Positions 1-64,000 of a stretch of DNA of 64,000 bases are shown here, piece after piece. The notes below the pieces were generated by a model that ran no database searches, was not told the DNA's origin, and saw nothing but the letters and a program-made list of their open reading frames with translations. This stretch comes from an uncultured Chloroflexia bacterium (GTDB taxonomy: Bacteria > Chloroflexota > Limnocylindria > Limnocylindrales > CSP1-4). The stretch's first letter is position 1. The number at the start of each line of letters is the position of its first letter. The translations under genes and the position numbers were made by a program. The stretch lies in NCBI GenBank assembly GCA_963759135.1, contig CAVWXU010000027.1, positions 58,296-122,295 of the forward strand. Reading direction: 5' to 3'.

Positions 1-2316
1 GAGGCGCGCACGCCGCTCATCATCAGCGGACAGGCGGAGGAGTCGGCCGACCTGTACTACCGGTTCGCACGCCTGGCGCCCCGCCTGAAAGCCCGTCCGG
101 ACGGCGAGGAGGAGGGCGGCGACTACTTCGTCGACCTGAAGGAGAAGGCGGTCTCCCCCACCGAGGAGGGGATCGACAAGATCGAGAAGCTGCTCGGGAT
201 CGAGAACCTGTTCGACGCCGACCCGCGCCTCGCCCGGCACTTCGAGCAGGCGCTGCGGGCCCACGCCCTCTACAAGCGCGACCGCGACTACATCGTCAAG
301 GACGGCGAGATCGTCATCGTCGACGAATTCACCGGGCGCCAGATGCCCGGCCGGCGATGGTCGGAAGGACTGCACCAGGCGATCGAGGCGAAGGAGGGGC
401 TGCGCGTCCAGCGCGAGTCGGTGACGCTCGCCACCATCACGTTCCAGAACTACTTCCGCCTCTACCACAAGCTCGCGGGGATGACGGGCACCGCGATGAC
501 GGAGGGCGAGGAGTTCCACAAGATCTACAAGCTCGAGGTCACGGCGATCCCGACCAACCAGCCGATGATCCGCGACGACTTTCCGGACCTCGTGTTCCGG
601 ACGGAGCAGGGCAAGTTCAGCGCGCTCATCGACGAGATCGTCGAGCTGCGCGAGCAGGGCCGGCCGGTCCTGGTGGGCACCGTCACCGTGGAGAAGAGCG
701 AGCACCTTTCCGAGATGCTCAACCGGCGAGGCATCCACCATGAGGTCCTCAACGCCAAGTACCACGAGCGCGAGGCCAGCATCGTGGCGCAGGCTGGACG
801 CAGCGGCGCGGTGACGATTTCCACCAACATGGCGGGGCGTGGCACGGACATCCAGCTGGGCGGCAACCCCGCGGGACTCGCGTCGGAGGCGCTCCACAGG
901 CGCGGCATCAACCCGGCGGACGCGCCGCCCGAGGTCTACGCTGCCGCCCTCGACGAGGCCCGGGCCGAGTGCGCCGCGGACCACGAGGCGGTCGTCGCGG
1001 CGGGGGGCCTGCACATCATCGGCACCGAGCGGCATGATGCGCGCCGGATCGACAACCAGCTGCGCGGCCGCTCCGGCCGGCAGGGTGACCCGGGATCGTC
1101 GCGCTTCTACCTGTCGCTCGAGGACGACCTCATGAAGCGCTTCGCGTCGGACCGTGTGGCCGGGCTGATGGAGCGGATGGGGCTCGAGGAAGATGTCGCG
1201 ATCGAGTCGAGGATCGTGTCGCGCACGATCGAGAGCGCGCAGTCCCGCGTCGAGGGCTACAACTTCGACATCCGCAAGCGCGTGGTCGAGTACGACGACG
1301 TCATCAACAAGCAGCGCGAGACGATCTATGCCGAGCGCGACAAGGTCCTGCGCAACGAGGACCTGACCGAGACCGTCCGGCACCTTCCTCGACCAGGAGA
1401 TCGGGTCGCTCGTCGACCGGGACCTGGCCGGCGACGACGCGGGCGCGTGGGACGTGGACGCACTCGCTGGTGCCGTGAATCTGCTGGGGCTCACCGGCGA
1501 CGCGGCGTCGGCCGACGAGCTGTGGGCGATCGCCGACCGGTCGGCCATCGAGCAGCACCTGCGCGACCTGGCCGACGCCCGCCTGACGGCCCTGGAGGAA
1601 GAACACGGCGCCGAGACATGGGCGCTGGTCGAGCGGATCGTCCTCCTTCGCGCGATCGACGCGCTCTGGGTCGAGCACCTGACGGAGCTCGACGACATGC
1701 GACGCGGCATCGGACTGCGCGGGTACAGCGGCGAGGACCCGCTCAATGCCTTCAAGAAGGAGGCCTACTCGCTGTACGAGGAACTCCGCGAGCTGATCCG
1801 GCACCAGGTTGCCACCACCATCTTCCGCGTCAACGTGGTGCGCCAGGAGCCGGCGCCGCTGGCGCAGCCGCTCCCGGGTCCCGGGCAGCGGATGCCGGGC
1901 GCACCGGCTGCGGTCGGCGCCGGCGCCGTGGGCGGGGTCGGCAGCTGGGCTCCCCAGGGCATGGGTCCGCTGACGGGCGCGGCCGGCGGCGTGGCCGCGG
2001 GCGCGGCGGGCAGCGCGGCCGGGGCGTGGCCGCGGGCTTGGCAGGCGCCAGTGCCGCGGCCACGTTGGGGGCGGCGGGCACGAGCGCGGCGAGCGGCGGC
2101 GGCGGACGGATGCCGGCCCGGCCGGGAGGGGTCCCGCCCGAACGGATGGCCCCGGCCCTGCGCGGCCTCGGGCGCGACACGACGCGCGAGCTGATGCAGG
2201 GCAGCATCGACGGTGCGCGCGGTCAGGCGCGGCCGGCGGGCATCCCCAAGCTCGGCCGCAACGACCCCTGCTATTGCGGGAGCGGACTCAAGTACAAGAA
2301 GTGCCACGGTCGCTGA
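1..2316 (+). CDS. secA: Preprotein translocase ATPase SecA, C-terminal ~770 aa (5' end outside window). The reading frame changes twice: frame 1 to frame 2 near 1378-1381, and back to frame 1 somewhere within about 1850-2230.
   Basis: Frame-1 translation from position 1 matches SecA ([13 protein letters not shown]...[38 protein letters not shown]...). After ETVRH the SecA sequence continues in frame 2 ([35 protein letters not shown]...[34 protein letters not shown]). The C-terminal Zn-finger motif [20 protein letters not shown] is back in frame 1, ending at 2316. A Gly/Ala-rich low-complexity linker lies between. Confidence 0.85.
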
Positions 2317-2906
2317 GGGCGAGCGTCCTGCGCCTCGCGCTGGCCGGGGCCGCGGCCCTCGTCGCCGTCGTGGGATACGCCACGTTCCGGATCTGGCAGC
2401 AGGGCCAGACCGACGAGCAGGGACGGCCCGCGGACGCCATCGTCGTGCTCGGGGCCGCCCATTACGGGGACACGCCGTCGCCGGTCTTCGCCGCGCGTCT
2501 CGACCACGCGGTCGAGCTCTGGCTGGACGGCGTGGCGCCGTACCTGATCGTCACGGGCGGCGAGGCCGCCGGCGACACCTCGGCCGAGGCGGACGTTGCG
2601 CGTCGGTACGCGGAGGACCGCGGCGTGCCCGCGGCGGCGATCCTCGCGGAGCGGACCGGGCGCGACACCGCCGAGTCCCTGCGCAACGTGGCGGCGATCC
2701 TGCGGGCGCGCGGACTCCACTCGGCGCTGTTCGTGAGCGACCGGACGCACATGCTGCGAGTGCTGCGCGTCGCCGCGGACCTGGGCATCCAGGCGTACGG
2801 CTCGCCGACCGCGACCAGCCCGAGCGACCTCGACCCGTCGGCACGCGTCGCGTCAACGGTCCACGAGCTCGGCGCGCTGGCCCTGTACCTGGTGACGGGT
2901 CGGTGA
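2301..2906 (+). CDS. DUF218 / YdcF-SanA-ElyC family protein with an N-terminal signal-anchor
   Basis: The ORF translation shows a TM segment ([20 protein letters not shown]) followed by a DUF218-like core ([40 protein letters not shown]...SDRTHMLR). A GTG at 2301 overlaps the secA 3' end; the exact start is uncertain. Confidence 0.55.
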
Positions 2907-3083
2907 TCCGGGCGAAACCTGCAGAAATTCGGCCGCAATCCGGCCGCACCCTCTTGAGTACGCGATCTCCCGTTCGTATACTCGGGCGAAACGCCGGAGT
3001 CCGCGCTCTGGCGTTCCGTTTGCCACCCGGGACGTCCCCCGACGGGTGTCTGGCAGCGGTGGGTTCGCAGCAGCGAGGGTGCC

Positions 3084-3311
3084 GTGCGGGCGGAGATCGC
3101 CGAAGAGGATTTCCTCGATCTGATCGCGTGTGAGCGCGACTGCCGGAAATGCAGCTACGCCGCGAGCCTCGACTGTGACGGCAACTGCGGCGTCTGCCCC
3201 CACAACGGATATTGTCCCTGCGTGAACCCCGTGGTCGCCCGGAGCAAGAGCGCACTGCGCATGATCGAGCTTCGCCCGATCCTGCTGCAGGACCTGCGAG
3301 CGCGTCGCTGA
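3084..3311 (+). CDS. Small Cys-rich protein (75 aa, 9 Cys; CERDCRKCSYAASLDCDGNCGVCPHNGYCPC), putative metal-binding. Its stop overlaps the prfB start (TGATG).
   Basis: GTG-initiated ORF with genome-typical codon bias (GC3 about 80%). Its stop TGA at 3309-3311 overlaps the prfB ATG at 3311-3313. No homolog recognised from memory. Confidence 0.4.
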   Translation: MRAEIAEEDFLDLIACERDCRKCSYAASLDCDGNCGVCPHNGYCPCVNPVVARSKSALRMIELRPILLQDLRARR

Positions 3312-4433
3312 TGGACCTCGCCGCCGTCCGCGACCTCGTGGAGCGCGTCCGCGCAACCTCGGGGAGGCTTTGACCTCGCCGACAAGGAACGTCGCCTGGG
3401 GGCGCTCGAGCAGGAGAGCGCACGCCCGGACCTCTGGGACGACCAGCGGGCGGCGCAGCACATCCTGCGTGAGGCGGAGCGGCTGCGAGAGGACATCGCC
3501 GCCTGGCGCGACCTGGAGCGGCGGGCCTCCGACGTGCTGGAACTCGCGGAGCTCGCCTCGACGGACGCCGACCCCGACCTGGCCGCCGCGGTGGACGCCG
3601 AGTACGCGGAACTCGACGGCGCGTACGCGACGCGCCGCACGGCACTGCTGTTCAGCGGCGAATACGACGACCGCGACGCCCTGCTGACGATCAGCGCAGG
3701 GGCGGGCGGCACGGAGGCGACGGACTGGGCGCAGATGCTGCTGCGCATGTACCTGCGCTGGGCGGAGCGCCACCGGTTCGCCACCGAGATCCTCGACCAG
3801 ACCGAGGGCGAGGAAGTCGGAATCAAGAGCGTCACGGTGGCCGTCGACGGCCGGGGCGCGTACGGCTTCCTTCGCGCTGAGCGGGGGTCCACCGTCTCGT
3901 CCGCATCAGCCCGTTCGATTCCCAGAAGCGCCGCCAGACCACGTTCGCACTGATCGAGGTCCTCCCGGAGGTCGAGAGCGAGGTCGAGGTCGAGATCGAC
4001 CCCGACGACCTCCGCATCGACACGTTCCGTGCGACCGGCCACGGCGGTCAGAACGTCAACAAGACGGATTCGGCCGTGCGCATCACGCACCTGCCGACGG
4101 GCATCGTCACCCAGAGCCAGAACGAGCGGTCGCAGCTGCAGAACAAGGACACTGCGTTGAAGGTGCTGCGCGCGCGGCTGCTGGAACGCGCCCTCGAGGA
4201 GCGCGAGGCGCAGCTCGCGGTGCTCCGGGGCGAGCACGTGGAGGCGGGGTGGGGCCACCAGATCCGCTCCTACGTGCTCCATCCCTACCAGATGGTCAAG
4301 GACCTCCGGACCGAATACGAGACCAGCAACACCGGGGCGGTCCTCGACGGCGACCTCGACGCGTTCATGCGCGCGGAGCTCGAACGGCTGGCCACCACGA
4401 GCCCGGCCGGCGGTGGGACGTGCGGACCCGTGA
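3311..4433 (+). CDS. prfB: Peptide chain release factor 2 (RF2) with the canonical programmed +1 frameshift. As assembled it also has an extra -1 frame change at a G5 run (3883-3887) and no in-frame stop before the downstream GNAT gene.
   Basis: ATG 3311 opens a 20-codon leader ([20 protein letters not shown]) ending in CTT TGA C. The +1 frame continues [38 protein letters not shown]...[26 protein letters not shown], which is RF2-like. After [13 protein letters not shown] the RF2 sequence ([25 protein letters not shown]...[24 protein letters not shown]...SQLQNK...[17 protein letters not shown]) continues in frame 2. The GGQ and SPF motifs are present. Confidence 0.9.
3361..3374 (+). promoter_or_regulatory. 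RF2 programmed +1 ribosomal frameshift site: internal SD-like GGGGAGG followed by CUU UGA C
   Basis: Sequence ggggagg ctt tga c read directly. This is identical in logic to the E. coli prfB autoregulatory site (SD-like element, CUU slip codon, UGA followed by C). Confidence 0.85.
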
Positions 4434-5530
4434 GGGAGGATGCGGAGCCCGCGATCCTCAGGCGCATCGAGCCGACCGACATCCCCGCCTGTATCGAGGT
4501 CTTCTACGACTCGGTCGACCCACTCTACCGGCGCCTGGACCAGCCCATCCCCCCCAGGGACCCCGGGTCCCTCGCCCGGCTCATCGGCCATCTCCTCGAC
4601 CACGACGGGGAGCGGGCGTGGCTGGCGGAGTCGCCGTCGGCGACCGGGAACCCCGACCCCCCGCGGATCCTGGGCTTCGGCAGCGCCTGGCTCCGGGAGA
4701 CGACGTGGTACCTCGCCCTCCTCTTCATCCGGCCCGAGGCGCAGGCCGGGGGCCTCGGCCGGCGTCTGCTGCTGCGGACGTTCCCGCGGACGCCGCCGGG
4801 CGATGGATCGTTGGGGATCGGGGGGCAGACCGCCATGGTCGAAGGTGCGCCGGACGGCACGGCGCTGCGCACAGCGCCCGACGGGCCACCTCGCGCGGCG
4901 TACCCAGCGGCCCGGCGCTGCGCACAGCGCCCGACCAGAACCGGTCCGGCGCCCTCATGGCGACCTGCGTCGATTTCGATCCAGCCGATCTCGACCGGCC
5001 TCTACGCGAGCTACGGGATCGTGCCACGGGTCCCGGTCTTCACGGCGATCGGCAACCCTCGCTGGGGGGCGCTGCCGGACCTCCCTCGCGACGTCGTCGC
5101 GACCGGGTTCGAGGCGCTGCCGGAGGCGGTGCCGCTGGCGGACGCGCTTGCGTCGATCGATCGCGAGCTGCTCGGCTTCGCCCGGCCCCAGGACCACCAG
5201 CTCTGGTCGCGCGAAGGCCGTCGCGGCGTGCTGTTCCGGCACGCGGGCGACGGCGCGGTCCTGGGCTACGGCTACGTCCAGGCCTCCGGCCGGCTCGGTC
5301 CGGTGGCCCTGCTCGACGACACCCTCTACCCGGGCGTCCTCGGGTCCCTGGTGTCGCGAGTCTCGCCGCCCGGCCCATTCTTCGCGCTGGTGCCCGGAGT
5401 GAACCACCGGGCGATGGTGGCCCTGCTGCGCGCGGGCCTCCAGTTCGAAGGGTTCCCCGGAATCCTCTCCTCCACGCGTCCGTGGGCGGCGCTCGACCGC
5501 TATCTGCCGGCCAGCTTCGCGCTACCCTGA
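4430..5530 (+). CDS. GNAT-family N-acetyltransferase with two GNAT-like domains (MshD/Eis-like architecture). The GTG start overlaps an out-of-frame TGA (GTGA).
   Basis: N-terminal domain carries the acetyl-CoA motif ([22 protein letters not shown]). A second GNAT-like region lies at the C-terminus ([29 protein letters not shown]...). The gene is in frame with prfB with no intervening stop. An internal 22-bp direct repeat sits at 4861-4934. Confidence 0.55.
4861..4934. repeat. Direct repeat ggcgctgcgcacagcgcccgac, 2 copies 52 bp apart, inside the GNAT ORF
   Basis: Read directly at 4861-4882 and 4913-4934. Confidence 0.6.
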
Positions 5531-5599
5531 CCGCAACGGCCGCGCGTCGCGGGCGGTTCGCCGGTCCCGCCGGGACACGGCGCGGCACACGAGGAGATC

Positions 5600-6520
5600 G
5601 TGAGCGAATACAGCGACGGCCGGAACCGGGCTCCTGCGCCGTTCGACCCGGCCGCGTTCGACGACTCGGCCTGGGGCCCGGAGTGGAGCGCCGGACTGCG
5701 ACGCGGACGGGAGGCGGAGCTGCGGCAGTGGCTCGACCTGGCGCTCGCCTGCTGCGACGCCGCCGACGAGATCGCGCTGCGTCATTTCCGACGCGACCTC
5801 GAGATCTCCACCAAGCCCGACCGGACCCTCGTGACGCAGGCGGACCAGTCGATCGAGGCGCTCATCCGGGAACGGATCCGCGCCACGCACCCGGACCACG
5901 GCCTGGTGGGCGAGGAGTACGGCACCGAGAAGCCCGGCTCGTCCGTGCGGTGGTACGTGGACCCCATCGACGGCACCCACAACTTCGTCCGGGGCATTCC
6001 GGTCTTCGCCACCCTGCTGGGCGTGGAGCGCGACGGAGAGTTGCAGGTCGGCGTGGTGTCCGCACCGGCGCTCGGAGAGCGCTGGTTTGCCTGGCGAGGC
6101 GGCGGTGCCTGGGCCGGCCGGGCCGGCGATACCAGGCGCCTCCGCGTGTCCCGGGTAGGTGACACGAAGGAGGCGCAGATCCTCTACGACTCCCCGCTCG
6201 ACGTGCAGCGCTGCGGATGGGCGCCGGGGTTCGCAGGCCTGCTCGGCAGCGCCTGGAGGGACCGCGGGTTCGGCGATTTCTGGGGGTACACGCTGCTCGC
6301 CGAGGGTGCCGCGGAGGCGATGATCGAGGTCGGGATCCATCCGTGGGACCTGGCGGCGGCGCAGGTGCTGGTCGAGGAGGCGGGCGGACGGATGACCGAC
6401 TTCGGCGGGCGTCGGTCGGTGGACGTCGCCAGCGTCGTCGCCTCGAACGGGCGGCTGCATCGTGCAGTGCTGGCCGCGCTCGCGCTCCCAGGCGGAGAGC
6501 AGCACACGGACGACGCCTGA
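5600..6520 (+). CDS. Inositol monophosphatase family protein (possible HisN-type histidinol-phosphatase)
   Basis: IMPase motifs WYVDPIDGTHNFVRGIPVFATLLGV and GGxxDxxGG-like region. GTG start at 5600 with GAGGAG upstream. Confidence 0.75.
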   Translation: MSEYSDGRNRAPAPFDPAAFDDSAWGPEWSAGLRRGREAELRQWLDLALACCDAADEIALRHFRRDLEISTKPDRTLVTQADQSIEALIRERIRATHPDHGLVGEEYGTEKPGSSVRWYVDPIDGTHNFVRGIPVFATLLGVERDGELQVGVVSAPALGERWFAWRGGGAWAGRAGDTRRLRVSRVGDTKEAQILYDSPLDVQRCGWAPGFAGLLGSAWRDRGFGDFWGYTLLAEGAAEAMIEVGIHPWDLAAAQVLVEEAGGRMTDFGGRRSVDVASVVASNGRLHRAVLAALALPGGEQHTDDA

Positions 6521-6620
6521 CGGCCGGGCAGGGGGCCTGTGCTACCCTCATGGCCGACGTGGCTTTGCTCGCTGTGCCCGCGTGCGGAGTCTCCGGCACC
6601 CTCCGCCCGCGGAGCCAGAC

Positions 6621-7427
6621 ATGACCACCTCCCCGCCCCGACTCGCCGGGCCTCTCGAGGCGGCGACCGCGATCCGCCCGGACCGCGAAGCCGTCGATCC
6701 GCCCACGGCGGAGGGTCACGAGGCCCGCGACGCGCGCCGCATCTCGATCGCGCTGGACGACGTCAGCAAGGTCTATCCCAACGGCCGCCGCGCCCTGGCC
6801 GACGTCGACCTCGTCGTCCCGGATGGCGACTTCGTGTTCATCGTCGGGCCGTCCGGCGCAGGGAAGAGCACCCTGATCAAGCTGCTCATCCGGGACGAGT
6901 TGCCGACGAGCGGCACCGTGTTCGTCGCCGGCCGCGACGTCCGGCGCCTGTCCCGGCGCGACGTCCCTCGCCTGCGGCGGAGCGTCGGGATCGTCTTCCA
7001 GGACTACAAGCTGCTCCCCAACAAGTCGGTGTACGACAACGTCGCATTCGCCCTGGAGGTCACCGGGACGCCCGGGCGGCAGATCCGGTCGGCCGTGGAC
7101 CGCGTGCTCTCCCTGGTGGGGCTGACGGCCGCCGCGGGCCAGTTCCCCAGCCAGCTCTCGGGAGGCGAGCAGCAGCGCACGGCCATCGCCCGTGCCCTGG
7201 TCCACGAGCCGCGCGTCGTGATCGCCGACGAGCCGACGGGGAACCTGGACCCGCTGATCAGCTGGGAGATCATCCAGCTGCTGCTCCGCATCAACGAGCT
7301 CGGTACGACCGTGCTGATGGCAACGCACAACGCCGAGGTCGTCACCGCACTGCGCCGCCGGGTGGTCGCGCTCGAGGATGGGCGCGTCGTCCGTGACGAG
7401 GTCGGCGGCTACCACCGCGAGTACTGA
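6621..7427 (+). CDS. ftsE: Cell division ABC transporter ATP-binding protein FtsE
   Basis: Walker A GPSGAGKST, signature LSGGEQQR, Walker B VVIADEPTGNLD. Immediately followed by ftsX. Confidence 0.9.
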   Translation: MTTSPPRLAGPLEAATAIRPDREAVDPPTAEGHEARDARRISIALDDVSKVYPNGRRALADVDLVVPDGDFVFIVGPSGAGKSTLIKLLIRDELPTSGTVFVAGRDVRRLSRRDVPRLRRSVGIVFQDYKLLPNKSVYDNVAFALEVTGTPGRQIRSAVDRVLSLVGLTAAAGQFPSQLSGGEQQRTAIARALVHEPRVVIADEPTGNLDPLISWEIIQLLLRINELGTTVLMATHNAEVVTALRRRVVALEDGRVVRDEVGGYHREY

Positions 7428-7430
7428 CCG

Positions 7431-8321
7431 ATGCCGCGTTTCCTGCTCTTCTCCGTCCGCCGGGCGTGGGAGGGCTTCTGGCGCAACGTGGTCATGAGCG
7501 TCGCCGCGACGATCACGATGACCCTGATGCTGCTGATGCTGGCCGGGCTCGTCATCGGCCTGTCCGGCCTCGACGCCGGCCTTCGGTTCGTGGAGCAGAA
7601 GGTGGAGGTGCAGGCGTTCGTCGCGGACGGCACGCCGCAGTCGCGGATCGACGCGCTGGTCGCCCAGGTGCAGGCGCTGCCTGAAGTCTCGCAGGTCGAC
7701 TACCTCGACAAGGCACAGGCCCTCAAGCAGTGGCAGGAGCAGCTGCGTCAGCAGGGGAAGCCCGACTACTCCAGCGCGACCGGCACGAACCCGATCCCGG
7801 CGAGCATCCTCGTCAAGCTGAAAGACCCGCACGTGTACGGCAGCGTGATCCAGACCCTGCAGGCGGCCCAGGGAGTCGTGACGGACGTGCTCGAGACGCA
7901 GCACGTCGTCGACGCGCTGCTGAGCGTCACGGGCTTCCTGCGAACGGCCGGCGTGGTGGTCCTCGTGCTCGTCGGCCTCACGGTCCTGTTCATCGTCATC
8001 AACACGATCCGGCTGGCCGTGGTGGCACGGGCCGAGGAGATCGAGATCATGCGGCTCGTGGGCGCGTCCGACGCCTTCATCCGGTGGCCGTTCATCTTCG
8101 AGGGGATGCTCGTGGGGATCCTGGGCGCCGCGATCACGCTGGGCATCCTCGCGCTGGCGGCGCAGCCGATCGGGCAGGGGGTCGCGACCCTGGTCGGCCA
8201 GGTGCCGATCCAGTTCGACCAGAGCCTCGGCCGGGAGCTGGTGATCGTGGTGGGCGGCGCAGGCCTGGTCCTCGGCGCCGGGGGCGCGTTCATCTCCATC
8301 CGCACGTACCTCATCCGCTGA
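7431..8321 (+). CDS. ftsX: Cell division permease-like protein FtsX
   Basis: 4-TM FtsX topology. Conserved C-terminal region (INTIRLAVVARAEEIEIMRLVGASDAFIRWPFIFEGMLVG). Positioned directly after ftsE. Confidence 0.85.
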   Translation: MPRFLLFSVRRAWEGFWRNVVMSVAATITMTLMLLMLAGLVIGLSGLDAGLRFVEQKVEVQAFVADGTPQSRIDALVAQVQALPEVSQVDYLDKAQALKQWQEQLRQQGKPDYSSATGTNPIPASILVKLKDPHVYGSVIQTLQAAQGVVTDVLETQHVVDALLSVTGFLRTAGVVVLVLVGLTVLFIVINTIRLAVVARAEEIEIMRLVGASDAFIRWPFIFEGMLVGILGAAITLGILALAAQPIGQGVATLVGQVPIQFDQSLGRELVIVVGGAGLVLGAGGAFISIRTYLIR

Positions 8322-8395
8322 GTCGTCGCGTCGGCGAACCGGCGCGCGCAGAATCACCGTCCCGCCTTGCGACAGCCGCCCCGAGGAAGCCGCTC

Positions 8396-9784
8396 ATGCA
8401 GAACCTGGAATCGCCGAACCCGTTCGAATCAGGTGCAGTCGAGCCGCCGGGACGCCCGCCACGCCGCCGACGGAGAGCGCGAGCCGGCGTGTGGCTCGCG
8501 GCGTTCGGCGCCACGGTCATCGCCGGCAGCGGTCTGTTCGCAGCGGGGTTCACCCTCGGGCGCCAGACCGCGCTGACGGACGGGACACCGCAGGCGCTTG
8601 CCGCCGACCTGCAGCCGTTCTGGGACGCCTTCGACTCGATCGACCAGCGGTACGCCGGAATCCAGGTCAGCCGCCACGCCATCGTCGAAGGCGCGATCAG
8701 TGGCATGTTCAAGGCCCTCGGCGACCCGTTCTCCTCGTACATGACGGGCGAGGCCTACCGCGCCTCTCTCACGGGACTGTCCGGCCAGTTCGAGGGAATC
8801 GGGGCCGTCATCACCACCGAGGATGCGGCCGGGAAACAGGGGTGCACGCCGGCGGGCGCGAGCTGTCGCATCGCGATCCTGCGCGTGCTCGCGGGATCGC
8901 CTGCCGAGCAGGCCGGGCTCCGCGCCGCCGACGTCATCGTGTCGGTGGATGGGTCGAGCGTCGCAGGGAAGACCACGGACGACGTGGTCAACCTCGTCAG
9001 GGGTCCCCGAGGCACGGTGGTCACTCTCGTGATCGCCCGGGCCGGCACCACGTTCGACGTGCGGATCACCCGCGCGATCATCAACCCGTCGGACGTCACG
9101 AGCCGGCTGATCGACGGCGGAGCCCTTGGGTACGTCCAGATCTCGAGTTTCGGCTCCGGTGTGGCGGCCGACTTCACCAGCCAGTTGCGCACGCTGCTGA
9201 AGGCCGGGGTGCACGGCGTCGTGCTCGACCTGCGAGGAGACCTCGGGGGATTCGTGGACCAGGCCCGTACGATCGCGAGCCAATTCGTGGGCAGCGGGCC
9301 GATCTACTGGGAGCAGACCGCCGACGGCACACGGGCCCCGTACGACGCCGAGCCCGGCGGGATCGCGACAAACCCGTCGCTGCCGGTGATCGTGCTCGTG
9401 GACAAGGACACGGCCAGCGCGTCCGAGATACTCGCCGCCGCCCTGCAGGACACGGGCCGGGGTCGTCTGCTCGGGACCACGACATACGGCAAGGGAACCG
9501 TGCAGGAATGGCAGCTGCTCGGCCAGGACGCGGGGGGGTTCCGGCTGACGATCGCCCGCTGGCTGACGCCGGCCGAGCGCTGGATCAACGGCCGGGGGCT
9601 GACGCCGAACGTGACGTTCCAGGCGCCGGCCAACGCCCCGATCGGCTCGGACCCGGTCCTGGATCGGGCCGTGCAGCTGCTGACGGGCCCCGGGCCGGTG
9701 GCCCCGGGGCTGGTGGCCCCAGCGCGCTGCGCTCGACGGGCAGCCCGTCTCTCTCCGTCTCCTCGTCGGCCGCGTCCACCGTGA
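8396..9784 (+). CDS. ctpA: C-terminal processing (tail-specific) protease, S41 family with PDZ domain
   Basis: N-terminal TM, PDZ (ILRVLAGSPAEQAGLRAADVIVSVDG), S41 catalytic region (GVVLDLRGDLGGFVDQA...LVDKDTASASEILAAALQD). The C-terminal 30 aa are of uncertain frame. Confidence 0.8.
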   Translation: MQNLESPNPFESGAVEPPGRPPRRRRRARAGVWLAAFGATVIAGSGLFAAGFTLGRQTALTDGTPQALAADLQPFWDAFDSIDQRYAGIQVSRHAIVEGAISGMFKALGDPFSSYMTGEAYRASLTGLSGQFEGIGAVITTEDAAGKQGCTPAGASCRIAILRVLAGSPAEQAGLRAADVIVSVDGSSVAGKTTDDVVNLVRGPRGTVVTLVIARAGTTFDVRITRAIINPSDVTSRLIDGGALGYVQISSFGSGVAADFTSQLRTLLKAGVHGVVLDLRGDLGGFVDQARTIASQFVGSGPIYWEQTADGTRAPYDAEPGGIATNPSLPVIVLVDKDTASASEILAAALQDTGRGRLLGTTTYGKGTVQEWQLLGQDAGGFRLTIARWLTPAERWINGRGLTPNVTFQAPANAPIGSDPVLDRAVQLLTGPGPVAPGLVAPARCARRAARLSPSPRRPRPP

Positions 9785-9969
9785 CGATCTCGCTCGCCCC
9801 CGGTTCCGGCGCACTGCTGTAGCGAGCGCCCGCATTCTGGCCTCTTGCCTTCGGGAAACCCGGCCGGTAGTATCCACAGCAACGAAAGGAGGTGATGTGC
9901 AGTGATAGACAGTCATTGCTACACCACCCCGCGGGAGGCCTCGGCCTAGCTCGCAGGTTGGTGCGCAAC

Positions 9970-10000
9970 CGAACGCCGGCCCTCGATGGGCCGGCGTTCG
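9970..10000 (+). terminator. Perfect 13-bp-stem GC-rich hairpin (cgaacgccggccc tcgat gggccggcgttcg) between ctpA and smpB; candidate intrinsic terminator without a U-tract
   Basis: Inverted repeat read directly. Confidence 0.35.
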
Positions 10001-10106
10001 TGCGTCCGGGGCACGTCCTCCCGTATCCTGTCTCCCCGCCGTCGCCGCGGTCGCGCTGCAGAGCCGCCGCGCGACCGACGCCGGCCGAGCGCTCCGAAGG
10101 ACCAGC

Positions 10107-10571
10107 ATGCCCGAGCACACCATCACCCTCAACCGAAGAGCACGCCACGAGTATTCGATCGAGGAGACCGTCGAGGCCGGCCTCGTGCTGACCGGGACCG
10201 AGATCAAGAGCGTCCGTGCCGGCCGCGTGAACCTCAACGACGCGTACGCGCGGGTGGAGCACGGCGAAGCCTGGCTGGTGGGGGCGCACATCGCCCCCTT
10301 CGAGGGCGGTAATCGCCTCAACCACGAATCGAAGCGGACCCGCAAGCTGTTGCTGCACCGCGGGGAGATCGACGAACTGCTGGGGCTCACCACACGCAAG
10401 GGCCTGACGCTCGTTCCGCTGCGGCTGTATATCAGCGACAGGGGGCTGGCCAAGGTCGAGCTGGGCGTCGCCCGAGGGAAGCAACTCCACGACCGCCGGC
10501 GCGAGATCGCGGCGCGGGACGCCAGGAGGGAGCTCGAGCGCGAGCTGTCGGACGCAGGTCGCGGCCGGTAG
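10107..10571 (+). CDS. smpB: SsrA-binding protein SmpB
   Basis: Translation is SmpB-like (ITLNRRARHEYSIEETVEAGLVLTGTEIKSVR...LLLHRGEI...LVPLRLY). tmRNA lies immediately downstream. Confidence 0.9.
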   Translation: MPEHTITLNRRARHEYSIEETVEAGLVLTGTEIKSVRAGRVNLNDAYARVEHGEAWLVGAHIAPFEGGNRLNHESKRTRKLLLHRGEIDELLGLTTRKGLTLVPLRLYISDRGLAKVELGVARGKQLHDRRREIAARDARRELERELSDAGRGR

Positions 10572-10699
10572 CCGGCCGGCGGCCGTGGGCGGCCGGTAGG
10601 CGGCGGTTAGGCGGCCGGCCGTTCACAGCGGGCGTCGGCCATCTTGGATTCCGGGCGGTCGTCCGCTAGAATGACGCCTCCGAACGGATGTTCGGCACT

Positions 10700-11070
10700 G
10701 GGGATGCGTGGTTTCGACAGGGCCCGAACCCCAGGGAACGCGAGCCGAGGTGCCGTCTGGCCTCGTTAAACAGGCGGCAAAACGAAGTAACTGGCAACAG
10801 CCAGCCTGCTCTCGCCCTCGCCGCTTAGGCGGTAAGGTGAGCGTGGAAGCAGCCTCGTCCCCGTGGGCTGTGGAAGCGTCATGCAGCGGGGATGCAGCTT
10901 CGGGTAGCGTCGCGTAGCCGGAGACCAAGCCCGCAAGGGGACGTGACTGGTCCGATCGAAACGCTGCCGATGGCGGTTCGACCGGTCGACGACAAAGCAT
11001 CGGACACGCTCGTAGTGGTCCCTGGCCGAAGGTTCTGGACGGGGAGTTCGACCCTCCCCCATCTCCACCA
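10700..11070 (+). ncRNA. ssrA: tmRNA (SsrA). Predicted tag reading frame ends ...GNSQPALALAA with stop TAG at 10826-10828.
   Basis: 5' end GGGGAUGCGUGGUUUCGACAGGG. 3' end GGACGGGGAGUUCGACCCUCCCCAUCUCCACCA (tRNA-Ala-like acceptor/T-arm with CCA). Internal ORF ggc aac agc cag cct gct ctc gcc ctc gcc gct tag. Confidence 0.9.
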
Positions 11071-11094
11071 GCGCTCATCTGCGGCGGTGTCCGC

Positions 11095-11111
11095 GAGGAT
11101 CCGCGATCCTC
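11095..11111. terminator. Short palindrome gaggatc-cgc-gatcctc just after tmRNA and downstream of the convergent VanW gene
   Basis: Read directly; 7-bp stem. Confidence 0.3.
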
Positions 11112-11195
11112 CGGCGCCGCCGCACGCATGTCAGCCGCCCGGACCGCCCGTCGGGCGTGGCGATCGCGACGGCACCCCTGCCGCGTGGCTCCCGG

Positions 11196-13469
11196 TCAGG
11201 GCCGGGGGGACGCGCTCGGCGAAGGGGACGCCGACGACGACCCGCTCGGCGACGGGGATGGGGAGGGAGCTCCGCTCGGCGATGGAGCCGGGGCCTGCGC
11301 CACGCCGACCTGGATCAGTCCGTTGACCGTGGCGTAGTGCGAGTAGTAGGTCTCCTGGTGGACGATCGCGCCGCTGGCATCGCGGACCACCCGCGTCACC
11401 CAGGCGTCGAAACCGTTGGACGCGTATTCGACCTGGTTCTCCTGCCCGGGCTTGAGCGTGGTCACCTTGACGTACTGCGTGGTTGCGTAGGAGTAGTTCT
11501 TCACGATCGGGGTCGACAGCGTCACGGTGCGCTGCGGATCGACGCTGAACAGCTGGAACGTGACGGTTCCGGGGCCGTTGATCGCGTGGATCAGCACGGG
11601 ATAGGCCGTGTCGTTGCGCCAGGTCATGTCCTGCTCCCACCCTGTGCCCATCGCGACAGTGGCATCCAGCCCGACCGGGTACCGGGAGATGTAGTAGTAA
11701 TGGTTGGCGCGGTCGCCGATCTCGTAGCCGGCCCGGAGCGCGGCGTTGAAGAGCGTGGTGGACGTGCTGCAGATTCCGCCGGCGATCGCTCCCGTCTCCT
11801 CCGTGTGCCCGTTGATGATCGCGCCGCCGAGACCGTACCCCTCCGCCAGCGTGGGCACGCCGACGACCTTCCAGAAGTCGAACCAGGCGCCGGGGGCCAC
11901 GACGTACCCGTCGATCATGGAGGCGGGGATGCTGATGTTCTTCCCCCAGTAGTTGGAGATGCCCGGGAAGAAATGGGTGGTCCAGCTCCCCACGACCTTC
12001 ATCAGTGGCGCCGTCTTCTTCGCCTCGTCCGTGCCAAGCGCGGGCGCGACCGACGTGACCGCCAGCTGGACCGTGAGGGCCGGGTCGCCCGCCGTACGAC
12101 TCGACAGGGCCGCGGAGATGGCGCTCAGGCTCGCGTCGATGTCGAGCTGGGTGCCGTCACGGCCGGCGAGGACGCCGATCACCTTGCCGTCGCCGAGCAG
12201 ATAGCTGGCGTCGGACGGACTGCGCGCAACCTTCGGAGCGAGAGCGGCGAGCGCGGCGCGGGCAGTGGTGCCGCCGATCTGCGGGACATAGGCCGCGGCG
12301 GCGAGCGACGGCACGCTGGGGCCAGGAGAGGAGGCGGGACCCGGGCTCGCGACGGCAGCGCCGCTCGGGGAGGGCGGGGGCGCAGTGGTCGGCGAGGGAC
12401 TCGCGTCGGGGGAAGGGCTCGCCGCCGACGGTCCCGCCGGGGGCGTCGCGGCGGGAGTGGGGAGCGCGGGGAGGTCGCCCGCGACAGGGACCGCACCGGA
12501 GGGCAGCGAGATCGGCGGGCCTGAGGGGGCGTTGGTGGCCTCGACAGGCGACGCACCAACCGCCGACGGCGAGGTCGCGCCCGGCGCCGCGCTCCCGGCC
12601 GGGGCGGCTTGAGGTCCCGCGGGAGCGCCAGGCGGGACCGCCGGCGCGGCAGCTTGCGGCGCGCCGAAGGACACCCAGGTCCGGAGCGTGTCCGACGAGA
12701 TCGTCATCGAGAACCTGGGGTCGGTCGAAACGGTCAGCGTGAGGGGCGCGGCGGTCATCTGGTTCGCCGTCTCGAGAGCCGCGGCCGCCTCCTGCGTGCT
12801 GACGGTGGGGGCGACTTCCGTGGTCCGAAGCCGGACCGTCACGTGCGTGGCGCCGGGCGACAGGAGGCCATTCCCGGCGGCCTCGATGGCGGCCTGGCGA
12901 TCCACCACCTTGCCCGGTGCCGAGGGCACCACCACGAAGTTCCCGTCGGGGCCGAGCACCACCATGGCGTCGGTCGCGCTTACGGCCTGCGCGCCTGCCA
13001 CGGCCGCAACCGCGGACGCGAGCGCTGCCTTGTCGTAGGTCAGGCGCGGCGCCACCGGCTCATCGCCGACGAGAGCGCGGGCGTCCTGTGCCAGCGCCGA
13101 TGGCAGATCGCCCCCGTGTGCCACGGCCATCGCCGAATCGACGATGGCGCCATAGTCGTACGCGCGTCCGAGACGCGAGAACGGGATCGTCGCGTCGCCC
13201 GACGGCGACTGGAGGACGAGCGTCCCCCGGCCAGCGTCCGGCAGCTGCGCCCGCAGACGGGCCTCGGCTGCAGTCCGGTCCAGCCCGCCGATCGACACAC
13301 CGTCGACCGTGACGCCGGGGATGACCCGGTTCGCGAACGCGTCCTGGTACCCGACGAGGAAACCGCCGCCGAGCGCGGCCGCGACGAGCAGCGCGACGGC
13401 GAGTGCGGCGAGGCTCCGGCGCCACAGTACGGCGCCCGTCCCGCCCGCATCCAACGTTTCCGCCGTCAT
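11196..13469 (-). CDS. VanW-domain protein with N-terminal TM anchor and Pro/Ala/Ser-rich linkers
   Basis: VanW-like core (YGLGGAIINGHTEETGAIAGGICSTSTTLFNAALRAGYEI...HYYYISRYPVGLDATV) plus an upstream PG_binding_4-like region. Confidence 0.7.
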   Translation of the reverse strand: MTAETLDAGGTGAVLWRRSLAALAVALLVAAALGGGFLVGYQDAFANRVIPGVTVDGVSIGGLDRTAAEARLRAQLPDAGRGTLVLQSPSGDATIPFSRLGRAYDYGAIVDSAMAVAHGGDLPSALAQDARALVGDEPVAPRLTYDKAALASAVAAVAGAQAVSATDAMVVLGPDGNFVVVPSAPGKVVDRQAAIEAAGNGLLSPGATHVTVRLRTTEVAPTVSTQEAAAALETANQMTAAPLTLTVSTDPRFSMTISSDTLRTWVSFGAPQAAAPAVPPGAPAGPQAAPAGSAAPGATSPSAVGASPVEATNAPSGPPISLPSGAVPVAGDLPALPTPAATPPAGPSAASPSPDASPSPTTAPPPSPSGAAVASPGPASSPGPSVPSLAAAAYVPQIGGTTARAALAALAPKVARSPSDASYLLGDGKVIGVLAGRDGTQLDIDASLSAISAALSSRTAGDPALTVQLAVTSVAPALGTDEAKKTAPLMKVVGSWTTHFFPGISNYWGKNISIPASMIDGYVVAPGAWFDFWKVVGVPTLAEGYGLGGAIINGHTEETGAIAGGICSTSTTLFNAALRAGYEIGDRANHYYYISRYPVGLDATVAMGTGWEQDMTWRNDTAYPVLIHAINGPGTVTFQLFSVDPQRTVTLSTPIVKNYSYATTQYVKVTTLKPGQENQVEYASNGFDAWVTRVVRDASGAIVHQETYYSHYATVNGLIQVGVAQAPAPSPSGAPSPSPSPSGSSSASPSPSASPRP

Positions 13470-13532
13470 CGCGCCCCATATCCTACCGGCACCGCCTCCG
13501 GCCCGGACGGCGGCACACTCGGTGGGCGCCCG

Positions 13533-14651
13533 TTACCCCTCGCGGCGGATGACCACCACGCGGCGGTTCGGCTCCTCCCCGATGGACTGGGTCGCGACGC
13601 CCGCGCGGTCGCGAAGGGCAAGGTGGATCCAGCGCCGTTCGAGAGCAGGCATCGGCTCCAGCTGCAGCATCTTCCCGGTCTCCTCGACGCGGTCTGCGGC
13701 GCGGTTCGCGATCTCGCGCAGCTGGCGCTCGCGGCGTCCGCGGTAGTCCTCGACGTCGACGAGGACCCGTGTCCACTCGCCCATGCGGCGCGACAGCAGA
13801 AGGTTCACCAGGTGCTGCAGGGCCGACAACCGCTCGCCCTTGCGGCCGATCAGGGCCCCGAGCGCTTCCTTCTCGGCGCCTTCGCCGGTGACGTCGAGCT
13901 TGGCGGTGTCGCCGGTCTGGACGGTGACGACGACGTCGTAGCCGAGATAGCCCAGCATCGTCTGCAGGATGTCGCGACCGGCCTCGAGCGCCTCCGGGCT
14001 CGCCTCGGCCGCCTGCACCTCCTCGCGTTCGACGTTCAGCGATCGGGCGGCTGCGACCTCTGCTCGTTCACCGTCCGTGAGGGTCACGGGGCCGCGCCGC
14101 TCGTGCCCACCCGGCCGATCGCGTCCGCGGTCGCCCCCTCGCTCGCGGCGCTCCGGGGCTGCTGGTCGCGGGCCGCGCTCGCGATACTCCGTCCTGGGGC
14201 GCGCGCCCGGCTGGAGGTCGCCGCCGGGCGTGGGGCGCGCGGCCGGCTGGAGGTCGCCGCCGGGCGTGGGACGCGCGGCCGCGGCCGCAGGAGCGTCCTC
14301 GTGGCCTGATTCTCCGTCCCCGACCGGCTGCCCGTGCATCGGGCGCCGCTCGCGCGCGCGGTCGCCGCGGTCGCGGCCCGGCGGCCGATCCTCGCGCGGC
14401 GGCCGCGCGGACGGAGGTGGGAGCGGGGCGGCCTCCGCGGCCGCCCTCCGAGGCGCCGCGCCCCCAAGCGCGGCGCGAGGCGCGGCGATCACGCGGGCTG
14501 GCTCGGCTCCCATTCCGAGGACCCCGCGGCTGCCGGCGGTCAGGATCTCGAAGTCCAGGTCGTCGAGCCCCGAGACGCCGAACGCCTCGCGCGCCTGGCG
14601 CAGGGCCTCCTCGACCGTCTTCCCGGTGAATTCCTGGTATTCGCTGCTCAT
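13533..14651 (-). CDS. jag: Jag/KhpB RNA-binding protein (Jag_N, KH and R3H domains) with an internal in-frame tandem duplication
   Basis: N-terminal Jag domain (MSSEYQEFTGKTVEEALRQAREAFGV). KH/R3H C-terminus (GALIGRKGERLSALQHLVNLL...RRVVVIRR). Located downstream of yidC as in many genomes. Confidence 0.75.
   Translation of the reverse strand: MSSEYQEFTGKTVEEALRQAREAFGVSGLDDLDFEILTAGSRGVLGMGAEPARVIAAPRAALGGAAPRRAAAEAAPLPPPSARPPREDRPPGRDRGDRARERRPMHGQPVGDGESGHEDAPAAAAARPTPGGDLQPAARPTPGGDLQPGARPRTEYRERGPRPAAPERRERGGDRGRDRPGGHERRGPVTLTDGERAEVAAARSLNVEREEVQAAEASPEALEAGRDILQTMLGYLGYDVVVTVQTGDTAKLDVTGEGAEKEALGALIGRKGERLSALQHLVNLLLSRRMGEWTRVLVDVEDYRGRRERQLREIANRAADRVEETGKMLQLEPMPALERRWIHLALRDRAGVATQSIGEEPNRRVVVIRREG
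14199..14280. repeat. 36-bp in-frame tandem duplication (x2 plus a partial third) inside jag, encoding PAARPTPGGDLQ x2
   Basis: cgcgcg(c/g)ccggctggaggtcgccgccgggcgtggg(g/a) repeated at 14199-14234 and 14235-14270. Confidence 0.7.
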
Positions 14652-15916
14652 CGACGCCTCCCTCGCCGGCTCGTCCGGGCCCGTTCCCTGTTCGGTCTGA
14701 CCGTGCCCGCCGCACTGTCTCTCGGGTCGCGGCGCGCGGGCGCCGCCGTGGGTTCACTCCTGCCTGCGGCCGCGAGCTTCGGGGGCGACGGAGCGAACCG
14801 TGGTGTGTGCCCCACGGCGAACGACGGTGTCCATCCGAACAACGGGAAGAGGGACCCCCAGCCCGCGATCAGATACTGCTGCACGATCGAGAAGACCGTG
14901 GTGACGATCCAGTAGATGAAGAGCCCGGCAGGCAGGAACGAGCCGTACACGAGCGACAGGAGTGGGAGCAGCAGGAACGCGCGCTGCTGCGCCTGGGCCT
15001 GCGGGTCGCTGGAGCTCGGCATCATCATCCGCGTCTGCAGGAGCTGCAGGAGCGCGGAGATCAGCGCGAGCAGGCTCAATCCGAACCCGATCACCGGCAG
15101 CCTGAAGAGGATCTCGGGCTGGTCCGCGGGGAGGCCGCCGAGCCACCAGATGTGCGGCTGGATGCACGGACCGCTCGTCGCCGCGGCGGCCTGGCAGGTG
15201 ACGTGCACGACCTGGACCCCGAAGACGCGGAGCATCGAGCTGATGTTTGGCGCGGTGAGCCCGGACGAGAACACCGAGTACATCGGCAGGAGGAGGAGCA
15301 TCGTCAGGACGGTCGGGAGGCACCCGGAGGCGGGGTTGACGCCCCGCTCCTTGTAGAGCCTCATCTGCTCCTCGCTGACCTTCTGGCGGTCCCCCTTGAA
15401 CTTCTGGGAGATCGCCTTCAGCTCCGGCTGCAGCATCTGCATGCGCCGCTGCGACACGATCTGTGCGCGGTAGACCGGGACAAGCAGGAGCCGGATCAGG
15501 AGCGTGACGAGGATGATCGCGATGCCGATGTCGCCGACGATGTTGTAGAAGAACACGAGCACCAGGAAGATGGTCTGGAAGATCGGCGTGAACGCCCAGG
15601 CAAGGAGGCTGAACGGGTCGGCGCCGTTCGGCTGCGCCGGGCAGAGGTTGGGATGGTGAGTGACCGTCGGGCCCGGCGTCTGGCCCGGCGCGAGTGTCGG
15701 CGTCGGCGCGGGCGTCGGGTTTGGGCAAGGGGGCTGGCTCGTGGCGGCCCCCACTTGCGAAGGTGCCGCAACGGGAGCCGCCGACTGTCCGGCCGGAAGC
15801 GGCGAGGCTGCGAACGAGACTGGGTTCGCGGCGAACAGCAGCAGGAGCGCGACCACCGAAGCCAGCGGCAGCAGGCCGAGTCGGCGAAGTGTCACCTCGC
15901 GGAGCGCTCCCTTCAT
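14648..15916 (-). CDS. yidC: Membrane protein insertase YidC/Oxa1, with a Pro/Ala/Thr-rich N-terminal region and a basic C-terminal tail
   Basis: Conserved core (LLIRLLLVPVYRAQIVSQRRMQMLQPELKAISQKFKGDRQKVSEEQMRLYKERGVNPASGCLPTVLTMLLLLPMY). Confidence 0.85.
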   Translation of the reverse strand: MKGALREVTLRRLGLLPLASVVALLLLFAANPVSFAASPLPAGQSAAPVAAPSQVGAATSQPPCPNPTPAPTPTLAPGQTPGPTVTHHPNLCPAQPNGADPFSLLAWAFTPIFQTIFLVLVFFYNIVGDIGIAIILVTLLIRLLLVPVYRAQIVSQRRMQMLQPELKAISQKFKGDRQKVSEEQMRLYKERGVNPASGCLPTVLTMLLLLPMYSVFSSGLTAPNISSMLRVFGVQVVHVTCQAAAATSGPCIQPHIWWLGGLPADQPEILFRLPVIGFGLSLLALISALLQLLQTRMMMPSSSDPQAQAQQRAFLLLPLLSLVYGSFLPAGLFIYWIVTTVFSIVQQYLIAGWGSLFPLFGWTPSFAVGHTPRFAPSPPKLAAAGRSEPTAAPARRDPRDSAAGTVRPNRERARTSRRGRRR

Positions 15917-15922
15917 CGGGGC

Positions 15923-16137
15923 CTACGGTACCGGGTCATACCCGCCCGGGTTCCACGGGTGACATCGCGCGATCCTTCGCGCCCCCATCACGCTCCCACG
16001 CAGGAGGCCGTACTTGCCAATGGCCTGCTCCGTGTACCGGGAACACGTGGGCTCGAACCGGCACGACGCTGGCAGCCACGCGAAGAGGGTCCGGTAGAGG
16101 CGGATGGCCGCGATCCCGAGCGTCTTCATCCCCTGCA
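15923..16137 (-). CDS. yidD: Membrane protein insertion efficiency factor YidD
   Basis: Signature [46 protein letters not shown]. Confidence 0.8.
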
Positions 16138-16485
16138 TCCCACGACGCCGGTCAACACGCCGAGGCGGTCGAGCAGGCGGGCCACGGCGTCGCGAAGCTC
16201 GGCGAAGCTCGCGACGACGCTGGCAGCCCGGGCAACCACCAGCACGTCCCACCCGGGCGCCACGCGGTGCGCGAGTGATCTGACGATTTCGCGAAGTCTC
16301 CGGCGGACGCGATTGCGGACAACAGCACCTCCGAGGCGCCTGCCGGTCGAGAACGCGTACCGGGTGGAAACCAGCCCGTTTCGCGCCACCCGCACGACGA
16401 CGAGCGGGTGCGCCCGGCTCGTTCCCTGCTGCTGGAGGTTGGCGAAGTCCGCCGGCCGGCGGAGGGTCTCCAGCGGGATCGCCAT
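16126..16485 (-). CDS. rnpA: Ribonuclease P protein component RnpA
   Basis: RnpA-like basic motif ([16 protein letters not shown]). Position between rpmH and yidD. Confidence 0.8.
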
Positions 16486-16497
16486 AGCGGCCCTGTA

Positions 16498-16632
16498 TCA
16501 GACGGTCAAGCGCTGCCGGCCCCGCGCCCGTCGCGCGGCGAGGACGCGCCTCCCTCCGCGAGTCTTCATCCTGGCCCGGAAGCCGTGCTCCTTGGCGCGA
16601 TGCCGCTTCTTGGGCTGATACGTCTGCTTCAT
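16498..16632 (-). CDS. rpmH: 50S ribosomal protein L34
   Basis: [44 protein letters not shown]; canonical L34. Confidence 0.9.
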
Positions 16633-17184
16633 CGGGCGCCATGGCTCCTTGGCAGGACGGGTTTGGAGCGGCGGCAGCAGGGCCGAATCCGGGCCCACCT
16701 GCCCTCGGTGGATGACATCAACACGCGCCGGCGCCCATGGCACTCCGCCGCGTCCCGTGCCGGGGGATTATATGAAGCCCCCGGAAGGAGTGTCAAACCA
16801 CGGCACCCGTCGAGTCGGCCCGTCGTTGCCCACAACGGCCGGGGAGACGCCACCTGCTCGCGCGTCGATCGACGATCTCGGGCGGCGGGAGCGGCGCGCC
16901 CCGGGAATCCGATCGGCTGACGTGCAGGAACGGACCGCGCTCACCGGGGAGCCAGATACTACCCGGGAGTATGGAGGTTTCGCGTTGCGGTGGCCCTGCG
17001 CGCGGTGCTAGGCTTGCCGGGCTCCCGGCCCGGGACGCAACGGGAGGGTCCAGGAGAGGCCCGCCGGCGCCCATCCACGGGGCACGCACGCGGCTTCTGC
17101 CATGGCTGGTCCGAGCCCATGGTCGCCCACCCAGCGGCGGCTGAGGGCGACGACGAATCGCTTTGATGGGGTCGAGCGAACGGA

Positions 17185-18534
17185 ATGGACGCGAAGCAGG
17201 TGTGGCGCGCCGCCCTCGGGGAGCTCCAGGTTTCGCTGTCACCCGCCAATTACGAGACCTGGCTCCGCGACACCGCCCTCGTGGCCGTCGACGAACACCG
17301 GTTTCGCGTCGCCGTTCCCAACGGGTTCGCGAAGGACTGGCTCGAGTCGCGGTACCGCTCGCTGATCAGCCAGACCCTCGCGCGCATCGTGGGCTACAGC
17401 GTGCAGGTCGATTTCGAGGTGTCAGCGCAGCCGGCTGACGCCGCGGAGGCGATCGCCGCCCAGCCGGTCCGCGTGGAACCGTCCCGTGTCGGCGGCGAGG
17501 GCGGCCCCACCAACCTCAACCCACGCTACACGTTCGGGAACTTCATCGTCGGCTCGGCGAACCGCCTGGCGCACGCGGCGAGCCTCTCGGTGGCCGAGCG
17601 CCCCGGCCACGCATACAACCCGCTCTTCCTGTACGGCGGCGTGGGACTGGGCAAGACCCACCTGATGCACGCCATCGGGAACCAGGTGATCGCGCGGTTC
17701 CCTCGCAAGAAGGTGACCTACGCGACCAGCGAGAAGTTCACCAACGAGTTCATCACCAGCATCCAGCAGGGACGGATCGACGAGTTCCGTGGCCGCTACC
17801 GCAAGATCGACGTCCTCCTGATCGACGACATCCAGTTCATCGCGGACAAGGAGCGCACGCAGGAGGAGTTCTTCCACACGTTCAACGCGATCCACGAGGA
17901 CGGCAAGCAGATCGTCCTGTCGAGCGACCGTCCCCCCAAGCAGATCATGACCCTTGAGGAGCGCCTGCGGAGTCGCTTCGAGTGGGGGCTGATCGCCGAT
18001 CTCACCGCCCCGGACCTGGAGACCCGGATCGCCATCCTGCGCTCGAAGGCGGAGGATCAGTCCGCCGCGATCGGGCCGGACGTCGTCGAGTTCATCGCGC
18101 GCAAAGTCGTCAGCAACATCCGTGAGCTCGAGGGCGCCCTGAACCGCATCCTGGCGTATGCCAGCATGAACGCCGTGCCGGTCAGCATCGACCTGGCGCA
18201 GGCGGTTCTCTCCAACGTCCTGTACAACCCGAAGCGCCGGACGGTGACTCCCGAGCGTGTCACGCGGGCCGTGTCGGAGTACTACGGCGTGGACCTCGAC
18301 GCGCTGCGCGGCCAGAAGCGGGACCGGGCAATCGTCGTGCCGCGCCAGATCGCCATGTACCTGATGCGCGAGGAGACGGACGTCTCGCTCCTCCGGATCG
18401 GCGCGGAACTCGGGGGGCGGGACCACTCGACGGTCCTGCACGCATGCGACAAGATCACGCGCGAGAGCCAGGACAACGACGACCTCAGGCGCGAGATCTC
18501 CGCGCTGCGCGAGCTCATTTACGCCGGGGAGTGA
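17185..18534 (+). CDS. dnaA: Chromosomal replication initiator DnaA
   Basis: Domain I ([15 protein letters not shown]), AAA+ Walker [11 protein letters not shown], sensor motifs, and C-terminal DNA-binding domain ([37 protein letters not shown]). Confidence 0.95.
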
Positions 18535-18941
18535 CGGGCTCCCACGTTCTCACCCGCCGGGGGTCGACCCAGGTGTGGATAAGGGCCCGGAATCCGTGGA
18601 CAAGCGCAGCCGGATGTGGACAAACGGCGCCCGCGGGACACGCACGCGCTGCGGTTCGGACGACTCGCTGTGGATGGGCCGTTCGTCGCGCTGGGCACCG
18701 ACCCCGCGGCCGTGCCCGCCGTCCACATCGCCCGCGCCCGTCTCTCCACGAGACCGGCTTGTCCATCAACGCCGCGGGGCTGGTGTTCCACGACAGCACG
18801 CCGCACCGCCACGCACGTGCGTCCACAGCGTCCACCCCATGATGATGACGATGATGGAATGAGAAGATATGTATCTCGAGCGGCCCTGCGTCGCGCGAAG
18901 TGGATGACACGGGCGTCTCGGGCGCCCGGGGAGAGGAACTC
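18535..18941. other. Predicted oriC in the dnaA-dnaN intergenic region: DnaA-box cluster plus an AT-rich unwinding element
   Basis: Perfect box TGTGGATAA at 18574-18582. TGTGGACAA at 18615-18623. CGTGGACAA at 18595-18603. TGTGGATGG at 18669-18677. Several GTCCACA-type boxes in the opposite orientation at 18722-18840. Locally AT-rich stretch atgatgatgacgatgatggaatgagaagatatgtatctcgag at about 18838-18880. Confidence 0.75.
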
Positions 18942-20060
18942 GTGAAGCTGTCGCTCATGCAGGAAAACCTGGCACGCGGGCTGCAGGTCGTGGGCCGTGC
19001 GGTTTCGAGCCGGGCGTCGCTTCCCGTCCTGTCCAATGTGCTGCTCCGCACCGAGGATGCCGGCCTCAAGCTGACAACCACCAACCTTGAGATCGGCATC
19101 ACGTGCTGGGTCCCCGGCAAGATCGAGACCGACGGCACCCTGACGGTCCCTGCCCGGCTGTTCGCCGATATCGTCAACTCGCTCCCGGCGGGCGAGCGGG
19201 TGGACCTCGAGAGCGACGGTCCGGACAGCCTTCGCATCCGCAGCGGCCGCTTTCGCGCGCGCATCAAGGGCATCGAGGCCGACGAGTTCCCGGCCATCCC
19301 CGCCGCCGGCGAACGTCCCACCACGCGGGTCTCCCAGAAGGTGCTCCGGACCGCCCTTGGTGAAGTGGCCTTCGCTGCCGCCAGCGACGAGTCTCGGCCG
19401 ATCCTCACCGGAGTCCTGACGCGCTTCACCGGCGACCGGCTGACGCTGGCCGCCGCGGACAACTACCGGATCGCGGTGAAGACCATCGACATCCTGGATC
19501 CAGTCGAGGAGAAGTCGGTAGTCGTCCCCGCACGGTCCTACAGCGAGCTCGTGCGGATCCTGTCGGACACCGACGATCCTGTCGACGTGGTGCTCGCCCC
19601 GGCAAAGAACCAGGTGCTGTTCCATGTCGAGGGGGTTGACCTGATCACCCGGCTTGTCGACGGGCAGTTCCCCAACTACCAGCAGATCCTGCCCACCACG
19701 CACAGCACGCGCGCCATCGTGGACCGGGAGGACCTGCTGAAGGCGACCCACCTTTCAGCCCTGATCGCGAGCTCGTCGGCAAACGTGGTGAAGCTGACCG
19801 TCTCGGCGGACGGCGCAGGCAGCGTCGCGGTCTCGGCGAACGCAGAGATCGGCGACAACGAGGGCGACATCGAGGCCGAAGTCGAGGGCGAGGGCACGAC
19901 GATCGCGTTCAATGCCCGGTTCCTCGCCGAGGTGCTGCAGAACCTGGATGCCGCCCAGCTTGCGATCGAGTTCAACGGCCCGCTCTCGCCGGGCGTGCTC
20001 CGCCCCATTGGCGACGCCGACTACGTTCACGTCATCATGCCAGTCCGGACGGCGTCATAG
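18942..20060 (+). CDS. dnaN: DNA polymerase III beta sliding clamp DnaN
   Basis: Beta-clamp-like sequence (LKLTTTNLEIGITCWVPGKIETDGTLTVPARLFADIV...). GTG at 18942 is preceded by GGGGAGAGGAA. Alternative ATG at 18900. Confidence 0.9.
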   Translation: MKLSLMQENLARGLQVVGRAVSSRASLPVLSNVLLRTEDAGLKLTTTNLEIGITCWVPGKIETDGTLTVPARLFADIVNSLPAGERVDLESDGPDSLRIRSGRFRARIKGIEADEFPAIPAAGERPTTRVSQKVLRTALGEVAFAAASDESRPILTGVLTRFTGDRLTLAAADNYRIAVKTIDILDPVEEKSVVVPARSYSELVRILSDTDDPVDVVLAPAKNQVLFHVEGVDLITRLVDGQFPNYQQILPTTHSTRAIVDREDLLKATHLSALIASSSANVVKLTVSADGAGSVAVSANAEIGDNEGDIEAEVEGEGTTIAFNARFLAEVLQNLDAAQLAIEFNGPLSPGVLRPIGDADYVHVIMPVRTAS

Positions 20061-20112
20061 GTCGCGTCGCTCTCCCGCCGCGCTCCGAGCGGGTGCCAGT
20101 GCTCGTCGGGCC

Positions 20113-21240
20113 GTGCGCATCCACGAGCTGACACTGGCCGACTTCCGGAGCTACGAGCGGCTGACCGTCGAGTTCGAGCCAGGACCACAGGTCGTCGTCG
20201 GGCCGAACGCAGCCGGCAAGACCAACCTTCTCGAGGCGCTCGTGGTGCTCTCCCTGGGCCGCTCGCACCGGGCCCGGACCGACCAGGACCTGGTTCGCTG
20301 GGGCGCCGCCGTCGCGCGCGTGGAGGCCGCCGTGTCCCGCGAGCCGGTCTCGTCCGCGGTGGAGACCCTTGACGTGGCCGTGGCCTCTCCGGCTGCCGGC
20401 GTCCGGCTGCGAAAGCAGGTCCGCGTCAACGGCGTGGGCCGAAGGGCGGCCGGGCTGTCGGCGATGCTCCGCACCGTCGTGTTCGCGCCGGAGTCGATGG
20501 CGCTGGTCACGGGCTCTCCGTCGGTGCGCCGCGACGAGCTGGACGACCTGGCGACGCAGCTCCACCCGGCGCATGCCCGGTCGCTCGCGACCTACGGTCG
20601 GGCGCTGGCACAACGGAACAGCCTGCTTCGCCTGGTGCGCGAGGGCGCGGCTGCCGCCGACCAGCTTCCCTACTGGGACCGGCTGCTCGTCGAGGAGGGC
20701 GGCGGGATCGTGGAGCGCCGGACAGCCGTGCTCGCCGAGCTCGCGGACCCGCTGGCGTCCGCACACGGGGAGATCGCGCCCCGCGAGGCGCAGCTCGCGC
20801 TCGCGTATGACACGAACGCCTCCCCCGGGCCGGGCGAGACACCGGGGGACGCGATCCGTCGCAGGCTGGCGGAGACCGCCGACAAGGAGCTGTGGAACGG
20901 CCAGACGTTGGTCGGCCCGCACCGCGACGACCTGCGCTTCCTGCTGGGCGGGCGCGACCTCGCGGTCTTCGGGTCGCGCGGGCAACAGCGGACGGCCATC
21001 CTGGCGCTGAAACTCGGGGAGCTGGACCTGCTGGCACGCAACGACGGAGTCGCGCCGCTCCTGCTGCTCGACGATGTGTTCAGCGAACTCGATCCGGAGC
21101 GCCGGGCGCACCTTGTCCGACGCATCCGCGCGCTTCCGCAGGCGTTCGTGACCACCACCGCGCTCCAGGACCTGGACCCGGCACTCGTGTCCGAGTCCAC
21201 GGCATGGCGAGTCGCGGCGGGGCGCCTGGACCGGCTGGCG
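20113..21240 (+). CDS. recF: DNA replication/repair protein RecF; no stop codon before the downstream DUF721 gene as assembled
   Basis: Walker A GPNAAGKTNLLEAL, RecF signature region, Walker B LLLLDDVFSELD. Confidence 0.85.
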
Positions 21241-21591
21241 ATGACGAGCAGCCGAAAGCGCCCCATGCGACGGCTGGGCGACCTTCTTCCCGAGGCCGCC
21301 GCGTCGCTCGGGCTCGAAGACGAGCTGCGCCTGGCGCGCGCGATGTCCGCCTGGGAACGGATCGTGGCAGAGCACGTGCCGAGCGCGGCCGGGACGTCGC
21401 GCCTCATCGGCCTCCGCGGGGATGCATTGCTGGTGACGGCCGGGTCGGGACTCGTGGCCTCCGAGCTGCGCCTGCGCTCGTCGCTCCTGCTGGCCGCGCT
21501 GGCCTCGTCGCCCGGCGGTGTTCGCGGCCGCGAGCTGCAGGTCGTGGTCCGACAGCCCGGGGCCGGCCGGGGCGACCGCCTCGACGTGTAG
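21241..21591 (+). CDS. DUF721 (DciA-like) protein, the family of mycobacterial Rv0004
   Basis: MSAWERIVAEHVPSAAGTSRLIGLRGDALLVTAGSGLVASELRLRSSLLLAALA matches the DUF721 pattern (W..ivG..ia.h..P..l.dG.L.v...s.aWa.eL). The ATG at 21241 lies in an ATGA arrangement with a +1-frame TGA. Confidence 0.7.
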   Translation: MTSSRKRPMRRLGDLLPEAAASLGLEDELRLARAMSAWERIVAEHVPSAAGTSRLIGLRGDALLVTAGSGLVASELRLRSSLLLAALASSPGGVRGRELQVVVRQPGAGRGDRLDV

Positions 21592-21603
21592 ACTCGGGAC
21601 ATC

Positions 21604-23874
21604 ATGGCGGTCCGGCTCCACACGAACCTCGGCCTCGTGCCGGAGGACGAGCGGCTGGATGCCTCTCCGGACGCGGTGCTGGTCCAGGAACCCACCATCG
21701 GCGCGACCGCACGGTCGAAGGGCAACCTGTACGCCATCGCGTCGGCGCGCGGGGCGAGCGTCCGCGCGCGCGACGGCACCCGCCTGCTCCTCGAGACGAT
21801 CCAGCACGAGTACTACTACGACGAATTGGCCGGCATCCCCATCTGCCTGGAGAAGGCGATCCGGACGGCGAACCGGCGCCTGGCGCACCGCCGCGACCTG
21901 CACCTGCCGCCAGGAGGCGGCCTCGCGGCCGTGGTCGCGGTGGTCCGCGAGCGCGAGCTTTACGTGGCGACGGTCGGGGACGCGGACGCGTTCCTGGCCC
22001 GCCAGGGCCGCTTCCTGACCCTCCCGGACGCCGACCGCGGGCCCGGGCTGCCGACGCCCGGCGACCTGCACGTGGACGTGTGGCGCGGCGAGCTGCTCGT
22101 GGGCGACGTGGTGTTGATCGGATCGCGCGAGCTGGCGGAACGGCTCGGGACGGAGGAGCTGCGACAGGCGATCACGACGCTGCACCCGGGGCCGGCTGCG
22201 CGACATCTGCACAACCGGCTCGTGGCCGAGGGCGCCCAGGGGTCCGACGCCGTCATGGTCGTCGAGGCTTCCGAGGTGCCGGCGACCCGCGTCGAGCATC
22301 AGCTCGTGCCGGTCCGACCCGCTGCGCCGCTGGCCGGCGCACCCGATCGGTCGCCTATCCCGCTCGCGGACTCCGTCGTGGGGGGGGTGACGGCCGTGCG
22401 CACCACCGCGCAGCGAGCCGGCGGTGCTGGGGCCGGCGCGCTCGTGGCGCTCATCGACCGCGCGCTGGACCTCCTTCCGAGACGGAGCCCCTCGCAACAG
22501 CGCGTGCGCTCGGTGACCGATCGCCGGGCGACAGAGCGTCGGGTCGCCACTGCGCTGCTGAGCGTCCTGGCCCTCGCGCTCGTCCTCGGCGTGGGGTACT
22601 GGCTGGTCAGCGGCGGGCTCCAGGGCAGAACGGCCGAGATCCAGCAGGTCAACTCGGGCGAGGACGCACTGGCGACGGCGCGGGCCGACATCGCCGAGGT
22701 GTTCGGCGGCGGCGGCGACCTCGTGAGGGCCGACCCGCAGCAGGCGCTCACGATTCTGCGCTCGGCCTGGCGCGAGCTCGACCTGGCGTCGCAGGCCGGC
22801 GTCACCGCGGGGACCGTGGAGTTCTACCGGGAGCAGGTGGCGGCAGGGCTCGACCAGCTCTACGTCACCGTCCAGACGTCGGCGAAGACGCTGGTGACGA
22901 TGAGCAAGCTCGATCCGGCGGCGGACCTGTCCGGCCTCGTCCTCGGCCCCGACGGCGCGGCGTACGCGATCGACCGCGCCGCGCACACCGTCGTGCGCTT
23001 CGACCTGGCCAGGAAGACGGCGTCCGTGGTGGTCCGCGAGGGAGACGGAGGCGCCGACGGCGTCGGCGACCCCTGGCTTCTGACGGCCGGCGGGCTCGAC
23101 GTGGTGATCGTCGACCACAATGGCGGCGTCTGGCGGTGGCGGCCGGCCGACCGGAACGGGCACGGCACGCTCGGAGCGATCGTGATGAACCACTCGGTGA
23201 CATGGGGCAACGACCTGACCGACATCGGGACCTTCGTCCACGACGCCAACGCCGGCCTGTACAACCTGTACGTCGTCGATCCGAGTTCGAGGCAGATCCT
23301 GCGATACGCGCCTGCGGCCGACGGGAGCGGGTTCCCGTCCGATCCCACCGGGTACCTGGCCACGGCGCAGGACGTGTCGGGCTTCGAGCAGATCTTCATC
23401 GACGGCGACATCTACGCGTTGAGCCCGGGCACCGTGACGCACTTCGTGAACGGGCGACCGGACAGTGGCTTCTCGCTCGACACGCCGCCGGACGACCAGG
23501 ACCTGCGGCCGGGCCACGACTACCGGCTCATCACGGCCTCGGCAACGCGCGGCCAGGGCACGCTGTACCTGTACGACGCCACGCACGCGCGGATCCTGGC
23601 GTTCGACAAGAGCACGGGCGCGTACAAGAGCGAATACGTCGCGGCGACCGGCACCCCACAGCTCATCGACCTGCGGGGCATGTTCCTCCTCGACCCGGGC
23701 GGCGGCGCCACGCCGTCGATCGTCTGGGTCACCCGCGACCGCCTGATGGTGACGCCGTTGCAGCCCTTCGAGGCCGGCGCCTCGGCGTCGCCCGCGCCGA
23801 CCCCGTCACCGCGCCCGACAAAACGGCCGGCGGCGACACGGCGGCCGTCCACGAGGCCAACCGCGCGGCCCTGA
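21604..23874 (+). CDS. Membrane protein with an N-terminal PP2C-like (possibly degenerate) domain, one TM helix, and a C-terminal extracytoplasmic beta-propeller-like domain
   Basis: PPM-like motifs VATVGDADAF and GAQGSDAVMVVEA. TM segment ATALLSVLALALVLGVGYWLV. Repeated LY/VV beta-strand-like segments. The canonical N-terminal DGxGG metal motif was not found. Confidence 0.4.
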   Translation: MAVRLHTNLGLVPEDERLDASPDAVLVQEPTIGATARSKGNLYAIASARGASVRARDGTRLLLETIQHEYYYDELAGIPICLEKAIRTANRRLAHRRDLHLPPGGGLAAVVAVVRERELYVATVGDADAFLARQGRFLTLPDADRGPGLPTPGDLHVDVWRGELLVGDVVLIGSRELAERLGTEELRQAITTLHPGPAARHLHNRLVAEGAQGSDAVMVVEASEVPATRVEHQLVPVRPAAPLAGAPDRSPIPLADSVVGGVTAVRTTAQRAGGAGAGALVALIDRALDLLPRRSPSQQRVRSVTDRRATERRVATALLSVLALALVLGVGYWLVSGGLQGRTAEIQQVNSGEDALATARADIAEVFGGGGDLVRADPQQALTILRSAWRELDLASQAGVTAGTVEFYREQVAAGLDQLYVTVQTSAKTLVTMSKLDPAADLSGLVLGPDGAAYAIDRAAHTVVRFDLARKTASVVVREGDGGADGVGDPWLLTAGGLDVVIVDHNGGVWRWRPADRNGHGTLGAIVMNHSVTWGNDLTDIGTFVHDANAGLYNLYVVDPSSRQILRYAPAADGSGFPSDPTGYLATAQDVSGFEQIFIDGDIYALSPGTVTHFVNGRPDSGFSLDTPPDDQDLRPGHDYRLITASATRGQGTLYLYDATHARILAFDKSTGAYKSEYVAATGTPQLIDLRGMFLLDPGGGATPSIVWVTRDRLMVTPLQPFEAGASASPAPTPSPRPTKRPAATRRPSTRPTARP

Positions 23875-23967
23875 GGATGTCGCGGTCCCCGGCCTGGGCG
23901 GGCGGCGTCGATACGGCCTGGGCGGCGGCACCGAAACGGCCTGGGCGTCGGCGAGGGGAGCCGCGTG

Positions 23968-23973
23968 TAGAAT
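23968..23973 (+). promoter_or_regulatory. -10-like hexamer TAGAAT 7 nt upstream of the ATG of the following gene, implying a leaderless transcript
   Basis: gccgcgtgTAGAATcccgcgcATG read directly. Confidence 0.35.
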
Positions 23974-23980
23974 CCCGCGC

Positions 23981-24523
23981 ATGACGTCGGACGGGCTCAG
24001 CGAGATGGTCGTCGAGAGCGTGCGGGTCCACATGCTGTCGAGCCAGCACGTCGTGATCCTCAGGGAGCTCGGCCGGGAGCGCTACCTCCCGATCTGGATC
24101 GGACCCTGGGAGGCGAACGCCATCGCCATGAAGCTGCAGGACCTCAAGCCGGAGCGCCCCCTGACGCACGACCTGTTCGTCAGCACGCTCGAGCAGCTCG
24201 GCGCGACGCTGCGCCAGGTGGTGGTCTCCGACCTGGCGGACGAGACGTTCCGCGCCCGGATGGTCATCGAGGTGGGCGGCCGGGCGCTCGACGTGGATGC
24301 CCGGCCGAGCGACGCCATCGCGCTCGCGATCCGCGGCGGTGTCTCGATCTATGCGACGCAGGCGGTGCTCGACCGAGCCGGGGTGGAGCCCGACGCCGAT
24401 GCGGGCGCGGACGAGGAGGGCAGCGACCAGCTGGACGTCTTCCGCGACTTCGTCAACTCGCTCGACGTCGACCTGGGCGACGCACCCGGGGGCGGCGGGT
24501 CGGAGGGCCGGCCCGGCCGGTAG
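23981..24523 (+). CDS. Bifunctional nuclease family protein (BFN / DUF151)
   Basis: Conserved BFN core (HVVILRELGRERYLPIWIGPWEANAIAMKLQDLKPERPLTHDL...RPSDAIALAIRGGVSIYATQAVLD). Confidence 0.7.
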   Translation: MTSDGLSEMVVESVRVHMLSSQHVVILRELGRERYLPIWIGPWEANAIAMKLQDLKPERPLTHDLFVSTLEQLGATLRQVVVSDLADETFRARMVIEVGGRALDVDARPSDAIALAIRGGVSIYATQAVLDRAGVEPDADAGADEEGSDQLDVFRDFVNSLDVDLGDAPGGGGSEGRPGR

Positions 24524-24553
24524 AGCGTCCGCGTCCTCGGGAGCCAGGGCCCG

Positions 24554-24659
24554 AACGGCAGGTTGCGCGGCACCGGCACCCGCCGGCCCGTCAGGCCGGG
24601 TCCCGCAACGGCAGGTTGCGCGGCACCGACACCCGCCGGCCCGTCAGGCCGGGTCCCGC
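24554..24659. repeat. Perfect-but-one 53-bp tandem duplication (x2) covering the last about 10 codons and the stop codon of the minus-strand GT2 gene
   Basis: aacggcaggttgcgcggcaccg(g/a)cacccgccggcccgtcaggccgggtcccgc at 24554-24606 and 24607-24659. The gene stop (tca on the plus strand) is at 24644-24646, with a second copy at 24591-24593. Confidence 0.85.
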
Positions 24660-25432
24660 ACCACGGGGAAGCCGCGCCGCAGGGCTGCCTCCCGGTTCGC
24701 CCACAGGCGCAGGCGGAGCATCCAGAAGTCGCGGACCGCACGCAGCACGACGCCCGGCCGTGCGCCCGTCGCCCGCCCGGCAGTGCGCGGGAAGTGTGGC
24801 ACCCCCACCTCCTGCAGCCGCCCGCCCCGCTCGCGGAACTTGATCAGCAGCTCCGCCGACAGGAACGCCCCGCGCGACTCGAGGCGGACCCCCTCCAGCG
24901 CTTCGCGCCGGAAGACCTTGCACGCGCAGTCCACGTCGCGCACGCGGAGCCCGAAGAACGTCAGCAGCGCGAGCCGGTAGAGGCGCGCGTAGACGAGCCG
25001 CACGGCCGGATCCGCGCGCTGCGTCCGGTACCCGACCACCGCGTCGGGCCGGTCCACCGCCACCGCCGCCGGCGGCTCGAACGCCGCCAGCAACCGGTCC
25101 AGGTCGGCGACGCGAAACTGCCGATCCCCGTCCGTGAACGCGACGACCGGGTACCGCGCGGCCGCGAAGCCGCTCCGCAGGGCGGCCCCGTACCCCAGGT
25201 TCGTGGCGTGGTGCACGGCACGCACGACGTCGGGGTGCTCGGCGGCCAGGCGGTCCGCCAGCGCCGGCGTGGCGTCCGTGCTGCCATCGTCGACCGCGAT
25301 GATCTCGAAACGCTCGGCCATTGCCGGCAGACGATCCAGCGCCTCCTGGATCAGCCCCTCGATGTTGGCCTCCTCGTCGTGGGCGGGGAAGAAGTAGGAG
25401 AGTGCCGGAACCCGTGCCGCGCGATCGGTCAC
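24644..25432 (-). CDS. GT2 glycosyltransferase of the polyprenyl/dolichyl-phosphate sugar synthase type (Ppm1/DPM1/GtrB-like)
   Basis: LSYFFPAHDEEANIEGLIQEALDRLP...EIIAVDDGSTDATPALADRLAAEHPDVVRAVHHATNLGYGAALRSGFAAARYPVVAFTDGDRQF. The DxD motif is the DGD within VAFTDGDRQF. GTG start at 25432. Overlaps the downstream gene by 4 nt. Confidence 0.75.
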   Translation of the reverse strand: MTDRAARVPALSYFFPAHDEEANIEGLIQEALDRLPAMAERFEIIAVDDGSTDATPALADRLAAEHPDVVRAVHHATNLGYGAALRSGFAAARYPVVAFTDGDRQFRVADLDRLLAAFEPPAAVAVDRPDAVVGYRTQRADPAVRLVYARLYRLALLTFFGLRVRDVDCACKVFRREALEGVRLESRGAFLSAELLIKFRERGGRLQEVGVPHFPRTAGRATGARPGVVLRAVRDFWMLRLRLWANREAALRRGFPVVRDPA

Positions 25433-26961
25433 TGGATGAGCTCCCAGAGCGGGCTGTAGCCGGGGATCGTGTCGTGCTCGACGAGGTGGTAACGGTACTC
25501 GAGTGAGGCGATGTCTCCCGGCTGGCGGATCAGGAAGATCGGACGGTGCAGGGCCTCGAAGTGCGCCACCGCGTTCGGCACCGTCTCGTAGCCGTCGTCG
25601 AGCAGGTCGCGGTCGTCCACGATCTCCACGTCCGGCCGGCGTCCCTCCACCCACCGTCCGTACCAGAGGGTCGTCGAGTAGCTCCACCACGAGATCACGA
25701 CGGCGTCGCGCGGGAGGATCGCGTACGCGGCGTCGAGCCAGCGCGCGCCGCTGTCGTCGGCGGCCCCGCGCTGCTGCGCCTGGCCGGCGAGGGCGCGTTG
25801 CCCCGGCAGCGCCAGCACGATGACGGCCGCCAGGACCACGGCGCCGGCCCGCACGAGGCGCGGAACGGAGCGCGCCCCGAGGCGGCCGAGCCACCCGGCC
25901 GCGGCGTCCCACGCAAACGAGGCGGCGACGCCCGCCCAGAGCGCCACGATCGCGAGCGGCACCAGGTAATAGCGGTCCGGGAACCCGTCGTCATAGGCAC
26001 GGGCGAAGAGCGTGACGATGACGAACCAGGTGGCGGTGAGGAGCGCGACCGGCAGTCTCGGGCCTCGAAGGCGACCGAGCCCGGCGAGCACGGCCAAGAA
26101 CCCCGCCAGGGCCGCGGCGAGCACGGCGGCGCTCAGCTGGGTGGCAAAGATGTCGACGACCGCGCCGGGCCCGCCGGTGAGCGGGTCGTGCAGCAGGCCG
26201 CCGAACTGCAGCCCGAGCACCAGGTACGCGAAACGCGCCGGCGTGGTGGGGTGTGCGTAGTCGAGCGGCGGGTTCATCGAAGCCCGGATGGGGATGTAGG
26301 CGTACAGCAGGACGGTGATCACCACGATCAGGCCCGCACACGTGGCGACGAACCGGGGGCGCCGCGCGAAGAGGCTCGGCTGGGCCGCGAGGATGAGGAG
26401 CAGGATGCCGGGGGCCAGCAGCACGCTCAGCGCGTGGTTGCCCAGCGCAACCCCGTACACCGCCGCGGCCGACAGGAGCAGACGATCCGCGACCCGGTCG
26501 GGTGTCCCCGGACGACCGGTGCCGGTCTCCTGCACGCGCTGCGCCCACGCGACCAGGAGGAAGAGCAGCAGTGCAGAGAGGAACAGGTGCAGAGCGTGCG
26601 GGTCGGCGCGTTCTGCCGTCCACCAGGAGATGGGAGCGCTGGCCAGCACGATGCCGGACGCGATCGCCGGAACCACGCGCCCGGTCAGACGCTGCACGGT
26701 GGCGGCGACGAGACCGGCCGACCCGGCCATCAGGATGGCGGAGAGCAGGTCGATGCGGAAGGCGGTCTCCCCGAACGGCGACAGCACGACGCCGGCCGCC
26801 CAGGTGAGCAGCACGTAGGCCGGGAAGCCGGTCGGATGCGCGATCCCCAGCACGGACCCCACCGTCTGAAACTCGGCGGTGTCCCAGAACCCGACGGTAG
26901 GCATGAGCGTGGGCAGGTAGAGCACGAGCGCCACGAGGAAGGCGCCGATTCCGCTCACCAT
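25429..26961 (-). CDS. GT-C-fold polytopic membrane glycosyltransferase, DUF2723/TMEM260-like
   Basis: N-terminal motif LPTLMPTVGFWDTAEFQTVGSVLGIAHPTGFPAYVLL, then more than 10 TM helices and a C-terminal soluble domain. The ATG at 26961 overlaps the stop of the upstream gene (ATGgTGA). Confidence 0.55.
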   Translation of the reverse strand: MVSGIGAFLVALVLYLPTLMPTVGFWDTAEFQTVGSVLGIAHPTGFPAYVLLTWAAGVVLSPFGETAFRIDLLSAILMAGSAGLVAATVQRLTGRVVPAIASGIVLASAPISWWTAERADPHALHLFLSALLLFLLVAWAQRVQETGTGRPGTPDRVADRLLLSAAAVYGVALGNHALSVLLAPGILLLILAAQPSLFARRPRFVATCAGLIVVITVLLYAYIPIRASMNPPLDYAHPTTPARFAYLVLGLQFGGLLHDPLTGGPGAVVDIFATQLSAAVLAAALAGFLAVLAGLGRLRGPRLPVALLTATWFVIVTLFARAYDDGFPDRYYLVPLAIVALWAGVAASFAWDAAAGWLGRLGARSVPRLVRAGAVVLAAVIVLALPGQRALAGQAQQRGAADDSGARWLDAAYAILPRDAVVISWWSYSTTLWYGRWVEGRRPDVEIVDDRDLLDDGYETVPNAVAHFEALHRPIFLIRQPGDIASLEYRYHLVEHDTIPGYSPLWELIQ

Positions 26962-28373
26962 CCCAGGGTCACGCCCCAGTACACGCCCCACAGGTTCACC
27001 AGCACCGACAGCCCGACGAGGAGAAGGACGCGCCGGTTGAGCCCCATGCGGGCGATCGCCAGCGTGACCGGCACCAGCGCAAAGGCAACGAAGTCGTTGC
27101 TGAAGCGCCAGCCGAACTGTACCCACCCCTGGCTGAAATGTGCCGCGTCGGCCAGCCCGATCAGTACGACGGCGAGGCCGGCCGCAGCCACGACCCGGTC
27201 GCGCCGGAGCCGCCGGAGCGCCGGGATCGCGAGCAGGTACGCCGGACTCACCAGGAGCAACCCCATCCCGATCGGGTCGGGCCGCACGGTGCCGCAATTC
27301 GGGTCGAGCAGCGCGAGGCCGCACTCGGGCCGGATCTCGGGCGGGTTCAGCAGCGCGAGCGGCAGATTCTGCGGGATGTAGCGCACGTCCTCCACCCCCC
27401 AGCTCGCATGGTAGAGCGCCGGGTCGGGGCGGTACTCGGTCCGCGCGATGGACGCGTAGGCCGGGCTGAACGGCTGTCCCGTGGACAAGACGTTGTAGCC
27501 GGCCAGTACAGCGACGGGGATGGCGGCTCCCGCCACCGCCAGGACCAGACGACTGCGCCAGGTGCCGCCCCCGACGACGACCAGGAACGGCAGGCCGAAG
27601 ATGACGGTCAGCCTGGCGAGCGTCGCGAGCCCCAGCAGCAGGCCTGCGACGAAGGTAGCGCGACCACCGTCGAGGCGGCGCTGACGCACCGGCGCACGCC
27701 GCGAGGAGTCCGCGTCGATCGCGATGGTCACCGCGAGGAGCGAAAGTCCCACCGCGACCACGTGGGCCTGGAACCAGGTCGTTCCGATCGCCGCGGCGTA
27801 CCAGGCCACGGTCCCGAATGCGAAGAAGAGCGTGGCGACCAGGGCGACTCCGCGGTCGACTGCCAGGCGCCGGCACAGGCGCCAGGCAAGCCCCACGTCG
27901 AGCGAGCCCAGCAGTGCCGTGATCAGGGATGCCGGAGTGGCCAGGCCCAGGAAGGCGACGACCGGGACGAGTACCACTGCAGGCAACGGGGGAAAAGGCA
28001 GGAGTCCGAACCCCGGGTGACCGGGATCCGGCACCACGTCCTGGAAGTACGCGTTCTGGTGGGGTCCGCTCGCGACGGGGAACGCGATGGCCAGACGGCC
28101 GTGCAACCAGGCGTCCGCCTGCCACACGAAGTGGTTGTACAGGTCGCCATGGAGCGGGTTGGAGACCACGTAGACGAGCGCCGCGACTCCCACGAGCACG
28201 AGACCGATCTCGCGGGGCGAGATCTCGACGAGGCGCAGTCCGAGGGACGTGGTCGGGCCCCGCGCAGGGAGCCTCGGAGAGCCGTCGGCGCGGGGCGGGG
28301 CGGGCCACGAGGCCGGTGGGATCGCGGCTCGGGGAGCCGGCCGGCCGGTGTCCGTTGCTATACTGCCGTCCAC
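26955..28373 (-). CDS. GT-C-fold polytopic membrane glycosyltransferase (ArnT/PMT/GT87-like family; exact family unresolved)
   Basis: Multi-TM protein with a conserved acidic first loop (GDLYNHFVWQADAWLHGRLAIAF). Translationally coupled to the DUF2723 gene. Confidence 0.5.
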   Translation of the reverse strand: MDGSIATDTGRPAPRAAIPPASWPAPPRADGSPRLPARGPTTSLGLRLVEISPREIGLVLVGVAALVYVVSNPLHGDLYNHFVWQADAWLHGRLAIAFPVASGPHQNAYFQDVVPDPGHPGFGLLPFPPLPAVVLVPVVAFLGLATPASLITALLGSLDVGLAWRLCRRLAVDRGVALVATLFFAFGTVAWYAAAIGTTWFQAHVVAVGLSLLAVTIAIDADSSRRAPVRQRRLDGGRATFVAGLLLGLATLARLTVIFGLPFLVVVGGGTWRSRLVLAVAGAAIPVAVLAGYNVLSTGQPFSPAYASIARTEYRPDPALYHASWGVEDVRYIPQNLPLALLNPPEIRPECGLALLDPNCGTVRPDPIGMGLLLVSPAYLLAIPALRRLRRDRVVAAAGLAVVLIGLADAAHFSQGWVQFGWRFSNDFVAFALVPVTLAIARMGLNRRVLLLVGLSVLVNLWGVYWGVTLGW

Positions 28374-28460
28374 CTCGTCGCTCGTCAGGAGGCTCGTTCC
28401 CTGGCTCGATCGCCTTCGGCGGGTGGGACCGGACGCGGCCCTGGAGCGCCGGGAGGGTCG

Positions 28461-31400
28461 GTGCGGGCTGGCGCCCGAATTCCCGCCATCGCACTGCTCC
28501 TTCTCGCCGGGCTCGCCCTGCGGCTCATCATCGCATACGTCCTCTTCCCGGGTTCGGGGTTCACGACCGACATCTCGAGCTTCACGTCGTGGGCGATGAC
28601 GCTCGCCCGCTACGGTCCTCCGGGCTTCTACGCCAACGCCGGCTTCGCCGACTACACCCCCGGCTACCTGTACATCCTCTGGCTGGTGGGTCTGGCCGGA
28701 CGCGCCGTGGCCACCCTGACCGGCACGGACCAGGGCACAGTCACCGGCCAGCTGATCAAGCTGCCCGCGATGCTGCTGGACCTGGCCGTCGCGTACGTCC
28801 TGTACCGCACGGTACGCGCGTGGAACGGGCGCCTGGACGAGCCGCCGGCCGGCGGGCCGAACACGCGCCCGGCGGACGCCCGACGGGTGCGGCTCCTCGC
28901 GCTCGGCGTGGCGGCGCTCTACCTGTTCAACCCCGTGCCGTGGTACGACTCCGCGCTCTGGGGCCAGGTGGACGCCCTAGGGGCGCTGGTCGTGCTCGGC
29001 GCCGTGCTCGCGCTCGTCGGCGGCTGGTCGGAGTCGGCCGCCGCGCTCACCGCGCTCGCGGCCCTCGTCAAGCCCCAGTTCGGGCTCGTGCTTGCGCCGA
29101 TCGTCGGGGTGGTGCTGTTGCGGCGCCACCTGTTCGTCCCGGGTTCCGGGCCCCGGCCGCGGATCCGCCGCGAGCGGCTGGCCGGCTGGTTCGTCGAAGA
29201 GCAGGGACCGTGGCGCCTCGTCTCGTGCGTCGCCGCCGGCCTGGCGGTGCTGTTCGTCGTGATCGTGCCGTTCCGCCTCGACATCGTGGGGCTGCTGCGA
29301 CTCGTGCTGACCACCGCTGGCGAGTATCACTACCTGACGGTCAACGCCTACAACCCATGGGCGCTGATCGCCGACCCGGGCGGGGCGTCGCTCGCGCACG
29401 CCGGCACATGGTCGGACGACCTGGTCCCGCTGCTCGGACCGCTGCCGGGGTTCGCCGTCGGCGCGATCCTGCTCCTCGCCGGAATCGCGCTGGGCGTGCT
29501 GCAGGTCGCGTGGCGGGACGATCGCCGCTCGATCCTGCTCGCGGCGGCGTTTCTCTCGCTGGCGTTCTTCGTGCTGCCAACGCGCGTCCACGAGCGCTAC
29601 CTGTTCCCGATCTTCGTCTTCCTCCCGCTGCTCGCGATGACCTCTCGCCGCTGGCTGGTGGCCACGGTGGTGCTGGCCGCGGCGTCGTTCATGAACCTGC
29701 ATGGCGTCCTCACGCTGCCGCTCTACGCCACGCCGAACATCGCGAACCTGCTGGGCGGACCCGCGTTCCGCTCGGAAGCCGGGGTCGCGATCTCGGCGCT
29801 CGGGCACGTGGGGGTGTTCCTGCTCGCGCTGGCCGCGCTCGATCCCGTGCGCCTGCTGTTCGGCCGCTGGCGGTCGGCTCCGGGGGCGCAGCCGGCGTTG
29901 CCGGAGCCGCAGCTGGCGTTGCCGGAGCCGCAGCTGGCGTTGCCGGAGCCGGGCGCCGGCGGCCAGGGAGCCGCCGGCGGTGCGTTCGCCGGGGATGCAG
30001 CCGGGTCGCCTGGCGCGGCCGCCATCGCCCCGGCCGCGGAGTGGATGGACCGCCCGCCGACGCGCTGGGGCCCGGAGATGCTCCGCGGCCTCATGGGACG
30101 GGGATCGATCCGGGCCGATCGCAGCCGGCAGCTGCACGGCGAGGGCGGAGGGCGCATCGACCGGCTCGATCTGCTGGTCATGGCGCTGCTGGTCGTCGCG
30201 GCCATGACCGTCCGCATCGTCGGCCTCGGGCAGCCGTACGGCATGTACTTCGACGAGGTCTACCACGCCCGCACGGCCACCGAGTTCCTGCAGGACTGGC
30301 GGTACGGCATGCCGCACGCCATCTACGAGTTCACGCACCCGCACCTGGCCAAGTACCTGATGGCCGTGGGGCTCGTGGCGTTCGGCGACGACCGGGTCAC
30401 GGGGACGAGCAGCCTGGGCGTGCCCGTGCGGGCCACGGCGATCGAGCCGCGCTGGAGCGACGCGGGCGCCTCCTCCGGCCGCGACGGGGACCGGCTCTAC
30501 GTCGCGACCGGCAGCGACGTGGTCGCGTACGATCTCCAGGGACGCGGCGTCGTTGCCAGGATCGCGGTGCCAGGCGCGACCGCGGTCGCCGTCGACTCCG
30601 TCCAGCACGTGCTGTACGCGGCGGCAGGCGACGGCACCATCTGGTCGCTGCCCACGTCGCAGCTCGACGCGCTGCGCTCGACCAGCGGCGGCGTGGCCGA
30701 CATCCAGCCCAGGAAGCTCGCCGGCTCCGGCGCCGGTGCACCCGTGCAACGGCTGGTCGCCTCCGCGACCGGCGGAAGCCTGCTGGCGGTGACCACGACC
30801 GGCCAGCTCGTCAGTATCGGCGCCTCCATCACCCCGGGGTCCGTGCTCGGCCGGACCGCCGCCAGCCAGCAAGCCGGCACCGGCCCGGTCTTGGGAGTCG
30901 TCCCGCTCGATCCCGTGACCGGCGTCACCGTCGACCTCACGAAGTCCTACGACCCCGCGAAGCTCGGCGCGCTGACGACGGCGCTGGGCGTGACGAGCGG
31001 CCCCATCTTCGACCTGCCGGCGGCGGTCTCGAGGTGGCAGGAGGCGGTGGCTGCCGACACCGCCACGGTGCTGCGTGACGAGTCCGCCAGCGTCCCCACC
31101 GCCGCCGAGGACGCCGCGCTCGCCGCCGCCCGTCAGGCGCTGGCGGCGGACCAGCAGCAGCTCGCCACTGCCAGGGCCAACCTTCGACCGGTGGTCGTCG
31201 CGGCGTTCCTCGACGCCGCGCAGCAGGCGAACGTGCAGGGGGCGCTGCAGGCGCTCGGCGACGCGGCGAGCCTCGACACGTCGCCCGTCTTCGCGGTTTC
31301 AGCCGGCACCTCGGTCCGCTTCCTGGACGCGGTCACCCTCGACCCTGTCTTCTCGGTGAACCTGGGCGGGACCGCAGGGGGCATGACCTTCGTCGAGTCC

Positions 31401-33932
31401 GGCATCGACGAGCCCACGTTGTACGTCGCGTCGGATCGCATGCTCCGCACGATCCAGCTTCCGCCGGGCGCGCAGCCGATCCTCGGATCTCCCGTCCCCA
31501 TGCCCGGCACCGTCACCGACGCCACGTGGGACGCGGCGTCGAACATGGTCCACGTGCTGGGCAGGACCCCCGGCGGCTCATCCCCCACGATCTACGTCGT
31601 CGAGCCGCACGGCAACGCCGTGTACGCGAACGCGAACCTGCCGTTCACGCCCGTCGCCTGGGTGTTCGACCAGCAGCCCGGCAACCCGTCCGGCGACCGC
31701 CAGCAGATCCTGGTCTTCTCGGGGACCGGCTCGGTCGCCGCGGTCGACGCCGGGAGCCATGCCTTCGCGTGGCGCCTGCCCGGCGTCATCGCGGGATCGC
31801 TGCTCGTGGCGCTGCTCTACCTGCTGGCGCGGATCCTGTTCCGGCGACGCTCCGTGGGGCTGTTCGTCGCCGCGTTCGCGATGGTGGACGGCATGCTCTT
31901 CGCGAACTCGCGGATCGGCATGAACGACATCTACGCCGCGCTCTTCATCGTGGCCGCGTACGCCGTGTATGCCGCGCTCGCCCTCGGCCGCTGGCGTGGC
32001 CGGTCCGCGCTGCTGGCAGGCCTTCCGCTCCTCGGGATCCTGCTCGGACTGGCGTGTGCCTCGAAGTGGGTCGGCTTCTACGCGGTCGGAGGCATCGGGC
32101 TGCTGACCCTGCTGCGCACCGGCCTCGGGCGCGTCCTGGCGCTGGGCGCCATGGCGGTCCTGACCGGGATCCTTGGCTACTACTCGATCACCGCCGCGCC
32201 GGACACCACCAGTCCGCAGCTCAACGTCACGTTCCTGCTCATGATGATCGCGCTGACCCTGCTGCTCGCCGCGGCAATCGCCGTGCGCTCCATCCACTGG
32301 ACCGTCGAGGAGTTGCGGTTCGCGGTCCTCGCGCCACTCGCGCTCGGGGTCCTGGCCGCTGCCGCCGGCGTCGGCCTCGGATCGCGGCTGCACGGCGGCC
32401 CACTGTCGCAGAACATGCTGCTGGCCGGGGGCTTCGCGCTGGTCGTCGTGGCGTTCGTGGCGTACGCGGCGCCGCTCGTCCTTGCCCGATTCGGCGCGGG
32501 CCCACTCGCCCCGCCACCCCGGCCGGACGAGGCTCGCATGTACGCGGATGCGCCGGCCGACCCACCCGCCGAGAGCTGGCTGGTGCCGGGGGCCTCTCTC
32601 GGCCTGCCGTGGCTGTGGGCGCTGGCCTGCATGACCGTCGTGCCGCTCGTCGTCTACGTCGTCGTGTACATCCCCTGGGTCGCCCTGGGCAACCAGTTCT
32701 GGACCGGGTTTCCGGCAGGCAACCACGGGCAGACCCTGTGGGATCTGACCGTCTCGATGTTCAACTACCACAACGACCTCCGCGTGGCCCATCCCGCCTC
32801 GTCTCCGTGGTGGGCGTGGCCCTTCGACCTCAAGCCCGTGTGGTGGTACCAGGGCTCCCTGGCGAACGACACGGGCGCCTCGATCTACGACGCGGGGAAC
32901 CTTGTGCTCTTCTGGCTGTCGGTCACGGCCGTCCCATGGACGGCCTGGCAGGCGTGGCGGCGGCGAAGCCTCGCCCTCGGGATCGTGGTCATGGCGTTCG
33001 CCAGCCAGTGGCTGCCCTGGGTGTGGGTGGACCGCGCGACGTTCCAGTACCACGTCCTGACCGCGCTGCCCTTCACGTTCCTCGCGCTTGCGTATTTCGT
33101 GGCGGAGCTGTGGCACGGCCCGGCGCGGCGGACGTGGGCGCTGGCGCGCGCGACCGCCGCCGTGGCGATCCTGGGACCGGCGATCCTGTGGCTCGCCAAG
33201 GGTCCCCTCTGCGTCTTTGCCGGGACGGCCGCGGTGGACCCGGCGTCGCAGGTGTGTGGCGCGGTTGCCAACCCGGTGATCGTGACGCAGCGGGTGGCCG
33301 CCGCGGCCATCGTCATCGTCATCGGGGCGCTCGGCGTCGGCTGGCTCTGGTGGACTGCGCGCGGCGCGTCCGCCGCCGACGGCGGCGGAGCGGCCCGGCT
33401 ACGCGCGTTGGCCCCGGCGGTGGCTGCCGGGGTGATCGTGCTGGTGGCGCTTGCGGTCGTCCAGACGATCGTGCCGGACGTCCAGTTCGTCTCCGTCCCG
33501 CTCGGGAGCGGCGGGCCGTTCGTCGTCGCCGCGATCGTCGGCGTGCTGCTGTGCGGCCCCGCCTGGCTGGTGCTGCGCGCCCGCGACCCGCGGCGGTTCG
33601 CGCTGGGGATCGTGGGCGCGGCGGCCCTCTGGTTCGTCGTCTGGTATCCGAACATCGCCGCCCTGCCACTGCCCGGGTCCTTCGTGAACATGTACCAGGG
33701 ACTGCTGCCGACCTGGATCTACGACTTCCAGTTCACGGTCAACATGACCCCGGCTGCGCACCCGAAACTGATCACGGCCGAATTGATCTCGCTGATCGTG
33801 GCGGTCGTCATCGGCTCGCTGGCCGTGATGTACGCGGCCCGCGCCTGGAGCCTCGAGTGGGCGGTTCGGCGCGCGGAGCGTGACAGGGGCGCCGCAGAGT
33901 CTGCGGGCGAAACGGGACCGGCGACGACGTAG
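28461..33932 (+). CDS. Giant (1823 aa) multidomain membrane glycosyltransferase. Order: N-terminal GT-C domain; Pro-rich repeat linker; PMT-type (GT39-like) domain carrying the DE motif; an inserted about 550-aa beta-propeller-like extracytoplasmic domain; further PMT-like TM segments and a C-terminal TM region.
   Basis: N-terminal domain YGPPGFYANAGFADYTPGYLYILWLVGL with acidic loop TTDISSF. PMT signature MYFDEVYHARTATEFLQDWRYGMPHAIYEFTHPHLAKYLMAVGLVAF, followed later by LFANSRIGMNDIYAALFIVAAY...ASKWVGFYAVGGIGLL. WWAWPFDLKPVWWYQG lies near the C-terminus. Start assigned to GTG 28461 after GGGAGGG. Confidence 0.7.
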   Translation: MRAGARIPAIALLLLAGLALRLIIAYVLFPGSGFTTDISSFTSWAMTLARYGPPGFYANAGFADYTPGYLYILWLVGLAGRAVATLTGTDQGTVTGQLIKLPAMLLDLAVAYVLYRTVRAWNGRLDEPPAGGPNTRPADARRVRLLALGVAALYLFNPVPWYDSALWGQVDALGALVVLGAVLALVGGWSESAAALTALAALVKPQFGLVLAPIVGVVLLRRHLFVPGSGPRPRIRRERLAGWFVEEQGPWRLVSCVAAGLAVLFVVIVPFRLDIVGLLRLVLTTAGEYHYLTVNAYNPWALIADPGGASLAHAGTWSDDLVPLLGPLPGFAVGAILLLAGIALGVLQVAWRDDRRSILLAAAFLSLAFFVLPTRVHERYLFPIFVFLPLLAMTSRRWLVATVVLAAASFMNLHGVLTLPLYATPNIANLLGGPAFRSEAGVAISALGHVGVFLLALAALDPVRLLFGRWRSAPGAQPALPEPQLALPEPQLALPEPGAGGQGAAGGAFAGDAAGSPGAAAIAPAAEWMDRPPTRWGPEMLRGLMGRGSIRADRSRQLHGEGGGRIDRLDLLVMALLVVAAMTVRIVGLGQPYGMYFDEVYHARTATEFLQDWRYGMPHAIYEFTHPHLAKYLMAVGLVAFGDDRVTGTSSLGVPVRATAIEPRWSDAGASSGRDGDRLYVATGSDVVAYDLQGRGVVARIAVPGATAVAVDSVQHVLYAAAGDGTIWSLPTSQLDALRSTSGGVADIQPRKLAGSGAGAPVQRLVASATGGSLLAVTTTGQLVSIGASITPGSVLGRTAASQQAGTGPVLGVVPLDPVTGVTVDLTKSYDPAKLGALTTALGVTSGPIFDLPAAVSRWQEAVAADTATVLRDESASVPTAAEDAALAAARQALAADQQQLATARANLRPVVVAAFLDAAQQANVQGALQALGDAASLDTSPVFAVSAGTSVRFLDAVTLDPVFSVNLGGTAGGMTFVESGIDEPTLYVASDRMLRTIQLPPGAQPILGSPVPMPGTVTDATWDAASNMVHVLGRTPGGSSPTIYVVEPHGNAVYANANLPFTPVAWVFDQQPGNPSGDRQQILVFSGTGSVAAVDAGSHAFAWRLPGVIAGSLLVALLYLLARILFRRRSVGLFVAAFAMVDGMLFANSRIGMNDIYAALFIVAAYAVYAALALGRWRGRSALLAGLPLLGILLGLACASKWVGFYAVGGIGLLTLLRTGLGRVLALGAMAVLTGILGYYSITAAPDTTSPQLNVTFLLMMIALTLLLAAAIAVRSIHWTVEELRFAVLAPLALGVLAAAAGVGLGSRLHGGPLSQNMLLAGGFALVVVAFVAYAAPLVLARFGAGPLAPPPRPDEARMYADAPADPPAESWLVPGASLGLPWLWALACMTVVPLVVYVVVYIPWVALGNQFWTGFPAGNHGQTLWDLTVSMFNYHNDLRVAHPASSPWWAWPFDLKPVWWYQGSLANDTGASIYDAGNLVLFWLSVTAVPWTAWQAWRRRSLALGIVVMAFASQWLPWVWVDRATFQYHVLTALPFTFLALAYFVAELWHGPARRTWALARATAAVAILGPAILWLAKGPLCVFAGTAAVDPASQVCGAVANPVIVTQRVAAAAIVIVIGALGVGWLWWTARGASAADGGGAARLRALAPAVAAGVIVLVALAVVQTIVPDVQFVSVPLGSGGPFVVAAIVGVLLCGPAWLVLRARDPRRFALGIVGAAALWFVVWYPNIAALPLPGSFVNMYQGLLPTWIYDFQFTVNMTPAAHPKLITAELISLIVAVVIGSLAVMYAARAWSLEWAVRRAERDRGAAESAGETGPATT
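29889..29951. repeat. 21-bp tandem repeat (about 3 copies: cagctggcgttgccggagccg) encoding PALPEPQLALPEPQLALPEPG in the linker of the giant GT
   Basis: Read directly. Confidence 0.7.
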
Positions 33933-33983
33933 GTGGACGGGGCCTGTGGGCGAAACGGGGCCGGCGCCTACGTAGGCGGACGG
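33905..33983. repeat. Two-copy tandem duplication (36-bp unit, 43-bp period) spanning the stop codon of the giant GT gene
   Basis: gggcgaaacggg(a/g)ccggcg(acg/cct)acgtagg(t/c)ggacgg at 33905-33940 and 33948-33983. Gene stop TAG at 33930-33932 lies in copy 1. Confidence 0.7.
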
Positions 33984-34028
33984 TGGTCGGGCCGCGATCC
34001 GATCCCGTCTCGTCGGGGCCGGCGTTGC

Positions 34029-35228
34029 CTACTCGGCGACTCCCGCCGGGAGGGGCGGAACGGCCGCGGAGCGAAGCGGGATCGGCGCGTGGAACGCGGG
34101 GGGCAACTGGCCCTGTGCGGCAAGCCGACGGACCACGAACCCGTAGTAGTCGTCCACCCGTGCCGCCACCCGGTCCCAGCCGAACTGGTGCGACCGTTCG
34201 CGACCGGACCGGCCCATCCGGGCGCGCTCTTCCGGGTCGTCGAGGAGGCGGCGGATCGCCGCGGCAAGGGCCTCCGGGTCGCGCGGCGGGACCAGCAACC
34301 CCTGTTCGCCGCGGCGCACGACGCCCTTGTAGCCGTGGATGTCGCTGCACACGATGGGCGTTCCCGCCGCCATCGCCTCCAGCAGCACGATGCCGAACGA
34401 CTCGCGCCCGGTCGCCGGCGACACGTAGACGTCCGCAGTCGCGAACCAGCGGGCCTTCTCCTCCTCGGTGACGCGCCCCAGCATCTCGACGCCGCCGAGC
34501 CGCCGCGTCATCAGGTAGCGGCGCGCCTCACGTTCCTGCGGCCCGTGTCCGACCACGAGCAGGCGGCAGTCGCGACCTTCACGGCGGAGCAGCCTGTAGG
34601 CCTTCAGCAGGAGCAGGAGACCCTTCCGTTCCTCGAACCGGCCGACGAACAGGAGGTTCGGGGTCCCGTCGCGCCACCGTTCGATCGGATGCGCGGTCGC
34701 GAACCGGTCGACCTCGACGCCGTTGGGAATGACCTTGTACTCGCCCGGGAAGTACTTGTCGATGAAGTAGCGGGCGGCCACGCTCACCGCGATCCGCCCG
34801 TGCAACCGTCGCGCGTACCCGGACAGCATGCGCCGCCCGAACTCGTACGCGGGACTCCAGCCGTTGTAGGCATGGAACGTCGCCACGTTGACGCTTGTCG
34901 ACTCCCGCAGCAGCACGAGCGACAGGAACGGCACGAAGGGTTCGTGGAAGTGCAGCAGGTCGAACTGCTCGCGCTCGAGCACGTCCCGGACCTGCGAGAG
35001 GAAGCGCGGCGACACCGTCAGCGTCCCGACAGACCCGTTCGAGGGCACGCTGAAGCCGCGCCCGATGCGGATGATGTCACCCTCGCTCGAACGCTGGAGG
35101 CCGTGCGTGCTGCTGATGATCCGCACGTCGTGGCCCCGCTCCCGGAGGTGCTGGTGCAGGAAGCCGACGTGCGCGTTGACGCCGCCCGGCAGCGGGTAGA
35201 TGTACGGGGTCACCAGCCCGATCTTCAC
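34029..35228 (-). CDS. GT4-family glycosyltransferase (PimA/PimB-like mannosyltransferase candidate)
   Basis: GT-B fold with an EX7E-type C-terminal motif (ESFGIVLLEAMAAGTPIVCSDIHGYKGVV). N-terminal MKIGLVTPYIYPLPGGVNAHV. Confidence 0.8.
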   Translation of the reverse strand: MKIGLVTPYIYPLPGGVNAHVGFLHQHLRERGHDVRIISSTHGLQRSSEGDIIRIGRGFSVPSNGSVGTLTVSPRFLSQVRDVLEREQFDLLHFHEPFVPFLSLVLLRESTSVNVATFHAYNGWSPAYEFGRRMLSGYARRLHGRIAVSVAARYFIDKYFPGEYKVIPNGVEVDRFATAHPIERWRDGTPNLLFVGRFEERKGLLLLLKAYRLLRREGRDCRLLVVGHGPQEREARRYLMTRRLGGVEMLGRVTEEEKARWFATADVYVSPATGRESFGIVLLEAMAAGTPIVCSDIHGYKGVVRRGEQGLLVPPRDPEALAAAIRRLLDDPEERARMGRSGRERSHQFGWDRVAARVDDYYGFVVRRLAAQGQLPPAFHAPIPLRSAAVPPLPAGVAE

Positions 35229-36154
35229 GGCGCCGCCTTGCCCTCGGCCTGCGCCGGTTCGACGTCCACGGACGGCGACCCTCGGTCGGCGCCCTCTCCT
35301 GTGAACCGCGGCGGACGCAGCCGGCCGCCGGGGTACCCTAGGTCTCGTCCGGTCCGCGTGCGCAACAGTGCCCCGCGCAGGTCGTCGCGGATGTCGCGCC
35401 CGTACTTGCGCAGCTGCCGGCGGTACATCTGCACCTCGAAGCCGATCGTCCAGAACTCACCGTGCCAGCCGGTCCGGTGCTCGAGGATCGCGCAGCGCAG
35501 GTCCTCTGCCGTACGCCCGGGGAACGTGGTGTAGCCGGTGGCGATCGCCTCGAGCAGGTGGCCGTCGCTCCCGCCCACGGCCGCCATGCCGAGCTCGTCG
35601 GCCAGCGCCACGACCTTCGCGTGATGGCTTCGCCCCGCGGATGTCGGGTTGAACGCCTCGAGCGCGTCGAGATGGAAGCGCGGATCGGGGTCCGACTGGA
35701 GCCGGCGAATGGCGCGCCCGCTGGCGCAGATCGGGTACGGCGCGAGCGGGTGGGCGGCGATCGCCAGCCCGCCCTGCTCGTGGACTTCGGCGATTGTCGT
35801 CCGGAGCGACTGGAGCGGCCGGATCCGCTCCTCCAGGAACAGCGCAAGGAGGTGACCCCCACGCGTCGTGATCTCTTCGGCGACGATGACCTCCACGCGC
35901 GACCCGCGCTCGCGCGCCAGGGAGCGCGCGGCCAGGCCCGCGTCGATCCGCTCGTGGTCGCTGATGCCGACGACGTCGAGGTCCGTATGTCGTTCGACGT
36001 GGTCCAGGATCTCCTCCACGCTGTTCACGCCGTCGGACGCGAGGGTGTGGACGTGCGGATCGGCGCGACCAAGTCGCTCGGCCGGCTCGTCTGACGGGCC
36101 ACGCTGGTCCATGCTCACGCTTCTTCCCAGATCGGCTGGAAGATCGACCACCAC
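35225..36154 (-). CDS. PHP-domain phosphoesterase
   Basis: PHP motifs HVHTLASDG, VGISDHE, GGSDGHL. Confidence 0.7.
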   Translation of the reverse strand: MVVDLPADLGRSVSMDQRGPSDEPAERLGRADPHVHTLASDGVNSVEEILDHVERHTDLDVVGISDHERIDAGLAARSLARERGSRVEVIVAEEITTRGGHLLALFLEERIRPLQSLRTTIAEVHEQGGLAIAAHPLAPYPICASGRAIRRLQSDPDPRFHLDALEAFNPTSAGRSHHAKVVALADELGMAAVGGSDGHLLEAIATGYTTFPGRTAEDLRCAILEHRTGWHGEFWTIGFEVQMYRRQLRKYGRDIRDDLRGALLRTRTGRDLGYPGGRLRPPRFTGEGADRGSPSVDVEPAQAEGKAAP

Positions 36155-37065
36155 TGCTCGGGCGCCTCCGCCACGAGGCGCTCGAACGCGCGGGCGACGC
36201 CGTCGACGAAGAGCCGCGCGCGTTCCCGTCGCGTGTCGCCCCCGGGCGATTCGATGGGGATCACGAACGCCCGGTACTCGCCCCAGCCCGAGCGGACGGT
36301 TGCAGCGGCAAACGCCCGTACGCCCGTGTCGGCAGCCAGGATGCCGGGGCCGGCCGGCAGCCGCGTCATCGCCCCGAACAGCGCGACCGGGACGCCCCGG
36401 CCGGAGACATCCCGGTCGGCGATGAGCCCGACGATGTCGCCACGCGCGAGCGCCTGCTCGAGCACCCGTCGGGCGTGGGCGATGGGCACGATCCGTACGC
36501 CCGTCCTGCCTCGCGTTCGCTCCAGGTACGCCTGGAGCGCCGGGTTGCGCAGGGTCTCCATGGGCGCGACGGCCCGGCGCCCGCGCACCACCGTGATGTA
36601 CTGGGCCGGCAGCTCGAGCGCGCCGAGGTGGAGGCCGATCACCAGGGCCGGGCCGGGGCGGCCCAGCTCCCTGTCCACCACCTCAGGGTCGGCGAGCGAC
36701 AGGTGGCGGGCGAGGAACCCGGCGTCGACGCGCACGTTCGTCGCGACTTCGAGGTAGTACCTGACACGGTGGCCGAAGGCCGCCCGGAGCAGGCTCTCCA
36801 GCCGAGCCGGGTCGCGGGCGGCGCGACGGATGCGCGGGGAGGCCATCCCGTTCTCGTCCAGCCAGGCGCATACGCGGCGGAGGTTCGCGCGGGCCAGCGC
36901 CCGCTGGCCCGGCGCAGCCAGGTACCAGCCCAGGCCGGCGGCCTGGGCGATCCGGTGGAGTGGACCGGCCGGCAGGCGGGATGCGGCGCCCGACAGCGCG
37001 ATGAGCGCCTGTGCCCCCAGTCGCTGACGACGCGTCATCGGGGGCCCGTGGCGGGGTTCAGCCAT
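36115..37065 (-). CDS. Lysophospholipid/lipid A-type acyltransferase (HtrB/LpxL family; PIM acyltransferase-like)
   Basis: LPLAT-family architecture (VIGLHLGALELPAQY...ADRDVSGRGVPVALFGAMTRLPAGPGILAADTG). Alternative start at 37038. Confidence 0.7.
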   Translation of the reverse strand: MAEPRHGPPMTRRQRLGAQALIALSGAASRLPAGPLHRIAQAAGLGWYLAAPGQRALARANLRRVCAWLDENGMASPRIRRAARDPARLESLLRAAFGHRVRYYLEVATNVRVDAGFLARHLSLADPEVVDRELGRPGPALVIGLHLGALELPAQYITVVRGRRAVAPMETLRNPALQAYLERTRGRTGVRIVPIAHARRVLEQALARGDIVGLIADRDVSGRGVPVALFGAMTRLPAGPGILAADTGVRAFAAATVRSGWGEYRAFVIPIESPGGDTRRERARLFVDGVARAFERLVAEAPEQWWSIFQPIWEEA

Positions 37066-37126
37066 GAGCCACCGGCTCGGCAGTGCCGCCGGCCTCGGCT
37101 GCCGCGGCTCCGTCGCCGCCACCGCC

Positions 37127-38227
37127 TCAGGGGCCTGCGCTCCGCCGGCGGCGACGACGCGTCCCGTCCGCGGCCTCGTCCGCGAGCGCGGCAGCCGCCC
37201 TGGCGGCCAGCTCGTCCCCCTCGCGATCTGTCTCCGGCCAGATCGGCTTGAAGGAGTACCACTGCTCCGGCGCCACCTCGATCGCACGCTGCAGCGCGTC
37301 GGCGACGGCCTGCGTTGCCCGCTGGATGGCGGCCGGAGAGCCGGACGTCACCTCGATCGGGTCGCCGTGCTCGGCGTGGTAGCGTCCGTCGCGTGCCCGG
37401 CGGTTCACCACCGGCACGATCGCCGCGCCGGTCCTGGCGGCGAGGGCCGCCGGCCCCGCGGGGAGCGTCGTCCAGTCGCCGAAGAACCGCACCGGGATGC
37501 CGTCGGCCCGGTATCCCCAGTCCACCAGGAGTGCGAGGATTCCGGCGTCGCGGAGCACGCGGTGGATCTCGCGAAGGTTGCGCCAGGCGATCACCTGCAC
37601 GCCCCACCGCCGGCGCTGCTCGGCCAGCAACTCGTAGAGCTCCGGATACGCGGTGTCATCGGCGACGCCATAGGCGGGGAAGCCGTGGGAAGCCATCGCG
37701 GCCGCGAGGGTCTCCATGCTGCCGACGTGGAGCGTCACGATGATCATCGCGCGGCCCTCGGCGCGCAGCCTCTCGTGGAGACGCTGGAACGACTCGAGGC
37801 CGTGCTCCCCGCCCACGTCGACGAGGCGCGCCGGCACGTCGGCCGGCAGGGCGGGGAGCCGCATCAGCCCGACGACGTAGCCGGCGTACGCGCGGTACAC
37901 GTCCCGCGCGAGTCGCCCGACGCGAGGGTGTCCCGCGGGCAGCCCGAGGACATGCCTCGCGTTGGCAGTGATGGCCCGGCGCTTGGCCGGCCAGAGCGCG
38001 TAGCCGGCCAGGAAGCCGAGCTGCGCGACCGCGACCACCGGGCCCTCCGGGAGGTGTCCCAGCAGCCAGGACGTCGCCCGGTAGGCGCGGACGGTCGCCT
38101 TCTCCTGGAGCCGATACAGGAGCTGTGCGCCGCGTCCCCTCCCGCTCGCCCGGCGGTGGGGCGCATACGCGACGCCGTGGCCGCCGTCCGCGTGCGGCGC
38201 CCCACCGCCCCCATCGCCGGCCGTCAT
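37127..38227 (-). CDS. Second HtrB/LpxL-family acyltransferase (tandem paralog)
   Basis: IVTLHVGSMETLAAAMASHGFPAYGVADD...DWGYRADGIPVRFFGDWTTLPAGPAALAARTG. Confidence 0.7.
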   Translation of the reverse strand: MTAGDGGGGAPHADGGHGVAYAPHRRASGRGRGAQLLYRLQEKATVRAYRATSWLLGHLPEGPVVAVAQLGFLAGYALWPAKRRAITANARHVLGLPAGHPRVGRLARDVYRAYAGYVVGLMRLPALPADVPARLVDVGGEHGLESFQRLHERLRAEGRAMIIVTLHVGSMETLAAAMASHGFPAYGVADDTAYPELYELLAEQRRRWGVQVIAWRNLREIHRVLRDAGILALLVDWGYRADGIPVRFFGDWTTLPAGPAALAARTGAAIVPVVNRRARDGRYHAEHGDPIEVTSGSPAAIQRATQAVADALQRAIEVAPEQWYSFKPIWPETDREGDELAARAAAALADEAADGTRRRRRRSAGP

Positions 38228-38240
38228 CAGCCCAGCCCCG

Positions 38241-39479
38241 CTAGCCTGCCCGCCCTGTCGCGGACGGCCGCTTCCTCGACGCCGGCGCGGGCTTGCCCGG
38301 CGCCGTGGCCGCCGGCTCGGCCCCCGTGAGCGTCTCGTTGTCCTCCCCGCGGATGAAGGCCTCCACCCGCTCGCGCGCCACGTCGTCGTGCTGCTGGAGC
38401 GGCGGGCTCTTCATGAAGTACGAGGACGGGCCGACGAGCGTCCCGCACAGGCCGCGGTCGAGGCCGAGCTTCAGGCAGCGGATCGCGTCGGTGATGACGC
38501 CTGCGCTGTTGGGGCTGTCCCAGACCTCGAGCTTGATCTCGGCGCGCAGCGGCACGTCGCCGAAGGTCGTGCCCTCCATCTGGATGTAGCAGAACTTGCG
38601 GTCCTTCAACCAGGGCACGTGGTCCGACGGTCCGACGTGGATGTCGTCGGGGTCGAGCTCGTAGTCGAGCATGGACGTGACGGCGTTGGTCTTGGAGATC
38701 TTCTTGGACTCGAGCCGTTCGCGCTCGAGCATGTTGAGGAAGTCGGTGTTGCCCCCGAAGTTCAGCTGGTAGGTCCGATCCAGCCGGACCCCGCGGTCCA
38801 TGAAGAGGCGGGTCATGACGCGGTGGGTGATGGTGGCGCCCACCTGGCTCTTGATGTCGTCACCGATGATGGGCAGGCCGGCCTCGGCGAAGCGGCGCTG
38901 CCAGTAGGGCTCGCGGCCGATGAAGACCGGGATGGCGTTGATGAAGCCGACGCCCGCATTGAGGGCCTGCTCGACGTACCACTTGGTGGCGGCTTCGCTG
39001 CCCACCGGCAGGTAGCTGACCATCAGGTCGACCTCGCGCTCGCGCAGGATGCGGACGATGTCGGCGGTCGGGCCGGGCGCCTTCTCGATGATCTGGCTCA
39101 GGTACTTGCCCAGGCCGTCGTGCGTCATGCCCCGCTCGACGGTGACGCCCAGGTGCGGCACCTGCTGGAACACGTAGGTGTTGTTGGGCGCCTGGTAGAT
39201 CGCCTCGGAGAGGTCCTTGCCGACCTTGTTCTTGTCGATGTCGAACGCCGCGACGAACTCGATGTCGCGGATGTGATAGCCGCCCAGCTCGACGTGCATG
39301 ATGCCCGGGATGGTGTCGCCCAGCTTCGCGTTCTCGTAGTAGTAGCGGCCCTGCACCAGGCTGCTGGCGCAGTTGCCGACGCCGACGATCGCGACGCGGA
39401 TCTTGCCGTCCTTGCGACGCGCGCGCCCGCCGCCCTTGTCGCTCGAGGTTGCCGCGGCGATCTTCGTGATCTCGTCCAC
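38241..39479 (-). CDS. ino1: myo-Inositol-1-phosphate synthase (MIPS)
   Basis: [24 protein letters not shown]...[31 protein letters not shown]...[11 protein letters not shown]. Start assigned to GTG 39479 after AAAGGAG; an in-frame ATG also exists at 39521. Confidence 0.9.
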
Positions 39480-39486
39480 CGTGCTG

Positions 39487-40188
39487 CTACTCCTTTGCTC
39501 GACGCGCCTGCGCGCGCACATGCCAGATCCGCTGGAGAACCGTGATGGTGCTGAGGATCAACAGGATCGCGAGGGTGCCGGCCAGCCACGGCTGGCCCCC
39601 CGACGTGAGGATGCGGGCACCGCCCGGCAGGTCGAGCCAGCCGCCCGGCATGACGACGGCCGGGGTGGCCACGCCACCGGCGAGCCCGGTGGCGACAAGC
39701 CCGACGGCCATGACGACGACCCGCTCGGCGCGAGGCGCGATCCCGACGTCGCCTCCGAAGGCGAGCCCCTCAGCGCGGGCTCGGGTGTAGCTGACAAGGA
39801 ACGCCGCCGCCATGGCCAGCGCGGCCAGGAGCGGCAGCACGCGGTCGGTCACGCCCGCGGTGCCCGCGACGATGCCCGCGTAGACCGCCGCCTCGCCCGC
39901 CCGATCGAGCGTGCTGTCGAGGAACGCGCCGAACCGCGAGACCCGTCCGGTCGCCCTCGCCAGCGCTCCGTCGAACATGTCGAACGCGGCAAACAGCAGG
40001 CCGACGATCCCGGCCGCGATCCACTGCCCGGTAGCGGCCAGCCCGGCGGCCACGCAGACGCCGGCGAACCCGACCGCGGTCAGCGCGTTGGGAGTCAGTC
40101 CGGCTCTCCCCATGGCCAGCGCGAGCGGCACGGCGAGCGCCCTGATCCGCGTCCGCGTCGTCGGCGGCACCAGCGAATGCTCGGTCAC
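39487..40188 (-). CDS. CDP-alcohol phosphatidyltransferase (phosphatidylinositol-phosphate synthase / PgsA1-like)
   Basis: Motif [30 protein letters not shown] (D-G-x2-A-R...G-x3-D-x3-D). GTG start overlaps the arsR stop (GTGA). Confidence 0.8.
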
Positions 40189-40433
40189 GAGAGCGCCGCC
40201 TCGGGGCGCGGCGAGATCAGCTCGTCCTGGCGTCGCGCGCACCGCTCGAAGACGTCCTGCCGCAGCGAGCAGATGACCTCGCGGCCGACCCGGTGGGTCT
40301 CGACCAGGCCGGCTGCGCGGAGGGTGCGCAGGTGCCATGACACGAGCGGCTGCGACAGGTCCACCAGATCGACGAGGTCCGTGACCGTGGCCGGGTTCTG
40401 GGCGAGCCGCCTGACGATGCGGAGACGCGTCAC
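40185..40433 (-). CDS. ArsR/SmtB-family HTH transcriptional regulator
   Basis: RLRIVRRLAQNPATVTDLVDLVDLSQPLVSWHLRTLRAAGLV; 82 aa. Confidence 0.7.
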   Translation of the reverse strand: MTRLRIVRRLAQNPATVTDLVDLVDLSQPLVSWHLRTLRAAGLVETHRVGREVICSLRQDVFERCARRQDELISPRPEAALS

Positions 40434-40555
40434 GTCGCCGAGCGCCTTGTGGAACGAGCGGAGCTCGCGCAGGTCGTCGGGTGCGGCGGCGATGGTCGCG
40501 ATCGTCGAACGGATGCGTGCCGGCGAAGCCAGGGCGGGCCCCCTCGCGTGAGTCA

Positions 40556-40571
40556 GACTTTATATAAAGTC
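40556..40571. promoter_or_regulatory. Perfect 16-bp AT-rich palindrome GACTTTATATAAAGTC, about 125 bp upstream of arsR; candidate operator and promoter
   Basis: Read directly. It is the only AT-rich block in a GC-rich intergenic region, followed by gatact. Confidence 0.45.
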
Positions 40572-40616
40572 CCGCTGATACTAGCACTGCGCGTCAAGCG
40601 CGCGCTGGGCTGGCTG

Positions 40617-40660
40617 TCGCCCTCTGGGCTGCGAGCGCCTTCTGGGCTGCGAGCGCCCTG
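40617..40660. repeat. 19-bp tandem repeat tctgggctgcgagcgcc(t/c) x2 in the arsR upstream region
   Basis: Read directly. Confidence 0.5.
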
Positions 40661-40710
40661 GAGGCTGCGCGGGCAGAGGCGAGCCGTTGGCAACCGCGGC
40701 GTCCCGACGG

Positions 40711-41340
40711 TCAGACGCCGACCGGTTCGCGCACGAGCACGACCGTAGTCCGGCCGGCCCGCCACTCGCCGTAGATCACGAGCACCTTCTCGAGCGCGGT
40801 GTCCACGCCCAGCCTCGCCCGGACCTGGGTGTTCTCCCAGGGGAACACGACGTCGCGGATCCGCCGCAGGGCCGCATCGAGATCCGGCACGACCTTCTGG
40901 CTACCGACGACGAGGATGAGGCGTCCGGCGCCAGCCGCATACGCGCCCAGCTGGCTGCCAGTGGCCGAGGCGGCCACGAGCGCGCCGTCCTCGGTCACCG
41001 CGGCGACGCTGCCGAGCATGACGTCGGGTGCGGCCGTGAGCTTGCGGATCTCACGGGCCTGCGTGGCACGGTCCATGGCGAAGATGCGGGGCCGGATCGC
41101 CTCGTACCGCCCCGAGTCGACGAGCTCGCTGGCGACGCCGATGTCCTCGAGCGTCTTCGACTTGCCGGAGTACACCTCCGCGCCGGCCGGGATCAGGCCG
41201 AGTACCGCGTCGCGCGCCTCGTCGCCGCTGCCGACGATGATCACCTCGATGTTGTGGGAGCGGAGGGCGGCGGTCACCGCCTCGAGGGGATCGGGGACTC
41301 CGTCGGGGTCCGGCGCAGTGGCGCGGTCGGGCGTCGTCAC
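40711..41340 (-). CDS. LUD-domain (LutC/YkgG-like) protein
   Basis: Size and motifs (IEVIIVGSGDEARDAVLGLIPAGAEVYSGKSKTLEDIG...LGSVAAVTEDGALVAASATGSQLG) consistent with the LUD domain. Confidence 0.5.
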   Translation of the reverse strand: MTTPDRATAPDPDGVPDPLEAVTAALRSHNIEVIIVGSGDEARDAVLGLIPAGAEVYSGKSKTLEDIGVASELVDSGRYEAIRPRIFAMDRATQAREIRKLTAAPDVMLGSVAAVTEDGALVAASATGSQLGAYAAGAGRLILVVGSQKVVPDLDAALRRIRDVVFPWENTQVRARLGVDTALEKVLVIYGEWRAGRTTVVLVREPVGV

Positions 41341-41774
41341 AGTGGGAGGAGCACGGCCACCGCGCCGGCGACGACGCCGACGGCGAGGCTTGCCAGGCCG
41401 ATCCGCGTGGCTTCCGCGCGGTCGCGCGCCCGGGCATCATCGTCCTCCACCGGTCTGGCCTGACCGAGGGGTCCGAAGTTGAAGACGCCGCGTGCCCCGA
41501 AGCCGGCGCAGAACCGGAGCCGGGCCTGCAGGTAGCCCGACGCCGCGACGGCCGCCGGGAGGGCAACGAGGCATCGCGCGAGCCGCGGCGAGCCCGCCGC
41601 GACCATGCCGCCGAGCAGGACGACCGTCAGCCCCAGCCCGGCGTGGCCCGCCCGACGACGCCGTGCGATCTCGGCGGGGCCGATGTTGCACACGCCTGGC
41701 CGGTACTCGGCGTCCGCGAGACCGCCGGGATGTGTCGACGACGTGGGAGCTGCGGTGAGCGATGGCTGGGTCAC
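41337..41774 (-). CDS. Hypothetical small membrane protein
   Basis: Two predicted TM helices; coupled to the LUD gene; no family recognised. Confidence 0.3.
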   Translation of the reverse strand: MTQPSLTAAPTSSTHPGGLADAEYRPGVCNIGPAEIARRRRAGHAGLGLTVVLLGGMVAAGSPRLARCLVALPAAVAASGYLQARLRFCAGFGARGVFNFGPLGQARPVEDDDARARDRAEATRIGLASLAVGVVAGAVAVLLPL

Positions 41775-41831
41775 GGTGCGTTCCTTGCGTCTCGGCCGCG
41801 TCGACGACCGGGTCCCGCGGCGGCCCTCAGC

Positions 41832-42752
41832 CTACCCCACGATCTGTCGCAGCGCGAAGAGCACGTTGGCGGGCCGCTCCGCGAGGCGGCGCATGTACCA
41901 CGGGTACCACGCCGAACCGTAGGCGATGAGGTCACGCACCGCGTAGCCCTCGGATGCGAGCCGGCGCTGCTGGTCGAGCCGGATCCCGTAGAGCATCTGG
42001 ACCTCGAAGGCCGTCCGCGGCAGCCCGAGAGCGGCGGCGTGTACGGCGATCTGCTCGATCAGCGCGACATCGTGCGTGCCGACCCCGATCCGAACGGCGC
42101 GACCGGCGGCCCGGGCCTCCAGCATGGCGACTGCCAGCGCCGCGAAATTGGCGTCCACTTCGCGGCGGGTCCTGTACGCGAGGGTCACCGGCTCGTCGTA
42201 CGCGCCCTTGACGAGCCGGATGGCGGGCTCGAGTGGGAGCAGGCGCTGAATGTCGGCCGCAGTGCGGCGCAGGTAGGCCTGCAGGCAGATCCCGGTGTTC
42301 GCGTGCCCTGCCTTGAGGCGCTCGTACAGCGCAACCGTGCGCTCGGTATAGGCGCTGCCCTCCATGTCGATCCAGACGACCCCGCCGTCGACGGCCGCGC
42401 GATCGGCCAGCCGCCCCATGTGCTCGAGCGTCCGGCCCGCGTCGATGTCGAACCCGAGCTGGGTCAGCTTCACCGAGAGTTCGCCCGGTATCCCTCGCAC
42501 GGCGATCTGGTCCAGCATGCCCAGGTAGTGCTGCGCCGTTGCCTCACCCTCCTCGGTCCGCACCACGTTCTCGCCGAGGCGCGTGAAGAGGCTGCCGATG
42601 CGCTGCTCCCGGAAGGCCTCCGCCTGGGTCAGCGCCGCCTCGGGCTCCTCGCCGGGCATGAACCGGCGGACCGCGCGCCGCGCAAACGACAGCCGGGGGA
42701 TTCGCTCACGGAGCCAGGGGCTGCGGGCCATCCAGAGCAGCAGGGTGCGCAT
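41832..42752 (-). CDS. Proline dehydrogenase-family flavoenzyme (PRODH)
   Basis: TIM-barrel PRODH motifs (VWIDMEGSAYTERTVALYERL...ICLQAYLRRTAADIQRL...IRLVKGAY). ATG at 42752. Confidence 0.75.
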   Translation of the reverse strand: MRTLLLWMARSPWLRERIPRLSFARRAVRRFMPGEEPEAALTQAEAFREQRIGSLFTRLGENVVRTEEGEATAQHYLGMLDQIAVRGIPGELSVKLTQLGFDIDAGRTLEHMGRLADRAAVDGGVVWIDMEGSAYTERTVALYERLKAGHANTGICLQAYLRRTAADIQRLLPLEPAIRLVKGAYDEPVTLAYRTRREVDANFAALAVAMLEARAAGRAVRIGVGTHDVALIEQIAVHAAALGLPRTAFEVQMLYGIRLDQQRRLASEGYAVRDLIAYGSAWYPWYMRRLAERPANVLFALRQIVG

Positions 42753-42858
42753 GCTTCCTCCAGGGTCGATCGCGGGCCTGAGTCTACGGTACGCCGGTCG
42801 CCGATTGCCCCCAGAATGGAGCCATGAAGCTGCGGAGACACGCGATCGCGAGGCGGTT

Positions 42859-43782
42859 GTGAGCGACACCGCGCACCGCGGCGCGCGCCTGCGTGGCACC
42901 TGGTACATCCTGGCAACGCCGTTCGCGGAAGACGGCTCGCTGGACACGCCGAGCCTGGAGCGTCTCGTCGAGGCGAGCATCGCGTGGGGCGTGGACGGCT
43001 TCACGGTGCTGGGCGTGATGGGAGAGCCCGGCTCTCTGACCGCGGACGAACGAACGCTTGTCTTGCGGACGGTGGTCGACGCTGCGCGGGGCCGCGTCTC
43101 CGTCGCCGTCGGATGCTCGGGAGCGAGCCTCTCGATCGTGGGCGCGCTCATTGGACAGGCGCGCGAGCTCGGGGCCGCGGCCGCGATGGTGGCGGCGCCG
43201 CCGCTGCTGCGCAACGTCGATCTGCTGCCCGCCTTCTACGCGGAGGCGGCGACGGCCGGCCTGCCGTTGATCATCCAGGACGAACCGGCCGCGACCGGTG
43301 TGCTGATCCCGGTGTCGACACTGGTCGCCTGCGTCGATGCGAGCGGCGCCCGCGCCCTCAAGCTCGAGGATCCTCCGACGCCACCCAAGATCAGCCGGCT
43401 GCTGGCCGCCCGCCCCGACCTTTCGGTGTTCGGCGGGCTGGGCGGCGTGGCCGCCCTGCAGGAGTTGCAGCGCGGCGCGTGCGGGACGATGACGGGCTTC
43501 GCGTACCCGGAGATCCTGCGCCGGGTCCGACTCGCCCTCGAGGCGGGCGATCTCGCGGCGGCCGCGCGGTGCTTCGACCGGTACCTGCCGCTCATCCAGT
43601 TCGAATCACAGCCCGTGATCGGTCTCGCCATCCGCAAGGAGGTCCTGCGGCGCCGGGGCGTGCTGGCGTCGAGCCGCACGCGGGGCCTGACGCCGGCGAT
43701 CGACGCCGTCACGGCCGCCGAGCTGGACGACGTCCTGGAGCGAGCCGGCATCCGGCCCGACCCGGCGCCGTTCGACCCATGA
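42859..43782 (+). CDS. DapA/NAL-family lyase (dihydrodipicolinate synthase-like; candidate pyrroline-hydroxy-carboxylate deaminase of hydroxyproline catabolism)
   Basis: DapA-family fold (GTWYILATPFAEDGSLDTPSLERLVEASIAWGVDGFTVLGVMGE). Co-located with PRODH and a proline-racemase-family gene. Confidence 0.7.
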   Translation: MSDTAHRGARLRGTWYILATPFAEDGSLDTPSLERLVEASIAWGVDGFTVLGVMGEPGSLTADERTLVLRTVVDAARGRVSVAVGCSGASLSIVGALIGQARELGAAAAMVAAPPLLRNVDLLPAFYAEAATAGLPLIIQDEPAATGVLIPVSTLVACVDASGARALKLEDPPTPPKISRLLAARPDLSVFGGLGGVAALQELQRGACGTMTGFAYPEILRRVRLALEAGDLAAAARCFDRYLPLIQFESQPVIGLAIRKEVLRRRGVLASSRTRGLTPAIDAVTAAELDDVLERAGIRPDPAPFDP

Positions 43783-44891
43783 ACCCGGAAGTGAGAGCCG
43801 CCAGTTCACTCGTCGCGGTCGACGCCCATGCCGCAGGCGAACCGGGTCGCGTCATCATCGGCGGCGTCCTCGACGTCCCCGGGTCGAGCATGTTCGAGAA
43901 GATGGCCTACTTCGCGGAGCACCACGACGACATCAGGCTTCGCATGCTGCGCGAGCCGCGCGGGTACCCCGCGATGTGCTGCAACGTGATCCTGCCACCC
44001 ACCGACCCGCGGGCCGCCGCCGGCTTCATCATCATGGAGCAGAGCGAGTACCCGCCGATGTCGGGCAGCAACACGATCTGCGTGGCCACCGTCCTCATCG
44101 AGACCGGCATGGTGGCCGTGCACGAGCCCCTCACCGAGTTCGTGCTCGAGACGCCGGCGGGGCTGGTCGCGATCCGGGCCGAGGTCGAAGGCGGCAAGGC
44201 CAAGCTGATCACGTTCGAGAACGTTCCGGCGCTCGCGCTCGCGCTCGACGTCCCCGTGGAGGTCCCCCGGCTCGGCACTCTGACGGTGGACATCGCCTAC
44301 GGCGGCATGACCTACGTGATGGCGGACGCCACCGCACTCGGGATGGACCTGTCCCCGGACGAGGCCCGCGACATCGTCCGGGTCGGCGAGATGATCAGGC
44401 AGGCCACGCGCGACCAGCACCCGATGGCGCATCCCGAGAATCCGGCGATCGTCGGCCCCACGATCTCGATGCTGTCCCGACCTCCGGCCGGCCCTCACGC
44501 CGACCTGAAGAGCGCGGTCGTCGTCTCCGCGGGCAGCTTCGACTGGGACCGGCCCGACACCTGGGCCGGCTCGATCGACCGTTCACCGTGCGGGACGGGG
44601 ACGTGCGCCAAGATGGCGGCGCTGCACGCGCGGGGTCGGCTGGGTCTCGGCGAGGACTTCCGGCACGAAGGCATCCTCGGGACGGTGTTCGTGGGACGCC
44701 TGCTGCGCGATGCGACCGTCGGAGGCAGGCCGGCGGTGGTCCCTTCGATCAGCGGCACGGCCTGGATCACCGGTTTCGCGCGCTACGTCCTCGATCCGGA
44801 CGATCCGTTCCCGGCCGGGTACACCGTCGGCGACCTGTGGGGCGAGGGGAGCGGCTCCGCCGGGCAGGTCGCGCCCGGGGCGCCGGCGTGA
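43779..44891 (+). CDS. Proline racemase / hydroxyproline epimerase / hydroxyproline dehydratase family enzyme with a Ser/Cys active-site pair
   Basis: Family motifs PMSGSNTICVATVL (Ser at the first catalytic position) and DRSPCGTGTCAKMAAL (Cys retained). Start overlaps the stop of the upstream gene (ATGA). Confidence 0.8.
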   Translation: MNPEVRAASSLVAVDAHAAGEPGRVIIGGVLDVPGSSMFEKMAYFAEHHDDIRLRMLREPRGYPAMCCNVILPPTDPRAAAGFIIMEQSEYPPMSGSNTICVATVLIETGMVAVHEPLTEFVLETPAGLVAIRAEVEGGKAKLITFENVPALALALDVPVEVPRLGTLTVDIAYGGMTYVMADATALGMDLSPDEARDIVRVGEMIRQATRDQHPMAHPENPAIVGPTISMLSRPPAGPHADLKSAVVVSAGSFDWDRPDTWAGSIDRSPCGTGTCAKMAALHARGRLGLGEDFRHEGILGTVFVGRLLRDATVGGRPAVVPSISGTAWITGFARYVLDPDDPFPAGYTVGDLWGEGSGSAGQVAPGAPA

Positions 44892-44937
44892 CCCCCGGTC
44901 GCCGGACGCCGGCGACGCCCGCGCCACGAGTGCCGGC

Positions 44938-45867
44938 ATGACGCGGCGCGCGTTCGTGCTGTTCGCCCTGATGTCGCTGATCTGGGGCATCCCCTACCTG
45001 TTCATCCGGGTCGCGGTCGCCGAGGTCTCGCCGGCGACGCTGGTCTTCGCTCGCACCTCGCTCGCGGCCCTGATCCTGCTCCCGATCGCACTCTTCCGCG
45101 CCGACCTTCGGCCGGTGCTGCGGCGATGGCGCTGGGTCGTCGCCTTCGCCGCGGTCGAGATCGGCCTGCCCTGGGTGCTGCTCGCGTCCGCCGAGCAGCG
45201 CGTGGCGAGCTCGCTGGCCGGTCTCCTGGTGGCCGGCGTGCCGCTCGTCGGAACCGTCATCGCTGTGACCACCCGCGGTCGGGATCGCGTCGGGCGCACC
45301 GGTCTGCTGGGTCTGCTGGTCGGGGTGGTCGGCGTCGCCGCGATCGTCGACGTCAGCGTCGATGCGTCGAACGCGACCGCGCTGCTCGAGATGGCGGTGG
45401 TGGTCGTCTGCTACGCGGTCGGGCCGGCCATCCTGTCTCGCCGGCTGGGTGGCCTGTCGTCGGCGGGGGTCATGGCGCTGTCGCTGTCGATCTGCGCAGT
45501 CGTGTACGCGCCGATCGCGGTCGTTCAGCGTCCGGCGGTCATGCCTGGCGCCGGCGCGCTGGAAGCGATCGCGATCCTGGCGGTGGTGTGCACGGCGTTG
45601 GCGTTCCTGCTGTTCGCGGCGCTCATCGAGGAGATCGGCCCGGTCCGGGCAACCGTGATCACGTACGTCAACCCGGCAGTGGCCGGGCTGCTGGGCGTGG
45701 TGCTGCTCAGGGAACGGTTCACTGTCGTGATGGGCGCGGGGTTCGGGCTCGTGATCCTCGGTTCGGTGCTTGCGACGCGACCGTCGCCCGCGACGGGCGA
45801 GGCTGCTCGGACCGGTGTCGGAGACGGCCAGCCCGCCGAACCGGGGATGGATACGTCGGCGGCGTAG
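44938..45867 (+). CDS. EamA/DMT-family transporter (10 TM)
   Basis: Two EamA repeats; N-terminal MTRRAFVLFALMSLIWGIPYLFIRVA. Confidence 0.75.
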   Translation: MTRRAFVLFALMSLIWGIPYLFIRVAVAEVSPATLVFARTSLAALILLPIALFRADLRPVLRRWRWVVAFAAVEIGLPWVLLASAEQRVASSLAGLLVAGVPLVGTVIAVTTRGRDRVGRTGLLGLLVGVVGVAAIVDVSVDASNATALLEMAVVVVCYAVGPAILSRRLGGLSSAGVMALSLSICAVVYAPIAVVQRPAVMPGAGALEAIAILAVVCTALAFLLFAALIEEIGPVRATVITYVNPAVAGLLGVVLLRERFTVVMGAGFGLVILGSVLATRPSPATGEAARTGVGDGQPAEPGMDTSAA

Positions 45868-46058
45868 CCGGCTGGATTGGACCTGGTCGGCGGCCCACGG
45901 GCAAGAGTCGGAGACGCGAGCGGCGGGGAGAGCCTGTTCGCGACCGGACGGCCGGCCTCGCAACCGGCTCGGCAGTTCCCGCGCGGGCGAGCCGAGCCGG
46001 GGCACCGCGCCACTCGTACCATCTGCTGAACCGCGCCGGATGCAGGAGGTTCTGTCGC

Positions 46059-47117
46059 ATGGGTGACGAAGGGTTCGCCGGGGATGTGTACGACGCGATT
46101 CCGAAGGTCGAGCTGCACTGCCACGTCGAGGGTTGCGTGCGCCCGCAGACGGTGCTGGAGCTGGCTCGCAAGGCCGGCCGCGCCCTCTCCGTCGAGGATC
46201 CGAGCGAGCTGTACCGCTACACCTCGCTCGACTCGTTCCTCGCGATCTTCTGGCTGGTGCAGGAAACGCTCGTCGAACCCGCCGACTGGGAGCGGATCGC
46301 GTACGAGTCACTCGTGGACGCCGCGCCTCACGGGCTTCGGTACCGCGAGATGTTCTTCACGCCCGCGCGCCACCTCGCATCCGGCCAGACCCTCGCGGGC
46401 ATCGTGGACGGCCTCACGGGCGGGATCGAGGCGGCCGAGGCGGAGACCGGCGTGCGATGCATGCTCATCGCCGACATGGATCGCGCCTACGGCCCCGCTG
46501 CGGGACGCGAGCTGGTCGAGCAGCTGAGCGAGCTTGCGCACGCGAACCGCGCAGACCGCGTCATCGGCGTGGGCATGGACTCGACGGAGCTCGGGGTGGA
46601 TCTCGCGTCGTTCGCGGACCCATTCGCGCTCGCTCGCCGAAACGGGTTCCGCCTGACCGGGCATGCAGGCGAGGCGGTGGGCGTCGGCTCCCGGAACATC
46701 GTGGTCGGCCTCGACGTGCTCAAGCTGGAGCGGATCGACCACGGGATCGCCGTTGCCGACGATCCGGACCTCACCCGGCGCATGGCGGGCGACCGCGTCC
46801 CGCTGACGGTGTGCCCCAACAGCAATGTGGTGATCGCGAACCGCTATCCGAGCCTGCGCGACCACCCCTTCCGCGCCATGCGGGAGGCTGGACTCCTCGC
46901 CACGCTCAACACCGACGACCCCGGCATGACGGACCTGGACCTCGGGAAGGAGTACCGCACCGTCGCCGACGCGCTGGGCTTCGATTTCGACGGCCTGGCC
47001 GCGGTCGCCACCGACGGCATCGAGGCGAGCTGGCTCGACGAGGCCGACCGGCGCGCGCTCCGGCACGAGTTCTCGGCAGCGCTGGAGCACCTTCGACCCC
47101 GGGCCGCAACGGCCTGA
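46059..47117 (+). CDS. add: Adenosine/adenine deaminase family protein
   Basis: Metal-binding HCHVEGC near the N-terminus; SLNTDDP and HG(I/A) motifs. Confidence 0.8.
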   Translation: MGDEGFAGDVYDAIPKVELHCHVEGCVRPQTVLELARKAGRALSVEDPSELYRYTSLDSFLAIFWLVQETLVEPADWERIAYESLVDAAPHGLRYREMFFTPARHLASGQTLAGIVDGLTGGIEAAEAETGVRCMLIADMDRAYGPAAGRELVEQLSELAHANRADRVIGVGMDSTELGVDLASFADPFALARRNGFRLTGHAGEAVGVGSRNIVVGLDVLKLERIDHGIAVADDPDLTRRMAGDRVPLTVCPNSNVVIANRYPSLRDHPFRAMREAGLLATLNTDDPGMTDLDLGKEYRTVADALGFDFDGLAAVATDGIEASWLDEADRRALRHEFSAALEHLRPRAATA

Positions 47118-47125
47118 CCCCGGCC

Positions 47126-48760
47126 ATGGGCCGACTCCCTCGCCTGGCATTGCTCGCCGCCCTGGGTGGTGGCGTCTTCGTCGCGGGGCTCGAGCTGATG
47201 ATCACCGCCACGGCCCTGCCAAGCATCGTCGTGGGCCTGGCCGACTGGACGAGGCTGCGCGAGGCGTCCTGGATCATCAACGGCTACCTGGTCGCCTACG
47301 TCGCCATGATGCCGCTGGCGGGACGGCTGGCGGACCGGTTCGGCGTGGTCGGACCGTACATCATCGCCCTGGTCGTCTTCGGCGCCGGGTCGGCGCTGAG
47401 CGGCTCGGCGCCGTCACTCGAGGGCCTGATCGCCGCTCGCGTGCTGCAGGGGCTGGGGGGCGGCGCGCTCGTCCCCCTCGCGACCGCCGGTGCGAGCCAC
47501 CTGTTCGAGGGCGGGGCGCGCGCTCGTGCGCTGGGGCTCATCGGGGCACTCACGTTCCTGGGCATGGCCGCCGGTCCGTTCGCCGGCGCGGCGATCCTCG
47601 GCATCGGCGACCTGCGCCCCGCCTTCCAGGCGGCGGGGATGCCGGCATGGCTCGTCTCGATCACCACCCCGGCCTGGCGGTGGGTCTTCTACGTCGACGT
47701 GCCCGCGGCGCTGCTCGCGCTCCTCTACGTGTGGGCCGCGGCGCCGGCGTGGGACGCCCCCCGCACCCGGACTCCGCTCCACGTGCCGGCGCTGGCGCTG
47801 TTCACGGCCGGTCTCGCGGGGTCACTGCTCGCCCTCACCTGGGCAGGGGACGCGCAGGCCCCCGGTGGGCAGCTCGGGCAGGTCGCGCTCGCGATCGGGT
47901 CCGCCATCTCGCTCGCCCTGTCGCTCGCCATCGGGTCCGCCGTGCGCGATCCGCTGCTGGACCCACGCCGCTACCTCCAGCCGATGCTGGGAGGCGCGGT
48001 GGCCGTCAGCGCGCTCACCGGGTACGCCCTGGCCACCGCGCTGATCGGCGGCGCCGTCTTCGTGGACCGCGTCCTGTACGGTGGGCCGTCGGACCAGCAG
48101 GTGGCCCTCGGCGCGCTGGCCGGCGCCATGGCCGTCGGCGCGCTCGTGTCAGGCCTGGCCCTTGGGCGCGCGGGTGTCGTGCGCACCAGCCTCGTCGGGC
48201 TGGCCGTGTCGGCAGCCGGCATGGGCGCCCTCGGCCTGACGACCCGTTTCACGCCGCTCGTCCAGCTCGCCGCGCTGCTCGCGACGTTCGGGCTGGGGTT
48301 CGGACTCACGGTGTCGCCCCGATCGATGGCCGCGGTCGAGGCGGCCGGGCGTTCCGCTTTCGGGGTCGCGTCGGGGGCGGTGACGGTCGCGCGAATGCTG
48401 GGCATGGCCGTGGGGCTCGCCGTGCTGACCGCGTTCGGCTCGGGCAAGATCGAGGCGCTGAGCCGTGCGGTGCAGGACCAGGCCTACCGGAACAGCGTCC
48501 TTCCGGCTGCGCTGCGGGGACGTCCCCTCGACGACGGACTGGTGGTCGACGCGCTGGAGCGATGGGCGGCGAGCCAGGGGGCGGCAATCCTCGACGGGCT
48601 CTTCCTCGCGGCCGGCGTGGTCACGCTGGCGGCGGTGCTCCCGGCACTGGCGATGCAGGCGCGACCGGGGCATGCTCATCCGTTGCCGTCCGCGACCCGT
48701 TCGGCAGGAGGCGACAGCACTGCGGCAAACAGCGGCGCCGACGCCGCGCCGAGCGGCTGA
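47126..48760 (+). CDS. MFS transporter, 14-TM drug:H+ antiporter (DHA2/EmrB-like)
   Basis: MFS motifs (GRLADRFG, LQGLGGGALVP); 14 predicted TM helices. Confidence 0.8.
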   Translation: MGRLPRLALLAALGGGVFVAGLELMITATALPSIVVGLADWTRLREASWIINGYLVAYVAMMPLAGRLADRFGVVGPYIIALVVFGAGSALSGSAPSLEGLIAARVLQGLGGGALVPLATAGASHLFEGGARARALGLIGALTFLGMAAGPFAGAAILGIGDLRPAFQAAGMPAWLVSITTPAWRWVFYVDVPAALLALLYVWAAAPAWDAPRTRTPLHVPALALFTAGLAGSLLALTWAGDAQAPGGQLGQVALAIGSAISLALSLAIGSAVRDPLLDPRRYLQPMLGGAVAVSALTGYALATALIGGAVFVDRVLYGGPSDQQVALGALAGAMAVGALVSGLALGRAGVVRTSLVGLAVSAAGMGALGLTTRFTPLVQLAALLATFGLGFGLTVSPRSMAAVEAAGRSAFGVASGAVTVARMLGMAVGLAVLTAFGSGKIEALSRAVQDQAYRNSVLPAALRGRPLDDGLVVDALERWAASQGAAILDGLFLAAGVVTLAAVLPALAMQARPGHAHPLPSATRSAGGDSTAANSGADAAPSG

Positions 48761-48794
48761 CAACAGCGGCGCCGACGCCGCGCCGAGCGGCTGA
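48727..48794. repeat. 34-bp tandem duplication (x2) covering the last codons and the stop codon of the MFS gene
   Basis: (a/c)aacagcggcgccgacgccgcgccgagcggctga at 48727-48760 and 48761-48794. Stop TGA at 48758-48760, with a second copy at 48792-48794. Confidence 0.8.
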
Positions 48795-48843
48795 CCCGGC
48801 GCGGTCCCGCCCGACCCGGTCTGACCCGGCCAGTGCCCGCCGG

Positions 48844-49645
48844 TCAGGTGCAGACCTGCGGATGGGGGGTGGGATGGGAGGCCGCGAAGGTGGCGGGCTG
48901 GACGAGCTGGAACGCGGCGAGCACCTCCAGCTTCGTGCTGCTGTCGTAGGGACCCTCGCTGGTCTGGAGTACCAGCTGCTGCACGCCCGGCGCCGCCTTC
49001 GCGATGGTCCACTCGTCCGGGCCGCCGGGCGCCACGCCGCGCTTCACGACCGAGATGCTGTACCAGTAGACCCGAGCGTCGCTCGTGTACACCAGGACGC
49101 TGTACCCGAGCATCCCGGTCCCGTTGCTGACCTGGGAGGCAGTCAGGAGGGGCAGGAACATGCCGACACGCGCGTGGGCGTACAGGTAGGTCGTGCCGGG
49201 CTGGCCAGGTTGCACGGGACGGAACGGCGCCTGCCCGGGCGTCAGGTACTGGGCGACGTCACACAGGGGAAAGCGGCCGTTGCCGGAGACGACTGGCAAG
49301 TCGATCCTGAGCGCCGGAATCACGACGCGCGTGGCGACGGCACCCGACGCGCCGGGCGATCCCGACGCTGGGACCGACGAGCCGCCGGCCGACGACTGTG
49401 GGCCGGCCGACGGTCCGAGGACGGGCGACGCCGCCACCAAACCGGATGCTGGAGCCGTCGACCCCGCCTGACTGCCGGCCGGGCTGCCGGGAGACACGGA
49501 CGGCGCCGTGCCGGCCGCACCGAACGGCATGACGTAGGCGAAGAGTCCGGCCGCCAGCAGGGTGACGCCGGCGCCCGTCAGGATCGAGGAGACCAGGTGG
49601 CGTTCGAGCTGGCGCAGGAAGCGCGTGATCGGGCGCTGTTCCATG
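48844..49645 (-). CDS. Membrane-anchored sortase-fold protein (class E/F-like) with Ser replacing the catalytic Cys and Lys replacing the catalytic Arg
   Basis: Sortase-like order of elements: VVIPALRIDLPVVSG; His region TTYLYAHARVGMF; then LVLQTSEGPY where TLxTC is expected; then KLEVLAAF where R is expected. N-terminal TM helix plus a Ser/Pro/Ala linker. Confidence 0.45.
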
Positions 49646-49720
49646 GGGGCGGAATCGTAGCAGCAGCATCCGGTCCGTTGTCCGGCCCGGCCTCCGGATC
49701 CCCGCGTACACTCGCCGGCG

Positions 49721-50701
49721 ATGCATGTACCCGCCGGTCCGGCCGCCGACGGCCCGGACCTGAGCGCCCCGGCCCCGGACGGCCCGGGCCCGAGCACCCG
49801 GGTCGCTGACACCCCGGGGCCGAGCGCCCCGGCCCCGGACGGCCCGGGCCCGAGCACCCTTTCGCTGCTGCGCGGGCAGGATCTCCTGGCGCTGTGCGGC
49901 CCCGACGTGCACCTGCGGCCGCTGCTGATCGTGAGCGACTTCGACGGCACGCTGGCGCCGATCGTGATGGACCCGTGGGGCGCCTCCATCCTGCCCGGTG
50001 CCCGCCGGGCGCTGCGGCGCCTCGCGGGCACCCCCGGCATCCACGTGGCGCTGCTGTCCGGGAGGACCGCGACGGACCTTGCCGTCCGCGTCCGCGTGGG
50101 CGGCGCGATCTACCTGGGGAACCACGGCGTCGAGCGGTCCGTGCTGCACCGCCGCGTCCGCGCCGAGACGCTGTGGGTCCGGGAAGACCCCTCGCTGGCG
50201 GCATTCGTGGGGGACGCGGAACGCATGGCCTCGGAGGTGGAGGCGGCGGTTTCGCAGGCCTGGCTGGTCGTCGAGCCGAAGGGGCCCGCGGTTGCGTTCC
50301 ATTTCCGGGCGGCGCCCGACGTGGCCGACGCGCGCCGGCGGGTGATCGAGGCGGTGGAACGCGCGGATCCGCCCGGCCGGCTCGCCCGCCTGTTCGGGCG
50401 GCGGGTCGTGGAACTGCGTCCGCCGGGGGCGCCGTCGAAGCGTGATGCGCTGCGCGAGCTGGTCGATGAGCTGCGGCCCGGGATGACGGTCATGCTGGGA
50501 GACGACGCCGCCGACGCGGAGGCGTTCGTCGTGCTGCGGGAACTTCGCGAGGCGGGACGGACGCGCGGGCTCGCAGTCGCCGTTCACGCCCATGCCGAGA
50601 TGCCCGAGCCGGTGGCGGCCGCGGCCGACGCGGCGCTGGCCTCCCCTTACGAGACCGCGCGCTTCCTGGCGGGACTGGCTCGCGCGGCGGCGGGTTCCTA
50701 G
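49721..50701 (+). CDS. otsB: Trehalose-6-phosphate phosphatase (HAD-IIB, OtsB-like) with a Pro/Gly-rich repetitive N-terminus
   Basis: HAD motif I LIVSDFDGTLAPIV; T6PP-like core; GDDAADAEAF motif. The true start may be internal. Confidence 0.7.
   Translation: MHVPAGPAADGPDLSAPAPDGPGPSTRVADTPGPSAPAPDGPGPSTLSLLRGQDLLALCGPDVHLRPLLIVSDFDGTLAPIVMDPWGASILPGARRALRRLAGTPGIHVALLSGRTATDLAVRVRVGGAIYLGNHGVERSVLHRRVRAETLWVREDPSLAAFVGDAERMASEVEAAVSQAWLVVEPKGPAVAFHFRAAPDVADARRRVIEAVERADPPGRLARLFGRRVVELRPPGAPSKRDALRELVDELRPGMTVMLGDDAADAEAFVVLRELREAGRTRGLAVAVHAHAEMPEPVAAAADAALASPYETARFLAGLARAAAGS
49762..49859. repeat. Imperfect about 60-bp tandem duplication (core gagcgccccggccccggacggcccgggcccgagcaccc x2) at the 5' end of otsB
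   Basis: Core copies at 49762-49799 and 49822-49859. Confidence 0.6.
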
Positions 50702-52179
50702 AGCAGCGCCTTCGCGGCCGCCTCGGCGATCGTGATCAGCCCGCTGGGAAAGACGCCGATGACGATCGTGGCCGTCGCGGCGATGACGAGGCCGGCCTGC
50801 AGCTCGAAGCCACGCGCCAGCGGGGGGGCCGACTCCGGGGCGTCGCGCATGTACATGTACACCACGACCCGCAGGTAGTAGAAGGCGGCCGCCGCCGCGT
50901 TGAGCACGGCCAGGACGGCGAGCCAGGACACGAACCCGCCGGCCTCGATGGCCGCGAGGATCACGTAGTACTTGGCGAAGAATCCGGCCGTGGGCGGGAT
51001 CCCGGTGAGTGAGATCAGGAACAGCGCCATGAGCAGGCCCGCCAGCGGCGCGCGACGGCCGAGGCCCGAGAAGGTCTCGATGTCGCTGGTCACGCCGGGC
51101 CGGCGCTGCAGGGCGGCCACGACGGCGAACGCCCCCAGGTTCATGAACGTGTAGGCCACGCTGTAGACCAGGATTCCCTGCAGGCCGCGCGCCTCGGCCT
51201 CAGACCCGGCCGCCGCGCCCGCGTATGCCGCCAGGCCCACCAGGATGTAGCCGGTGTGGGCGATGGAGCTGTAGGCGAGCATGCGCTTGACGTTCGACTG
51301 CGTCAGCGCGACCAGGTTGCCCAGGGTCATGGTCAGCGCGGCCAGGATCACGATGGCGCCCACCCAGTCTGCCTTGACGGGGCCGAGCGCGCCCACGAAG
51401 AGCCGGAGGATCAGGGCGAACGCGGCCACCTTGGGGCCCACCGAGAGATACCCCGTCACCGGGGTCGGAGAGCCCTGGTACGCGTCGGGCGTCCAGTAGT
51501 GGAACGGCACGGCCGCGATCTTGAAGGCCACGCCGGCCAGCAGGAACGCCAGCCCCATGGCCAGGCCCGGCGCCAGCGGCTTGCCCGCCGCCACCGACTG
51601 CAGCGCCGCCGAGACCCCGGCCACGCTCGTGGTGCCCGTGTACCCCCACACGAAGGCAAGGCCGAACAGGAAGACGGCGCTGGAGAACGAGCCGAGCAGG
51701 AAGTACTTGATGGCGCCCTCGGTGGCGAGCCCGTCGCGCTTGGCGAACCCAGCGAGCATGTAGCCGGGCAGCACCATCAGCTCGAGCCCCAGGAACAGCA
51801 CCAGCAGGTCGCGCGCCCCGGACAGCAGCATCGCGCCGCTGATCGCGAACAGCAGGGTGGCCGAGAACTCGGCGAGCGGCAGACCGCGCGGGCGCAGGTA
51901 GTCGGGCGCGAACAGCAGCGTCAGCGCCGCGATCGACAGGAAGAGCAGGTCGAGCAGGACCGTCAGCTGGTCGAAGATGTACGACCCGCCAAACGCCGTG
52001 CGCGGCGCCTGCGCGGCGATCGCCGCCGTGACGGCCATCACGGCCAGCACGCCGATCGTGGCGATCCCCGATGAGAGTCGGTCGCGGTCCGGCACGATCA
52101 CGTCGACCAGGATCACCAGGAACGCCACGACCCAGACCGCCGCCAGGGGCAGCATCGCGGTCGCGTCGGCCGCGTTCAT
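50698..52179 (-). CDS. nuoN: NADH-quinone oxidoreductase subunit N
   Basis: 14-TM antiporter-like subunit; conserved ALFLISLTGIPPTAGFFAKY. Confidence 0.9.
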   Translation of the reverse strand: MNAADATAMLPLAAVWVVAFLVILVDVIVPDRDRLSSGIATIGVLAVMAVTAAIAAQAPRTAFGGSYIFDQLTVLLDLLFLSIAALTLLFAPDYLRPRGLPLAEFSATLLFAISGAMLLSGARDLLVLFLGLELMVLPGYMLAGFAKRDGLATEGAIKYFLLGSFSSAVFLFGLAFVWGYTGTTSVAGVSAALQSVAAGKPLAPGLAMGLAFLLAGVAFKIAAVPFHYWTPDAYQGSPTPVTGYLSVGPKVAAFALILRLFVGALGPVKADWVGAIVILAALTMTLGNLVALTQSNVKRMLAYSSIAHTGYILVGLAAYAGAAAGSEAEARGLQGILVYSVAYTFMNLGAFAVVAALQRRPGVTSDIETFSGLGRRAPLAGLLMALFLISLTGIPPTAGFFAKYYVILAAIEAGGFVSWLAVLAVLNAAAAAFYYLRVVVYMYMRDAPESAPPLARGFELQAGLVIAATATIVIGVFPSGLITIAEAAAKALL

Positions 52180-52189
52180 CGAATGCGCC

Positions 52190-53701
52190 TCACGGCAGGA
52201 TCCCCAGCGCCACGCCGTGGCCGACGTGGTCCAGGACGCCCGAGACCGGTCCCTGGATGAGGTTCAGGATCGGGGCGGGGAAGACGCCCAGGACGACCAC
52301 GAGCGCCGCCAGCGGCACGAGCGTGGCGATCTCGATCGGGATCATGTCGTGGAGATGGTCTCCGAGGCCCTGCAGGAAGTCGGAGAGGTCCACGAACGCG
52401 ACCTGCTGGAACATGTAGAACAGGTACGTCGCGCCCAGGACCATGACGATGGCCGAGATCGCCGCCACGACGGGCGCCACCGCGAACGTTCCGAGGAGGA
52501 CGAGGAACTCGCCGACGAACCCGGAGAGCCCGGGCAGTCCGGCGCTCGCGAGCATGAAGAAGCCCAGCGTCGTGGCGTAGAGCGGCATCTTCCCGGCCAG
52601 CCCGCCCATGACCGCGAAGCGGCGGTCGTGCGTCCGCTCGTAGATCACGCCCACGCAGAGGAAGAGAGCGCCGGTGATGAGGCCGTGGTTGACCATCTGG
52701 AGCACGGCACCCTGCAAGGCCTGCGACTGGAAGGCGAAGATGCCCAGCGTCACGAACCCCATGTGGCTGACCGAGCTGTAGGCGACCAGCTTCTTGAAGT
52801 CCGGCTGGACCACCGCCACGACCGCGCCGTAGATGATCGCGATCACCGAGAGCGCGATGATCGCCGGGGCGAAGGTATGCGCCGCGTCGGGGAAGAGCGG
52901 CAGGGAGTACCGGATGAAGCCGTATCCGCCCAGCTTCAGGAGGACGCCCGCGAGGATCACAGAGCCCGCGGTAGGCGCCTCGACGTGCGCGTCGGGCAGC
53001 CACGTGTGGAACGGGAACATCGGGATCTTGATGGCGAACGCGAGGAAGAACGTGACGAACGCGAACGTCTGGATCTCGGGCGAGAAGTGGAACCCCGACA
53101 GGTCGAGATAGCTGAAGCTCCACGTGCCCGTGGCCGAGTGGTACGCGTAGGCGGTGGCCAGGATGCCCACCAGCATCAGCAGCGAGCCGACGAGCGTGTA
53201 CAGCACGAACTTGATGGTGGCGTAGATGCGGTTCGGGCCGCCCCAGATGCCGATGATCAGGTACATCGGCACGAGCACGATTTCCCAGAACACGTAGAAG
53301 AGGAACAGGTCCAGCGCGGCGAAGACGCCGATCATGCCGACTTCGAGGACGAGGAAGGTGATCATGTACTCCTTCACGCGCTCCTGGATCGGGCGGAAGG
53401 AGGCCAGCACGCTGACCGCGGTCAGCAGCGTGGTGAGGATGATCAGGATCAGGCTGATGCCGTCGACGCCGACCTGGTAGTGGATCCCGAAGACCGGGAT
53501 CCATGGCACGTCTTCCACGTACTGGAAGCCGCCGGCGCCGGTGGCGAAGCCGGCCAGCATGACCAGCGACCAGCCCAGGGCGACAAGCGTCGTGGCGAAG
53601 GCCAGCCAGCGCGCGACCTGGGGCCGGTCGCGCGGCACAAAGGCGATCAGGATCGCTCCCACGAGCGGCGTGAAGATCGTGAGCGAGACGAGGGGGAGCA
53701 T
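52190..53701 (-). CDS. nuoM: NADH-quinone oxidoreductase subunit M
   Basis: NuoM-like sequence (FLFYVFWEIVLVPMYLIIGIWGG...). Confidence 0.9.
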   Translation of the reverse strand: MLPLVSLTIFTPLVGAILIAFVPRDRPQVARWLAFATTLVALGWSLVMLAGFATGAGGFQYVEDVPWIPVFGIHYQVGVDGISLILIILTTLLTAVSVLASFRPIQERVKEYMITFLVLEVGMIGVFAALDLFLFYVFWEIVLVPMYLIIGIWGGPNRIYATIKFVLYTLVGSLLMLVGILATAYAYHSATGTWSFSYLDLSGFHFSPEIQTFAFVTFFLAFAIKIPMFPFHTWLPDAHVEAPTAGSVILAGVLLKLGGYGFIRYSLPLFPDAAHTFAPAIIALSVIAIIYGAVVAVVQPDFKKLVAYSSVSHMGFVTLGIFAFQSQALQGAVLQMVNHGLITGALFLCVGVIYERTHDRRFAVMGGLAGKMPLYATTLGFFMLASAGLPGLSGFVGEFLVLLGTFAVAPVVAAISAIVMVLGATYLFYMFQQVAFVDLSDFLQGLGDHLHDMIPIEIATLVPLAALVVVLGVFPAPILNLIQGPVSGVLDHVGHGVALGILP

Positions 53702-53707
53702 CTCCGC

Positions 53708-55666
53708 CTACCTGGCCGTGATCACGAGCAGGCTCGCGGCCATCACGAGCAGGCCGATGGCGATCCCCAGGGCGTAGTTCTGGACGCGGCCGGTCTGGAT
53801 GCGGCGGACCTCGCGACCGGAGAACACGGTCAGCGTCCCCACGCCGTTGACGACACCGTCAATCACGTGCCCGTCGAACCACCACGCGGCGCGAGCCACC
53901 ACCCCGCCGATCACGTAGAAGAGGCCGTGGTACAGGTCGTCGAACCACCACTTGTGGAACGAGGCCACGTACAGGGGGCGGAGGCGCGCGGAGGTCGCCT
54001 CGACGACCGCTGGCTTCGGCTCGACGTCGCGGCCCGGCAGCCGCAGCCCGAAGAGCCGGACCGACGCCACCAGGCCGAGTGTCGCGAGGGCGACGCTCAC
54101 CAGGAGGAGCGCCCCGTCGATGCCGAAGACCTGGAACGCCTCGTGAGGCACGCCCAGTGTCTGGTCGGCCTGCGCGAAGACGGGATCGAGCCACTGGTGC
54201 ACCAGCCCGGAGTCGGGCGGCCAGCCGATGGCGAGGCCGAGCAGCGCGGCCGGAATCGCCAGCAGGACCAGGGGCACCCACATCGTGGGGGGCGACTCGT
54301 GCGGGTGGACGTCCGGTGAGACGTGGCTCGGCCCGTAGAACGTCTTGCCCATCAGCCGGAACATGTAGAAGGCGGTCAGCGCCGCGACCACCGCCCCGAT
54401 CAGCCAGACCACGTAGAAGCCGTTCCGGAAGCTCGCCCCGAGGATCTCGTCCTTGCTGAAGAAACCCGCCAGGGGCGGAATCCCGGAGATCGCGATCGAG
54501 GCGATGAGCATCGTCGCGTGCGTGATGGGCATCTTGCGCCACAGGCCGCCCATCTTGTTCATGTCCTGCTCGTCGTGGACCCCGTGGATCACGGAGCCGG
54601 AGTCGAGGAACAGCAGCCCCTTGAAGAAGCCGTGCGTCATGAGGTGGAAGATCGCCGCGGCGTAGGCGCCCACGCCGAGCGACGCGAACATGTAGCCCAG
54701 CTGGGACAGTGTCGAGTACGCCAGCACGCGCTTGATGTCCGTCTGGGTCAGCGCGATGGTCGCGGCCAGGAGCGCGGTGAAGATCCCGACGGCGGCCACG
54801 ATCACCATCGCCGCCGGAGCGTGGCTGAAGATCGGGTTCGCGCGCGCCACCATGTACACCCCGGCGTTCACCATCGTGGCGGCGTGGATCAGCGCCGACA
54901 CCGGGGTGGGGCCCTCCATGGCGTCGGGCAGCCACACGTGGAGCGGGAACTGCGCGCTCTTGCCGACCGCGCCGCAGAAGAGCAGCAGCGCGATGCCGGT
55001 GATCTGCCAGGACTGGATCTGGCCGGACGCCAGCATGTGGGGCAGCTTCGTGAAGACGTCGGAGAAGTTGAGCGAGCCGACGGTGGTCCAGATCGCCCAG
55101 ATCCCGATGCTGAACCCGACGTCGCCGACCCGGTTGACGAGGAACGCCTTCTTGGCGGCCAGCGCCGCGCTCCGGCGGCGGTACCAGAACCCGATCAGCA
55201 GGTAGCTCGAGAGTCCCACCAGCTCCCATGCCACGAACAGCAGCAGGAAGTTGCCTGCCAGCACCAGCAGCAGCATGCTGAACATGAAGAAGTTCAGGTA
55301 GGCGAAGAAGCGCCACTTGCCCGGGTCGTGGGCCATGTACCCGATCGAATAGACGTGCACGAGCATGCCGATCGTGGTCACGACGATCAACAGGGCCGCG
55401 GTCAGGTTGTCCACCGCGAAGTTGGCGTCGAGCTGGAACGTTCCGGCTGGGATCCACGTGTAGAGCGTGAAGTGCAGCCCGTCCGGCCCGAAGCCTCCGG
55501 TCAGCTGGCCGAAGACGACGACCATGCCGGCCGCCCACGTGAGCAGGATGGCGCCGACGGAGATCGCCCAGGACCTGTCGCCCAGCCGCCTCCCGAAGAC
55601 GCCGGTGAGCGCGAACCCGGCGATCGGCAGGAGCAGGATCGCGAGAACGAGCGCCTCGTTCGACAT
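53708..55666 (-). CDS. nuoL: NADH-quinone oxidoreductase subunit L
   Basis: NuoL-like sequence (FVAWELVGLSSYLLIGFWY...) with a long C-terminal horizontal-helix region. Confidence 0.9.
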   Translation of the reverse strand: MSNEALVLAILLLPIAGFALTGVFGRRLGDRSWAISVGAILLTWAAGMVVVFGQLTGGFGPDGLHFTLYTWIPAGTFQLDANFAVDNLTAALLIVVTTIGMLVHVYSIGYMAHDPGKWRFFAYLNFFMFSMLLLVLAGNFLLLFVAWELVGLSSYLLIGFWYRRRSAALAAKKAFLVNRVGDVGFSIGIWAIWTTVGSLNFSDVFTKLPHMLASGQIQSWQITGIALLLFCGAVGKSAQFPLHVWLPDAMEGPTPVSALIHAATMVNAGVYMVARANPIFSHAPAAMVIVAAVGIFTALLAATIALTQTDIKRVLAYSTLSQLGYMFASLGVGAYAAAIFHLMTHGFFKGLLFLDSGSVIHGVHDEQDMNKMGGLWRKMPITHATMLIASIAISGIPPLAGFFSKDEILGASFRNGFYVVWLIGAVVAALTAFYMFRLMGKTFYGPSHVSPDVHPHESPPTMWVPLVLLAIPAALLGLAIGWPPDSGLVHQWLDPVFAQADQTLGVPHEAFQVFGIDGALLLVSVALATLGLVASVRLFGLRLPGRDVEPKPAVVEATSARLRPLYVASFHKWWFDDLYHGLFYVIGGVVARAAWWFDGHVIDGVVNGVGTLTVFSGREVRRIQTGRVQNYALGIAIGLLVMAASLLVITAR

Positions 55667-55672
55667 CGCCGC

Positions 55673-55984
55673 CTACTCCCGCATCGTGTCGTACTCGTCG
55701 ACGAGCGGGGTCCGCCGGTTGCGGAAGATCGCGATCACGATCGCCAGACCCACCGTCGCCTCTGCCGCGGCGACCGCGATGACCATCAGGGCGATCACGG
55801 AGGCGTGGACCGTGAGCCGGGGCGTGAACGCGCCGAACGCGACGATCGCCAGGTTGACGGCATTCAGCATCAGCTCGATCGACATCAGCATCGCGATCGC
55901 GTTGCGGCGGGCGAGGAACCCGAACATGCCGGTGCAGAACAGCAGCGAGGACAGCGCCAGGTAGGCGTCGAGCGAATGGCTCAC
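55673..55984 (-). CDS. nuoK: NADH-quinone oxidoreductase subunit K
   Basis: LDAYLALSSLLFCTGMFGFLARRNAIAMLMSIELMLNAVNLAIVAF. GTG start after GAGGAGG. Confidence 0.85.
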   Translation of the reverse strand: MSHSLDAYLALSSLLFCTGMFGFLARRNAIAMLMSIELMLNAVNLAIVAFGAFTPRLTVHASVIALMVIAVAAAEATVGLAIVIAIFRNRRTPLVDEYDTMRE

Positions 55985-55985
55985 G

Positions 55986-56540
55986 TCAGCGCCCCTCCTC
56001 ACGCGCTTCGTCGCGCTTGGCCAGGAACACGCCACCCACGACCGCGGCGAGGAGCAGCACGCTGACGACTTCGAGCGGGAGGACGTAGTCGCTGAAGAGC
56101 AGGCGGGCCAGCGCGTCGGTCGCGGTGTGGAGCTGGTGGCCGACCGTGTCGGGCCAGGCGGTCGCGGTGACGACACCGATCAGCATCACCGCCAGCGCGA
56201 TCGCGGCGACGGCGCCCGCCCACGCCTGGTGGTGGAACACGAGCCTGGCGGGACCCACCTTGGTCTGCGTGAGCATGATGGCGAACAGGACGAGGACGCT
56301 GATCGCGCCGATGTAGATGAGCACCTGGGCAGCGGCCACGAGCGGCGCGTCGAGCATCACGTAGATCCCCGCCAGGGCGGCGAACGAGACGATCATGGCC
56401 AGCCCCGAGCGGATGATGTCGCGGCCGAGGACCACGGTCAGGGCGGCCCCCAGCACGGTCCCGGCCAGGGCGAGGAACAGGAGATCCGCCCAGGACCACC
56501 CGAGCCCCGGGATCGTCGCGCCTGCCAGCGCGTTCGACAT
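55986..56540 (-). CDS. nuoJ: NADH-quinone oxidoreductase subunit J
   Basis: NuoJ-like 5-TM protein. Confidence 0.85.
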   Translation of the reverse strand: MSNALAGATIPGLGWSWADLLFLALAGTVLGAALTVVLGRDIIRSGLAMIVSFAALAGIYVMLDAPLVAAAQVLIYIGAISVLVLFAIMLTQTKVGPARLVFHHQAWAGAVAAIALAVMLIGVVTATAWPDTVGHQLHTATDALARLLFSDYVLPLEVVSVLLLAAVVGGVFLAKRDEAREEGR

Positions 56541-56549
56541 GGACTCCCC

Positions 56550-59138
56550 TTACCTCGCCGGCCCTGGTGGCAGCTGGTGCGCCTCCCCGCCGCGCCCGTT
56601 TCCGCTGCCACGCGCGCTGTCGTTCCCCTCGCCGCGCCCGGGACCGATCCGGGCCGGCAGCACGGGCAGCAGCCGGTCGATCGACACGTCGCGACCGGCG
56701 GCAAGGGCGCGTGACATCCAGTCCCGTTCCCGCCGGACGTAGCTCATCTCTGTATCGTGCTGGACGGCCGAGTACGACAGCAGGTCGATGTGCGGCACGG
56801 CGCGGGTCTCGTGCGCGAGCTCGAAGTCCGGACCGCATCGCAGCGCGTCGTACGGGCAGGCGTCAACGCAGATCCCGCAGAGGATGCAGCGCAATTCGTC
56901 CACGTCGTACTGCTCGAGGACGCGTGGCTTGGGCATCAGTGCCCCCGTCGGGCACGTCTCGGCGCACCGTCCGCACGAGACGCACGGCGTGTCGTTGAGG
57001 CTCATGTCGAGCGGCGTCGTCACGAGGGTGTCCATGCCGATGCGCATGAAGTCGTAGCACGCGGCACCCACGACCTCGGCGCAGACGCGGGCGCAGCGGC
57101 CGCAGTCGATGCAGCGGGATGGCTCGCGCAGGATGAAGGCGTGGCTGTCGTCGCGGATGTAGTCGTGGTTGTACCCCGTGAACCGGTTTTCGAGCACGCT
57201 CCGATGGCTGAACCCGGTGCGGGACGGCTCGAGCGTCGCGAGGGTCGTGCCGTACTCGATGCCGAGCCGCCGCAGGTCGCAGTACCCGATGGCCTCGCAC
57301 GTGCACTGCAGGCAGCGCCGGGCCTCGTCCATCGCCTCGACCTGGGTGTACGGGATCTCGTACTCGACGTAGCTCCTGTTGCGGACGTCGGCCGGCATCG
57401 AGCGCAGGCGGTGACGCGGCTCCTTGAGCTCGCCGGTGAACGGTACGATCGAGAGGAAGGCCGGCTGCGGCTCGGCGATGGTCTGGCGCGTTCGGACGTC
57501 GTCCAGGTCCATGCCCTTCAGGTACGCGTCGATGGCGTACGCGGCGCGGCGGCCCTCCGCGATGGCCTGGACCACCGTGGTCGCGCCGACCCGGACGTCG
57601 CCGGTCCCGAAGACGCCGGCCCGGCCGGTGGAGAAGGTCACCGCGTCGGCGGCGAGCCGGTTCCGGTTCACCTTGACGCCGTCGGAGCCGTGGTCCAGCC
57701 ATGCCAGCTCCGGCCCCTGCCCGATGGCCAGCAGGACCCGGTCGCACTCGATCGTGAACTCCGTACCGGGGACCGGTTCCGGGCGGCGGCGCCCGGAGGC
57801 ATCGGGCGCGCCCATGCGCATCCGCTGGAACTCGACGCCGGTCACGGTGTTGCGGTCGCTGGTGATGACGCGCGTGGGCGCGGCCTGGAAGATGGCGTGG
57901 GCGCCCTCCTCGATCGCCTCGTGGACCTCGCTCGAGGCCGACATCTCCTTCATGTCGCGCCGGTACACGAGCGTCACCTCGCTGGCGCCCTGGCGGAGCG
58001 ACGTCCGCGTGCAGTCCATGGACGTGAAGCCGCCGCCGATCACGACGACCCGGCTGCCAGCGTGCCCGGGGAACGGCAGTCCGAGGGTGGCGGTCCGCAG
58101 GTACTCGAGGCCGTCGAACACGCCGTCGGCGTCCTCGCCCGGGACCCCCAGCTTGTTGGTGTCGTAGCAGCCGATGGCGACGCAGACCGCGTCGTAGCCC
58201 TGGTTCTGCAGGTCGTCGAGCGTGAAGTCCGTGCCGAGCGCGCGGCCGCACTCGAAGCGGCCTCCCAGGTCGAGAATCGACTGGTACTCGCCGTCCACGA
58301 CGCTGTCCTTGGGCAGGCGGTACTCGGGGATGCCGTACCGCAGCATGCCGCCGGGCTTCTCGTCGCGCTCGTAGATGGTCACGTCGTGGCCGTCGATCAG
58401 CAGGTAGTAGGCCGCGGACGCTCCGGCTGGGCCGCTCCCGATGACGGCTACCCGCTTGCCGCTCCTGGGCTGCAACTCGAAGGGGACGGGCGCCTTCCGT
58501 CCCTCGGCCTGCAGGCGGAGCACCTGGTCGCCGGCGTAGCGGTGGCTGTCGCGGATGGCGATCGCCTCGTCCACCTCGTCCCGCCGACAGTGCTCCTCGC
58601 ACGGTGCCGGACACACCCGCCCCAGGACGCTGGGGAACGGGATGGTGCGCTTGAAGATGCGCGCCGACTCGACGAAGTCACCCTCGGTGTTGGCCTTCAG
58701 GAACCCGGGGATGTCGATGTGGCTCGGGCACTTGTTCTGGCAGGGCGGCAGGCAGTAGGCGTTGTGGTCGCTGAAGATCAGCTCGAGGTTGGTGTGCCGG
58801 AGGGCCCGGACACGCTCCGTCTGCGTCCGCACCACCATGCCCGCCTCCGCGGCGCGGGCACAGCTGATCGGCGGGTGGTCCTCGCCCTCCACCTCGACCA
58901 CGCACATCCGGCAGGCGCCGAACCCGGGCAGTTTCGGCTCGTAGCAGAGCGTGGGGATCTCGATGCCGTTGTCCCGGCAGACCTCCAGGATCGTCTGCCC
59001 CGCGCGACCCGTGACCTGCCGCCCGTCGACCTCGATCGTGAAGGCGGGCGCGGAGTGGGGCCGCTGCGGCGACTGCGTCTCGAGGAGACGCTCGGCGAGC
59101 GTGGGCGCGGTTGCCTGGATCTCGATCAGGTCGGCCAT
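56550..59138 (-). CDS. 862-aa multidomain redox protein embedded in the nuo operon. Order: NuoG/HoxU-type N-terminus (2Fe-2S plus His-ligated 4Fe-4S); GltD/NfnB-type FAD-NAD(P)H oxidoreductase; 4Fe-4S ferredoxin motifs; C-terminal segment matching the second half of NuoI.
   Basis: N-terminus FTIEVDGRQVTGRAGQTILEVCRDNGIEIPTLCYEPKLPGFGACRMCVVEV...HNAYCLPPCQNKCPSH. GltD N-terminal cluster GRVCPAPCEEHC; dinucleotide sites RVAVIGSGPAGASAAYYL and RVVVIGGGFTSMDCTRTSLRQGASEVTLVYRR...GVFGTGD. Ferredoxin motifs CIDCGRCARVC, CVSCGRCAETCP, CILCGICVDACP. The last is followed by the NuoI-typical RCGPDFELA. Confidence 0.65.
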   Translation of the reverse strand: MADLIEIQATAPTLAERLLETQSPQRPHSAPAFTIEVDGRQVTGRAGQTILEVCRDNGIEIPTLCYEPKLPGFGACRMCVVEVEGEDHPPISCARAAEAGMVVRTQTERVRALRHTNLELIFSDHNAYCLPPCQNKCPSHIDIPGFLKANTEGDFVESARIFKRTIPFPSVLGRVCPAPCEEHCRRDEVDEAIAIRDSHRYAGDQVLRLQAEGRKAPVPFELQPRSGKRVAVIGSGPAGASAAYYLLIDGHDVTIYERDEKPGGMLRYGIPEYRLPKDSVVDGEYQSILDLGGRFECGRALGTDFTLDDLQNQGYDAVCVAIGCYDTNKLGVPGEDADGVFDGLEYLRTATLGLPFPGHAGSRVVVIGGGFTSMDCTRTSLRQGASEVTLVYRRDMKEMSASSEVHEAIEEGAHAIFQAAPTRVITSDRNTVTGVEFQRMRMGAPDASGRRRPEPVPGTEFTIECDRVLLAIGQGPELAWLDHGSDGVKVNRNRLAADAVTFSTGRAGVFGTGDVRVGATTVVQAIAEGRRAAYAIDAYLKGMDLDDVRTRQTIAEPQPAFLSIVPFTGELKEPRHRLRSMPADVRNRSYVEYEIPYTQVEAMDEARRCLQCTCEAIGYCDLRRLGIEYGTTLATLEPSRTGFSHRSVLENRFTGYNHDYIRDDSHAFILREPSRCIDCGRCARVCAEVVGAACYDFMRIGMDTLVTTPLDMSLNDTPCVSCGRCAETCPTGALMPKPRVLEQYDVDELRCILCGICVDACPYDALRCGPDFELAHETRAVPHIDLLSYSAVQHDTEMSYVRRERDWMSRALAAGRDVSIDRLLPVLPARIGPGRGEGNDSARGSGNGRGGEAHQLPPGPAR

Positions 59139-59151
59139 GCTGACATCCGGG

Positions 59152-60489
59152 TCACCGGGGAGCCGCCGCGACGGGCGTGACGTGCAGGGGATTGCAGACT
59201 CCGGCGGGACACGTGCCGGCGTTGAAGTGGGCGTCGAACTCGTCCCTGAAGTATCGCATCCCGCTGATCAGCGGGTTGGGCGCCAGGATCCCGTGGCCAC
59301 AGAGCGAGCCGTCCCGCACGTCGGCGGCGAGGTCGAGCAGGAGCTGCGGATCGGTGGGGCGCGCGCGTCCGGAGGTGGCGCGGTCGGTGAGTTCGAAGAG
59401 GCGCCTCGTCCCGATCCGGCACGGGATGCACTTCCCGCAGGACTCGTCGGACATGAAGCGCTCCATGACGCGGCCGAGTTCCACCATGCAGGCGCGCTGG
59501 TCCACGACGAGCATCTGGCCCGACCCGAGGATCGCGCCCGCGGCCTGGAGCGCGTCCGGGTCGAGCGGGGTGTCCAGCCGGGACTCCGGCAGGAACCCTC
59601 CCGGAGGACCCCCGACGAGCAGCGCCTTGAAGGTGCTCCCATCCGACATGCCGCCGGCCACCTGGTCGAGGATCTCGCGGAGGGGCGTGCCCATGGGGAC
59701 CTCGGCGACGCCCGTCAGCCGCGCGTTGCCCGAGACCTGCACCAGCTTGGTGCCGGGCAGGCCGTTCCGCCCGGCTGCCGCGAACGCTTCTGCGCCCTGG
59801 CGCACGATCCAGGGGACCGCGGCCAGCGTCTCGACGTTGTTGACGACGGTCGGGTGGCCGTCGAGCCCTCGAACCGACGGGAACGGCGGCCGCTGGTCGG
59901 GCATGCCCCGGTCCGACTGCAGCGCGTGGATGAGCACGGTCTCCTCGCCCAGCACGAAGGCGCCCTGCAGCGGCCGGACCTCGACCCGCAGGTCCAATCC
60001 ACGCTCGGCGGCGCGGGGCCCGAGGTACCCGGCATCCTCCGCCGCGGCGACGGCGGCGCGCAGCCGGCTCACGGCCAGGCCGTACGCGGCGTTGACGGCG
60101 ACGCAGGCCCGGCGTGCGCCGATCGCGTAGGCCGCGAGGGCCGTCCCTTCGATCACCGCATGCGGGTCGAGCTCCATGAGGGTGCGGTCGACCAGGGCCC
60201 CGGGGTCGGCCTCGATCCCGTTGGCGATCACGACGCGCTCCGGGTCCTCCTGCGATCGGGCCGACCGCCACTTGTCCGCGGTGGGGTAGCCCGCGCCACC
60301 CCGGCCGCGCAGCCCGGCGCGGGCAACGAGTGCGACGAGCCCGTCCGGGCTGGATCCGACCGCCTGCCGCCAGGCCGCCCACGCCCCGACGCGCTCCGCC
60401 GCGGCGAGCCCCTCGTCCGGGTCGTACTGTCCCGCCGCGGCGAGCGTGATGCGCGGCCAGCCGGCGGGCGTGGCGAGGATGGCGGGCAT
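59152..60489 (-). CDS. NuoF-like NADH-binding FMN flavoprotein (51-kDa subunit homolog)
   Basis: GLRGRGGAGYPTADKW, NADH site GAFVLGEETVLIHALQ, N3 cluster motif ESCGKCIPCRIGT...SLCGHG. The FMN glycine-rich motif is divergent (NGIEADPGA). ATG overlaps the stop of the upstream NuoE-like frame (TGATG). Confidence 0.8.
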   Translation of the reverse strand: MPAILATPAGWPRITLAAAGQYDPDEGLAAAERVGAWAAWRQAVGSSPDGLVALVARAGLRGRGGAGYPTADKWRSARSQEDPERVVIANGIEADPGALVDRTLMELDPHAVIEGTALAAYAIGARRACVAVNAAYGLAVSRLRAAVAAAEDAGYLGPRAAERGLDLRVEVRPLQGAFVLGEETVLIHALQSDRGMPDQRPPFPSVRGLDGHPTVVNNVETLAAVPWIVRQGAEAFAAAGRNGLPGTKLVQVSGNARLTGVAEVPMGTPLREILDQVAGGMSDGSTFKALLVGGPPGGFLPESRLDTPLDPDALQAAGAILGSGQMLVVDQRACMVELGRVMERFMSDESCGKCIPCRIGTRRLFELTDRATSGRARPTDPQLLLDLAADVRDGSLCGHGILAPNPLISGMRYFRDEFDAHFNAGTCPAGVCNPLHVTPVAAAPR

Positions 60490-61320
60490 CAGGCGCGCCC
60501 GGCCGGTGCGTGGCCGGCCAGCGATCGCGCGAGCCGCGCGGCGCCGGCGGCGGTCATGTCCCTCTGCGGTCTGCCGTCGAGCGTCACCCACGGCGTGCCG
60601 GCGTTCTCGCCGTGGCAGTCGTCGGTGGCCAGCGCGACTGACCCGTCCGGCGTCGTCCCCCCGAGCGGGACCCCGAGCTCGTCCTCGAACGCTGCGCGAA
60701 CGGCCCCGCCGCCGAAGAGCGAACAGGACGGGCAGCGGCAGATGCCCAACCGGTGCGCGGCGGGAAGCTCGCAGACGCAGCTGTCCGTAGAAGGACGCCG
60801 TGCCGTAGACCTCCGCGTACCAGATTCCGGTCGCGGTGGAGATGTGCTTGACCGCGGCCACGGGAATGTACCCGTAGATCTCCTGCGTCCCCTCGAGGAT
60901 GCGCAGCAGCCGCCGTGGGTCGTGTTCCTCCTGCTCGAGGAGGGCGTCCAGCCGGGTCGTGTCCGCCGGATCGAACGCCGCGAAGTTCGGGTCGGGCACC
61001 GGCCGGCCGGAGCGGCGCAGGGCCTGCTCCTCGCGGCGCTCCGCGTACTGCTCCGCCGCCCCCCAGTGAACATGGAACCGGTCCTTCGTGTCGGTGCCGC
61101 CCATGTCGATGCACTCGATGGGGCAGGCCATGGCGCACTGGAAGCACGTCTCGCACTTGAGTGCGCCGTACTCGTCGTACAGCAGCTGCAGGCGGCCCCG
61201 GTGTCTCGGCGGGATCTCCGGTACCTGTTCGGGGTACTGGACCGTCACCTTCGGTTCGAAGAACCGGCGGAGGGTCAGGGCCATGCCCTTCACGATGCCG
61301 ATGCCGGGGACGAAGCTCAT
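60489..61320 (-). CDS. Fusion ORF: NuoI N-terminal half (first 4Fe-4S motif only) joined in frame to a NuoE-like thioredoxin-fold 2Fe-2S protein. One internal frame change near 60745.
   Basis: NuoI-specific N-terminus MSFVPGIGIVKGMALTLRRFFEPKVTVQYPEQVPEIPPRHRGRLQLL...LKCETCFQCAMACPIECI. This is followed directly by the NuoE-like N-terminus (PDPNFAAFDPADTTRLDALLEQ...RRLLRILEGTQEIYGYIPVAAVKHISTATGIWYAEVYGTASFYG...PVGH). The NuoE C-terminus is in the adjacent frame (ICRCPSCSLFGGGAVRAAFEDELGVPLGGTTPDGSVALATDDCHGENAGTPWVTLDGR), ending at 60489. No second NuoI motif in any frame nearby. Confidence 0.55.
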
Positions 61321-62672
61321 GGGTGGACCACCAGGATGGCGAGCGCGGTGAGGAACAGGTTGACCAGTGCGGCCGGCAGGAGCCACTTCCACGCCAGCCC
61401 CATCAGCTGGTCGATGCGGACGCGGGGCAGCGTGGCGCGCATCCACACGAAGGTGAAGACGAAGACGTAGGCCTTGGCGAAGAACCAGACGATCCCCAGC
61501 AGCGCGTCGAGGTTGATCAGCAGGTAGATCCCGAGCGCGCCGACGGCGAGCGCCGAGAACAGCGCCAGCCCGAGGATCCAGGCGCGCCAGAACGGCCACT
61601 CCGATCGCAGCATCCACAGGGGGAGCGCGAACAGCGCGGAACCGACCACCGGCACGACGATCACGAGCGCGAGGAGCGCCAGCCCGAGCTCCCCGGGAGC
61701 GAGCAGGACGTGCACCGGCCACGGCCACGGAACCGGTGCGGTCCAGCCGCCGAAGAACAGCACGACGGCCAGGCCGGAGAGCAGGAAGACGTTGACGTAC
61801 TCCGCGAAGAAGAAGAACCCGAAGCGCATGCCGCTGTACTCGGTGGCGAAGCCCGCGACGATCTCGCTGTCGGCCTCGGTCAGGTCGAACGGTGTGCGGT
61901 TCGCCTCGGCGGTGGCGGCGATGAAGAAGACCAGGAACGCGAGCGGCTGGCGGACGACGAACCAGTCGAGGAAGCTCCCCGACTGGGCGTGCACGATCCC
62001 GTTCAGGCTCATCGTGCCGGCCAGCATGATCACGCCCACCACCGAGAGGGTCAGGGGGATCTCGTAGCTGACCATCTGCGCGGCGCTCCGCAGTCCGCCC
62101 AGCAGCGAGTACTTGTTGAAGCTCGACCAGCCGGCCATCAGCAGCCCGACCACGCCCAGGCCGCCTACCCCGAAGAAGTAGAGCAGACCCACGTTGAAGT
62201 CGACGCCGAAGAGGCCGGGGCCGAAGGGCAGCACCATGAATGCCATGACGCTCCCGACGAACGTCACCACGGGGGCGAGCGTGAACACAGTGACGTCGGC
62301 GCCGGTCGGGGTGAAGTCCTCCTTGGACAGCACCTTGAGGCCGTGGACCACCGACGCGAGCGTGCCCCACGGTCCGACACGGTTGGGACCGATACGCAGG
62401 TTCATGAACGCGATCACCTTCAGCTCCAGGAAGATGATCACGAACGCCGTCGGAATGGTGAACAGCAGCACCGCCGTCGCCGCGACCACGAACCGGACGA
62501 TCGCGATGTTCGCGAGCAGGACGCCGCCGATCCAGATGACGATCCCCGGGATGATGCCGGTGCCGACGCCCAGCATGAGCACCAGGAAGAGGAGGACGAG
62601 TGTGCCGAGCAGCGGCACGACGACCTTGCCGGAAGGCGACAGGCGGCCCGTGGACCGGACGACGACGCTCAC
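61317..62672 (-). CDS. nuoH: NADH-quinone oxidoreductase subunit H
   Basis: NuoH-like sequence (GFATEYSGMRFGFFFFAEYVNVFLLS...). Start overlaps the nuoD stop (ATGA). Stop overlaps the start of the NuoI-N fusion ORF (ATGA). Confidence 0.9.
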   Translation of the reverse strand: MSVVVRSTGRLSPSGKVVVPLLGTLVLLFLVLMLGVGTGIIPGIVIWIGGVLLANIAIVRFVVAATAVLLFTIPTAFVIIFLELKVIAFMNLRIGPNRVGPWGTLASVVHGLKVLSKEDFTPTGADVTVFTLAPVVTFVGSVMAFMVLPFGPGLFGVDFNVGLLYFFGVGGLGVVGLLMAGWSSFNKYSLLGGLRSAAQMVSYEIPLTLSVVGVIMLAGTMSLNGIVHAQSGSFLDWFVVRQPLAFLVFFIAATAEANRTPFDLTEADSEIVAGFATEYSGMRFGFFFFAEYVNVFLLSGLAVVLFFGGWTAPVPWPWPVHVLLAPGELGLALLALVIVVPVVGSALFALPLWMLRSEWPFWRAWILGLALFSALAVGALGIYLLINLDALLGIVWFFAKAYVFVFTFVWMRATLPRVRIDQLMGLAWKWLLPAALVNLFLTALAILVVHP

Positions 62673-63883
62673 TTGTCGATGCCGCCCATGACGGGGTCAA
62701 GGCTGGCCATGACGGCCATCGTGTCCGCCAGCAGGTTGCCGGGCATCAGCGGCACCACGGCCTGCAAATTCACGAACGACGGGTCGTGGATGCGGAAGCG
62801 GTACGGCTGGTCCGTTCCGTCGCTGATCGCGAAGCACCCGTACTGGCCACGTGGGCTCTCCACCGCGGCCCACGCGCGGCCGGGTCGCGGCGTGATGCGA
62901 CGCGGCAGCTGGGCCATGACGGGGCCGTCGGGCATGCGGTGGAGGACCTGGTCGATGATGTGGATGCTCTGCTTGATCTCGTCGATGCGCAGCAGGTACC
63001 GCGCGTACGAGTCTCCCTCCTCGCGCGTCGGGATCTCGAACTCCAGCTCCGGGTACACGGAGTACGGGTGCGCGCGTCGGACGTCGTACGGGACGCCACA
63101 GGCGCGGATGTTGGGCCCGCTCATCCCGAAGCCGATGGCCGTCTGCCGGTCCATCCGGCCGAGGCCCCGCGTGCGCCGCACGAAGATCTCGTTCTGGTTC
63201 AGCAGCGCGGTGTCGGCCTCCACCTGGGCCAGTGCATGGCCCATCCAGTCCCCGAGGCGGCTGAGGAACTCGTGGTTCAGGTCTCCGTTGACACCGCCGA
63301 TGCGCATGTAGTTGAAGAGCATCCGCTGGCCGGTCAGCGCCGCCAGCATCTCGACGATCTCGTCGCGCTCGATGAAGCTGTACAGGATCGGCGTGATCCC
63401 GCCCAGGTCCAGCGCCATCCAGCCCATGAACAGGGCATGGCTGGCGATCCGGTTGAGCTCGCACGACAGGACCCGGATGTACTCGGCGCGTCGCGGGACC
63501 CGGAGGTCGAGGAGTTGCTCGAACGCCATCACCGGCGCGAGCTCGTTGAAGAGCGAGCTGACGTACTCAAGCGGGTCCGTATAGCAGATCGCGTGGTGAT
63601 AGTCGGCGTTCTCGCTGAGCTTCTCGATCCCGCGGTGGAGGTAGCCGAGCACCGGATCGAGGTCCACCACGCGCTCGCCGTCGATCTTGACGACGAGCCG
63701 CAGGACACCGTGCGTGGACGGGTGCTGCGGCCCCATGTTCACGAGCATCTCGCCGTCCCGGAGCCCGTAGAACTCCGCCTCGCGCTCCGTGCGCGGCGCA
63801 TACGGGGGGATCGCGTCGTAGATGGTCGCGGGGGTCGAGACGAGGACCCGCGGGTCGTCGAGGGACGGGATCCGGGTAGCCAT
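62669..63883 (-). CDS. nuoD: NADH-quinone oxidoreductase subunit D (49-kDa subunit)
   Basis: LVNMGPQHPSTHGVLRLVVKIDGERVVDLDPVLGYLHRGIEKL...GVESPRGQYGCF. The upstream gene (probable nuoC) runs off the window edge. Confidence 0.9.
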   Translation of the reverse strand: MATRIPSLDDPRVLVSTPATIYDAIPPYAPRTEREAEFYGLRDGEMLVNMGPQHPSTHGVLRLVVKIDGERVVDLDPVLGYLHRGIEKLSENADYHHAICYTDPLEYVSSLFNELAPVMAFEQLLDLRVPRRAEYIRVLSCELNRIASHALFMGWMALDLGGITPILYSFIERDEIVEMLAALTGQRMLFNYMRIGGVNGDLNHEFLSRLGDWMGHALAQVEADTALLNQNEIFVRRTRGLGRMDRQTAIGFGMSGPNIRACGVPYDVRRAHPYSVYPELEFEIPTREEGDSYARYLLRIDEIKQSIHIIDQVLHRMPDGPVMAQLPRRITPRPGRAWAAVESPRGQYGCFAISDGTDQPYRFRIHDPSFVNLQAVVPLMPGNLLADTMAVMASLDPVMGGIDK

Positions 63884-64000
63884 CGGCTTCCCGGTCAGCG
63901 CGCCCGGCTGCGCCGGATGGGCGCGGCCGATTCGACGGGGGCGTGCACCTGCTCCATGTGCCTGACACCGAGCCCGGGCGATCGCGAGGAATCGTCGGCG

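Follow-up and report, generated by a model that had tools for sequence, protein, structure and literature searches.

In the 64,000-nt window of contig CAVWXU010000027.1 that we analyzed, from an uncultured Chloroflexota bacterium of the Limnocylindrales, one long reading frame appears to join two GT-C glycosyltransferase units, the second of them interrupted by a large soluble domain. Do these parts really form one protein, and what would such a protein do? To the first question we can answer with near certainty that the gene encodes two GT-C units connected by a disordered linker, with a seven-bladed beta-propeller in external loop 1 and a C-terminal extension. This layout of two fused GT-C units with a propeller in the catalytic loop is new and previously undescribed; literature searches on this architecture, on Limnocylindria glycosyltransferases, and on PIMs in Chloroflexi returned nothing relevant.

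Coding status and distribution of the fusion gene

The fusion gene (positions 28461 to 33932, forward strand) begins with GTG, has a Shine-Dalgarno-like GGGAGGG 6 nt 5' of that start, and ends with a stop codon at 33930 to 33932; it is exactly the single 1,823-aa frame described in the initial annotation. Several nearby ORFs of more than 1,000 aa are spurious in this DNA of 72% GC, so ORF length is no proof of coding. Coding status is supported instead by an identical protein in public databases (P0001), by more than 120 full-length homologs with identities down to 43%, by Pfam matches and AlphaFold models, and by the AT skew, whose reversal at about 28.4 kb fits a meeting point of divergent membrane-protein genes. 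Every segment of the protein is present in 120 of the 120 top homologs.

We found the fusion in at least 348 species-level genomes. The best 80 of these 348 matches were examined, and all 80 are Chloroflexota, mostly labeled Ca. Limnocylindrales. Residues called invariant below were scored on an alignment of 44 diverse homologs. Hydropathy gives an estimate of about 28 to 30 TM segments for the whole protein.

The PMT unit and its C-terminal extension

The second unit as a whole spans aa 566 to 1560 and belongs to the PMT family, as its PMT/GT39 signature had suggested. Pfam PMT (PF02366) scored 52 bits against a cut-off of 22.7, and PMT_4TMC (PF16192) scored 47.8 bits against 32.4 at aa 1425 to 1558. 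The PF02366 match is partial (aa 1100 to 1218, profile positions 81 to 198 of 245) because the insert splits the domain. TM1 and the first part of external loop 1 (aa 566 to 645; 30156 to 30395, forward strand) align with residues 50 to 111 of yeast Pmt1 through YFDEVYHAR...EFTHPHLAKY, in which HPHLAKY is a helix. The alignment includes the DE motif: F597-D598-E599 is invariant in the 44 homologs and matches the FDEV of Pmt1, and this part of the unit has 25 invariant columns in all.

The PMT fold had been predicted to continue after the insertion, and it does so at aa 1100 to 1109, where the alignment to Pmt1 resumes (residues 138/142 to 251). The core from TM2 onward (aa 1097 to 1420; 31749 to 32720, forward strand) contains the PF02366 match and the invariant residues R1105, R1151, N1155-D1156, and K1202-W1203. 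It is followed by the PMT_4TMC region (aa 1421 to 1560; 32721 to 33140, forward strand), the most conserved segment of the protein, which has 40 invariant columns, carries an HPASSPWWAWP...KPVW loop, and aligns with the fungal PMTs 9i5k and 9e61 (Pmt4). From aa 566 to 1590, hydropathy shows 11 or more hydrophobic segments, with a charge bias compatible with a cytoplasmic N-terminus.

The unit fell far below the cut-off of the NCBIfam Pmt equivalog NF058602 (42.4 bits versus 800) and, judged by sequence, is not an ortholog of the characterized actinobacterial Pmt. Searches of its segments gave no Pfam match to the MIR domain at an E value of ≤10, and the loops in the corresponding place measure 30 and 88 aa.

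Beyond the last PMT-core TM segment lies a conserved extension (aa 1561 to 1823; 33141 to 33929, forward strand) that the initial annotation passed over and in which hydropathy places five hydrophobic segments. Its invariant features are a C1584/C1599 pair, situated in the loop following the last PMT-core TM segment, a DPRRF motif, and an LLPTWxYxFQFxVN loop. It had no match in Pfam or NCBIfam.

A seven-bladed propeller in external loop 1

The insert (aa 646 to 1096; 30396 to 31748, forward strand) sits in external loop 1, past the DE motif and ahead of TM2. Its AlphaFold model is confident (pLDDT 91.0, pTM 0.90) and shows a full seven-bladed, WD40-like beta-propeller of 28 strands, thus bearing out the suggestion that a propeller lies inside the PMT fold. 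In the model a long beta-hairpin extends out of the propeller and bears a helical subdomain (aa 832 to 935; 30954 to 31265, forward strand). Foldseek searches with the propeller gave 1,229 PDB matches at an E value of ≤1e-3, and the top ones are all propellers, among them WDR5, Lis1, UTP15, and a bacterial WD40 domain (target TM-score, 0.70 to 0.77; identity, 7 to 12%). At the level of sequence, no Pfam family matched the insert at an E value of ≤10 and no NCBIfam model at ≤1, WD40 and PQQ profiles included. Its length had been put at 550 to 570 aa; the actual figure is about 450 aa, the earlier count having run past TM2 and TM3 as far as the SRIGMND motif.

The first and last blades, near the membrane anchors, are the most conserved, while the distal blades and the helical subdomain are variable; the latter measures 0 to 6, about 55, or 104 aa across the family. 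This is the pattern expected of a module that is anchored to an enzyme and presents a lineage-specific binding surface.

The N-terminal GT-C unit

The first 470 residues (28461 to 29870, forward strand) form the N-terminal unit, with about 12 predicted TM segments. Its AlphaFold model (pLDDT 89.6, pTM 0.90) has a GT-C fold, matching ALG6, PIG-U, GPI-MT-I, AglB, ArnT, PimE, and ALG3/9/12 in the PDB with a Foldseek probability of 1.00. The best match is yeast ALG6 (6snh; E, 4e-6), and EmbB and AftD trail at E values of about 0.2. The initial annotation had recognized a GT-C domain in the first ~480 aa, and with Pfam PMT and PMT_4TMC on the C-terminal side, its claim of two GT-C units in one ORF holds. 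A PMT_2 assignment for this unit does not: domain searches placed the second unit above the PMT and PMT_4TMC thresholds, but the N-terminal unit is a member of neither PMT_2 nor GT39. Its only resemblance at the sequence level is a subthreshold match to Alg6_Alg8 (GT57; PF03155), with 20.7 bits against a threshold of 25 and confined to profile positions 303 to 385. Searched by sequence against solved PDB structures, the unit had no match even at an E value of ≤10, and as part of the family profile it retrieved nothing meaningful. It is one of a bacterial family with about 3,390 cluster representatives, and no Pfam model reaches threshold for this unit.

Conservation within the unit is extensive, with 70 invariant positions. 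They include D37, which lies in the TTDISSF segment previously singled out as an acidic first loop, D64-Y65-x-P67, K100, D107, Y162-D163-S164, W167, Q169, D171, E191, K204-P205-Q206, and R375-x-H377-E378-R379-Y380. The acidic residues of the first external loop, D37 and D64, are putatively catalytic, and the H-E-R-Y motif falls within the region aligned to the Alg6_Alg8 profile. Together with the GT-C fold, these features argue for the N-terminal unit as an active enzyme.

Gene neighborhood

Genes on both sides of the fusion are syntenic in 61 to 76 of the 80 genomes. Divergent from it on the reverse strand is a gene for a 472-aa polytopic membrane protein (26955 to 28373; kept in 67 of 80 loci), probably another GT-C-type transferase; it resembles the LA_3751/LA_3752 putative glycosyltransferase family weakly (E, 1.7e-6, below the cut-off). 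About 1.5 kb upstream of the fusion gene lies a gene for a TMEM260-like (DUF2723) GT-C protein of about 503 aa (25429 to 26940, reverse strand; PF11028, E, 1e-20; 61 of 80 loci). A 1,021-aa ORF at 25429 to 28494 on the reverse strand had looked like a long TMEM260-like protein or a second fusion, but its first ~520 codons are junk and two genes are present there. We detected no pairwise similarity among the four GT-C-like proteins of the locus.

The same strand encodes a GT2 of the polyprenyl-phosphate-sugar synthase type (DPM1/GtrB/ArnC-like; 24644 to 25912; Glycos_transf_2, E, 2e-25; 69 of 80 loci), whose translation probably starts close to aa 122 of the maximal ORF. Its subthreshold NCBIfam matches include dolichyl-phosphate hexose transferase, ArnC, and PpgS. 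No GtrA-type flippase gene was identified among the annotated genes of the cluster.

Convergent with the fusion gene is a PimA homolog (GT4; 34029 to 35228, reverse strand), which matches Mycobacterium smegmatis PimA over its full length (E, 1.4e-62; next family, 3e-26) as well as Pfam and lies ≤500 nt away in 72 of 76 loci. Next to it is the rest of a PI/PIM-type operon (35225 to 40587, reverse strand), kept in 63 to 75 of 80 loci and consisting of a PHP phosphoesterase (35225 to 36154), two PatA-like acyltransferases (36115 to 37287 and 37127 to 38227), inositol-1-phosphate synthase (Ino1; 38241 to 39521), and PIP synthase (39487 to 40587). A candidate downstream gene on the forward strand (orf533, 33933 to 35534) was discarded: its translation contains 82 Arg but not one TM segment, and it is the opposite strand that encodes the real product, PimA. 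The conserved origin-proximal block also takes in unrelated genes (PP2C, BFN), which makes synteny a weak functional argument.

Proposed function and alternatives

Our working reading, for which we see roughly even chances, is that the protein carries out glycosylation on the outward side, with a polyprenyl-phosphate sugar as donor and the propeller as the module to which the acceptor docks. The two catalytic loops would face the exterior of the cytoplasmic membrane together with the propeller, and the linker would lie on its inner side. We infer this topology from the positive-inside rule and from MtPMT, for which experiments place the N-terminus in the cytoplasm and the C-terminus in the periplasm, with the catalytic Asp in EL1 (PMC12331936). 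In that study the MtPMT acceptor groove is built from EL1, EL4Cter, and EL5, and bacterial PMTs are without a MIR domain (PMC12331936). The donor for both units would be a polyprenyl-phosphate sugar, most likely mannose, made by the neighboring DPM1/GtrB-type GT2. The PMT unit would then transfer sugar onto Ser/Thr of exported proteins; a protein acceptor is an extrapolation from the wider PMT family, given the NCBIfam Pmt score of 42 bits against 800.

External loop 1 is one wall of the acceptor groove in MtPMT and also in yeast Pmt1, and the propeller might there act as an acceptor-docking or selectivity module, taking the role of the MIR domain in eukaryotic PMTs and of the TPR arrays in TMTC and TMEM260. 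The N-terminal unit may be an active transferase too, one adding to the first sugar or mannosylating a lipid acceptor, possibly a PI-anchored glycolipid from the adjacent PimA/PatA operon, and the fusion would fix a 1:1 ratio and hold both units together. The idea put forward in the initial annotation, that substrate recognition is coupled to two sequential transfers, is plausible. Far more tentatively, we envisage a self-contained two-enzyme machine in which the propeller captures specific exported proteins where the PMT active site opens and the tethered GT-C unit adds the next sugar at once or channels polyprenyl-phosphate-mannose from the shared pool into a PI-anchored lipoglycan of the adjacent PimA/PatA operon, giving an Actinobacteria-like mannosylated envelope.

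It is possible, if doubtful, that the acceptor is instead a glycolipid throughout, with both GT-C units extending a PIM or lipomannan-like molecule at the membrane's outer face and the propeller binding carbohydrate so as to keep hold of the growing chain, as EmbA/B/C and AftD do with their periplasmic carbohydrate-binding domains. Propellers can bind glycans as well as proteins, and the higher PIMs and lipomannan of Actinobacteria are products of GT-C enzymes that depend on polyprenyl-phosphate-mannose. The complete PI-to-acyl-PIM gene set converges on the fusion gene, at a distance of ≤500 nt in 72 of 76 loci, and the PMT unit has diverged widely from proven protein O-mannosyltransferases. 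That unit nevertheless passes the PMT and PMT_4TMC thresholds and keeps both the DE motif and the PMT_4TMC loop. PimE is among the fold matches of the N-terminal unit, but it ranks just ninth (query TM-score, 0.42; E, 1.4e-3). The synteny, moreover, may reflect the conserved origin-proximal block alone, and the two other upstream GT-C-like genes could equally encode the lipoglycan enzymes.

A second alternative, which we consider improbable, retains catalysis for the PMT unit only. The N-terminal unit would be nonenzymatic like PIG-U, a noncatalytic GT-C-fold protein that is part of the GPI transamidase, and its role would be to bind or deliver either the polyprenyl-phosphate sugar or a lipid acceptor, or to serve as a fixed dimer partner, eukaryotic PMTs being obligate dimers. 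Among the structural matches of this unit, PIG-U chains rank second to fourth (E, 8e-6 to 6e-5), PIG-U Pfam matches are recorded for some homologs, and no Pfam glycosyltransferase family is above threshold on it. PMC7759382 and PMC12705809 also describe eukaryotic PMTs as acting as dimers. The best fold match, however, is ALG6, an active enzyme, and the 70 invariant positions, including the two loop-1 aspartates and H-E-R-Y in the Alg6_Alg8-aligned region, speak for catalysis. A standalone gene for an N-terminal-type unit (P0145) is present on a 62-kb contig, and such a unit therefore has a function of its own.

The linker and authenticity of the join

The linker between the two units (aa 471 to 565; 29871 to 30155, forward strand) is Pro/Ala/Gly-rich, predicted to be disordered (pLDDT, <50 at aa 482 to 500), and probably cytoplasmic. 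It contains the in-frame repeat noted earlier, a 21-bp tandem repeat of 3.4 copies (29880 to 29951, forward strand; Tandem Repeats Finder) that encodes PALPEPQ heptads. The linker is not conserved: its length ranges from 76 to 779 aa across relatives, its conservation in the family alignment is 0.30 with a gap fraction of 0.35, and BLAST with it found no match in most homologs. The repeat is missing from an 86%-identical homolog (P0002), and in close strains it occurs in 2, 3, or more copies, in frame every time. Seven PMT-only candidate loci were dismissed, as in each of them the N-terminal unit precedes the PMT half in one frame with no intervening stop, and L083 was rejected as a split two-gene version, its second gene being a paralog of the N-terminal unit and not a PMT.

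That two neighboring genes were joined by misassembly or sequencing error in a low-complexity, GC-rich linker with a tandem repeat is essentially refuted: 4 of 80 loci do switch frame in the linker (L045, L052, L054, and L055) and two further loci show multiple frame changes (L058 and L077), but one stop-free frame spans both units in 72 of 80 species-level genomes over nonhomologous linkers, three independent near-identical JGI contigs and the NCBI/ENA contig give the same fusion protein of 1,823 to 1,828 aa, copy-number errors cannot shift the frame at a period of 21 bp (seven codons), and, of the four frame-switch loci, three have isolate names beginning with MFD, which we take to denote long-read Microflora Danica assemblies prone to indel errors. 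The join is thus genuine.

Implications

How GT-C enzymes choose their acceptors is poorly understood. Loop 4 and the C-terminus are where known GT-C accessory modules (MIR, TPR, and carbohydrate-binding domains) are found, and a propeller in catalytic loop 1 is a different solution, one that could make the propeller-bearing PMT unit a compact system for the study of acceptor recognition. The fusion of two unrelated GT-Cs also provides a Rosetta-stone link, predicting that the unannotated ALG6/PIG-U-like bacterial family of about 3,390 cluster representatives shares a pathway with PMT-type enzymes.

Ca. Limnocylindria genomes are small (median, ~2.4 Mbp) yet retain this 5.5-kb gene near the origin. 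Its position beside the PimA/PatA/Ino1/PIP-synthase operon suggests that PI-based mannolipids and mannosylated proteins exist beyond the Actinobacteria and may bear on how Chloroflexota envelopes are constructed. If this is true, an uncultured Chloroflexota class would have both PIM-type glycolipids and O-mannosylated proteins, with a GT-C architecture not seen elsewhere.

Comparison with known systems

Among the closest known systems, the protein O-mannosyltransferase MtPMT/Rv1002c (GT39) of Mycobacterium tuberculosis shares with the PMT unit the Pfam PMT and PMT_4TMC core, the acidic motif in external loop 1, and the lack of a MIR domain, and the two are expected to share an orientation in which the N-terminus is inside and the catalytic loops are outside. 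MtPMT, however, has about 500 aa, 11 TM helices, and a short loop 1, whereas loop 1 of the fusion protein holds a 450-aa propeller, and the PMT unit is preceded by a second GT-C unit and followed by five extra hydrophobic segments.

Eukaryotic PMT1/PMT2/PMT4 (POMT1/2) resemble the unit in catalytic fold, in the DE motif, and in having a large soluble noncytoplasmic domain, which in the eukaryotic enzymes is thought to handle the acceptor. Their accessory domain is a beta-trefoil in loop 4 (TM7 to TM8), in contrast to the beta-propeller in loop 1 found here. In both cases two GT-C units come together, by dimerization in eukaryotes and by fusion here; the eukaryotic partner is another PMT, while here it is an unrelated ALG6/PIG-U-like GT-C. 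TMTC1-4 and TMEM260 also combine a GT-C membrane domain with a repeat-protein module, but they are single-unit enzymes with a C-terminal TPR solenoid and have no propeller in the catalytic loop. PMC7801869 and PMC10214176 describe them as O-mannosyltransferases whose TPR arrays select acceptor proteins.

The N-terminal unit shares its GT-C fold with ALG6 (GT57), PIG-U, and PIG-M/GPI-MT-I over about 480 to 500 aligned columns (TM-score, 0.54 to 0.62), but those are eukaryotic endoplasmic reticulum proteins, and their identity to the bacterial unit is just 13 to 15%. Mycobacterial PimE, EmbA/B/C, and AftD are polyprenyl-phosphate-sugar-dependent GT-Cs, some with large periplasmic substrate-binding domains. 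As folds they match the N-terminal unit weakly, and the mycobacterial likeness extends to gene context, with PimA and PatA homologs beside the fusion gene. The accessory domains of EmbA/B/C and AftD, though, are C-terminal carbohydrate-binding modules and not loop-1 propellers. Finally, three-component systems for extracytoplasmic glycosylation, outlined in PMC11127046, combine a GT2 polyprenyl-phosphate-sugar synthase, a flippase, and a GT-C enzyme. The fusion locus resembles them in encoding a DPM1/GtrB-type GT2 beside GT-C genes; where they have one GT-C, it has four GT-C-type units, two of them fused.

A coding frame in GC-rich DNA

The fusion gene (28461 to 33932, + strand) starts with GTG at 28461, 6 nt downstream of a GGGAGGG site, and ends with a stop codon at 33930 to 33932, encoding 1,823 aa. 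Given that the window DNA has a GC content of 72% and that spurious ORFs of 1,021, 1,183, and 533 aa occur in the same region, a long ORF alone is no proof of a gene. Independent evidence shows that the frame codes for protein: public databases contain an identical sequence (P0001), the matches listed include more than 120 full-length homologs (1,464 to 1,946 aa, identity down to about 43%), Pfam matches and two AlphaFold models agree, and the sign of the AT skew switches at about 28.4 kb, the meeting point of two divergent membrane-protein genes. We divided the protein into seven segments, each of which was compared with 120 homologs (best matches); all segments except the linker between the two GT-C glycosyltransferase units were found in every one.

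Long spurious ORFs (533 to 1,183 aa), located at 25429 to 28494 (−), 33933 to 35534 (+), 20035 to 23586 (−), and 20892 to 23984 (+), are typical of DNA with 72% GC. The first two were rejected as non-genes or overcalls, having Arg/Pro-rich translations, with the real genes on the opposite strand or shorter. As they lie over real genes, such ORFs still look strongly "conserved" in tblastn comparisons with relatives. A 43-bp tandem repeat (33901 to 33983; 1.9 copies, 87% match), possibly a terminator or regulatory element, runs over the fusion gene's stop codon and the short gap that separates it from the convergent pimA.

Two units in one reading frame

The units are joined by a Pro/Ala/Gly-rich linker (aa 471 to 565; pLDDT below 50 at aa 482 to 500) that is unconserved and measures 76 to 779 aa in relatives. 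It carries an in-frame 21-bp repeat, as the initial annotation had noted, in 3.4 tandem copies (29880 to 29951, + strand). With each species represented by one genome (GTDB release 232), a scan yielded 348 genomes with a relative, and we examined the best 80. A single stop-free frame crosses both units in 72 of these 80 loci. The frame switches within the linker in four (L045, L052, L054, and L055), owing either to indel errors or to genuinely separate neighboring genes; in two others it changes several times, and in two more the locus is truncated by a contig end. Three independent JGI contigs concur with the fusion, encoding proteins of 1,823 to 1,828 aa that are more than 90% identical and in which the copy number of the PALPEPQ repeat differs while the frame is always kept. 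Because the repeat period equals seven codons, mis-assembly within the repeat could not make the join. The proposed single-ORF fusion therefore stands, and the reading of it as an artefact, for which the four frame-switched loci might speak, is extremely implausible.

All of the best 80 loci come from MAGs assigned to Chloroflexota, most of which bear the label Ca. Limnocylindrales or Limnocylindria; genomes of the latter, an uncultured class, have a median size of about 2.4 Mbp and 68.9% GC (PMC10608941). Fused full-length forms were found only in Chloroflexota-labelled genomes and proteins among the matches listed. Two contig-end fragments more than 90% identical to the window protein (P0266 and P0267; NCBI HXQ95785.1 and HXQ95914.1) belong to a MAG labelled Candidatus Acidoferrales; since each full-length relative is from Chloroflexota, that label probably results from faulty binning or taxonomy.

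A PMT-type unit interrupted by a propeller

The start of the C-terminal unit (aa 566 to 645), comprising TM1 and the beginning of external loop 1 (EL1), aligns with residues 50 to 111 of yeast Pmt1; its FDEVY matches FDEVH of Pmt1, and D598 and E599 are invariant. The alignment resumes at Pmt1 residue 138/142 with the PMT core and PMT_4TMC (aa 1097 to 1560). Pfam matches to PMT (52 bits) and PMT_4TMC (47.8 bits) exceed threshold and, together with the Pmt1 alignment on both sides of the insert, confirm the initial assignment of this unit to the PMT type. It fails the NCBIfam ortholog model of actinobacterial Pmt (42 of 800 bits) and has no MIR domain. Judged by its sequence, the unit is a divergent member of the PMT family and not a Pmt ortholog. 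After the last PMT-core TM, a C-terminal extension (aa 1561 to 1823) adds five more hydrophobic segments, an invariant Cys pair (C1584/C1599), and conserved DPRRF and LLPTWxYxFQF motifs; Pfam and NCBIfam searches gave it no family assignment.

The insert in EL1 (aa 646 to 1096) is modeled confidently by AlphaFold (pLDDT 91.0, pTM 0.90) as 28 beta-strands forming seven four-stranded blades, with a helical sub-domain (aa 832 to 935) borne by a long hairpin of the propeller. Foldseek returned 1,229 PDB matches at E ≤ 1e-3, the top ones all propellers, including WDR5, Lis1, UTP15, a Thermomonospora WD40 domain, and BAM-complex chain 9cnw_B, presumably BamB; identity is 7 to 12%, and target TM-scores are as high as 0.77. 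Propeller repeat profiles in Pfam and NCBIfam did not match the insert sequence. The propeller core (about 316 to 345 aa) is universal in the family, and the helical sub-domain measures 0 to 6, about 55, or 104 aa, depending on lineage. Conservation in the insert is highest in the first and last blades, which adjoin the membrane anchors. From the Pmt1 alignment, the insert stands in for about 26 residues of loop 1. The structural reading in the initial annotation, a beta-propeller inside the PMT domain, was correct; the insert is smaller than the 550 to 570 aa given there (about 450 aa), and the identity given to the first unit was wrong.

An N-terminal unit from an independent family

The N-terminal unit (aa 1 to 470, + strand) was also modeled well (pLDDT 89.6, pTM 0.90), and its top Foldseek matches are all GT-C proteins: ALG6 (E = 4e-6, TM 0.59/0.62), PIG-U, GPI-MT-I, AglB, ArnT, PimE, and ALG3/9/12. 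Its score against Pfam Alg6_Alg8 (20.7 bits) is below threshold, and a sequence search against the PDB gave no match at E ≤ 10. Going by the model, the unit is GT-C by fold only and lies outside every curated family. Among 44 diverse homologs, 70 positions are invariant, including D37 and D64-Y-x-P in the first external loop and R-x-H-E-R-Y at 375 to 380. With these residues the unit looks like an active enzyme, and a non-catalytic role seems improbable.

Used by itself as the query of an exhaustive search, the N-terminal unit matched 3,390 cluster representatives at E ≤ 1e-3 (178 at E ≤ 1e-30), many of which are 440 to 580 aa long and span the whole unit. Whether the halves occur as separate genes had been raised at the outset, and the N-terminal unit does: P0145 (41% identity), encoded on a 62-kb contig, stands alone and has no PMT close by, and P0135 apparently stands alone too, on a short 3.5-kb contig. 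A further standalone copy of 491 aa (P0126; locus L083, 385 to 3074, in the related MAG GCA_030154945.1) overlaps by 4 bp a second paralog that runs off the contig, so the family is also found as tandem duplicates. Given the standalone copies, the unit is a member of an independent family, for which no Pfam model reached threshold with the window protein. Three family members from the search with the N-terminal unit (P0144, 2,390 aa; P0152, 2,012 aa; P0231, 2,092 aa) are 200 to 570 aa longer than the window protein, which may reflect extended linkers or extra domains.

Genomic neighborhood

The presence of dnaA (17185 to 18534) and recF in the window places the fusion gene near the replication origin. 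A 559-aa ORF (19912 to 21591) combines a RecF-type SMC_N domain (aa 70 to 416) with a DciA/DUF721 domain (aa 455 to 533); it could be a genuine fusion, or the maximal-ORF call may have run two genes together. The region from 21604 to 24523 includes genes for two proteins, one of 756 aa containing a partial PP2C phosphatase domain, the other containing a bifunctional-nuclease domain (BFN).

A divergent upstream cluster of three genes (24644 to 28373, − strand), kept in 61 to 69 of the best 80 of 348 loci, encodes a 472-aa polytopic protein with a weak match to the putative glycosyltransferases LA_3751/3752, a TMEM260-like/DUF2723 GT-C protein, and a GT2 whose best matches are polyprenyl-phosphate-sugar synthases. 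Counting the fusion gene, four GT-C-type units lie within 9 kb. Convergent downstream is a complete operon of the PI/acyl-phosphatidylinositol mannoside (PIM) type (34029 to 40587, − strand), with a PimA homolog (E = 1.4e-62 to M. smegmatis PimA, full length), a PHP phosphoesterase that is possibly the PIP phosphatase, two acyltransferases whose sole solved relatives are PatA, inositol-1-phosphate synthase, and PIP synthase. Neighbor genes are kept in 61 to 76 of the best 80 loci, and PimA lies within 500 nt of the fusion gene in 72 of 76. As far as we know, PIMs are counted as a trait of Actinobacteria, and our literature search found no paper connecting them with Chloroflexi.

Possible function and relation to known systems

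The architecture, conservation, and folds of the fusion protein are established, and catalytic-type residues are kept in both units. Protein glycosylation is the likeliest of the readings considered, at about even odds in our estimation. Charge distribution, the Cys pair that follows the final TM of the PMT core, and the orientation established by experiment for the M. tuberculosis protein O-mannosyltransferase (MtPMT; PMC12331936) lead us to predict that both loop-1 regions and the propeller lie outside the membrane and the linker inside. In MtPMT, EL1 holds the catalytic Asp and, with EL4Cter and EL5, makes up the acceptor groove; the MIR domain, which aids acceptor handling in eukaryotic PMTs, is absent from bacterial PMTs (PMC12331936). 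A propeller rooted in EL1 would therefore be well placed for acceptor docking at the PMT active site, a role we propose by analogy. The donor would presumably be a polyprenyl-phosphate hexose made by the neighboring GT2; mannose, the default sugar of the PMT family, is the likely candidate. The N-terminal unit could add onto the first sugar or take a PI-glycolipid from the neighboring operon as its acceptor, and fusion would fix a 1:1 ratio and hold the units together.

A role in lipoglycan synthesis, to which the adjacent PIM-type operon might point, is possible but doubtful. Synteny with the fusion gene is just as strong for the PP2C and BFN genes (69 to 70 of the best 80 of 348 loci) as for the glycosylation genes, and because the whole block is conserved, these unrelated genes included, adjacency is suggestive but no proof of a common pathway.

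The fusion protein is conserved across a whole uncultured class. Its unusual architecture leads to testable hypotheses on acceptor recognition by GT-C enzymes and on a mannosylated envelope in Chloroflexota, and it does not overturn current understanding. Neither a propeller in loop 1 nor a tandem fusion of GT-C units turned up in a literature search, which was not exhaustive, and to our knowledge neither has been described. Soluble accessory domains are found in known GT-C enzymes, such as MIR in PMTs, TPR in TMTC/TMEM260, and carbohydrate-binding modules in Emb/AftD, and the paired GT-C units of the fusion protein recall the obligate dimers of eukaryotic PMTs.
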